NCBI GenBank assembly: GCA_046757165.1
Contig: JBHHXT010000035.1
Span: 1-34,751, forward strand
Source: a bacterium
Lineage (GTDB): Bacteria; Zhuqueibacterota; Zhuqueibacteria; Oceanimicrobiales; Oceanimicrobiaceae
Direction: 5' to 3'
DNA: 34,751 nt
Both the position numbers and the translations under genes were made by a program. Below the pieces are notes generated by a model. That model saw nothing but the letters and a program-made list of their open reading frames with translations, had not been told where the DNA came from and made no database searches. Shown here in pieces: positions 1 through 34,751 of the stretch; within the stretch, counting starts at the first letter, position 1; each line of letters opens with the position of its first letter.

Positions 1-121
1 AATCGCTCACCCATTCTGTCACAGGATAAGTTAACAATTTGTTTCTTAGATTCAACAGAAATGATACCCACACATTCATTTGAGGACGCAAGCTGCTGGT
101 ACCCTTCACGGTCCGACCCAC

Positions 122-138
122 TGTCTCACCATGCGACA
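122..138. promoter_or_regulatory. Putative enhancer-binding-protein (NtrC-family) site
   Basis: Imperfect inverted repeat TGTCTCA-CCA-TGCGACA (6/7 arm match), about 140 bp upstream of a -24/-12 element, which is typical UAS spacing. Confidence 0.35.
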
Positions 139-274
139 CCAAAATTTGTGTTCTGATCTCTTTTAAGACATCAGCGCTGTATGCCGATAACAGTATCGCC
201 GGCCACCTGTCGACTATGCCATTAAAATTAGAGTGTTACGGGTAAATAGTAAACAGACAAAAAGGAACGCTTAC

Positions 275-290
275 CGGTATAGTATTTGCA
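275..290 (+). promoter_or_regulatory. Putative sigma54 (-24/-12) promoter
   Basis: CGGTAT-AGTAT-TTGCA: GG(276-277)-N10-GC(288-289) with TTGCA at -12, about 75 nt before the ATG at 364. Confidence 0.5.
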
Positions 291-363
291 GAAACCCATC
301 GACTGTTTTTGAATGGCTCAATTCTCATGGATTGTGAATATTGGATTTAATTGGAGTACGCGA

Positions 364-2544
364 ATGCGGCGAAACTCTGGAGTCATTATCCCCTTCTTTC
401 TGGTTTTCTGGCTCATCCTGGGTTCCCAATCGGCACATGCATACATCGGACCAGGGGCGGGGTTTGCTTTCTTGACTTCTTTTCTGATGCTATTCGCCAG
501 TTTTTTTATGGCGTTTTTTACGTTGTTGACCTGGCCGTTGCGGGTCATCATTCGGTTCTTCAAGCGCCGCAAAGCGTTTGTGCATGCCAAAACAGACCGA
601 GTGGTAATTCTGGGTTTGGACGGACTGGAACCGACGATCACTGAGCGACTCTTGAAAGAAGGCAAGCTGCCGAATTTGCAAAAACTGCGTGAGCAGGGCT
701 CATACAGCCGTTTACAGACCACTTACCCGGCGATTTCTCCTGTGGCGTGGTCGGCGTTTTCTACCGGCGTCAATGCGGGGGGGCACAACATTTTTGATTT
801 TCTCTCGCGCCATAAACAGACGTATTTGCCTGAGCTTTCTTCCTCGAAGGTCGGGACACCGACGCGAAAAATCAGCATCGGACAATACGAGATTCCGCTC
901 GGCAAGCCGGTTGTGCGCTTCTTGCGCCGTAGCAAGAGTTTCTGGAAAATCCTCGGAGACCACGGCATTTTCAGTCACGTTTTGCGGGTGCCGATAACCT
1001 TCCCGCCCGAGAAAATCAATGGCGCCATGCTTTCGGCGATGTGCGCGCCCGATCTGTGGGGCACGCAAGGAACCTTCTCCCTGTTTACAACAGACGAGTC
1101 GATCGATCCTATCAAGGAAGGCGGAGACACTTCGATTGTCAAAAGAACAGGCAACCGCATCGAGGGCGCCATCAAGGGGCCGGAGAATTCTATCAAAAAG
1201 AGCAAGGAGCAAATCACGTTGCCCTTTGTCGCCCAGATTCTGAACGAGGATGAGGCGGAGCTCGTCATCGACAAACAGAAGATTCACCTGAAGAAAAACA
1301 CCTACACACAGTGGATCGAACTCAAGTTCAAGGCCGGCTTTGGTATCAAGGTCCAGGGGATTGCACGTTTCTACCTGTTGGACACCCGGCCTCATTTTCG
1401 GCTTTACATGACGCCGATCAATATCGATCCCGAGAATCCGGCTCTGCCGATTTCGTTTCCTTACTTTTACTCGGTCTATCTTGCCAAACTGTTCGGCAAG
1501 TATGCCACGCTCGGATTAGCGGAGGATACCTGGTCCTTGAACGAGGGCATCCTGAGCGAAGATGCTTTTTTGGAGCAGGCATATCTGATCCATGAGGAGC
1601 GCGAGAAACAATTCTTCCATGCGCTGGGCAAAACGAAGAAAGGGCTGTGCACGGTGGTCATCGATGCTACCGACCGTATTCAGCACATGTTCTTCAGAAC
1701 CCTGGAAGATGACCATCCGGCCAACCGGAACAAAGAAACGAAACGGTACAAACAAGTTATCGAAGACATGTACATCAAGATGGACGGGCTGGTCGGCCGA
1801 ACGATGGAGAAGATCAATCCTGGTGATGTTTTCATGGTCATTTCCGACCACGGTTTCAAGTCCTTCAGGCGGGGCATCAATTTGAATACCTGGCTCAAGG
1901 AGAACGGTTATTTGACGCTGGAGGCAGGCGTTGAGAAAACAGGCGAGTTCTTCCAGGGCGTGGATTGGACGAAGACCAGAGCCTACGCGTTTGGGCTGGC
2001 CGGCATCTACTTGAATGTCAAAGGTCGTGAGAAACATGGTATCGTTGCACCTGGCGCGGAGTATGAAAAGCTGAAATCCGAGCTGATCGAAAAACTGTCC
2101 GGATTGGTTGACCCGCAGAATGGTGAAGTGGCTATCACCGAAATGTACGACAGCCACAAGATCTACAGCGGACCGTATGTCAACGAGGGCCCGGATTTGA
2201 TCAGCGGGTACAACATCGGCTATCGTATCTCCTGGAACGGGGCCACCGGGGTCGTGGGCGATGTCGTTTTCGAGGACAATGTCAAGGCGTGGAGCGGTGA
2301 CCACTGTATCGATCCGAAACTGGTGCCGGGGGTAATTTTCAGCAACAAGAAGATCACGGCCAGGACCCCGGCTTTGATCGATATGGCGCCGACCGTGCTG
2401 GACTTGTTCGGCGTTCCCAAACCCGGGTACATGAAAGGCCAAAACGTGTTCGATGAAAGTCTCAACGGCGCAAATGGCCGAAATCAGATAGTCGATCGTG
2501 GTGAAAAGGTTGAAAACAGGGAGGTTGCACCTGTCAATGAATAG
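364..2544 (+). CDS. Alkaline phosphatase superfamily protein (type I phosphodiesterase/nucleotide pyrophosphatase), membrane-anchored
   Basis: Motifs ILGLDG, TTYPAISPVAW (Ser nucleophile position), DRIQH, SDHGF, WSGDH. Start moved from 313 to ATG 364 because GGAG lies 7 nt upstream. N-terminus is a signal peptide (SAHA), then YIGPGAG, a TM helix and RFFKRRK. Confidence 0.88.
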   Translation: MRRNSGVIIPFFLVFWLILGSQSAHAYIGPGAGFAFLTSFLMLFASFFMAFFTLLTWPLRVIIRFFKRRKAFVHAKTDRVVILGLDGLEPTITERLLKEGKLPNLQKLREQGSYSRLQTTYPAISPVAWSAFSTGVNAGGHNIFDFLSRHKQTYLPELSSSKVGTPTRKISIGQYEIPLGKPVVRFLRRSKSFWKILGDHGIFSHVLRVPITFPPEKINGAMLSAMCAPDLWGTQGTFSLFTTDESIDPIKEGGDTSIVKRTGNRIEGAIKGPENSIKKSKEQITLPFVAQILNEDEAELVIDKQKIHLKKNTYTQWIELKFKAGFGIKVQGIARFYLLDTRPHFRLYMTPINIDPENPALPISFPYFYSVYLAKLFGKYATLGLAEDTWSLNEGILSEDAFLEQAYLIHEEREKQFFHALGKTKKGLCTVVIDATDRIQHMFFRTLEDDHPANRNKETKRYKQVIEDMYIKMDGLVGRTMEKINPGDVFMVISDHGFKSFRRGINLNTWLKENGYLTLEAGVEKTGEFFQGVDWTKTRAYAFGLAGIYLNVKGREKHGIVAPGAEYEKLKSELIEKLSGLVDPQNGEVAITEMYDSHKIYSGPYVNEGPDLISGYNIGYRISWNGATGVVGDVVFEDNVKAWSGDHCIDPKLVPGVIFSNKKITARTPALIDMAPTVLDLFGVPKPGYMKGQNVFDESLNGANGRNQIVDRGEKVENREVAPVNE

Positions 2545-4519
2545 GGTCACAAGGAGTGTCTGGCTGTTGGCCGGACTGGTGGTGAGTCTTTCTTGCATAA
2601 TTTGGGGTGCTTTCGGCTGCGACCAGTCGAGCGCTGATTCTGTCAGCAAGAAAGTCATCGTGCTCGGATTCGATGGCGTCGATCCACAGCTTTTGTCAAA
2701 GTATATGGCAGAAGGCCGGCTGCCCAATTTCTCGAAACTGGCAAACGTTGGCGAGTTCAAAACGCTGGGGACGAGCATCCCGCCTCAGAGTCCGGTCGCG
2801 TGGTCGAATTTTATCACGGGCATGAATCCTGGCGGACACGGCATCTACGATTTCATTCACCGGGACCCGGAGCTGATGGTGCCGATTTCTTCCACGACCA
2901 GCTCAGAGGGCTCTGCGACAACGATCAAAATCGGGAAGTGGATCATTCCGTTGTCGAGCGGGCATGTCAAGAATCTTCGCCAGGGCAAGACATTTTGGAA
3001 TATCCTGGAAGACCACGATGTCCCGACGCTTGTCTTCAAGGTGCCAGCGAACTTCCCGCCCGTAAAGTCAAAGGGAAAGACGCTCAGCGGTATGGGCACG
3101 CCGGATTTGCTCGGCAGTTTTGGTACGTTTTCCTTTTACACCGATGACCCACCTCCGAATCGCGATGACATCTCGGGGGGGGTCGTGTTGCCGGTCACGC
3201 TGATCAATAACAGCTTCGAGGCCACGCTGATAGGCCCAAAGAATGCCTTCCTGGAGGGGGAGCCGGATGCGGTGATTCCCTTTAAGGTCTGGCGGGACCC
3301 CGAAAATCCAACCGTCAAGATTCAGATTCAAGAAGAACAGATCCTGCTGCAGGAGAAGGAGTGGAGCGACTGGATTCAGGTAGAGTTTGACCTGCTTCCG
3401 GCCGGACTGCAGTCCGTTTCCGGCATTTGTCGCTTTTACCTGAAAGAAGTGCGTCCGAAGATGAAGCTTTACGTGACGCCCGTTAATATCGATCCTTCTG
3501 AGCCGGCGTTGCCCGTTTCGACCCCGGAGGACTACGTCGAGGACCTGCACAAATGCTGCGGGTATTTCTATACCCAGGGGATGCCGGAGGACACCAAAGC
3601 GCTCTCCTGGGGGGTCTTCGACCATTATGATTTTCACAGCCAGAGCCAGAATGTGCTGCTGGAGCGACTGCGGCTGTTTGAGCATGTGTACCGCGAGTTC
3701 AATGAGGGCTTGATGTTCTTCTATTTCTCGAGCACCGATTTAACCGCACACATGTACTACAACATGATCGATCCAGACCATCCCTCCTATGAGCCGGAAC
3801 TGGCGCGTAGATACGGCGAGATCATCGCCTCGGTTTATGAGAGCGTCGACGGTGTGGTCGGCAGGGTACTCGGGTCTATCGATGACAACACGACATTGCT
3901 GGTCATGTCAGACCATGGCTTCGCCCCGTTCAGGCGGGCGGTGCACCTCAATACCTGGCTTTTGAACCAGGGCTACATTGCTCTGGTCGACACGAGCAAG
4001 CAGGCGGAAAGCGAATATTATCAAAACGTTGATTGGGGCCGGACGAAGGTTTACGGCCTCGGCTTTAATGGATTGTATGTAAATCTCCTGGGTCGTGAAA
4101 AGTACGGCATCGTCAAGTACAGCGAGAAAGACAAGTTGTTGGATGACATCTCTCAGAAGTTGCTGGCGTTGCGCGACCCGGCGAATGGCAACAGAATCGT
4201 GGACCGCGTCTATCGGGCACAGGATATCTATTCCGGAAAAAACATTCGGTATGCTCCGGATTTGGTCATTGGCTACAACCGCGGCTATCGTGCTTCCTGG
4301 GAGACCACCATTGGCACCTTCCCCAAAGGGTGGATTTCCGACAACCTGGATCCGTGGAGCGGGGACCATTGTATGGCGGCGGAGCTGGTGCCCGGTATTT
4401 TTCTTTCGAACAGGAAGATCAAGGCAGACGCTCCAAAGTTGTACGACATGGCGCCAACGATCCTGGCTGAGTTCGGGATTAAACAGACGGATGAGATGGT
4501 GGGTGAGCCGATTTTTTAG
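2537..4519 (+). CDS. Alkaline phosphatase superfamily protein (NPP-type), probable lipoprotein; paralogue of the upstream gene
   Basis: Motifs VLGFDG, TSIPPQSPVAW, DLTAH, SDHGF, WSGDH, collinear with gene 364-2544. ATG 2537 overlaps the upstream stop, with GGGAGG upstream. Hydrophobic leader ends in AFGC. Confidence 0.88.
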   Translation: MNRVTRSVWLLAGLVVSLSCIIWGAFGCDQSSADSVSKKVIVLGFDGVDPQLLSKYMAEGRLPNFSKLANVGEFKTLGTSIPPQSPVAWSNFITGMNPGGHGIYDFIHRDPELMVPISSTTSSEGSATTIKIGKWIIPLSSGHVKNLRQGKTFWNILEDHDVPTLVFKVPANFPPVKSKGKTLSGMGTPDLLGSFGTFSFYTDDPPPNRDDISGGVVLPVTLINNSFEATLIGPKNAFLEGEPDAVIPFKVWRDPENPTVKIQIQEEQILLQEKEWSDWIQVEFDLLPAGLQSVSGICRFYLKEVRPKMKLYVTPVNIDPSEPALPVSTPEDYVEDLHKCCGYFYTQGMPEDTKALSWGVFDHYDFHSQSQNVLLERLRLFEHVYREFNEGLMFFYFSSTDLTAHMYYNMIDPDHPSYEPELARRYGEIIASVYESVDGVVGRVLGSIDDNTTLLVMSDHGFAPFRRAVHLNTWLLNQGYIALVDTSKQAESEYYQNVDWGRTKVYGLGFNGLYVNLLGREKYGIVKYSEKDKLLDDISQKLLALRDPANGNRIVDRVYRAQDIYSGKNIRYAPDLVIGYNRGYRASWETTIGTFPKGWISDNLDPWSGDHCMAAELVPGIFLSNRKIKADAPKLYDMAPTILAEFGIKQTDEMVGEPIF

Positions 4520-4634
4520 ACCTGCCAACGCTCTCGTCTAACAATATTCTGAACCTTTGCTGCTGGCCCGCGGGCACAACAGCAGGGCTGAAACGAGGAC
4601 AAAACAGACTGTTCGAACAAGTGAGGAGAACTCG

Positions 4635-4826
4635 ATGTTAGGACCAAAAATCAAATTGGAAAAGGAACTCTATGACCGTGTGAAAAAATTTTCCGAGGTG
4701 GCGGGCTACTCCTCTGTTGAGGAATTTATCACACATATTCTGGAAAAAGAGCTTTCGTCGGTAGATGAAACAGAAAGCGAGGACGAAATCAAAAAACGGT
4801 TGCAAGGCCTGGGATACTTATCGTAG
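4635..4826 (+). CDS. Small ribbon-helix-helix (CopG-like) protein with C-terminal RLxxLGY motif
   Basis: GAGGAG RBS before ATG 4635. The 63-aa product MLGPKIKLEKELYDRVKKFSEVAGYSSVEEFITHILEKEL...EDEIKKRLQGLGYLS fits a strand-helix-helix pattern plus an acidic linker and LGY tail. Confidence 0.8.
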   Translation: MLGPKIKLEKELYDRVKKFSEVAGYSSVEEFITHILEKELSSVDETESEDEIKKRLQGLGYLS

Positions 4827-4859
4827 AAGACGCAGGGACGCAGGAAAGGCGCAACAAAC

Positions 4860-5681
4860 ATGGATTTGATCAACAAAATACTGAGTTCAGTCTTTAACAT
4901 TTTGTTTCTGCCGTTCAAGAACGTTGACCCGGTTTGGGCCATGCTGGCAATCTCTGCGGTAACCGGCGTTGTCATGCTGCTGGTTTTCAAGGCGACCTCA
5001 GACCAGGCCGGAATCAAACGAGCCAAGAATCTGGTCAAGGGGCACTTTCTTGCCATCCGGCTCTACAAGGATGATATCGGTCTGATGCTGGACACGATGA
5101 AGAATATCATCTCGAGTAACCTGCTCTACATGAAGCAGTCGTTGCGGCCGATGTTGTTTCTGATGGTGCCGGTTGGCATCGTCCTGATTCAGCTCGGCAT
5201 TCGCTACGAGTTTCGCCCGCTGAGAACGGGCGAAAGGGTGGTGGTCACGCTAGGTGTGGCCGATGACTCGGTCGAGCTCAGCGAAGTGGAGCTGATACTG
5301 CCTGCCGGTCTGGTTGCGGAGATGCCGCCTGTACGCATCGAGCAGGTGCGGGAGGTCAACTGGCGGATCAGGGCAGAGAAGGCTGGTGTGTTCACCCTGT
5401 CCTTCAAGTACGGCGACAAAGTGGTCGAGAAGCGCTTGCAGATCGTGGATTCGCTTGTTCCAATCACGGCACAAATAGCGAGTCATGACCTGGGAATCAC
5501 GCTGATGAATCCGGCAGAGGCCAGTCTGCCGAGCGGCTCGTTTGCCTCGGTGGTTTCAATTTTATACCCGAAAAGAGAGGCTGAGTTTTGGGGCATCACC
5601 ATGCATTGGTTGGTTGCCTTTTTTGTTTTTAGCCTGATTGTGGCCTTCGGGCTCAAAGGCACCCTTGGCGTCGAGGTTTAG
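4860..5681 (+). CDS. Membrane protein resembling DUF106/EMC3/TMCO1 (Oxa1 superfamily) with inserted extracytoplasmic beta domain
   Basis: Amphipathic N-helix, TM1, FKATSDQ plus helical hairpin, YMKQSLRPML leading into TM2, a ~130-aa beta-rich insert, then a C-terminal TM HWLVAFFVFSLIVAFGLK. Family recognised by eye. Confidence 0.65.
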   Translation: MDLINKILSSVFNILFLPFKNVDPVWAMLAISAVTGVVMLLVFKATSDQAGIKRAKNLVKGHFLAIRLYKDDIGLMLDTMKNIISSNLLYMKQSLRPMLFLMVPVGIVLIQLGIRYEFRPLRTGERVVVTLGVADDSVELSEVELILPAGLVAEMPPVRIEQVREVNWRIRAEKAGVFTLSFKYGDKVVEKRLQIVDSLVPITAQIASHDLGITLMNPAEASLPSGSFASVVSILYPKREAEFWGITMHWLVAFFVFSLIVAFGLKGTLGVEV

Positions 5682-5698
5682 GTTACCACAGCAGCACA

Positions 5699-5721
5699 GC
5701 TCAGGCTGAAGAAGCCTGAGC
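5699..5721. terminator. Stem-loop (possible weak terminator or processing/stability hairpin)
   Basis: GCTCAGGCT-GAAGA-AGCCTGAGC, a perfect 9-bp stem just after the stop at 5681. The U-tract is poor. Confidence 0.4.
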
Positions 5722-5770
5722 ATTCTGATTGTGAATGCGGAGTTGAGACGATTGCAGACAAAGGAGCGAC

Positions 5771-6655
5771 ATGAGCTACACGTTACTTTCTTTCAAGACG
5801 AGTGAAGAGCATGATCTCGAGCAATGGAATGACCGCAGCCTGGAAGGTGAGCTGCAGAGTTTCGAGGGACGGACACTAGTTCGTATCTTTGATCAATTTC
5901 TGGGGAGCTCCAACGCACGCATCCTGGAAGGCGGGTGTGGCTTTGGCGCCTGGTGTGAGTGGTTCCGTAAGCGGGGACATGAGATCGTCGGGATTGAGTA
6001 CGACAAAGACATCGTTGCGCAGGCGAGGAAATTCAAGCCGGATGTGGCGGTAGAGCTGGGCGACATCACCCGCCTTGATTATCCCGACAACTCCTTCGAT
6101 GCGTACATTTCTCTGGGGGTCATCGAACATTTCGAGCACGGCCCTGAACAAGCCCTGCGAGAAGCCCATCGTGTTCTCAAACCGGGTGGTCTGGTTTTTA
6201 TCACCACGCCATGGCTCACGGTGTTGCGAAGATCTATTGCTCACCCAATCCGGAATCTATATTTTCTCAAGAGAAAACTGAAACGCCAGCCCAACTACTT
6301 CTGGGAATATCGCTTTACGAAGATGGAACTACGGACCTATCTGGAGAAAGCAGGGTTCGAAATCATTCATGAGGACATCGACGATTATGAATCGGATGTC
6401 GATGATCGTCACATCGGACTTTGGGCGGATTGGTTTTTCTTGCGCAAACAAGGTGGCGAAATTTGGGAGTTAGACAAGGCAGGGAGATTTGTCTTGAAGG
6501 GGTTGAAGCTGCTCTTTCCGGCGTCCTGGTTTTGCTCCGGGCTGCATCTTGTCGCCAGAGCGAAGAAAGAAGTCGTCACGTCGTCTGCCGAGGAGACGAG
6601 CAACGACGGCAGGGATGGAGAAAATATCAAGACATCTATTGAAAAAGTCGCTTGA
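5771..6655 (+). CDS. Class I SAM-dependent methyltransferase
   Basis: ILEGGCGFG motif I, GDITRLDYPDNSFD, GVIEH, RVLKPGG. AAGGAG RBS. Confidence 0.9.
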   Translation: MSYTLLSFKTSEEHDLEQWNDRSLEGELQSFEGRTLVRIFDQFLGSSNARILEGGCGFGAWCEWFRKRGHEIVGIEYDKDIVAQARKFKPDVAVELGDITRLDYPDNSFDAYISLGVIEHFEHGPEQALREAHRVLKPGGLVFITTPWLTVLRRSIAHPIRNLYFLKRKLKRQPNYFWEYRFTKMELRTYLEKAGFEIIHEDIDDYESDVDDRHIGLWADWFFLRKQGGEIWELDKAGRFVLKGLKLLFPASWFCSGLHLVARAKKEVVTSSAEETSNDGRDGENIKTSIEKVA

Positions 6656-6667
6656 TTGAGTTATATT
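6639..6667 (+). promoter_or_regulatory. Putative sigma70-type internal promoter for sat-cysC
   Basis: TTGAAA(6639-6644)-N17-TATATT(6662-6667) in an AT-rich patch about 50 nt upstream of sat. Confidence 0.45.
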
Positions 6668-6715
6668 TATTGATTTTATGTTATCACCGAACCAATCACA
6701 AAAGGGAACAAGCTT

Positions 6716-7879
6716 ATGGATTTAGTCGCGCCACACGGCGGGAAGCTCATCGACCGCGTACTCAAGGGGGATGAGCGTGCAGCCGCTATCGAGAAGAGCA
6801 AGAGTTTACGAAAGCTACCGTTGAATGCCACCTCGGTTTCTGACCTGGAGCTTATTTCGATCGGGGCGTGCAGTCCCCTGACCGGATTCATGAAAAAGGC
6901 AGATTACGAGAGTGTTGTCGAGAATATCAGATTGGCGAACGGCATCGTATGGTCTATCCCAATTACGCTGGCCGTCTCCCGGTCATTTGCCGATGAGCTG
7001 AAAGATGGGGAAGAAATCCTGCTCACGACCGAAGGGGACACGCCGCTGGCCATCATGAGGGTGGAAGAGAGATTTACCTATGACAAGGAGCGGGAGGCGA
7101 AAAAAGTCTACAAAACCACCGAGGAGGCGCATCCGGGTGTGGCCAGGCTGCTCAGACAGGGCGAGGTTCTGCTTGGCGGCGATATCCAGCTCATCAACCA
7201 TGTGCCCGACCTGCCGTTCGAGGATTTTCGCCATGAGCCGGCGGTGACCAGGCGGCTTTTCAAGGAGCGTGGTTGGAAGACTGTGGTCGCTTTCCAGACA
7301 CGCAACCCGATTCACAGGGCGCACGAGTATCTGACCAAAGTTGCGCTCGAAAGCGTGGACGGTTTGCTCATTCATCCGCTCGTCGGCGAAACGAAATCCG
7401 ACGACATTCCCTCCGATGTGCGCATGCAGTGCTACAAGATCATGATGGAACAGTACTACAACCCGAAGCGGGTCATGTTGAGTGTGTTCCCTGCCGCGAT
7501 GCGGTACGCGGGTCCACGCGAGGCGATTTTCCACGCGATGGTGCGCAAGAACTATGGCTGCAGCCACCTGATCGTCGGTCGGGACCATGCTGGCGTTGGC
7601 AGCTACTATGGCACGTACGAGGCACAGGAGGTTTTCGAGCAATTCACACCCGATGAGCTGGGCATTGTGCCGCTGAAATTCGAGCACGCGTTTTATTGCA
7701 AGCGCACCAGACAGATGGCGACGGACAAGACGAGCCCCTCGTCCGAACCGCATGAGCGGTTGTTCCTGAGCGGCACGAAGGTTCGGGAAATGCTCTCTCG
7801 GGGTGAGCTCCCCCCTGAGGAGTTCACGCGGCCGGAGGTGGCAAAAGTTCTGATCGAGAGCTACAAGCGTAAGAGTTAG
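6716..7879 (+). CDS. sat: Sulfate adenylyltransferase (ATP sulfurylase)
   Basis: PHGGKL, AFQTRNPIHRAHEY, MRYAGPREA, IVGRDHAGVG, LSGTKVREML motifs. Confidence 0.97.
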   Translation: MDLVAPHGGKLIDRVLKGDERAAAIEKSKSLRKLPLNATSVSDLELISIGACSPLTGFMKKADYESVVENIRLANGIVWSIPITLAVSRSFADELKDGEEILLTTEGDTPLAIMRVEERFTYDKEREAKKVYKTTEEAHPGVARLLRQGEVLLGGDIQLINHVPDLPFEDFRHEPAVTRRLFKERGWKTVVAFQTRNPIHRAHEYLTKVALESVDGLLIHPLVGETKSDDIPSDVRMQCYKIMMEQYYNPKRVMLSVFPAAMRYAGPREAIFHAMVRKNYGCSHLIVGRDHAGVGSYYGTYEAQEVFEQFTPDELGIVPLKFEHAFYCKRTRQMATDKTSPSSEPHERLFLSGTKVREMLSRGELPPEEFTRPEVAKVLIESYKRKS

Positions 7880-7925
7880 TGCAACGAACGATGAAACCTG
7901 ATAACGTCGGAGGTTAAGAAGTCAA

Positions 7926-8516
7926 ATGGCAAATTCTGAAAAAGCATGCACCGTCTGGTTTACAGGGTTACCGTCTTCCGGAAAATCAACCCTGGCAGTT
8001 CTGCTGGAAAAAGAAATCAAGAAACGCGGCCGCAACGTCGAAGTTCTCGACGGCGATGTTGTCAGAACCAATCTGAGCAAGGGTCTCGGGTTTAGCAAAG
8101 AGGACCGGGACACGAACATAAAACGCATTGGGTTTGTCTGCCATCTTCTGTCTCGCAACGGCACGTTTGCGATTTCTGCTGCGATTTCACCCTACAAAGA
8201 GGTGCGAGACGAAGTGCGCGAAATGATTGGCAGCTTTGTCGAAGTGTTTGTGGATTGCCCGGTTGAAGAGTGCATCAAACGCGATGTCAAGGGGCTCTAC
8301 AAAAAAGCGCTGGCTGGCGAAATCAAGGAGTTCACCGGGGTTTCGGATCCGTATGAGCCCCCTGTAAACCCGGAGGTGGCCGTCAAAACTGCGAACGAGG
8401 AGCCGCAGGAAAGCATGCAGAAGATCGTGGCCAGGTTGGAGGAGCTGGGCTACCTGGCGAAAAACGGCATTGCCGAAACCGTGGCAACGGATGCGAACGT
8501 GACTGCTGTTGAATGA
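7926..8516 (+). CDS. cysC: Adenylyl-sulfate (APS) kinase
   Basis: [13 protein letters not shown]-loop, [44 protein letters not shown]. Confidence 0.97.
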
Positions 8517-8550
8517 AGCCCCAAATGCAATAAAGGCGGTGGAAGGACGT

Positions 8551-9693
8551 ATGTCAAAAAACGGTAAGATCAGAGTCTTGCAGCTCGTCGAAGGGATGAA
8601 CTGGGGCGGTGCAGAAACGAAACTGTGGGAGTTGATTGCCCACATGGATCGCGACCGGTTTGAAACCACCGTGTGCAGCCTGGGGATCGGTGACCGCATC
8701 AAGAACAAATTTGATGATTTGCGCGTCCCGTTCATCAGCCTGAAGCGTCGAAGTCGCATCGACCCCAAGCTGATTCTCGATGTGGCGCGTTTGATTCGTC
8801 GCGAGAAGATCGATGTGGTCATGACGACGCTGTTCTACGCCGATGTGGTCGGCGCTCTGGCGAGCGCGATTAGTCCCAACAAAGCCGTGTTTTCCTGGGA
8901 GACCATTTCCGCGCCGGAATGGTTGGTGAAACACCGGCTCCTGGCTTACCGTTTCTCCATGCGTTTTTGCAGCAAAGTGGTGTCAGTATCCCATGCTACC
9001 GCCAGGTGGCTGGTCGAGCAGCGGGGGTTGTCTGAAGATAAAGTCATGGTTATCCCCTATGGCGTGGACCTGCACACCTACAAACAGGGTAAGAATCCTC
9101 AGCTCCGGGCAGAATTGGGCATTGCGCCGCAAACAGCCGTGGTTGGCGTCATCGCGCGCTTGCATGAACAAAAGGGTCACCGCTACTTAGTGGAAGCGGC
9201 CAGGGCAATCCTGACAAAGTACGAGGACGTACAGTTTCTTTTCGCCGGCGATGGGGAGCTGCGCGATGAGCTTGAAAAGCAAGTCGCAGAGGCCAAGCTG
9301 GGCGAGCACGTGAAGTTTCTTGGCTTCCGGAACGATGTCAAAGAGCTGCTGCGAACCTTCGATGTTTTTGTCCTGCCATCGCTCTATGAAGGCTTGCCGA
9401 ATGTGATTTTGGAAGCGATGGCGACTGGCCTGCCCGTGGTCGCGACCTCCGTCGATGGCACGGTCGAGCTCGTCGAGGATGGCAGCACGGGCTTTTTGGT
9501 GCCACCGAAAGATCCTCGCGCCCTGTCAGATAAGATTTTACGCCTGCTCGCCGATACGGAGTTGAGAAAAAGCTTCGGTCGCCAGGGCCGCCAAAGAGTG
9601 GTGAACGAGTATTCGCTCGAATTGCAGGTGAATCATTTCCAGAATCTGTATGAGACTTATGTCAGGAATGGCAAGATGACCGGCAAGCATTAG
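8551..9693 (+). CDS. Glycosyltransferase family 4 (GT-B)
   Basis: GGAE near the N-terminus, ARLHEQKGH, FVLPSLYEGLPNVILEAMATGLPVVA. Start at ATG 8551 after GGAAGG (ORF track start 8509). Confidence 0.92.
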   Translation: MSKNGKIRVLQLVEGMNWGGAETKLWELIAHMDRDRFETTVCSLGIGDRIKNKFDDLRVPFISLKRRSRIDPKLILDVARLIRREKIDVVMTTLFYADVVGALASAISPNKAVFSWETISAPEWLVKHRLLAYRFSMRFCSKVVSVSHATARWLVEQRGLSEDKVMVIPYGVDLHTYKQGKNPQLRAELGIAPQTAVVGVIARLHEQKGHRYLVEAARAILTKYEDVQFLFAGDGELRDELEKQVAEAKLGEHVKFLGFRNDVKELLRTFDVFVLPSLYEGLPNVILEAMATGLPVVATSVDGTVELVEDGSTGFLVPPKDPRALSDKILRLLADTELRKSFGRQGRQRVVNEYSLELQVNHFQNLYETYVRNGKMTGKH

Positions 9694-9791
9694 TTGTTCA
9701 CATCTGAAACACTTGTTTTCCCTCGAACATCTCCCGACGCACGTCAAACTCAAAAGTCGCTCTAAATCCCTTAGAATTCAGAAAAAAGGAC

Positions 9792-9806
9792 TGGCACATG
9801 AATTGC
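9792..9806 (+). promoter_or_regulatory. Sigma54 (-24/-12) promoter
   Basis: TGGCAC-ATGAA-TTGC matches the TGGCAC-N5-TTGC consensus exactly. Intergenic, about 100 nt upstream of the ATG at 9909. Confidence 0.75.
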
Positions 9807-9908
9807 GTGTGCTTGTTATTACCCTGCCGTCACGCTGTGACAATTCCGTCGTAGGAGTTAATTATTGTTCACTATTTCCGATAATGGTTGTGACAGGGCA
9901 TAGAGCGC

Positions 9909-10649
9909 ATGACAAATAATGATCACAAGATAGCCGTCTTGATTCCGGCATATAACGAAGCGAATTCCATCGAACGCGTGGTTCATGGCATTCGAGCGAC
10001 GAATCCGGGGGCAGACATCGTCGTCATCAATGACGGCTCCTCGGACCGGACCGCGGCGCGGGCAGAAAAGGCAGGCGCAACGGTGCTTTCCCTGGCAGTG
10101 AATCTGGGGTACGGCGCGGCTCTGCAAACGGGGTACAAATACGCGGTGTTAAATGGATATGATTACACGGTGCAGATCGATGGAGATGGTCAGCATGACC
10201 CGAAATTCATCGGCGAGCTGATCGCTGCTCTCGAGAGCGGTTCGGACGTCGCCATCGGGTCACGCTTCCTGCAAAACCTGGGCACTTACGACAATCCTGC
10301 CATGCGGCAGCTCGGGATGATGTTTTTTCGCTTCTTGATCTATCTTTTCATAAAACGCAGAATCACAGATCCAACTTCCGGCTTCCAGGCGCTGAATCGG
10401 AATGTGGTTGAATTCTTTGCAAAAAGTCGACAGTATCCGGCAGATTTTCCCGATGCCGACATCATCATTCTGCTGCACTATGCTGGCTTCAAGGTCTCTG
10501 AGGTGCCGGTTATCATGTACAACAACGAAACGGGCAAGTCGATGCACAGCGGATTCAAGCCGATTTACTATATTCTTAAGATGCTGTTGTCGATCTATGC
10601 CGTTCTATTTGGAAAAGAGCAGATAGCGAATATCCACCATGCCTCTTAG
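9909..10649 (+). CDS. Glycosyltransferase family 2 (DPM1/polyprenol-phosphate glycosyltransferase-like)
   Basis: LIPAYNE, INDGSSD, NLGYGAALQTG, IDGDGQHDP, IGSRF, DPTSGF. Confidence 0.92.
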   Translation: MTNNDHKIAVLIPAYNEANSIERVVHGIRATNPGADIVVINDGSSDRTAARAEKAGATVLSLAVNLGYGAALQTGYKYAVLNGYDYTVQIDGDGQHDPKFIGELIAALESGSDVAIGSRFLQNLGTYDNPAMRQLGMMFFRFLIYLFIKRRITDPTSGFQALNRNVVEFFAKSRQYPADFPDADIIILLHYAGFKVSEVPVIMYNNETGKSMHSGFKPIYYILKMLLSIYAVLFGKEQIANIHHAS

Positions 10650-11046
10650 AGCTCAACTCATCATCATTCTGCTGAGTCTGTCTCTCTTTCTGTTCGTGCT
10701 CAATTTGCTCAGAAAGAGAAAGTTGAAAATCGAGCATTCCATCCTCTGGTTGTTTGTCAGTGTCGCGATCTTGACTGCTTCGATCTGGCCTGAGCTTGCG
10801 GATAGCGTGGCGCTCTTTCTCCGCGTTGAATATCCGCCGGCGCTTTTTCTCTCTGTCGCCATCTTCTTCTCTCTGGCGATTTTGATGCATTTTTCCATCG
10901 AGCTATCGAAACTGAAAGACCAGAACAAGAACCTGACTCAGGAGCTCGCGATCACCAAGAATCTCGTTACCAAGCTCACAACAAGGACCGACAAACTGAA
11001 TGACAGTCACGACGCTCACGAAAGAGAACACGCCGCTTTGGAATAG
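10639..11046 (+). CDS. DUF2304 family membrane protein
   Basis: Three TM segments, RKRKLKIEHSILW, YPPALF, C-terminal coiled coil LSKL...LTQELAI. Overlaps the GT2 stop, the usual GT2-DUF2304 pairing. Confidence 0.85.
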   Translation: MPLRAQLIIILLSLSLFLFVLNLLRKRKLKIEHSILWLFVSVAILTASIWPELADSVALFLRVEYPPALFLSVAIFFSLAILMHFSIELSKLKDQNKNLTQELAITKNLVTKLTTRTDKLNDSHDAHEREHAALE

Positions 11047-12037
11047 ATTTCTACAAAAACATCCCAACACCAACATGTACCAACTGCTGGGGTGGAAGAC
11101 AGTTTTTGAGAGCGTTTTCGGGTACACCCCCCACTATCTTCTCACATTGGATGCCAGAGGCGAGCCGCAGGGCATTCTGCCAATGTTCCTCATGAGCGAT
11201 ATTTTCAGGCGCAGATACCTGGTGTCGAATCCTTTTTCCAACTTTGCCGGCATTTGCGCCAATGAGTCGAAAAGCGAGGCGCTTTTGTTCGCTGAAGCGG
11301 TCCGGATAGCGCAAACCTGCCAGGTCCAGTACGTTGAGTTTCGCCAACTGCGAGAACCGCTGCACGGAGAGCTGCCAGTGAAGAAAAGCTTTGTGACCCT
11401 TATGCTGTCGCTCTCCAACGACCCGGAAGAGCACTGGCGCGCCCTAACCTCCCGCAATCGAAACAAGATAAGAAAAGCAGAGAAGAACGGCTTGACCGTC
11501 GACTTCGGCATGCAGTATCTGCCGGATTTTCATCGCGTTTATGCCATCAATCTGCGCCATCTCGGCACGCCGATCTTTCCATACAGGATGTTCGAGACCG
11601 TGGCGCACGTGTTCAAGGATCAGGTCGATCTGCTGGTGCTGAAGCGCAACGATCAAGTGGTTTCAGCCATGTTTCTATTCAAATTCAAGCAGACGATTTC
11701 GGAGCCGTGGGTGGCCTCGCTGAGAGAGTTCAACAAGATCTACGTCAACAACTATCTCTACTGGCAAGCGATCAAGTATGCCTGTGAAAACGGCTTCCAG
11801 ACGTTTGATTTCGGGCGCTCGACCGTTGACACCGGGACATACAAGTTCAAGCGGCAGTGGGGCGCTGAGCCGGTGCAACTGCACTATCAGTACTTCCTGA
11901 ATGTGGCCGGCAAGGTTCCGGTCGTGGACGCAAACAACAACAAATATCAGCAGATCATCGAGCTCTGGAAACGGCTGCCCCTGGCGCTGACCAAGTTCGC
12001 CGGGCCGCGCCTGGTACAATATTTGCCCGAGCTTTAG
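11000..12037 (+). CDS. FemAB-like GNAT-fold protein (XrtA/PEP-CTERM-system-associated type)
   Basis: RNKIRKAEKNGL, YAINLRHLGTP, NNYLYWQAI, FDFGRST, YKFKRQWGAEP, WKRLPL. Confidence 0.85.
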   Translation: MTVTTLTKENTPLWNRFLQKHPNTNMYQLLGWKTVFESVFGYTPHYLLTLDARGEPQGILPMFLMSDIFRRRYLVSNPFSNFAGICANESKSEALLFAEAVRIAQTCQVQYVEFRQLREPLHGELPVKKSFVTLMLSLSNDPEEHWRALTSRNRNKIRKAEKNGLTVDFGMQYLPDFHRVYAINLRHLGTPIFPYRMFETVAHVFKDQVDLLVLKRNDQVVSAMFLFKFKQTISEPWVASLREFNKIYVNNYLYWQAIKYACENGFQTFDFGRSTVDTGTYKFKRQWGAEPVQLHYQYFLNVAGKVPVVDANNNKYQQIIELWKRLPLALTKFAGPRLVQYLPEL

Positions 12038-12057
12038 AGGTGTTCTCAGCTAAGCTT

Positions 12058-12933
12058 ATGAAAAACATCCTGACGTTTGACATCGAAGATTGGTATCACC
12101 CCAATCTCGCCGACAAAGAGCTGCTCAACGATCTGCCCCTCGAAGACCGCGTTGAGGCGCCTACCTTACGAATTCTTAACATGTTAGATGAAACAAACAA
12201 CAAGGCGACCTTCTTCGTCGTCGGGGATGTTGTGGAAAAATTTCCAAACCTGGTAGCAGAAATGGTTCGGCGAGGCCACGAAGTTGGTTCTCACGGCCAT
12301 CGACACAATTTGGTCTATCAGGTTACAAAAGCTCAGTTTGAAACAGATTTGACTCAGGCCCTGAAAACGCTTGAAAAAATCACGAACCGCCGGGTGCTCG
12401 GCTACCGTGCGCCTTCCTGGTCGCTTGGCCAACGGACCCCATGGGCCTGGCACGTGCTGAATGAGCTTGGTTTTGCATACGACTCTAGTTTGTATCCATT
12501 TGAAACATTTTTGTACGGCGACAATGGGTCGCCGCGATTCGAGTTTCAAGTAGAGCTGCCGGATGGAGGAACCTTCAGAGAAATCCCTCCGTCTGTGGCT
12601 GAAGTTCTTGGCAAGCGTCTCCCGTTTTCCGGTGGGTTCTTTTTCAGGGTCGTGCCGTATGCACTCATCAAATGGGGGATTCGGCAGCATCATGCAGTGG
12701 GCAAGCCAGCCGTCATGTACCTCCATCCGTGGGAACTCGACGTCGACCAGCCACGCCTGAAGGTTGACGCCAGGAAGCGGTTCATCCTGTACGCGAATTT
12801 GGATAAGACGGAGCGCAAACTGCAGAGGTTGTTGCGAGAGTTCAGGTTCGTCTCGATCAGAGATTATTTGGGTTTAGATGACACGCTCCGTGGGTCCCGA
12901 GAAGATATTGTAACGACCCGCGAGGTCGCGTAG
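12058..12933 (+). CDS. Polysaccharide deacetylase (CE4, DUF3473/XrtA-system type)
   Basis: LTFDIEDW, ATFF, GHEVGSHGHRH, GYRAPSWS, YDSSLYP, SGGFFFR, YLHPWELD. Alternative GTG start at 12040. Confidence 0.9.
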   Translation: MKNILTFDIEDWYHPNLADKELLNDLPLEDRVEAPTLRILNMLDETNNKATFFVVGDVVEKFPNLVAEMVRRGHEVGSHGHRHNLVYQVTKAQFETDLTQALKTLEKITNRRVLGYRAPSWSLGQRTPWAWHVLNELGFAYDSSLYPFETFLYGDNGSPRFEFQVELPDGGTFREIPPSVAEVLGKRLPFSGGFFFRVVPYALIKWGIRQHHAVGKPAVMYLHPWELDVDQPRLKVDARKRFILYANLDKTERKLQRLLREFRFVSIRDYLGLDDTLRGSREDIVTTREVA

Positions 12934-14496
12934 ATGATGACAGGTTTGGTGTTGAAATATTTGCGTCCTTTGAGCAAGTACGAAAAACTGGCGCTGGCTT
13001 TCAGCGTCTTTATGCTCCTTGCGCTTTTTGCGGTTGGTTCCTTCCACAAAATGGGCGGCTACGGTGTCGAAACGGACTTTTACTGGGCCTACGCGCCTGA
13101 CGGGCAGAGGGTGTTGGATGGCGAGCTGCCTCGGGAGCCGGGGGTTGGGCCAGGCTATGCCCTGACCCTGGCAGTCTTCAACCTCTTTATCGGTGACTGG
13201 TTCACCACAGGCAAGACGGTCTCGATCTTGTCCGCTATTCTGTGCGGTCTATTGACCTTCAAGCTCTTCAAAACGTTGTTCAATGAGGAAGTCGCTTTCT
13301 TTACCCTCGTGCTCTGGCATGCAACGGTGCTGCCCTGGTCCATCATGGCGAGCACGGACTTGTTTTTTGCCTTCCTGGTTTCGCTTTCGATATATTTTCT
13401 GTTTAGAGATGGGAGTATCTCGACGCGCAATCTCGTGCTGAGCGGGATCGTCATGGGGATGACGTACTTGACGCGCCACAACGCTATCGTCTTGCCGCTC
13501 GGTGTGGCGCTGATTCTTCTTCTGATCAACCCGGAGTCCTGGAGCTTGAGGGTTCGTCTGAAGAGCCTGGCGTTGTTTGGTGGTGCGTTTCTGGCGGTCA
13601 ATCTGCCCTGGGGGTATCTGCAGTATGCTAGCAATGGCAGCGCGGTACGGAGTGACAGCTACTTGATCATCGCCAGCCATTTTTACGGCAAAGGGGGCGT
13701 GGTGTCCTCGGAAGATATGCGGTTGGCAGCGCAGAAGTTTGATTCCCTGAAATCGGTCATTGTCTATGATTTTGGTCATTTTGTCAAGCACTACGTTTCG
13801 AATCTCTACCATCATTTGTACCGTGTTTTGATTCACTCACTAAGGTTTCCGTCATTTCTTTTTGTGGGTGCGGGTGCGTTGGCGCTTTTTCCTCGACTCG
13901 ATAGAAAGCAGCTCTCCCTTTTTGTTTTCCCGGGGTTGAGCTTCTTGCTGCTCTGTTTGGTGCACTTCGAGCCGCGGTACTATTTGTACATCATTTCGTT
14001 TTTTGTTCTGCTCGTGGTCTATTTCCTGTTTCAACAGGATGAGTCTGTCAAGAACGGCTCAGGATGGTTGAAAGTCAGACAGGTTCGAATCCTCGTGTTT
14101 GCAGCCACCGCCTTCCTTCTTCTCCTGTCTTCGGTCAAGGAGATAAAGAAGAATATCAGCGCAGAGCCGAGGGAGCTGCTACAGATCGCGAGCGAATTAC
14201 GTCCGCGGGTAGAGAGGAGCGCTGCCATCATCGCTCGTAAACCACACGTGGGATTCCTGGCGGATCTCGAGACAGTTTATTTTCCGGAAGCGCACTCGCT
14301 GTCGGCGCTGCTCGACTATGCAGTGGCGGAAGAAGCTGATTACCTGCTTTATGGCGAGATGGAAGCACAGCGCCGACCAGAGCTGGCCATTTTGCTCGAT
14401 CCACAAAACGCGCCGGCCGAATTAGAGCCAGTTTATGTCCTGGACCATCCCAGAACCGTGGTCTACAAGATCAAGATTGGAAAGAGAGGGACTTAA
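12934..14496 (+). CDS. GT-C fold glycosyltransferase (ArnT/PMT_2, GT39/83-like), polytopic membrane protein
   Basis: About 11-12 TM segments, acidic ETD in the first external loop, PGY, STDLFFAFL, YLTRHN, EPRYY, and a C-terminal soluble domain. Confidence 0.75.
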   Translation: MMTGLVLKYLRPLSKYEKLALAFSVFMLLALFAVGSFHKMGGYGVETDFYWAYAPDGQRVLDGELPREPGVGPGYALTLAVFNLFIGDWFTTGKTVSILSAILCGLLTFKLFKTLFNEEVAFFTLVLWHATVLPWSIMASTDLFFAFLVSLSIYFLFRDGSISTRNLVLSGIVMGMTYLTRHNAIVLPLGVALILLLINPESWSLRVRLKSLALFGGAFLAVNLPWGYLQYASNGSAVRSDSYLIIASHFYGKGGVVSSEDMRLAAQKFDSLKSVIVYDFGHFVKHYVSNLYHHLYRVLIHSLRFPSFLFVGAGALALFPRLDRKQLSLFVFPGLSFLLLCLVHFEPRYYLYIISFFVLLVVYFLFQQDESVKNGSGWLKVRQVRILVFAATAFLLLLSSVKEIKKNISAEPRELLQIASELRPRVERSAAIIARKPHVGFLADLETVYFPEAHSLSALLDYAVAEEADYLLYGEMEAQRRPELAILLDPQNAPAELEPVYVLDHPRTVVYKIKIGKRGT

Positions 14497-14645
14497 GCGC
14501 TAGCGAATCAAAGCTTGCCGTTTTTTGGCAAAACTTTATTGAAAGATAGAACACAGATGGCGCGGATGAACGCAGCATACGTAAACATCTTGGGTTTCAT
14601 GGCAACAGGAAGTGCCGGAACACAAGCATCAGGAGAGTGATAGAC

Positions 14646-17600
14646 ATGAGTAAGTTCCAAAGCAGCCGCATTTCGGTCACCGTATTGCTGACCGCCATGT
14701 TTGCAGTCAGCTTTAGTACAGATGCTTTCCCGCAAATCAAGATTATGCCTTTGGGGAATTCGATTACGCGTGGCGTGACCGGCTCGACTGACAATGCCGG
14801 ATATCGCAACGATTTGGCGCAACTGCTCATCGGCGAAGGCATCTTTTTTGATTTTGTCGGTTCGCTCGTAGACGGCACCGGGTTCGATCCGAGCCACGAG
14901 GGGCATGACGGGTTTCGCGCCGACCAGATCTTGCAGAATATCAATACCTATCTCAACAACTCCAATCCAGATATGGTCATCTTGCATATCGGGACCAATG
15001 ATATTTCCAACGATCAAACGTCCGTGAGCACGCGTGATGACATCGCAGGAATCATCGACGCGATTCATGCCTTTGATCCGAGCATCAAAATTATTCTCTC
15101 GAGTATCGTGCCGCGCGACGACGAAAAGGATGCGCAAACCACGACTTTGAACAACCTGGTCGAAGCGCTTTTTTACACGAAGCGGGATGATGAGGGTCGC
15201 AACCTGTTCTATGCCGGGGCCAATGAGATTTTCAAACAGAATCCAACCTGGCAGACCGACTATCTCTCTGATAACGTGCATCCGACTGACGCCGGCTACA
15301 ACATCATGGGCGAGGTGTTTTTCAATGCCGTGATGGTCGCCTTCAACAGCACGACCACCGAGGTGACGGATAATTTTGAACGGTCCAGTCTGGGCATGAC
15401 CTGGGATGCCGATCCCGAATATGTGATTCAAAACGGTGACTTGGCGAACACCGCGACCAGCGGCGGGACCGATTGGGAGCAAATGGCGACCTACAAGGCG
15501 ATCAAGAATCCGACCAGCGTCGCCGTGCAGTGGGCGGCAGACGTGGACAATGCAGGTCTGACCGAGGCCGGCCTCGCCCTGCTCCTGGACGCACCTTCCC
15601 GCACTGCCGATGGCTACCTGGCCTGGATTACTCCCGGAGATAACCAGTTGCATCTCTGGACGATCAGGAACGGCGTCACCGACCAGGATCAACTGGTTGT
15701 GAATCCCCAGAGCCAGGCGTCGCCGCCGGCTGCCGGCTCGGTTCTCAGAGTTGATGTGGCGGTTTCGCTCAGCAACCTGCAATTCGACTACTATGTCAAT
15801 GATATCTTCGCCGGATCAGTGACGCTCTCCAATCCCGGCGTGACCGGCGAGCGCTATGCCGGCTTTATTTCGAAACACAGCTTGAGCAATGACATCGCGG
15901 AGTTTTCGTTGAAGAAAACCACCGACACCACGAAGCCCGACTTTGTCGACAATCTGGTCGCCAGCACACCGACCGCGACCACAATTACGTTAGGGTGGAC
16001 GGCAAAAGGTGACGACGGGAGCACCGGTCAGGCCTCGAGTTATGATCTGAGATTTTCGACCTTCAACATCAACGACGCGAATTTTGAGCAGGCCATCCCG
16101 GTAACCGGGGTTCCGGCGCCGGCGCTGGCCGGCACGCCGGAAAGTTTTGTTGTGACCGCGTTGCAACCGGGCACGCAGTATAATTTTGCCATCAAAGTGA
16201 TTGACGAGGCCGGCAATGTGTCAGATATTTCAAACATCGCCTCGGCCACGACAGTGGCTGGCAACGTTGTCGTGGATGATTTTAACCGGTCTGGGCTGGG
16301 GTCGAAGTGGACAACAGCTCCTGACTATACGATCGTCAACAATCAGTTGAGTAACACCTCTCTTTCCGACATCCAATGGAATGAGATGGCGGTCTATAAC
16401 GACCGCAAGAAGCCGACCGAGGTCTCCTTTAGGTGGGGGGATAACGCAGACGCAGGCGGCATTGACCAGGGTGGATTTCTCATCGTGTTCGGGACGCCGA
16501 GTGCGAATGCGAACGGCTATGCGATTTCCCGAAGAACCCAGACGAGCGAGCTTCGGTTGTGGGAGGTGGTCGATGGTGAGGTGACCAACGTCATCGAGAA
16601 GAATTCCTCCCCGGCCCTGTCCGCCCCGCAACCCGGCGACATTGTCAAAATACAGATCATCGGTGACGACGCGGCGAATAAATTTGATTTTTTCAAGAAC
16701 GGCGTCTTTGACGGACGAGTCGAGGACGTCAGCAAGATTCACGACCTGGGAGGGGATTACTGGGCCGGCGTGGCGCTGCGGGGCAATCGCAATAATGACC
16801 TCGATGACTTCACCATTCTGCTCGAGCTGGGCGCACCGACAAACTTTGTCCCGATCGCCGGGGAGGCGCAAGTGGACACCGTTAATCAGGAGCTCCCCAT
16901 TCCGTTGACGGTTCGCATAACGGATGATGCCGGCAGTCCCATCCAGGGCATCAACGTCAATTTTGCCGTCATCGCCGGCGGCGGCTCCGTCGATGTGGCA
17001 CCGCCGAAGGAGGATATCGTTCTGGAGGCAGAAAATGGTGTTTTGACTTCGCCCATGGTGTCCGCCACTGACGCTGCGGCTTCGAAAGGGGCTTATGTGC
17101 ATGTTCCTGACGGTACAGGGGGCGACGCCCAGAATCCAGGGATCGCCACCTACACCATCAACATAGAAACTGAATCCGATTACCTGATCTGGGGCCGTGC
17201 CATCTACCCGAATCCAAATGCCGACGCATTCAAGGTCATTGTGGACGGGGTGGCCTACAACTGGGACATTGGGCAGCGTGTTGGCCAGGATACCTGGCAC
17301 TGGGATGCGGTGACACACCGCGGCAGCGGAACGCCAAGAAATCCGGAAATCGATCCGGTGGTTCTGCACCTTGTCCCCGGTTTGCATACGATCAAAATTC
17401 AAGAGGCAAAGGATGGCGCCAAGCTCGACCAGTTCGTGATTACCAGGTTGAACTCAGGGTTCCTGCCGCCGGCCGACCAGGGTCCGGTGCAGGCCGGGGG
17501 CACGTTCACGGACGCAGATGGCCAGGCCTCGACCAAACTCAGACTTGGACCCGCGCCGGGCGTGAATCAAGTTCAAGCGACGGCCACCGGTTTTTCACCC

Positions 17601-20600
17601 CTCCTGTTCACGGCCACTGGCCGGGCAGGCCGGGTCAACGTCATCACCAAGCTCTCCGGCGACGGGCAAACCGGTGACCGTGGTCAGCAATTGGCGCAGC
17701 CGTTTGTGGTGCAATTGCGAGATGAGTTCGGAAATCTGGCAGGAGATGCCCCGACCACCTGGACCATCATATCCGGCAACGGCACCCTGTCGCAGACGAG
17801 CCCGGTGACAACTGATGCGCAAGGCCAGGCGCAGAATACGCTGACGCTTGCAACCGATACCGGGCTGAATCAAGTCCGCGTGACCGCGGCAGGGTATTCC
17901 GGCCAGGATATCATTTTTGTAGCTACACCGAATCCGGGGGCGGCAGCCGCCATTACGCTCCATTCCGGCGATAGCCAGGTGGGAACAGCCAGCAAGCCCC
18001 TGGCAACCCCGCTGCGCGTTTCGGTGACCGACGATATCGGAACGCCGGTTCCCAATCACAGTGTGACCTTTGCGGTCACCGGTGGGAGCGGCAGCGTCGC
18101 GCCGGTAACAACGACCACACAGGCTGATGGGACGGCTGAGACCGTCTGGACCCTGGGGTCGGAGATCGGGGACGTGCATCAGGTGCAGGCTACGGCGTTG
18201 GGCGTGCCGGGGTCCGTGATTTTCAATGCCAGTGCGGCGCCGCCGGTCAGCTTTGAGCCTATCTCGCCGCTGGCACACCAGGGCATCGCTGGCATCCCAC
18301 TGCCGGACTCGATCAAGATCCGTATCAAAGACGCGCTCGGCGAAACCCTGCCAGACTATGAGGTGGAGTTCAGCATCATCACCGCGGGTGGGTTTGAACA
18401 GGGCCATGTCAACGGCAGCACCGACCCTGTGACGGTGCGGACCGACCAGAACGGCATTGCCAGAGTGGAATGGCGGCTCGGGCCCCAGGCGGGCACCAAC
18501 AACAACAAACTGCGCGCCACGGCTTCATTTTCCAATAACCCGATCAATGGCGCACCGATCGAATTCACCGCCTCCGCTCAAATCGGCACAGCGACAACTC
18601 TGATCGAAATCTCGGGGAATAATCAATCCGGTTTCATCGATACACAATTGGCTCAGCCTTTTGTGGTGCAGGTCACGGATGGCAACAATCCGGTGGAAGG
18701 GTGGCTGGTGGCGTTCGAGATGGTTGCCGGCGGCGGTCATTTTGACAATGGCCTGACAACGAGGAATGCCCCCACGGACGCAAATGGCCGCGCCTCGGTT
18801 TTCTACACCCTGGGCAGCGTCTCCGGTACGCCGCAGAACCCGTTCAACAACGTTGTTCGGGCGGTGGCCGAAAACGCGGGACAAGGGCTGACGAATTCCC
18901 CCATCGAATTTCGTGCTTCGGCGCTGGCCTCCAGCGCTGCCAACTTGCAGCCGGCCGGCGGCGACAATCAAACCGGCGCTGCCGGTGAGCCTCTGCCGCA
19001 GCAAATCAAAGTGCAAGTCACGGACGCGGCGGGCAACGGCATCAACGGCCATGAGGTCGTCTTCAAAGTCACTGCCGGCGGCGGGACGCTGAATGGCGAA
19101 ACCGATACTCAGGTCTCTGAAATCACGGACGGCACGGGCAATGCCGCCGTGACCTGGTACCTCGGGGGCACGCTCGGCACCAATTCCCAGAAACTGGAAG
19201 CCCGGGCCAATGACGGCATCAACGACTTGAGTGGCTCCCCGATGGTGTTCCAGGCGAGCTCGTTTGCCGGAGCGGTGGACCCGACGGTATCAACCGTGAC
19301 CTCTGATTTGACTGCGGTTCAGGCCAACGGCCAGGATAAAGCGACAATTACGGTGACATTGACCGACAAATTCGGCAATGCTATCCCGGACAAGGCCATC
19401 ACCTTGATCTCGAGTGGCAATGGCAACATCTTCACGCAACCGCAAAACCTGACAGACGCCAACGGCCGGGCCACGGGAACCCTGGCCTCGACCGTTGCGG
19501 AGATCAAGACGATTACCGCCAGAATCATCGGCGGCCTCATGCTGGAGTCCTCGGTAGACGTTGCGTTCATCCCTGAGCCACCGGAGCGGGTGACGCTCAA
19601 TGACGGCAATAATCAGACGACCAATGTGGGTACGGCCCTGCAACGGCCCATCGAGGTGATCATCACAGACCGGTTCAACAACCCGGTCCCGGGCGTGACG
19701 GTCAGGTTTGAGGTCATCGAGGGTGGTGGGTTTATTCTCAACACAAATTCTCCGCCGCCGGGAGAGTCACAAGTGCAACACAATGAAACCGTGACCAACA
19801 GCGAGGGAAAAGCGTGGGCCAACTGGGTAGTCGGGCCCGCACCTGATACGAACACGGCGATTGCACGGGCGTTCTTCAGCAACCAGGAGCTCAGTGGTTC
19901 GCCGGTGACGTTTACCGCGATTGCGGTCAATGCGACCGCGGTGCGGATGCAATTGCATGGCGGCGGCACCCAGGAGAATGTCTTTGCCGGCACGAAACTG
20001 CCGCAGCCTTTGGAAGTGAAGGTCACTGACAACAGCGGCAACCCCGTGGCCGGCGTGTCGGTCAATTTCAATGTGACGCTCGGCGAAGGCACGGTGGAAA
20101 ATCCGGCGCCGAAGTCCAACCACCTCGGCCTCGCTCGCACCGCCTTTACGCTTGGACCGACAGTGGGCGCCAATGAAGTGGATGCTACAAACAGCAATCT
20201 CAGTGGCTCGCCGGTCATCTTTCGCTTCGAAAGCGTCACGGGCGGCCCTTCCAAAATTATGCGTGAATCCGGCAATGATGGCACAGCCACGGTGAACGGA
20301 GCGCTGGTCGTTTCTATCAAGATCACGGATTTGTTTGACAACCCGGTAGAGAATGCGGACGCGAACTTCGAGGTGGTGCAGGGTGGTGGCGGCATTCTCA
20401 GCCACGATGAGAAAAGCAATTCACTCGGCGTCGCGCGCGCGACGGTGCTCATGCCGCAAAATGCAGCGGAGGTGCTGGTCAAGGCCTCGTCTGACGACTT
20501 ACCGGGATTCTTCGTCACGTTTACCTTGCACGCGGTGGCGGGCTCGGCCGCCAATCTCTTGCTGTATGATGGCGACAACCAGGAAGGGACCATCGCGCGA

Positions 20601-21986
20601 CCGCTGGTCTATCCGCTCCAGGTGCGGGTGACGGATGGGTTCGGCAACCCGGTCTCCGGAATCGAAATCCGGTGGATCGGTACGATTGGGGGGGGCAACG
20701 TGACTCCTGACAGGTCGACGACCGATGAAACCGGCGTTGCCGCGGCCGATTTTACGCTCGGCAGCCAGCCAGGCACCAACAAGGCGCAAGCTTTTTCTGC
20801 CATCAGCCTGAATCCTTCGCAAATCGAGTTTACAGCTATTGGCGTGAGTAACAACTTCCCGCAATTCGCGAACCTGGCGGACCAGCAGATTACAGAAGGC
20901 AGCCTCCTGCAATTCCAGGTGAGCGCAACCGATGCTGACGGAGATCCGGTGACCTACGAGGCGGAGAATCTGCCGGCAGGCGCTTCATTCAGTGCCGGCA
21001 GTGCCACGTTTCGCTGGACACCCGGACCGGACCAGGAAGGGGAACATGAGGTCACGTTTATTGCACGCGACAACCGCGGAGGTCTGGACGCCGGGACGGT
21101 CACCATCACAGTTCGAAACAACAACAATCCGCCTGTGATCGCCTCCTTTCAACCCGCTCAGACTGAGTTCGATGTTCTATGGGGGAGTGTCATTCATTTT
21201 TCTGTCCAGGTCGATGATGCGGACAATGACCACATCTCTTACGATTGGCGACTTTTCAGCGCCTTTGCGCCCAACGGACAATTGTTGTCGACCTCGCAAG
21301 CGTTCGATTTTGACACCAACAACACCGAACCGGCTACCGACTCCATTCGAGTAGTCGTGACCGATGGACAGGATGCGGATACGTTGAGCTGGGCGATCAG
21401 TGTTTTTGTGTCAGTTGAGCTGTCCAGTTTTTCCGCCGATTTCGCCGGTTTCGATGGCGTGAAAATTTCATGGCAAACCAGCCGCGAAATCAACAATGCC
21501 GGGTTTAACATTCTCAGAAGCACCACACCGGATGGCGACTACGCCCAGGTTAACGCCGAGCTCATTCCGCCTGACCAGGGGGGGCAGTACGAGTTCATCG
21601 ACCGCGATCTGGTTGTCGGCAGACGATACTTCTACATCCTGGAGGATGTCGATGTCAATGGCACTCGAACTGAGCATGGACCGATTCAAATCGATATCGC
21701 TGCGCCGAAAACGTTCCAGCTCAGCCAGAATTTTCCGAACCCGTTCAATCCGGACACCAAGATTCGCTACCAGCTACCACAGACTGGCAAGGTGACGATC
21801 AGGATTTTCGATGTGCTTGGCCGCGAAGTCAAAACGCTCGTAGACGAGCGCAAAGAAGCCGGCTTTCATGTCTTGACCTGGGACGCGAAGAATCAGGACG
21901 GAATTCGGGTCGCCTCCGGAATTTATTACTACAGCATTTCTGCCGGCGATTTCAAGATGACCAAGAAGATGCTTTTGCTCAAATAA
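14646..21986 (+). CDS. Large secreted protein: SGNH/GDSL hydrolase, two beta-sandwich repeats, FN3, CBM-like domain, many invasin-type Ig repeats, putative Ig, T9SS type A/FlgD-like C-terminus
   Basis: Signal peptide. IMPLGNSIT, HEGHDG, HIGTND, DNVHP (SGNH blocks). WTAKGDDG...YDLR (FN3). DIVLEAE (CBM6/35-like). Repeated GDxQxG...PLxVxVTD..GNPV units. Ends QNFPNPFNP...KKMLLLK. AGGAG RBS favours ATG 14646 over GTG 14637. Confidence 0.88.
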   Translation: MSKFQSSRISVTVLLTAMFAVSFSTDAFPQIKIMPLGNSITRGVTGSTDNAGYRNDLAQLLIGEGIFFDFVGSLVDGTGFDPSHEGHDGFRADQILQNINTYLNNSNPDMVILHIGTNDISNDQTSVSTRDDIAGIIDAIHAFDPSIKIILSSIVPRDDEKDAQTTTLNNLVEALFYTKRDDEGRNLFYAGANEIFKQNPTWQTDYLSDNVHPTDAGYNIMGEVFFNAVMVAFNSTTTEVTDNFERSSLGMTWDADPEYVIQNGDLANTATSGGTDWEQMATYKAIKNPTSVAVQWAADVDNAGLTEAGLALLLDAPSRTADGYLAWITPGDNQLHLWTIRNGVTDQDQLVVNPQSQASPPAAGSVLRVDVAVSLSNLQFDYYVNDIFAGSVTLSNPGVTGERYAGFISKHSLSNDIAEFSLKKTTDTTKPDFVDNLVASTPTATTITLGWTAKGDDGSTGQASSYDLRFSTFNINDANFEQAIPVTGVPAPALAGTPESFVVTALQPGTQYNFAIKVIDEAGNVSDISNIASATTVAGNVVVDDFNRSGLGSKWTTAPDYTIVNNQLSNTSLSDIQWNEMAVYNDRKKPTEVSFRWGDNADAGGIDQGGFLIVFGTPSANANGYAISRRTQTSELRLWEVVDGEVTNVIEKNSSPALSAPQPGDIVKIQIIGDDAANKFDFFKNGVFDGRVEDVSKIHDLGGDYWAGVALRGNRNNDLDDFTILLELGAPTNFVPIAGEAQVDTVNQELPIPLTVRITDDAGSPIQGINVNFAVIAGGGSVDVAPPKEDIVLEAENGVLTSPMVSATDAAASKGAYVHVPDGTGGDAQNPGIATYTINIETESDYLIWGRAIYPNPNADAFKVIVDGVAYNWDIGQRVGQDTWHWDAVTHRGSGTPRNPEIDPVVLHLVPGLHTIKIQEAKDGAKLDQFVITRLNSGFLPPADQGPVQAGGTFTDADGQASTKLRLGPAPGVNQVQATATGFSPLLFTATGRAGRVNVITKLSGDGQTGDRGQQLAQPFVVQLRDEFGNLAGDAPTTWTIISGNGTLSQTSPVTTDAQGQAQNTLTLATDTGLNQVRVTAAGYSGQDIIFVATPNPGAAAAITLHSGDSQVGTASKPLATPLRVSVTDDIGTPVPNHSVTFAVTGGSGSVAPVTTTTQADGTAETVWTLGSEIGDVHQVQATALGVPGSVIFNASAAPPVSFEPISPLAHQGIAGIPLPDSIKIRIKDALGETLPDYEVEFSIITAGGFEQGHVNGSTDPVTVRTDQNGIARVEWRLGPQAGTNNNKLRATASFSNNPINGAPIEFTASAQIGTATTLIEISGNNQSGFIDTQLAQPFVVQVTDGNNPVEGWLVAFEMVAGGGHFDNGLTTRNAPTDANGRASVFYTLGSVSGTPQNPFNNVVRAVAENAGQGLTNSPIEFRASALASSAANLQPAGGDNQTGAAGEPLPQQIKVQVTDAAGNGINGHEVVFKVTAGGGTLNGETDTQVSEITDGTGNAAVTWYLGGTLGTNSQKLEARANDGINDLSGSPMVFQASSFAGAVDPTVSTVTSDLTAVQANGQDKATITVTLTDKFGNAIPDKAITLISSGNGNIFTQPQNLTDANGRATGTLASTVAEIKTITARIIGGLMLESSVDVAFIPEPPERVTLNDGNNQTTNVGTALQRPIEVIITDRFNNPVPGVTVRFEVIEGGGFILNTNSPPPGESQVQHNETVTNSEGKAWANWVVGPAPDTNTAIARAFFSNQELSGSPVTFTAIAVNATAVRMQLHGGGTQENVFAGTKLPQPLEVKVTDNSGNPVAGVSVNFNVTLGEGTVENPAPKSNHLGLARTAFTLGPTVGANEVDATNSNLSGSPVIFRFESVTGGPSKIMRESGNDGTATVNGALVVSIKITDLFDNPVENADANFEVVQGGGGILSHDEKSNSLGVARATVLMPQNAAEVLVKASSDDLPGFFVTFTLHAVAGSAANLLLYDGDNQEGTIARPLVYPLQVRVTDGFGNPVSGIEIRWIGTIGGGNVTPDRSTTDETGVAAADFTLGSQPGTNKAQAFSAISLNPSQIEFTAIGVSNNFPQFANLADQQITEGSLLQFQVSATDADGDPVTYEAENLPAGASFSAGSATFRWTPGPDQEGEHEVTFIARDNRGGLDAGTVTITVRNNNNPPVIASFQPAQTEFDVLWGSVIHFSVQVDDADNDHISYDWRLFSAFAPNGQLLSTSQAFDFDTNNTEPATDSIRVVVTDGQDADTLSWAISVFVSVELSSFSADFAGFDGVKISWQTSREINNAGFNILRSTTPDGDYAQVNAELIPPDQGGQYEFIDRDLVVGRRYFYILEDVDVNGTRTEHGPIQIDIAAPKTFQLSQNFPNPFNPDTKIRYQLPQTGKVTIRIFDVLGREVKTLVDERKEAGFHVLTWDAKNQDGIRVASGIYYYSISAGDFKMTKKMLLLK

Positions 21987-22001
21987 AAGCTCGTCATCCA
22001 A

Positions 22002-22034
22002 AACCTTGCGAAGGTTTCAAACCTTCGCAAGGTT
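22002..22034. repeat. REP-like doublet palindrome, possibly also a terminator
   Basis: AACCTTGCGAAGGTTT-C-AAACCTTCGCAAGGTT is a perfect 16-bp inverted repeat whose arms are themselves hairpins. T-rich sequence follows. Confidence 0.7.
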
Positions 22035-22344
22035 GCTTTGAACTTTTTGTTGCATTTTTCCGCGAATGTGGCGGAATTCGGTAAGAATGAGTTAAGGAAG
22101 TGAATGGACTGTAACTTACCACAGGGAGTGTGAATTACACCTGATAGATGTTCTCGATGCTCTGAATCTGAGCTTTCTCTACTGCCCCACGATTGAACTG
22201 CTTCTTTGACTTGCTTCCTCGTGATTTATTTCCAAAAGTTGTCTGATGTCTTATGAACATTCTTGACATCCTTGTTCGGTTGTGCAAGAAATTTGCGAAT
22301 ACAGGAGGTAGGTTGGTATGGAGGATTTTGTTTGGAGAAGGAAA

Positions 22345-25300
22345 ATGACGCATAACGAAAATCCGATTCTAAAGACGGTGTGGCTGGTTATTGTGCTGCT
22401 TGCCGCTATCTCATCACAGGCCTTTGCGCAGACCAAGATCATGCCGTTGGGGAATTCCATCACCAAAGGGGTAGATGGCCCGTCCACCGACGATGCTGGC
22501 TATCGCAACGACCTGGACGGTTTGCTGACAGCAGAAGGGGTGGCATTCGATTTTGTCGGCTCCCAGTCTGACGGCGCTGGATTTGATACGGACCACGAGG
22601 GACACGATGGCTTCCGGGCCGACCAGATTGTGGCTGGCCTGGGCTCCTATCTAAGCGTCAACCCTGATGTCATCATTCTGCACATCGGGAGCAATGACAT
22701 CTCCGATGACCAGACCCCGGAGAGTACCCGTGATGAGATCGAATCTATCATCGACGCGGTTCACACATTCGATCCGGGTGTCAAGATTATCCTTTCGAGC
22801 ATTGTGCCACGTACCGACGACAAAGATGATGAGACCACGACACTGAACACCCTCATTGAGGATTTGTTTTACCGGAAACGGGATGATGATGGGCGCAATT
22901 TGTATTATGCCGGTGTCAACGAGCTGTTCAAGCACAATGCTACCTGGAACACGGATTACTTTGCGGCCAGCGATGCTGTTCATCCTAATGATGATGGCTT
23001 CAACGTCATGGCCAGGGTGTATTTTGACGCCCTGATGACTGCGATCAACATGACCACAACCGAGGTGACCGACAACTTCGAGCGCAGTGCCCTGGGCATC
23101 ACCTGGGACGCGGATCCGGAGTTCGTGATTCAAGGCGGCGATCTGGTGAACACCGCCACCACCGGTGCGGCCCGTTGGGAGTACCTGGCCACCTATCGCG
23201 CGATCAAGAATCCCAATAGTGTGGCGGTCAAGTGGGCCGCGGACGCCGACGTTGCCGGCATTGATGAAGGCGGTCTGGCCGTGCTTCTGGACGCGCCGAC
23301 CCGCACTGCAGACGGCTATCTGGCCTGGATTTCAGCGAGCGATAACGAGCTCCATCTCTGGACCATCACCAACGGCAGTGTTGATGTCGACCTGCTGGAC
23401 GTCAACCCGGTCAGCCTGGCGAGTCCGCCCGCGGCGGGCAAAATTGTACGCGTGGATGTGACCGTTGACCCTGCCGATATCAAATTTGATTACTTTGTGG
23501 ACAACGTGTTTGCCGGCAGCATTACGATTGCCAATCCGGGCCTGAGCGGAGACTGGTATGCGGGGGTCATTCTACGGCATGACCGCAACAATGATATCGA
23601 TGAATTCAGCCTGCTGAAAGCGACAGATACGACACCTCCTATGGCTGTCGATGATCTGACCGCCGGAACCGCCCTTGCGACTTCCATCCCGTTGACCTGG
23701 ACGGCAACCGGGGATGATGGCACGGAGGGGCTGGCGCGCCGGTATGATTTGCGGGTTTCGACACAGGCGATTACAGACGCCAACTTCGAAGCTGCTGACG
23801 AGGTCCTGGGTGTGCCCTCTCCCTCGGTTGCGGGAACGCTCGAAGAAACGATTGCCACGGGGCTACAACCCGGGACACAGTATTTCTTCGCCATCCAAGT
23901 CATCGATGAGGCCGGCAACGCCTCCGGAATCTCGAATCCTGCCAGCGCCACGACCGTGGCCGGAAACGTTTTTTCAGATGACTTCAACCGCACCACCGGC
24001 TTGGGCGAAAACTGGACTGCGGACGCAGCGTATGACATCGTCAACAACCGATTGAGCAACACCTCGACCGACGGATTGTGGGATGACATCGCCGTGTTGA
24101 CCGCGAGGAAAAACCCGGCCCAGGTCTCGTTTCGGTTTGCTGACAATTCCGATGTCACCGGCATCGACCAGACGGGATTTGTGATTGTCTTCGATTCCCC
24201 GACTTCTACGGCCAGCGGCTACGCCATCACCAGACGAACCGAGGACAATACACTCAGGCTCTGGCGCCTGGTTGATGGTGCAGTCCTTTCTATCATCGAC
24301 AAGGTACAGAACCCGCTGCTGGGTCCGCCAGCGCCCGGAGACGTGGTCAAGATACAGATCACCTCCGACGGCACGGCCAATAAATTCGATTACTATATCA
24401 ATGGCGTGTTTGATGGTCGGGTCGAGGACACCGCGTTTGAATATGATTTGTCACAGGATAATTGGGCGGGGGTGACGCTCAGAAGCAACTTGAACAATGA
24501 CATCGATGATTTCACCGTGCTGTTAGCGATTGGCGCACCAGCCAGCGTTCTGGTTACAGGCGGGGATGCGCAAATCGATACGGTGGGACGTCAGTTGCCA
24601 GAACCGCTTTGCGTCAAAGTGGTGGATGAAAACGACAGCCCGGTGCAGGGCGTCAATGTGAAGTTCGAAGTGATCGATGGCGGCGGCAGTGTGGATGTCA
24701 GCTTGCCTTCGGACGAAATCGTTGTCGAAGCCGAGTCCGGTACTCTGCATTCACCCATGGCGATCGGCGAGGATGTGGACGCTTCCAACGGCAAGTTTAT
24801 CGAGGTGCCAAACGGCTCCGGCGGCGGTGGCGGGAATCTGGGCTTTGTCGAGTATCTGATCAACATTGAGCAGGCGGGAGACTATGTCATGTGGGGCCGC
24901 GCGATCTACCCGGATGCCGAGAACGACGCCTTCCGGGTCATCGTTGGAGCGGACACGTTCAAGTGGGATGTTGGGCAGCGCGTCCATTCCGCGAGCTGGC
25001 ACTGGGACCAGGTGTCTCACCGGGGCAACGGCACGGCCAAGAAGCCTCAATTGGACCCGGTCATTTTTTCCTTCCAGGCCGGCATTCAGACGCTCATCGT
25101 TGGGGAAGCCAAAGACGGCACGAAATTGGACCAGTTTGTTTTGGCGCCGGTCGGCTCCGGCTTTGAGCCGCCAGCGGACCAGAGCGCCGTGGAGCCAGGC
25201 GGCGTCTTTACAGACGCAGAGGGTCTGGCGTGTGCCAATCTGACCCTGGGGCCGGTCCCCGGCGTCAATCTGGTGCAGGCGAGCGCCGTGGGGCTGCCCG

Positions 25301-28300
25301 TTGTGACGTTTACCGCGACGGGCGTCTCGCCAGCCATTGCGACGATCGAGAAGATATCCGGTGATGCACAAACCGGCGCGCAGGGACAACCCTTGCCCAA
25401 TCCGTTCGTGGTGCAACTGAGCGATGTGCAAGGCAATCCCGCCATCGGCGCGGAGGTGAATTTCGAGGTGCTGCCGCCCGGCGACGGCACCCTGTCGACC
25501 ACGAACCCGGTGATTGCGGATGCGCTTGGGCGCGCCAGCACGGTGCTGACGCTGGCGACCAATGCTGCCGTCAACCAGGTGCGGGTGACTGCGCCGGGAT
25601 ATTCAGGGCCGGAGGTGATTTTCACGGCGCTGATTCCTGCCGGCGATCCCGATAGAATCGTGCCCGTTGATGGCAATGATCAGAGCGGGACAGCCGGACA
25701 ACCGCTGGCTGTGCCGTTTCAGGTGCGAGTCACCGACCAGGATGATGTGCCGATTGTCGGTCATGCGGTGAGCTTCAGAGTGTTGGATGGCGGCGGCTCC
25801 CTGGAGGGCAGTGCCTCCCGTGAAATCGAAACAGATGCCCTGGGGATTGCAGCTGTAACGTTGACGCTCGGGCCGCAAGGAGGGGCGCTCAACCGGGTTG
25901 AAGCGGCTGCTCAGGGACTGGCTGGCTCGCCAATCATTTTCTCGGCCAATGCTGCGGTAGCGCAAGAGCTCGAACCGGTTTCTGATTTGCAGCAGCAGGG
26001 GGTGGCGAACTTGCCGCTCCCCGATTCAATGGAAGTACGAGTCGTCGATGCCCTGGGAGGGGGTCTGCCGAATCATGATGTTATTTTTACCATCACCGCC
26101 GGAGACGGGCTCGTCAATGGCCTGGCGCAAACCGTTGTGAAGACCGGTAGTCAGGGAATTGCAAGAGTTGAGTGGCGATTAGGGCCGGACATCGGCAGCG
26201 ACACACATACATTGCGCGCTGAAAGCGCGTTCAATGGCGATGCTCTCTCCGGCTCTCCAATCGTGTTCATCTCGGATGCGGAGGCAGGACCAGCAGAGAA
26301 TCTCAATCTGGTTTCTGGTAATGACCAGACGGGCACCATCGGCGAGCCGTTGGATGAGCCGTTGCGGGTCGAAATCACCGATATAGATGATGCGCCGGTG
26401 GCAGGTTGGCCTGTGACCTTTGAAGTCACAGCCGGTGACGGTAGCCTGGAAGGTGCCAGCAGCCAAACCGTGTTTACCGATAGCGAAGGTCTCGCCCGCG
26501 TGGTCTGGACCCTGGGGCCGAACGTTGGCATCGACAACAACACCGTTCAGGCCTCAGCGCCCCAAACTGCCAGCGAAATTTTTACAGCCTCGGCAAAAAT
26601 CAGCGCCGCAACGACGATCGAGCTGGTGGATGGCCTCGGCCAAACCGGCCCTGCTGGCCTTCCTCTGCCCACGAAGCTCAAAGTGCTGGTGACGGACAAA
26701 AACAGCAACGGGGTGGTTGGTCATATCGTGTCTTTCCGCATCGAAGGAGGGGACGGCACCATCAACGGCATCGCCCCTGGCGATACGCTCGAGCACATCA
26801 CCAGCAACGAAAATGGCGTGGCTGAGGTCACATGGTTCATGGGGGGCGAGCTTGGTGAAAACATCCAGGCCATTGAGATTACCTCTGAGGATGGTCTGAA
26901 CGACTTGAATGGCTCACCCACCCTGGTGGCGGCAACGGCCACCGTCGGCCCGGTCGATCCTAACGAGTCAGCGATTGATTCGGACAAGTCTGCGGTGCAG
27001 GCAAATGGGCAGGACCAGGCGCTGCTCACCGTTACGCTGACGGACAGGTTCGGCAACCCGGTCGCGGGCAAGGCCGTAACCCTGATGTCGGACAACGAGA
27101 ATGATACCATCGGGCAGCCGCAGGAGCTGACGAATGAAAACGGTCAAACGCAGGGCACTATTGCTTCCACCATCGCAGGGGAGCACACGATTTCGGCCAG
27201 GGTTGTCGGCGGCGTGCAGTTGAATCCCACCCTGGAATTAGCCTTCCTGTCAGTTGCACCCGAAAGCGTTGAATTGCGAGACGGCAACAATCAAGCGAGC
27301 AACGTCAGCACCGTTCTGCCTGCGCCCATCGAGGTCCTGGTCACCGATGAGTTTGGCAATCCGGTCCCCGGAATCACGGTGCAGTTTGACGTGACCGCAG
27401 GCGGCGGCTTCATTCTTCCTGAAAGTAGCGCGCAGCGTCAGGGCGCAGTCTCAGGCGTTTCGGTCGACAAAATCACCAGTGCCAACGGCATTGCACAGGC
27501 TTTCTGGGTGCTGGGCGCCAACCCAGGTGAGAACCGGGCTGAGGCCAGGGCTTTCTTCGACAATCAGGAGCTGGCAGGTTCGCCGGTTGACTTCGCTGCC
27601 ACAGGCCGGATCTCCTCGCCAGCCGCGATGAATTCGCACGGCGGCGACAACCAGGCGAGTGGCGCCGGCGCGCCGTTGCCGGAGCCGCTGCAAGTGCGCG
27701 TGACCGATTCTGGTGGCCTGCCGGTGGCCGGCGTAACCGTAGAGTTCGATGTTCTCGAGGGGGGCGGCTCGCTCTCCCGCACCAGAACCGATACCGACCA
27801 CGAGGGCGTTGCCGCAACGGTACTGACCCTCGGCCCGGAAGTGGGCAGCAATCGCGTTCGCGCCCAAGCCCCGGCGATCTCGGGGCAGCCGGCCGTGGAG
27901 TTCACGGCAGAGGGCTTGAGCGGTACACCGTCGAGAATGACGCGCGTCGCCGGGCATAACCAATCTGTCCCGGTCAACTCCGCACACGAGATCTCGGTGT
28001 TGATCACGGATCTGAATGACAACCCGATTGAAGGGGTTGAGGTGAGCTTCGAGGTCTTGTCAGGCGGTGCGACGCTTGGCGTTCCCCGGGTCACCACCGA
28101 TGGCGATGGTATCGCCGCCACCGAAGTACAACTGCCCACCGCGGCTGGCCAGATTCGGGTGCGTGTGACCTCCGGGCTTTTGCCAGGGTTCTTTGTTGAT
28201 TTCGTCATTCAGGCTGTTGCCGGCCCCGCGGCCACTATTGCCGAATTCGGCGGCAACGGCCAGGATGGCACGGTTGGCCGGCCGCTGGTCCTGCCGCTGC

Positions 28301-29658
28301 AAGTGCAAGTGACGGACGCCTTTGGCAATCCGATCGCCGGGCATCCGGTGAGCTGGCAGACGGATTCCGGCAACACCGTCACGCCCCCGAACACGACCAC
28401 GAATGCGGACGGCCTTGCGTCGACAAGGTTTACCATAGTCAATTTGGGCGAGAACACAGCCGAAGCTACGGCTTCGGACTTGAGTGGCAGCCCGGTGGCG
28501 TTCGCAGCGAACGGAGTTGAAAACAATTTTCCCGAATTCATCGACCTGACCGACCACCAGGTCAGCGAGGGGAACCTTCTGTTCTTCGAGGTCAACGCCT
28601 TCGATGCGGACGGTGACCCGGTGACGTACGAAGCGGGCAATGTGCCGAATGGCGCTGATTTCAACCCAAACAACGGCGCCTTTGTCTGGACGCCGTCTGA
28701 AGGTCAAAACGGCGTCCATGAGGTGACGTTCATCGCCAGAGACAACCGCGGCGGCTTTGACACCGGGACGATTTCAATTACGGTGCACAACAGCAACAAC
28801 CCGCCGGTCATTACACAGTTTACGCCGGAGGAGATGGAGTTGCGCTTTATCCTGACTCAGGTGATCGTCTTCTCGGTCACCGTGACCGATGCGGACAACG
28901 ATGACCTGCAATACTCCTGGATGCTGTTCAAGGGGGTGGACACAGAGGGTGAAGAGGTGTCACAGGTTTCGACTTACGTCATGGACACCAGCTTGCAGGA
29001 GCCAGCCAGCTACACCGTCCGTGTGACCGTGACAGACGGAAAAGATGAGGTGTCTCAGGAGTGGAAAGTGGATGTGGTCACGTCTGTCGAGCTTGCCAGC
29101 TTCATGGCGCAGTTTACCAGCTTCGATGGCATCGAGATCTCGTGGACGACCAGCCGGGAAGTCAACAACGCGGGGTTTGATGTGCTGCGAAGCTCGAGCG
29201 AGAATGGTACCTACACCAAGCTCAACGACGAGCTGATTCCGAGAGACGAAAAAGGGATTTACCAATTCATCGATCAGAACGTCGAGGTCGGCCGGCGCTA
29301 CTATTACCTTCTGGAGGACGTCGACGTGAATGGCGTGCGCACGCAGCACGGCCCGATTGCCGTCGACATCGCCGCACCGGAGACCTTCTGGCTGAGTCAG
29401 AACTATCCGAATCCGTTCAACCCGGAGACCAGAATCCGGTACCAGTTGCCACAGACCGGCAAAGTGATGATCAAGATCTTTGATGTCCTGGGACGGGAAG
29501 TGAGAAGGCTGCTGGACGAGCGCAAGGAGGCAGGTTTTCACATTGTGACCTGGGATGCACGAGACAACTCCGGTACGCGTGTCAGCTCCGGGATTTATTA
29601 CTACCAGATTGTTGCCGGGGAGTTCAGGCAGACGCGCAAGATGCTTTTGGTCAAGTAG
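22345..29658 (+). CDS. Large secreted SGNH hydrolase/Ig-repeat protein, tandem paralogue of 14646-21986
   Basis: Same domain order: IMPLGNSIT, HIGSND, DAVHP, FN3, VVEAE CBM-like, Ig repeats, QNYPNPFNP...RKMLLVK. ATG 22345 follows GGAGAAGG and gives a clean signal peptide (AFA|Q). Confidence 0.88.
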   Translation: MTHNENPILKTVWLVIVLLAAISSQAFAQTKIMPLGNSITKGVDGPSTDDAGYRNDLDGLLTAEGVAFDFVGSQSDGAGFDTDHEGHDGFRADQIVAGLGSYLSVNPDVIILHIGSNDISDDQTPESTRDEIESIIDAVHTFDPGVKIILSSIVPRTDDKDDETTTLNTLIEDLFYRKRDDDGRNLYYAGVNELFKHNATWNTDYFAASDAVHPNDDGFNVMARVYFDALMTAINMTTTEVTDNFERSALGITWDADPEFVIQGGDLVNTATTGAARWEYLATYRAIKNPNSVAVKWAADADVAGIDEGGLAVLLDAPTRTADGYLAWISASDNELHLWTITNGSVDVDLLDVNPVSLASPPAAGKIVRVDVTVDPADIKFDYFVDNVFAGSITIANPGLSGDWYAGVILRHDRNNDIDEFSLLKATDTTPPMAVDDLTAGTALATSIPLTWTATGDDGTEGLARRYDLRVSTQAITDANFEAADEVLGVPSPSVAGTLEETIATGLQPGTQYFFAIQVIDEAGNASGISNPASATTVAGNVFSDDFNRTTGLGENWTADAAYDIVNNRLSNTSTDGLWDDIAVLTARKNPAQVSFRFADNSDVTGIDQTGFVIVFDSPTSTASGYAITRRTEDNTLRLWRLVDGAVLSIIDKVQNPLLGPPAPGDVVKIQITSDGTANKFDYYINGVFDGRVEDTAFEYDLSQDNWAGVTLRSNLNNDIDDFTVLLAIGAPASVLVTGGDAQIDTVGRQLPEPLCVKVVDENDSPVQGVNVKFEVIDGGGSVDVSLPSDEIVVEAESGTLHSPMAIGEDVDASNGKFIEVPNGSGGGGGNLGFVEYLINIEQAGDYVMWGRAIYPDAENDAFRVIVGADTFKWDVGQRVHSASWHWDQVSHRGNGTAKKPQLDPVIFSFQAGIQTLIVGEAKDGTKLDQFVLAPVGSGFEPPADQSAVEPGGVFTDAEGLACANLTLGPVPGVNLVQASAVGLPVVTFTATGVSPAIATIEKISGDAQTGAQGQPLPNPFVVQLSDVQGNPAIGAEVNFEVLPPGDGTLSTTNPVIADALGRASTVLTLATNAAVNQVRVTAPGYSGPEVIFTALIPAGDPDRIVPVDGNDQSGTAGQPLAVPFQVRVTDQDDVPIVGHAVSFRVLDGGGSLEGSASREIETDALGIAAVTLTLGPQGGALNRVEAAAQGLAGSPIIFSANAAVAQELEPVSDLQQQGVANLPLPDSMEVRVVDALGGGLPNHDVIFTITAGDGLVNGLAQTVVKTGSQGIARVEWRLGPDIGSDTHTLRAESAFNGDALSGSPIVFISDAEAGPAENLNLVSGNDQTGTIGEPLDEPLRVEITDIDDAPVAGWPVTFEVTAGDGSLEGASSQTVFTDSEGLARVVWTLGPNVGIDNNTVQASAPQTASEIFTASAKISAATTIELVDGLGQTGPAGLPLPTKLKVLVTDKNSNGVVGHIVSFRIEGGDGTINGIAPGDTLEHITSNENGVAEVTWFMGGELGENIQAIEITSEDGLNDLNGSPTLVAATATVGPVDPNESAIDSDKSAVQANGQDQALLTVTLTDRFGNPVAGKAVTLMSDNENDTIGQPQELTNENGQTQGTIASTIAGEHTISARVVGGVQLNPTLELAFLSVAPESVELRDGNNQASNVSTVLPAPIEVLVTDEFGNPVPGITVQFDVTAGGGFILPESSAQRQGAVSGVSVDKITSANGIAQAFWVLGANPGENRAEARAFFDNQELAGSPVDFAATGRISSPAAMNSHGGDNQASGAGAPLPEPLQVRVTDSGGLPVAGVTVEFDVLEGGGSLSRTRTDTDHEGVAATVLTLGPEVGSNRVRAQAPAISGQPAVEFTAEGLSGTPSRMTRVAGHNQSVPVNSAHEISVLITDLNDNPIEGVEVSFEVLSGGATLGVPRVTTDGDGIAATEVQLPTAAGQIRVRVTSGLLPGFFVDFVIQAVAGPAATIAEFGGNGQDGTVGRPLVLPLQVQVTDAFGNPIAGHPVSWQTDSGNTVTPPNTTTNADGLASTRFTIVNLGENTAEATASDLSGSPVAFAANGVENNFPEFIDLTDHQVSEGNLLFFEVNAFDADGDPVTYEAGNVPNGADFNPNNGAFVWTPSEGQNGVHEVTFIARDNRGGFDTGTISITVHNSNNPPVITQFTPEEMELRFILTQVIVFSVTVTDADNDDLQYSWMLFKGVDTEGEEVSQVSTYVMDTSLQEPASYTVRVTVTDGKDEVSQEWKVDVVTSVELASFMAQFTSFDGIEISWTTSREVNNAGFDVLRSSSENGTYTKLNDELIPRDEKGIYQFIDQNVEVGRRYYYLLEDVDVNGVRTQHGPIAVDIAAPETFWLSQNYPNPFNPETRIRYQLPQTGKVMIKIFDVLGREVRRLLDERKEAGFHIVTWDARDNSGTRVSSGIYYYQIVAGEFRQTRKMLLVK

Positions 29659-29661
29659 CGC

Positions 29662-29786
29662 GTAACGCGACATTCATGTCGCGCTAATCCGGCCTTCTCC
29701 TCAAGGAGAGCGGCGGGAAACCCGCGGCTCTCCAAGAAGGTCACGAGAACAAGTAACGCGACATTTATGTGGCGATAATCCGGTCT
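29662..29786. repeat. Two direct 34-nt palindromic REP-like repeats flanking a GC-rich hairpin
   Basis: GTAACGCGACATTCATGTCGCGCTAATCCGGCCT (29662-29695) and GTAACGCGACATTTATGTGGCGATAATCCGGTCT (29753-29786) are 30/34 identical. The hairpin GGAGAGC-G-GCGGG-AAA-CCCGC-G-GCTCTCC lies at 29705-29733. Confidence 0.7.
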
Positions 29787-30056
29787 CAAAGAGTTAGTCA
29801 TCATGTGGTGTTACACAATTTTATCAGCCTTTTTTGGACCGCCCCGGGATCGGTTCTCTCAATTACCAAATTTTGACGTCGGAAATTTCTGCGAAACTCC
29901 TGAAAAACAGGTATAAATCTATTTGAAAATTAACCAATTTAAACATCGCTGCCGATCAGGTTGGTAGCGTTGTAGCTCCTTTCAGGGAGGGTGTTTCCTG
30001 TTTATGAAGACAATTTCCTCACTGATGTGCACCTGTTGACGAACCGACGAGGATTC

Positions 30057-33000
30057 ATGCTGCCGCGAGATCCCACGCCTTTTCTGACCCTTATCTTTTT
30101 GTTTTTTTCAGTCCCTTCTTTTTCGCAAACCAGTTTACAGAGACATGATATCTTTCTCGAACTGCGCGGCGCCTATTGGGTTTACGCCGAGGACGTGGAC
30201 GGCGACGGCGACCTGGACCTGGTGACTGCTGCGTTCGACGGCATCGACTGGTGGCAGAACGATGGCAACCAGACCTTCAGCAAGCAGATCGTCGATGAGC
30301 AAATGCAAGGCGCCTGGTCGGCGCACGCAGACGATATGGACGGCGACGGCGACATCGACATCATGGCGTGCTCCCCGTCCGATGATGAAGTCGTGCTCTG
30401 GCTCAACGACGGCAACCAGAATTTTGATACCCGGCTCGTGATAGACGCCAGGGGCCTGGACCCGGAAACGGTGATTACCGAAGATCTCGACCAGGATGGC
30501 GACCGGGACATTCTCGTTGCCTATTGGGAGAGTCGCGATATCGTCTGGTATGAGAACAGTGGCGACGCTCAATTCACGAAACATATCATAGAGCGGGACA
30601 TGAAGGGGGCGCACTCAGTCTCGGTGGCGGACTTTGATGGCGACGGCGACTTCGACGTCGTGGCCAATGGTTCTTCTGAGACCAGTTGGTATCTGAACGA
30701 CGGCAACCAGAGTTTTATCAAGGTTCCGTTGAGCTCGGCCGGGGGTCTGGTCATTTATGCGGTCGACCTGGATCAGGATGGCGATGCCGATATCTTGCGT
30801 AATCAACGCAACAGCGGGGACGTGGACTGGTTTGAGAACGATGGACGTGGAGGGTTTACCCAGCGCACCATTGCGACGGCGTTTGGCGACAGTTGGTCGA
30901 TTCGCGCCGGCGACATCGATGGCGATGGCGATTTGGATGTGGCGGCGGCAGGATTTTCAGCCAACAACATCACCATCTGGCTGAATAATGGCGACACCAC
31001 GTTTGGTGCCGGCATCGTGATCGATAACGTCACGACGCCACGTTTTGTCCACATCGCTGATCTTGATTCCGATGGCGATGGCGACGTTGCTGCGGCCATT
31101 CGCGACGACCGGGATCTCGCGTGGTATGAGGTGGCCGGGAGCCCACCAGCAGACAAGAGCCTGACGCTAACAGCCCCGGCGCCCGGAGATACTTTGCTCG
31201 CCGAGTCAACCTATGAAGTCGCCTGGCAGTGGACAGGCGCCATCGAGCAGGTGCAGATCGAGTTCTCTGCCGACAACGGCGTGAGCTGGAATGTCCTCGC
31301 CACCGTGCAGAACAGCGGGGTTTATTCCTGGAGCGTGCCGAACATCTTCTCACCGGCTTGCCTGCTTCGGATTTCGGGTACCGCTGCCGGCGAGCCCTCA
31401 GATCAGAATGATGCCCCTTTTCTGATTCTGCGTCAGCAAGACCTGCCTCCGTCTCTGACTTTACTGGCTCCGAATGGAGGTGAGCAGGTATTTGTGGATT
31501 CCTCGTTCACGCTTGTCTGGACCGCTACCGGCTCCATCCCTTTTGTCAATATCGAGCTGTCGATAGATGACGGCGTGAGCTGGAGTCCGATCGTGGGCCA
31601 GACGGCGAACGACGGGGCGCAGCCGTGGCTGGCGCCGGACACGCCGTCGCAATTTTGCCGTGTGCGGATTTCAGACGCTGCCAATGGCGCTATCTTTGAC
31701 GTGAGCGATCAGGCCTTCGCCATCGAAAGATTTGTGGTCCCGCAGAGCATCACCGTCACCGCGCCTGCAGGTGGAGAAGCATTGGTGGCTGACTCGACCT
31801 TTACCATCACCTGGACCTCGACCGGGGAGATTGCGAATGTTCGCCTGGAGTTTTCTGCCGACAACGGCGCAACGTGGAGCGATATCGCCGGCAGCAATCC
31901 GAACACAGGCAGTTTCTTGTGGCGCCTGCCGGACACTTCTTCCAATCTTTGTATGGTGCGGGTTTCTGATGCGGTAGATGGGGACCCGGCGGCGCTCAAT
32001 GCCGGACTCTTTTCCATTCGCCGCATCGCCGAGTTTGCGCCCACAATTACGGGTTTCGATCCGGTGTCCGGACCGCCTGGCACCCTTGTGACGATTCAAG
32101 GCAGCCAGCTCAGCAGCGTCACGCAGGTGGCGTTCAACGGCAGACCGGCGGCCTTTTCCGTGCTCTCGGACTTTCAGCTCCAGGCGACGGTGCCGGCCGG
32201 TGCAACCACCGGCAAGATTACGGCGATGAATTTCGCCGGCACCGGTGAGAGCGCTCAGGTGTTCGATGTCCGTGCAGGCATCGAGACCGTGGTCCTGTCT
32301 TTTCCGCCTGCCGATGATGCCCAGGTGAAGGCGACTGACCCGGCCCGAAACTATGGCAGCAAGGCCTCCTTCAAGGTGGAGATGAATACCTTCAGGAGCT
32401 ACCTCAAGTTTCCCGTCACGGGTCTCTCCGGGACGATTCTGCAAGCCAGGGTGCGACTCAGGGTGACCGCGGGCAGTGATTTTGGCGGGACGATTTTGCG
32501 CGCGGATAACAACTTTGCTGCCACACAGACGGCCTGGAGTGAGGACAGCCTGACCTTCAACAATGCGCCAGCCCTCGTGGGCGAGCCGCTCGATTCATTG
32601 CTCGCTGTGGCTGCCGGCAGCGCGGTGGAGTTCAACGTGACGCAGGCTATCTCAGGCAGCGGAACCTACAGTTTCGCGATTACCAGCCGCTCCACCGACC
32701 AGGTCGAATACGACTCCAAAGAGAGTGCGTTTTCGCCGGAGTTGGTCGTTGTCATTGAGCGTCAGGGAAACATCCCACCGTTTGCTGAAAATGATGTTCA
32801 CGTGAGCCTGGAAGACCAGGTAGCGGTTGTGCCCGTCGCGGTGAACGACCTCGATGCGGATGGGGAAGTGGACGAAACCTCGATTACGATCGGTGCCCAG
32901 CCAGTACACGGCGCAGCCACGGCCAACAACGATGGCACCCTCACCTATTTGCCTGAGGACAACTTTTTTGGCGAGGATAGTCTCACCTACACCATTCGGG

Positions 33001-34505
33001 ACAACCAGGGCAAGACCTCCAACCCGGCTACCGTACGGCTTACCGTTACGCCTGTCAATGATGCGCCGGTTGCGGCACCGGATCAAAAAGTCTCCCTGCT
33101 GGTGGACTCTGTGAAAGTCAACGTGGTGGAAAACGATTTCGATATCGACGGGGCGCTCGATCCAGGCTCTGTGCAGATCGTCAAAGGACCAAACGCGAAC
33201 GCCGGCATCTGGCTCGATACGACTTCTGGCACCGTGATCTATCTGCCTGACCTTAGCTTTGTGGGGGTGGATTCATTTACGTACACGGTGCGAGACGATT
33301 CCGGCGCGGTCTCCAACGAGGCCATGGTCACCATCATTTTGCAGGATGGCAACCAGCCCCCCGTGGCCGTGAATGACACTTCGGCGACGTCCCCAAACAC
33401 CCCGCTTGAAATCAACGTCGTTGCCAATGACCGCGATCCCGAAGGTCACCTGGACCCGGTGTCCGTCACCATTGAGGCCCAGCCTGTTGATGGGCAGGTG
33501 TCCGTCGCCGACGATTCCGGGATGGTGCTCTACACGCCAAATCCAGATTTTGCGGGCACCGATTCTTTCACCTACACGGTGAAGGACGCTCTGGGCCTGG
33601 CCTCGGCCCCTGCAATGGTGGTGATCCGGGTTGTGAGGAGCAACCATCCGCCGGCGATTCAAACCTTTCTGCCACAGGAGACAGAGCTCACTTTCGAACA
33701 GGGTGCGACCATTCATTTCTCCATCGTGGCTACCGACCCGGACGCGGACGTTCTGGCGTTCCAGTGGTTTGTTCGCAACAAGATCACTCAGCAAGAGGTG
33801 CTGGCCTCGGCCTCGGCTGAATACAACATGAACACCAATGAGTTTGCCCCGGCCACCTACACCGTCAGAGTTGACGTCTCTGACGGCCAGGCCGCTGTTT
33901 CGCAGGAGTGGCAGCTCGACCTGATCACCTCGGTTGAGCTGACCAGCTTTGCGGCGCACTTTTCGGAGTTCGATGGCGTCCTGCTCACCTGGACCACCGG
34001 TAGCGAGCACAAGAACGCCGGATTCAACGTCCTTCGGAGTCAGACCGAAAGCGGGCATTACCTGCAAATCAACCGGGAACTCCTGCCGGCGGTGTCTGAA
34101 GGCAGTTACCAGTTTGCCGACCGAAATGTCGTTCCGGGTAGACGTTATTTCTACAAGATCGAGGATGTCGATGTTGCCGGCAGAAAAACGCTGCACGGGC
34201 CGGTCAGCGTCGAGGTCGCTGCTCCGCAATCTTTTGCAGTCAGTCAGAATTATCCAAATCCCTTCAACCCCGAAACCCGGCTGCGTTTTCAACTGCCACA
34301 CTCCGGGCGGGTGAGCTTGACCGTTTACAATGTTCTGGGTCGCGCCGTTCGGACGCTACTGGATGAACGCAAGGATGCCGGATTCTACCTCATGACCTGG
34401 GATGGCAGAGATGATGGGGGACAGTTGGTCGGATCGGGTATTTATTACTACCAGATCTTGTTTGGTGGTTCCAGATACACCGGTAAGATGATTTTGATGC
34501 GATAA
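30057..34505 (+). CDS. Large secreted protein: FG-GAP/VCBS beta-propeller, three Ig-like repeats, IPT/TIG, DNRLRE(CBM96)-like, three cadherin-like (Big_9) repeats, T9SS type A/FlgD-like C-terminus
   Basis: Seven DxDxDGDxD motifs. Three LTxxAPxGGE...W units. PTITGFDPVSGPPGTLVTIQG. DDAQV...NYG...RSYLKF. PVAVND-type repeats. QNYPNPFNP tail. The signal peptide fits ATG 30057 (alternative GTG 29991). Confidence 0.85.
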   Translation: MLPRDPTPFLTLIFLFFSVPSFSQTSLQRHDIFLELRGAYWVYAEDVDGDGDLDLVTAAFDGIDWWQNDGNQTFSKQIVDEQMQGAWSAHADDMDGDGDIDIMACSPSDDEVVLWLNDGNQNFDTRLVIDARGLDPETVITEDLDQDGDRDILVAYWESRDIVWYENSGDAQFTKHIIERDMKGAHSVSVADFDGDGDFDVVANGSSETSWYLNDGNQSFIKVPLSSAGGLVIYAVDLDQDGDADILRNQRNSGDVDWFENDGRGGFTQRTIATAFGDSWSIRAGDIDGDGDLDVAAAGFSANNITIWLNNGDTTFGAGIVIDNVTTPRFVHIADLDSDGDGDVAAAIRDDRDLAWYEVAGSPPADKSLTLTAPAPGDTLLAESTYEVAWQWTGAIEQVQIEFSADNGVSWNVLATVQNSGVYSWSVPNIFSPACLLRISGTAAGEPSDQNDAPFLILRQQDLPPSLTLLAPNGGEQVFVDSSFTLVWTATGSIPFVNIELSIDDGVSWSPIVGQTANDGAQPWLAPDTPSQFCRVRISDAANGAIFDVSDQAFAIERFVVPQSITVTAPAGGEALVADSTFTITWTSTGEIANVRLEFSADNGATWSDIAGSNPNTGSFLWRLPDTSSNLCMVRVSDAVDGDPAALNAGLFSIRRIAEFAPTITGFDPVSGPPGTLVTIQGSQLSSVTQVAFNGRPAAFSVLSDFQLQATVPAGATTGKITAMNFAGTGESAQVFDVRAGIETVVLSFPPADDAQVKATDPARNYGSKASFKVEMNTFRSYLKFPVTGLSGTILQARVRLRVTAGSDFGGTILRADNNFAATQTAWSEDSLTFNNAPALVGEPLDSLLAVAAGSAVEFNVTQAISGSGTYSFAITSRSTDQVEYDSKESAFSPELVVVIERQGNIPPFAENDVHVSLEDQVAVVPVAVNDLDADGEVDETSITIGAQPVHGAATANNDGTLTYLPEDNFFGEDSLTYTIRDNQGKTSNPATVRLTVTPVNDAPVAAPDQKVSLLVDSVKVNVVENDFDIDGALDPGSVQIVKGPNANAGIWLDTTSGTVIYLPDLSFVGVDSFTYTVRDDSGAVSNEAMVTIILQDGNQPPVAVNDTSATSPNTPLEINVVANDRDPEGHLDPVSVTIEAQPVDGQVSVADDSGMVLYTPNPDFAGTDSFTYTVKDALGLASAPAMVVIRVVRSNHPPAIQTFLPQETELTFEQGATIHFSIVATDPDADVLAFQWFVRNKITQQEVLASASAEYNMNTNEFAPATYTVRVDVSDGQAAVSQEWQLDLITSVELTSFAAHFSEFDGVLLTWTTGSEHKNAGFNVLRSQTESGHYLQINRELLPAVSEGSYQFADRNVVPGRRYFYKIEDVDVAGRKTLHGPVSVEVAAPQSFAVSQNYPNPFNPETRLRFQLPHSGRVSLTVYNVLGRAVRTLLDERKDAGFYLMTWDGRDDGGQLVGSGIYYYQILFGGSRYTGKMILMR

Positions 34506-34525
34506 GCAGGGCGGTCCATCAGTTT

Positions 34526-34751
34526 CTACAGATTTTCGATAACCTTCTTTAGTTTTGCCTGAATCTGCTGCGCAACATCAGCCAGCTTTGGATTTTCTAC
34601 CGCTGCCATCGAAGCAATCGGATCTACGGCAGCGATTTCAACGCCCCCGGCCGTCTCTTGCAAGATGACATTGCACGGCAGCATGGCGCCGATTCTTGCT
34701 TCGGCCTGCAGCGCCTGGTAAGCGAAAGGTGGGTTGCAGGCGCCGAGAATT
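34526..34751 (-). CDS. DUF302 domain protein (3' part; 5' end outside the window)
   Basis: Manual minus-strand translation gives ILGACNPPFAYQALQAEARIGAMLPCNVILQETAGGVEIAAVDP...KVIENL*, containing the typical ILGACNP and LPCNV motifs. Not in the ORF track because it has no start codon in the window. Confidence 0.9.
   Translation of the reverse strand, partial: ILGACNPPFAYQALQAEARIGAMLPCNVILQETAGGVEIAAVDPIASMAAVENPKLADVAQQIQAKLKKVIENL

Follow-up and report, generated by a model that had tools for sequence, protein, structure and literature searches.

PAPS is made in the cytoplasm, with Sat and CysC as the established route to it. Two-metal enzymes of the NPP fold are known to transfer phosphoryl groups, and NPP enzymes use a Thr nucleophile and a phosphoryl-binding Asn. 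LtaS, EptA, and OpgB combine a multi-TM anchor with an outer AlkP domain that forms a Thr adduct, and they take their phospho head group from a lipid. The known bacterial polysaccharide sulfotransferases are described as PAPS-dependent P-loop enzymes (PMC11641403). In the Dlt (DltB/DltX/DltD) and PatA/PatB systems, an activated group from the cytoplasm is reported to pass through the membrane bound to the Tyr of a short conserved peptide, from which an outer Ser enzyme picks it up (PMC12148441, PMC13721041). Agl30 (VNG1056C) and Agl31 (VNG1057C) of Halobacterium salinarum are AlkP-fold N-glycan sulfotransferases in vivo, Agl31 being cytosolic; in the accessible text of that report the words “PAPS,” “donor,” and “tyrosine” have 0 occurrences, and donor and mechanism are not addressed (PMC11980604). 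The Oxa1 superfamily is described as comprising archaeal DUF106/Ylp1, EMC3, TMCO1, and YidC (PMC5868721).

Here we analyze a bacterial gene cassette that can be compared with these systems. On balance we favor the view that activated sulfate crosses the inner membrane on Tyr carriers to reach exported, LGY-tailed glycan sulfotransferases of the Agl30/31 kind.

Structure and Conservation of the Locus

The window (the whole 34,751-nt stretch of DNA analyzed) carries on its plus strand a four-gene cassette: AlkP-1 (364–2544, 726 aa), AlkP-2 (2537–4519, 660 aa, overlapping AlkP-1 by 8 nt), a 63-aa ribbon-helix-helix-like protein with an LGY tail (4635–4826, ending KKRLQGLGYLS, RBS GAGGAG), and an Oxa1-like membrane protein (DUF106/EMC3/TMCO1-like; 4860–5681, 273 aa). 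Downstream on the same strand are a class I SAM methyltransferase (5771–6655, PF08241), the ATP sulfurylase gene sat (6716–7879; PF01747 and NF003166 over cut-off), and the APS kinase gene cysC (7926–8516; PF01583 and NF002059). The initial annotation had placed its genes correctly in position and strand; the methyltransferase, lying between the cassette and sat, is absent from it. Positions 26–6000 are spanned gap-free by DNA contigs from two of the four sequencing runs of one study, possibly the source of the assembly. None of the four cassette genes matched an NCBIfam family over cut-off, and we found no published description of the cassette in the literature searched (main texts, with few subscription papers).

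AlkP-1 is followed by AlkP-2, the 63-aa protein, and the Oxa1-like gene in 54 of the 60 loci with at least 4 kb downstream of AlkP-1, across many phyla. Because all three partners follow so regularly, the order is not a matter of chance, and the tight four-gene unit recognized at the outset is real. The SAM methyltransferase was considered as a core component and rejected, being found in just 7/48 long loci; it is probably a lineage-specific neighbor. Genome tallies below refer to 145 genomes (38 AlkP-positive and 107 AlkP-negative) and overstate the associations, because the genomes are related to one another and cassette loci supplied the profiles.

The AlkP Pair and the Oxa1-Like Protein

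Both AlkPs match PF01663 (97.6 bits for AlkP-1 and 121.6 for AlkP-2, against a cut-off of 23) and are 38% identical to each other. The Ser first noticed at their nucleophile position is present in both (PAISPVAW and PPQSPVAW), with SPVAW instead of the C/S-x-P-x-R sulfatase signature. D86, S125, D437, H441, D495, H496, and H647 of AlkP-1 are kept in 94/94 aligned sequences and the AlkP-2 ligands in 43/43, so that the two-metal ligand set (D, D/H, D/H, H) is invariant in both. The NPP-type Thr nucleophile is replaced by Ser in 94/94 AlkP-1 and 42/43 AlkP-2 sequences (Thr in the other one), and Phe occupies the position that motif spacing suggests for the NPP phosphoryl-binding Asn. The AF2 model of AlkP-1 (pLDDT 89) finds Xanthomonas NPP as its best Foldseek match (7n1s/2gsn; E 5.7e-11 for 7n1s); a PDB sequence search with AlkP-1 returned nothing better than E 0.029.

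By sequence pattern, AlkP-1 is predicted to begin with a type I signal peptide ending in AHA (364–441, plus strand), followed by YIGPGAGF (442–465, plus strand) as the mature N terminus on the outer face, one long TM helix, and a cytoplasmic NPP-fold domain. The Tyr of this motif, Tyr27, is kept in 94/94 aligned sequences. Y[IV]GPG occurs in 118/120 AlkP-1 homologues, the exceptions being one N-terminal fragment and one YGGPG; a hydrophobic stretch and AxA stand directly before the Tyr in 96 of the 118 motif-bearing homologues, with other small-residue variants in the rest. AlkP-2 is predicted to be an exported paralogue with Ser85 as nucleophile, the same metal ligands as AlkP-1, and a possible lipobox (AFG-C28). 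The pattern-based topology prediction bears out the proposal that the two AlkP domains lie on opposite faces of the membrane. AlkP-2 was also taken to be a lipoprotein; its predicted outside location stands, but lipidation is not a necessary feature, as N termini of its homologues, inspected by eye, include lipoprotein-like, twin-arginine-like, and type I-like signals.

In its predicted structure (AF2 pLDDT 94) the 273-aa protein has the Oxa1 three-TM core with a cytoplasmic coiled coil after TM1, together with an outer Ig-like domain. Its proposed likeness to DUF106 is upheld by structure but not by Pfam sequence search: in the Atlas it compares at TM 0.72 with PF01956 clusters, its nearest named cluster (0.85) contains PF01956 in 17%, and its best VIA match is 7tut chain 8 (Z 11.7, rmsd 3.6, 136 aligned; for helical bundles the tool advises caution at a Z this low, yet the match covers residues 18–273), whereas a Pfam scan gave no match at E 0.01 (PF01956 and PF02096 included). 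YidC (3wo7) scored Z 7.8 in VIA, and Foldseek returned Ig-like matches alone. The protein occurs in 35/145 genomes, all within the 38 AlkP-positive ones.

The 63-aa Protein and Its Complex with AlkP-1

The 63-aa protein is acidic (pI 4.9), soluble, and without an export signal, and has an acidic linker before its LGY tail, in which Tyr61 is encoded at 4815–4817. Its Atlas neighbors are CopG-like (RHH_1 cluster, 0.87), and a Pfam scan gave no RHH profile match. Two Lys on its N-terminal strand are conserved. LGY is present in 62/64 unfiltered BLAST matches, rows not chosen by motif; the others are a wrong-frame piece and an LDY variant in which the Gly is altered and the Tyr retained.

The predicted complex of AlkP-1 with the 63-aa protein scored 0.72 against 0.00 for the best of three controls; the pass mark is reached by 116/157 solved pairs and 2/215 mismatched pairs. 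Runs share at least 90% of contacts, and partner pLDDT is at least 74, in a model with a single copy of what is probably a dimer. Residues 52–62 are modeled against AlkP-1 I124, H441, D646, and C648 round the metal site, with Ser125 outside the interface list, Tyr61 outside the 25 lowest-error pairs, and the firmest contacts made by the GYSS turn and helix B. The model thus places the LGY tail in the active-site cleft, in agreement with the relay first proposed. That proposal had a tyrosine-bearing peptide or lipid carry sulfate across the membrane; docking of the small protein is upheld as a model, but its crossing seems less likely. Tyr27 of AlkP-1, which the initial annotation does not mention, is, judging from sequence, the likeliest membrane-crossing Tyr, because the small protein is acidic and soluble and lacks an export signal.

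Sulfur Genes and Sulfotransferases

Single copies of sat (one tblastn match) and cysC were found in the genome, and cysC here is without the extra LGY tail present in relatives bearing AlkP-0. The initial annotation reported no cysH/cysIJ and no P-loop sulfotransferase in the window; this is true of the 16 window ORFs scanned but, for sulfotransferases, not of the genome, which encodes three elsewhere, a mini-sulfotransferase of ~190 aa on contig C316 and two more on C90. Sulfate reduction, assimilatory or dissimilatory, was rejected as the use of PAPS: there is no PF01077 sulfite reductase in this genome and the only PF01507 match is DndC-like, and PAPS is therefore not made here for assimilation. 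The two P-loop sulfotransferases on C90 could be alternative PAPS users.

In 22/72 loci a mini-sulfotransferase (~190 aa) adjoins the cassette, that is, lies on the same strand no more than 183 bp from either AlkP-1 or the Oxa1-like gene. Six of the six scanned score over cut-off for PF00685/PF13469, and the nearest solved relatives are, weakly (E about 1e-4), small-phenol SULTs. Among cassette loci, sat/cysC/cysD occur in 17/48 long loci, and these or the mini-sulfotransferase in 28/48; in L009 and L019, Sat and an NPP paralogue form a single fusion protein. A strong APS kinase is encoded in 36/38 AlkP-positive versus 67/107 other genomes, and in 10/10 genomes whose locus shows none. These tallies sustain the originally proposed link to PAPS.

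AlkP-1 was first thought to take sulfate from PAPS or APS itself. It need not, because the mini-sulfotransferase is cassette-linked in many relatives and also present in this genome. Some relatives have instead a third, soluble NPP paralogue, AlkP-0/AlkP-S. A strict either-or of the two candidate loaders was rejected, being true of loci (23 vs. 21, 0 shared) but false of genomes: among the 35 full-cassette genomes 7 have both and 10 have neither, 2 of these 10 having an AlkP-S-like match beside the cassette. The mini-sulfotransferase also occurs in 25/107 AlkP-negative genomes and was not found with the query used in 14/38 positive ones.

LGY-Tailed Sulfatase-Fold Enzymes

Contig C28 of this genome encodes four multi-TM LGY enzymes (PF00884), together with heparinase II/III-like and GH39 genes. 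It is syntenic with the region upstream of AlkP-1 in L001, L003, L005, L018, and L041; its adjacency to the window rests on this synteny, because the two have no exact end overlap and no contig links them. The window start falls in a short contig of higher depth.

Sulfatase-fold matches that reach the LGY tail in a frame of at least 575 aa occur in 29/38 AlkP-positive versus 0/107 other genomes. AlkP-2, first assigned to delivery onto a surface glycan, therefore probably serves these exported enzymes rather than the glycan directly, as far as this co-occurrence indicates. The enzymes match S1 sulfatases in the PDB and have T/S-x-P-S-x in place of the S1 formylglycine signature C/S-x-P-x-R, with a Thr nucleophile in 21/24 and Ser otherwise, and Arg at the last position in 0/24. 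Short LGY sulfatase-fold proteins are without an N-terminal export or TM segment in 17/17 retrieved, and cytoplasmic LGY enzymes are present in genomes without an NPP-clade or mini-sulfotransferase match. LGY tails are also appended to CysC, CysD, and DUF2061 proteins. APS kinases and some P-loop sulfotransferases naturally end in LxxLGY, a motif that may serve to cap a helix.

A Proposed Sulfate Relay and Its Alternatives

We propose that PAPS from Sat and CysC, whose genes are present, would be used by a loader to sulfate Tyr61 of the 63-aa protein; gene context points to the mini-sulfotransferase as loader here and in many relatives, and to AlkP-0/AlkP-S in others. The 63-aa protein would then dock with its tail in the AlkP-1 active site, as modeled, and pass sulfate to Ser125. 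From there sulfate may move to Tyr27 of the YIGPG motif, which would switch faces via a groove of the Oxa1-like protein; this is the weakest step. Outside, Ser85 of AlkP-2 would take up the sulfate and, as co-occurrence suggests, load the LGY tails of the exported multi-TM enzymes, whose Thr/Ser nucleophile would, by analogy with Agl30/31, transfer it to surface polysaccharide. That the steps follow in exactly this order we consider doubtful.

A wider scheme comes from the YIDPG proteins. A YIDPGTG-TM segment fused to a TagF-like domain adjoins a YidC-domain gene in 6/7 loci scanned, while stand-alone YIDPG loci had a YidC domain nearby in 0/16 scanned. We raise, only tentatively, a general membrane route in which the Tyr of an N-terminal YxxPG motif, exposed by signal peptidase and carried on one helix, cycles through a dedicated Oxa1-family protein, receives its group inside from one transferase, and is unloaded outside by an AlkP, the cassette being the sulfate version and the TagF/YidC clusters the phospho version. 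Under the same tentative scheme, Tyr-O-sulfate on LGY tails would be a common currency, and many “sulfatases,” Agl30/31 included, would really be sulfotransferases.

The same sulfation pathway could run with LGY and YIGPG serving for noncovalent docking. The carrier would then be a small sulfate ester of aryl or lipid type, produced by the mini-sulfotransferase, and the Oxa1-like protein would be only a dedicated insertase for the N-out helix of AlkP-1 or a conduit for this carrier. Single-span proteins of N-out topology are typically clients of YidC, the LGY tails on CysC, CysD, and DUF2061 proteins fit tethering, the weak kinship of the mini-sulfotransferase with small-phenol SULTs (E about 1e-4) fits a small carrier, and the firmest contacts in the complex model lie beyond the tail. 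We nevertheless think it unlikely: Tyr stays where Gly is lost (LDY), Tyr27 is invariant (94/94), and the modeled tail lies in the catalytic cleft and would obstruct substrate there if it were no more than a tether. Less probable still is that the small protein is a CopG-type operon repressor outside the chemistry, leaving a relay, if any, from PAPS through AlkP-1 to Tyr27. Its Atlas name (“putative CopG regulator”) and two conserved Lys on the N-terminal strand speak for repression, but its acidity (pI 4.9), the absence of a Pfam RHH match, an LGY tail in common with enzymes, and its passing of the model-based AlkP-1 binding test weigh so heavily that we give this reading very little credence.

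Other readings take sulfate out of the chemistry or reverse it. A relay of phospho groups (nucleotidyl, phosphoglycerol, or phosphoethanolamine type), with the sulfur genes mere neighbors in an envelope locus, would suit the NPP-like fold and metal ligands of the AlkPs, the CDP donors of the YIDPG parallel, the several loci where the cassette has a PLP aminotransferase beside it but no gene for sulfur metabolism, and the haloarchaeal NPP relatives that adjoin PPase or DegT/GNAT/glmS. The adjoining sulfotransferase (22/72), the Sat fusion, and the APS-kinase tallies make it improbable, as does the lack of recurring CDP-donor genes among the neighbors scanned in 12 loci without local sulfur genes. 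Hydrolysis by both AlkPs (clean-up of PAP, PAPS, or nucleotide sugars inside and turnover of sulfated or phosphorylated polymer outside), with the C28 enzymes as degradative sulfatases beside a heparinase-like lyase, accords with the hydrolytic nature of the NPP family, the heparinase II/III-like and GH39 genes, and the S1 matches of the LGY enzymes. Neither an invariant insertase nor a carrier protein nor Tyr27 would be needed for it, however, and a sulfite reductase to use freed sulfate was not detected in the genome. The LGY enzymes moreover have Thr (21/24) or Ser without the CxPxR Arg, and most therefore cannot form formylglycine; we rate hydrolysis as quite improbable.

If the sulfate relay is true, it provides a means of sulfating polymers beyond the membrane and gives an Oxa1-family protein a role other than insertion. 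It would also explain how a large sulfatase-like family adds sulfate instead of removing it, with many “sulfatase-like” genes re-annotated as biosynthetic.

Comparison with Known Systems

New here are the invariant Tyr27 motif predicted on the outer face, the tail-in-cleft model, the putative LGY recipient family, the cassette-linked mini-sulfotransferase, and the YxxPG/TagF/YidC parallel. As in Dlt and Pat, short peptides at the ends of cassette proteins carry an invariant Tyr (Tyr27, Tyr61), an analogy read from sequence. Where those systems have an MBOAT and an SGNH protein, it has an NPP-fold pair and an Oxa1-family protein: no MBOAT match was found among the window ORFs scanned, and SGNH domains occur there in two giant surface proteins alone. 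The proposed group, sulfate, also differs, as do the two Tyr motifs, a C-terminal LGY and an N-terminal YIGPG; the logic alone is in common, with no homologous component.

The AlkPs share fold and two-metal ligands with Xanthomonas NPP (2gsn/7n1s) and with ENPP1/5/6 (PF01663), and differ in identity (about 11%), in Ser for Thr, in a beta insertion of ~190 residues, and in their predicted pairing across the membrane. With the Oxa1 superfamily the membrane protein shares three TM helices and the coiled coil after TM1; it stands apart as bacterial, single-operon, one-to-one with the AlkP pair, and equipped with an Ig-like outer domain, and is proposed to cycle a carrier peptide, not to insert many clients. 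The C28 enzymes share a multi-TM anchor and an outer AlkP domain with Thr with LtaS/EptA/OpgB, but every one of them ends in LGY, and a lipid donor is not apparent. Published primers for Agl30/31, hand-translated, encode a C-terminal LGY, and both enzymes are reported as active despite C-terminal tags (PMC11980604). By fold and by these primer-read ends, the C28 enzymes resemble Agl30/31, which would correspond to the proposed recipients of sulfate, not to the cassette.

Gene Content and Distribution of the Cassette

The cassette comprises the genes for AlkP-1 (364-2544), AlkP-2 (2537-4519), a 63-aa protein (4635-4826), and a 273-aa membrane protein (4860-5681), with SAM methyltransferase, sat, and cysC genes 3' of the last in that order, all on the plus strand; GT4, GT2, DUF2304, FemAB-like, deacetylase, and PMT-like genes lie beyond cysC. 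Both AlkP motifs quoted in the initial annotation were located in the window sequence. The cassette genes, sat, and cysC are each single copy in the 6.1-Mb genome. The FemAB-like and polysaccharide deacetylase genes (11000-12933) score above XrtA/PEP-CTERM-associated NCBIfam cut-offs (TIGR03019, TIGR03006). Tandem paralogous secreted proteins of ~2450 aa (14637-21986 and 22318-29658; GC ~0.6 vs. 0.5 in the cassette) carry SGNH esterase, FN3, many Big_1 Ig domains, and a C-terminal FlgD-Ig/secretion tail, and a secreted 1504-aa protein (29991-34505) has FG-GAP repeats, CBM96, cadherin-like, and FlgD-Ig domains.

The best 80 of 294 relatives gave 72 loci, the nearest labeled KSB1 or similar and the remoter ones Acidobacteriota, Aminicenantes, Zixiibacteriota, Thermodesulfobacteriota, Planctomycetota, and others. 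Sixty loci extend 4 kb or more downstream; of these, 56 contain AlkP-2, 58 the small protein, 57 the membrane protein, and 54 all three. Strong AlkP-1/2 matches (E under 1e-100) occur in 38/145 genomes of the phylum and the membrane protein in 35/145, every one among these 38 AlkP-positive genomes. A class I/II PLP aminotransferase gene lies 3' of Aminicenantes-type cassettes (L013, L016, L036).

Topology and Folds of the Cassette Proteins

The AlkP-1 N-terminus runs from a hydrophobic signal with an AxA end through YIGPGAGF and a long hydrophobic helix to a basic patch (RVIIRFFKRRK), and because of the signal end, helix, and patch, Tyr27 is predicted to be the outer mature N-terminus and the catalytic domain to lie inside. 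Y[IV]GPG is kept in 118/120 AlkP-1 homologues. The signals of AlkP-2 homologues, read by eye, are lipoprotein-, twin-arginine-, or type I-like, and its domain is therefore predicted to be exported. N-terminal sequence patterns thus agree with the opposite membrane sides that the initial annotation gave the AlkP domains, and with export of AlkP-2, but not with its being consistently a lipoprotein.

Both AlkPs use Ser as nucleophile and have a complete two-metal ligand set; the best match to the AlkP-1 model (pLDDT 89) is a Xanthomonas NPP, at about 11% identity. They share the NPP fold but lack the NPP Thr/Asn features. Their paralogy fits a single reaction, LGY-Tyr to YIGPG-Tyr, in opposite directions. 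Haloarchaeal NPP relatives (L083 9011-11305; L084 10543-14609) either adjoin inorganic pyrophosphatase or are LGY-tailed and adjoin DegT aminotransferase and GNAT genes.

The membrane protein combines three TM helices with an Ig-like insert and has a coiled coil following TM1. Its structural matches are EMC3/TMCO1-type clusters (TM 0.72) and, in the multipass translocon 7tut, chain 8 (Z 11.7, rmsd 3.6, 136 aligned), which we take to be TMCO1.

The soluble, acidic 63-aa protein (pI 4.9) joins an RHH-like body to an LGY tail; LGY ends 62/64 of its unfiltered matches and LDY one. Multimer modeling, proposed earlier as a check, scored AlkP-1 (66-698) plus the small protein at 0.72, whereas three controls gave 0.00 at best; 116/157 solved complexes and 2/215 mismatched pairs attain this mark (a rough calibration for the alignments used here). 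At least 90% of contacts recurred between runs, with partner pLDDT at least 74. Small-protein residues 52-62 are modeled against the AlkP-1 cleft (I124, F146, 227-237, 385-393, H441, D646, C648), which supports binding with the tail in the cleft; Ser125, the AlkP-1 nucleophile, is missing from the modeled contacts. Contig C96 of the same genome encodes, on the minus strand, a second RHH-LGY protein (15541-15813) just upstream of a sulfatase-fold gene (14153-15613) that has no LGY tail of its own, an arrangement suggestive of a tail provided in trans.

PAPS Genes and Candidate Loaders

The proposed association with PAPS was supported: sat, cysC, or cysD is present in 17/48 loci of at least 18 kb, strong APS kinase in 36/38 AlkP-positive versus 67/107 other genomes, and APS kinase in 10/10 checked genomes whose cassette locus is without one. 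Neither sulfite reductase nor cysH was detected in the window's own genome, and PAPS therefore serves sulfation. The initial annotation had found no cysH or P-loop sulfotransferase in the window; the former holds genome-wide, but P-loop sulfotransferases lie on other contigs, a ~190-aa mini-sulfotransferase on C316 and two more, possible alternative PAPS users, on C90. Putative DndA/DndC-like DNA phosphorothioation genes (C59, 15479-20941) contain the genome's only PF01507 match.

Mini-sulfotransferase orthologues occur in 23/72 loci, 22 of them on the same strand and within 183 bp of the AlkP-1 or Oxa1-like gene. AlkP-0, a soluble NPP paralogue, occurs in 21 other loci; no locus has both, and seven genomes do. 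With the queries used, neither candidate loader was matched in 10/35 full-cassette genomes. L009 and L019 encode Sat fused to a further NPP paralogue. An extra LGY tail is usual on CysC adjoining AlkP-0. LGY ends are also seen on DUF2061 membrane proteins and CysD-type proteins (L009 9608-9913, L021 9410-9751, L035 7036-8025, L085 7697-8668).

Exported LGY-Tailed Enzymes

Among the glycosyltransferase, GH39, and heparinase-like genes of contig C28 are four for multi-TM sulfatase-fold proteins with LRxLGYxK ends. C28 and the window contig do not overlap; homologues lie directly upstream of AlkP-1 in five relatives. Unlike formylglycine sulfatases, these enzymes have Thr or Ser as nucleophile and lack the Arg of CxPxR. 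With a tail-centered profile (150 of 152 matches listed), tail-reaching frames of at least 575 aa, a length used as proxy for a TM anchor, were found in at least 29/38 AlkP-positive genomes (ten families) and, among the matches listed, in 0/107 others; a domain profile gave at least 25 and none among the matches listed (150 of 232). Shorter tail-bearing matches are common without the cassette, and 0/17 examined had an export or TM segment. The cassette therefore tracks exported LGY enzymes specifically, with counts inflated by kinship and profile bias. A cytoplasmic subfamily (L207-L216, L219, L220) has the nucleophile motif WTGAS and a WEKLKALGYA-like tail, in genomes with APS kinase and mostly without an NPP-clade or mini-sulfotransferase match.

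A Putative Parallel YIDPGTG System

Metagenomes were scanned for the motif YIDPGTG (80 of 121 stretches listed), which comes after a signal or short leader and ahead of a TM helix and stands alone or, in 15/80 loci, fused to a long domain. In seven fused loci scanned, 6/7 proteins match TagF-like PF04464 and 6/7 adjoin a 905-961-aa gene with a YidC domain, one of these six with a sulfatase domain (E 1e-6); three fused loci have choline kinase/NTP transferase or cytidylyltransferase genes. Stand-alone loci had a sulfatase-fold neighbor in 11/16 and an adjoining YidC domain in 0/16 scanned. Gene context suggests that a YxxPG helix, inner transferase, Oxa1-family protein, and outer AlkP recur here with another transferase and Oxa1 branch, a recurrence that would point to Tyr27 as the crossing carrier. 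The TagF-like/YidC loci (L109, L112, L119, L124, L142, L155; some with LicA/LicC-type genes) are likely an undescribed phosphocholine/phosphonate export relay. Stand-alone membrane peptides of ~50 aa are found in many bacteria (L090, L100, L110, L122, L131, L140, L151, L156, L163, and others) beside sulfatase-fold genes and a ~490-aa gene, mostly unannotated or methyltransferase-bearing.

Proposed Relay and Alternatives

From the observed genes, conservation, folds, and co-occurrence, and the modeled tail in AlkP-1, we infer the sulfo-transfer steps. The mini-sulfotransferase or AlkP-0 would move sulfate from PAPS to Tyr61 of the small protein's tail, whence it would pass to Ser125 and then Tyr27, cross the membrane on Tyr27 through the Oxa1-like groove, and reach AlkP-2 Ser85, the LGY tails of exported enzymes and, through these enzymes, a glycan. 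That sulfate crosses on Tyr carriers to exported LGY enzymes is, by a modest measure, probable; this exact order of steps is possible but doubtful.

The tails could instead serve for docking only, a small molecule being the carrier. The firmest modeled contacts of the small protein are a GYSS turn, with Tyr61 outside the best-defined residue pairs. We regard this docking-only reading as unlikely. A phospho relay, as suggested for the TagF-like loci, is improbable for this cassette. There is little likelihood that the AlkPs are hydrolases. A plain regulatory role for the small protein, with its RHH-like body, seems very improbable.

Comparison with Known Systems

Searches of openly readable article texts found no description of this system. 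In the accessible part of PMC11980604, the Halobacterium AlkP-fold proteins Agl30 and Agl31 are required for glycan sulfation, and its text there never mentions PAPS, donor, or tyrosine. Hand translation of the cloning primers printed there gives both proteins LGY ends; C-terminally tagged versions are active, and a free C-terminus is therefore dispensable. On a Halopiger plasmid, a cluster with glycosyltransferases includes LGY-tailed sulfatases, a CysD-like protein that ends in LGY, and an AlkP-0-like NPP. Judging from the portions available of PMC12148441 and PMC13721041, the Dlt/Pat systems have an MBOAT and an SGNH partner; since the cassette has neither it falls outside that class, but its proposed working logic is like that of their Tyr shuttles.
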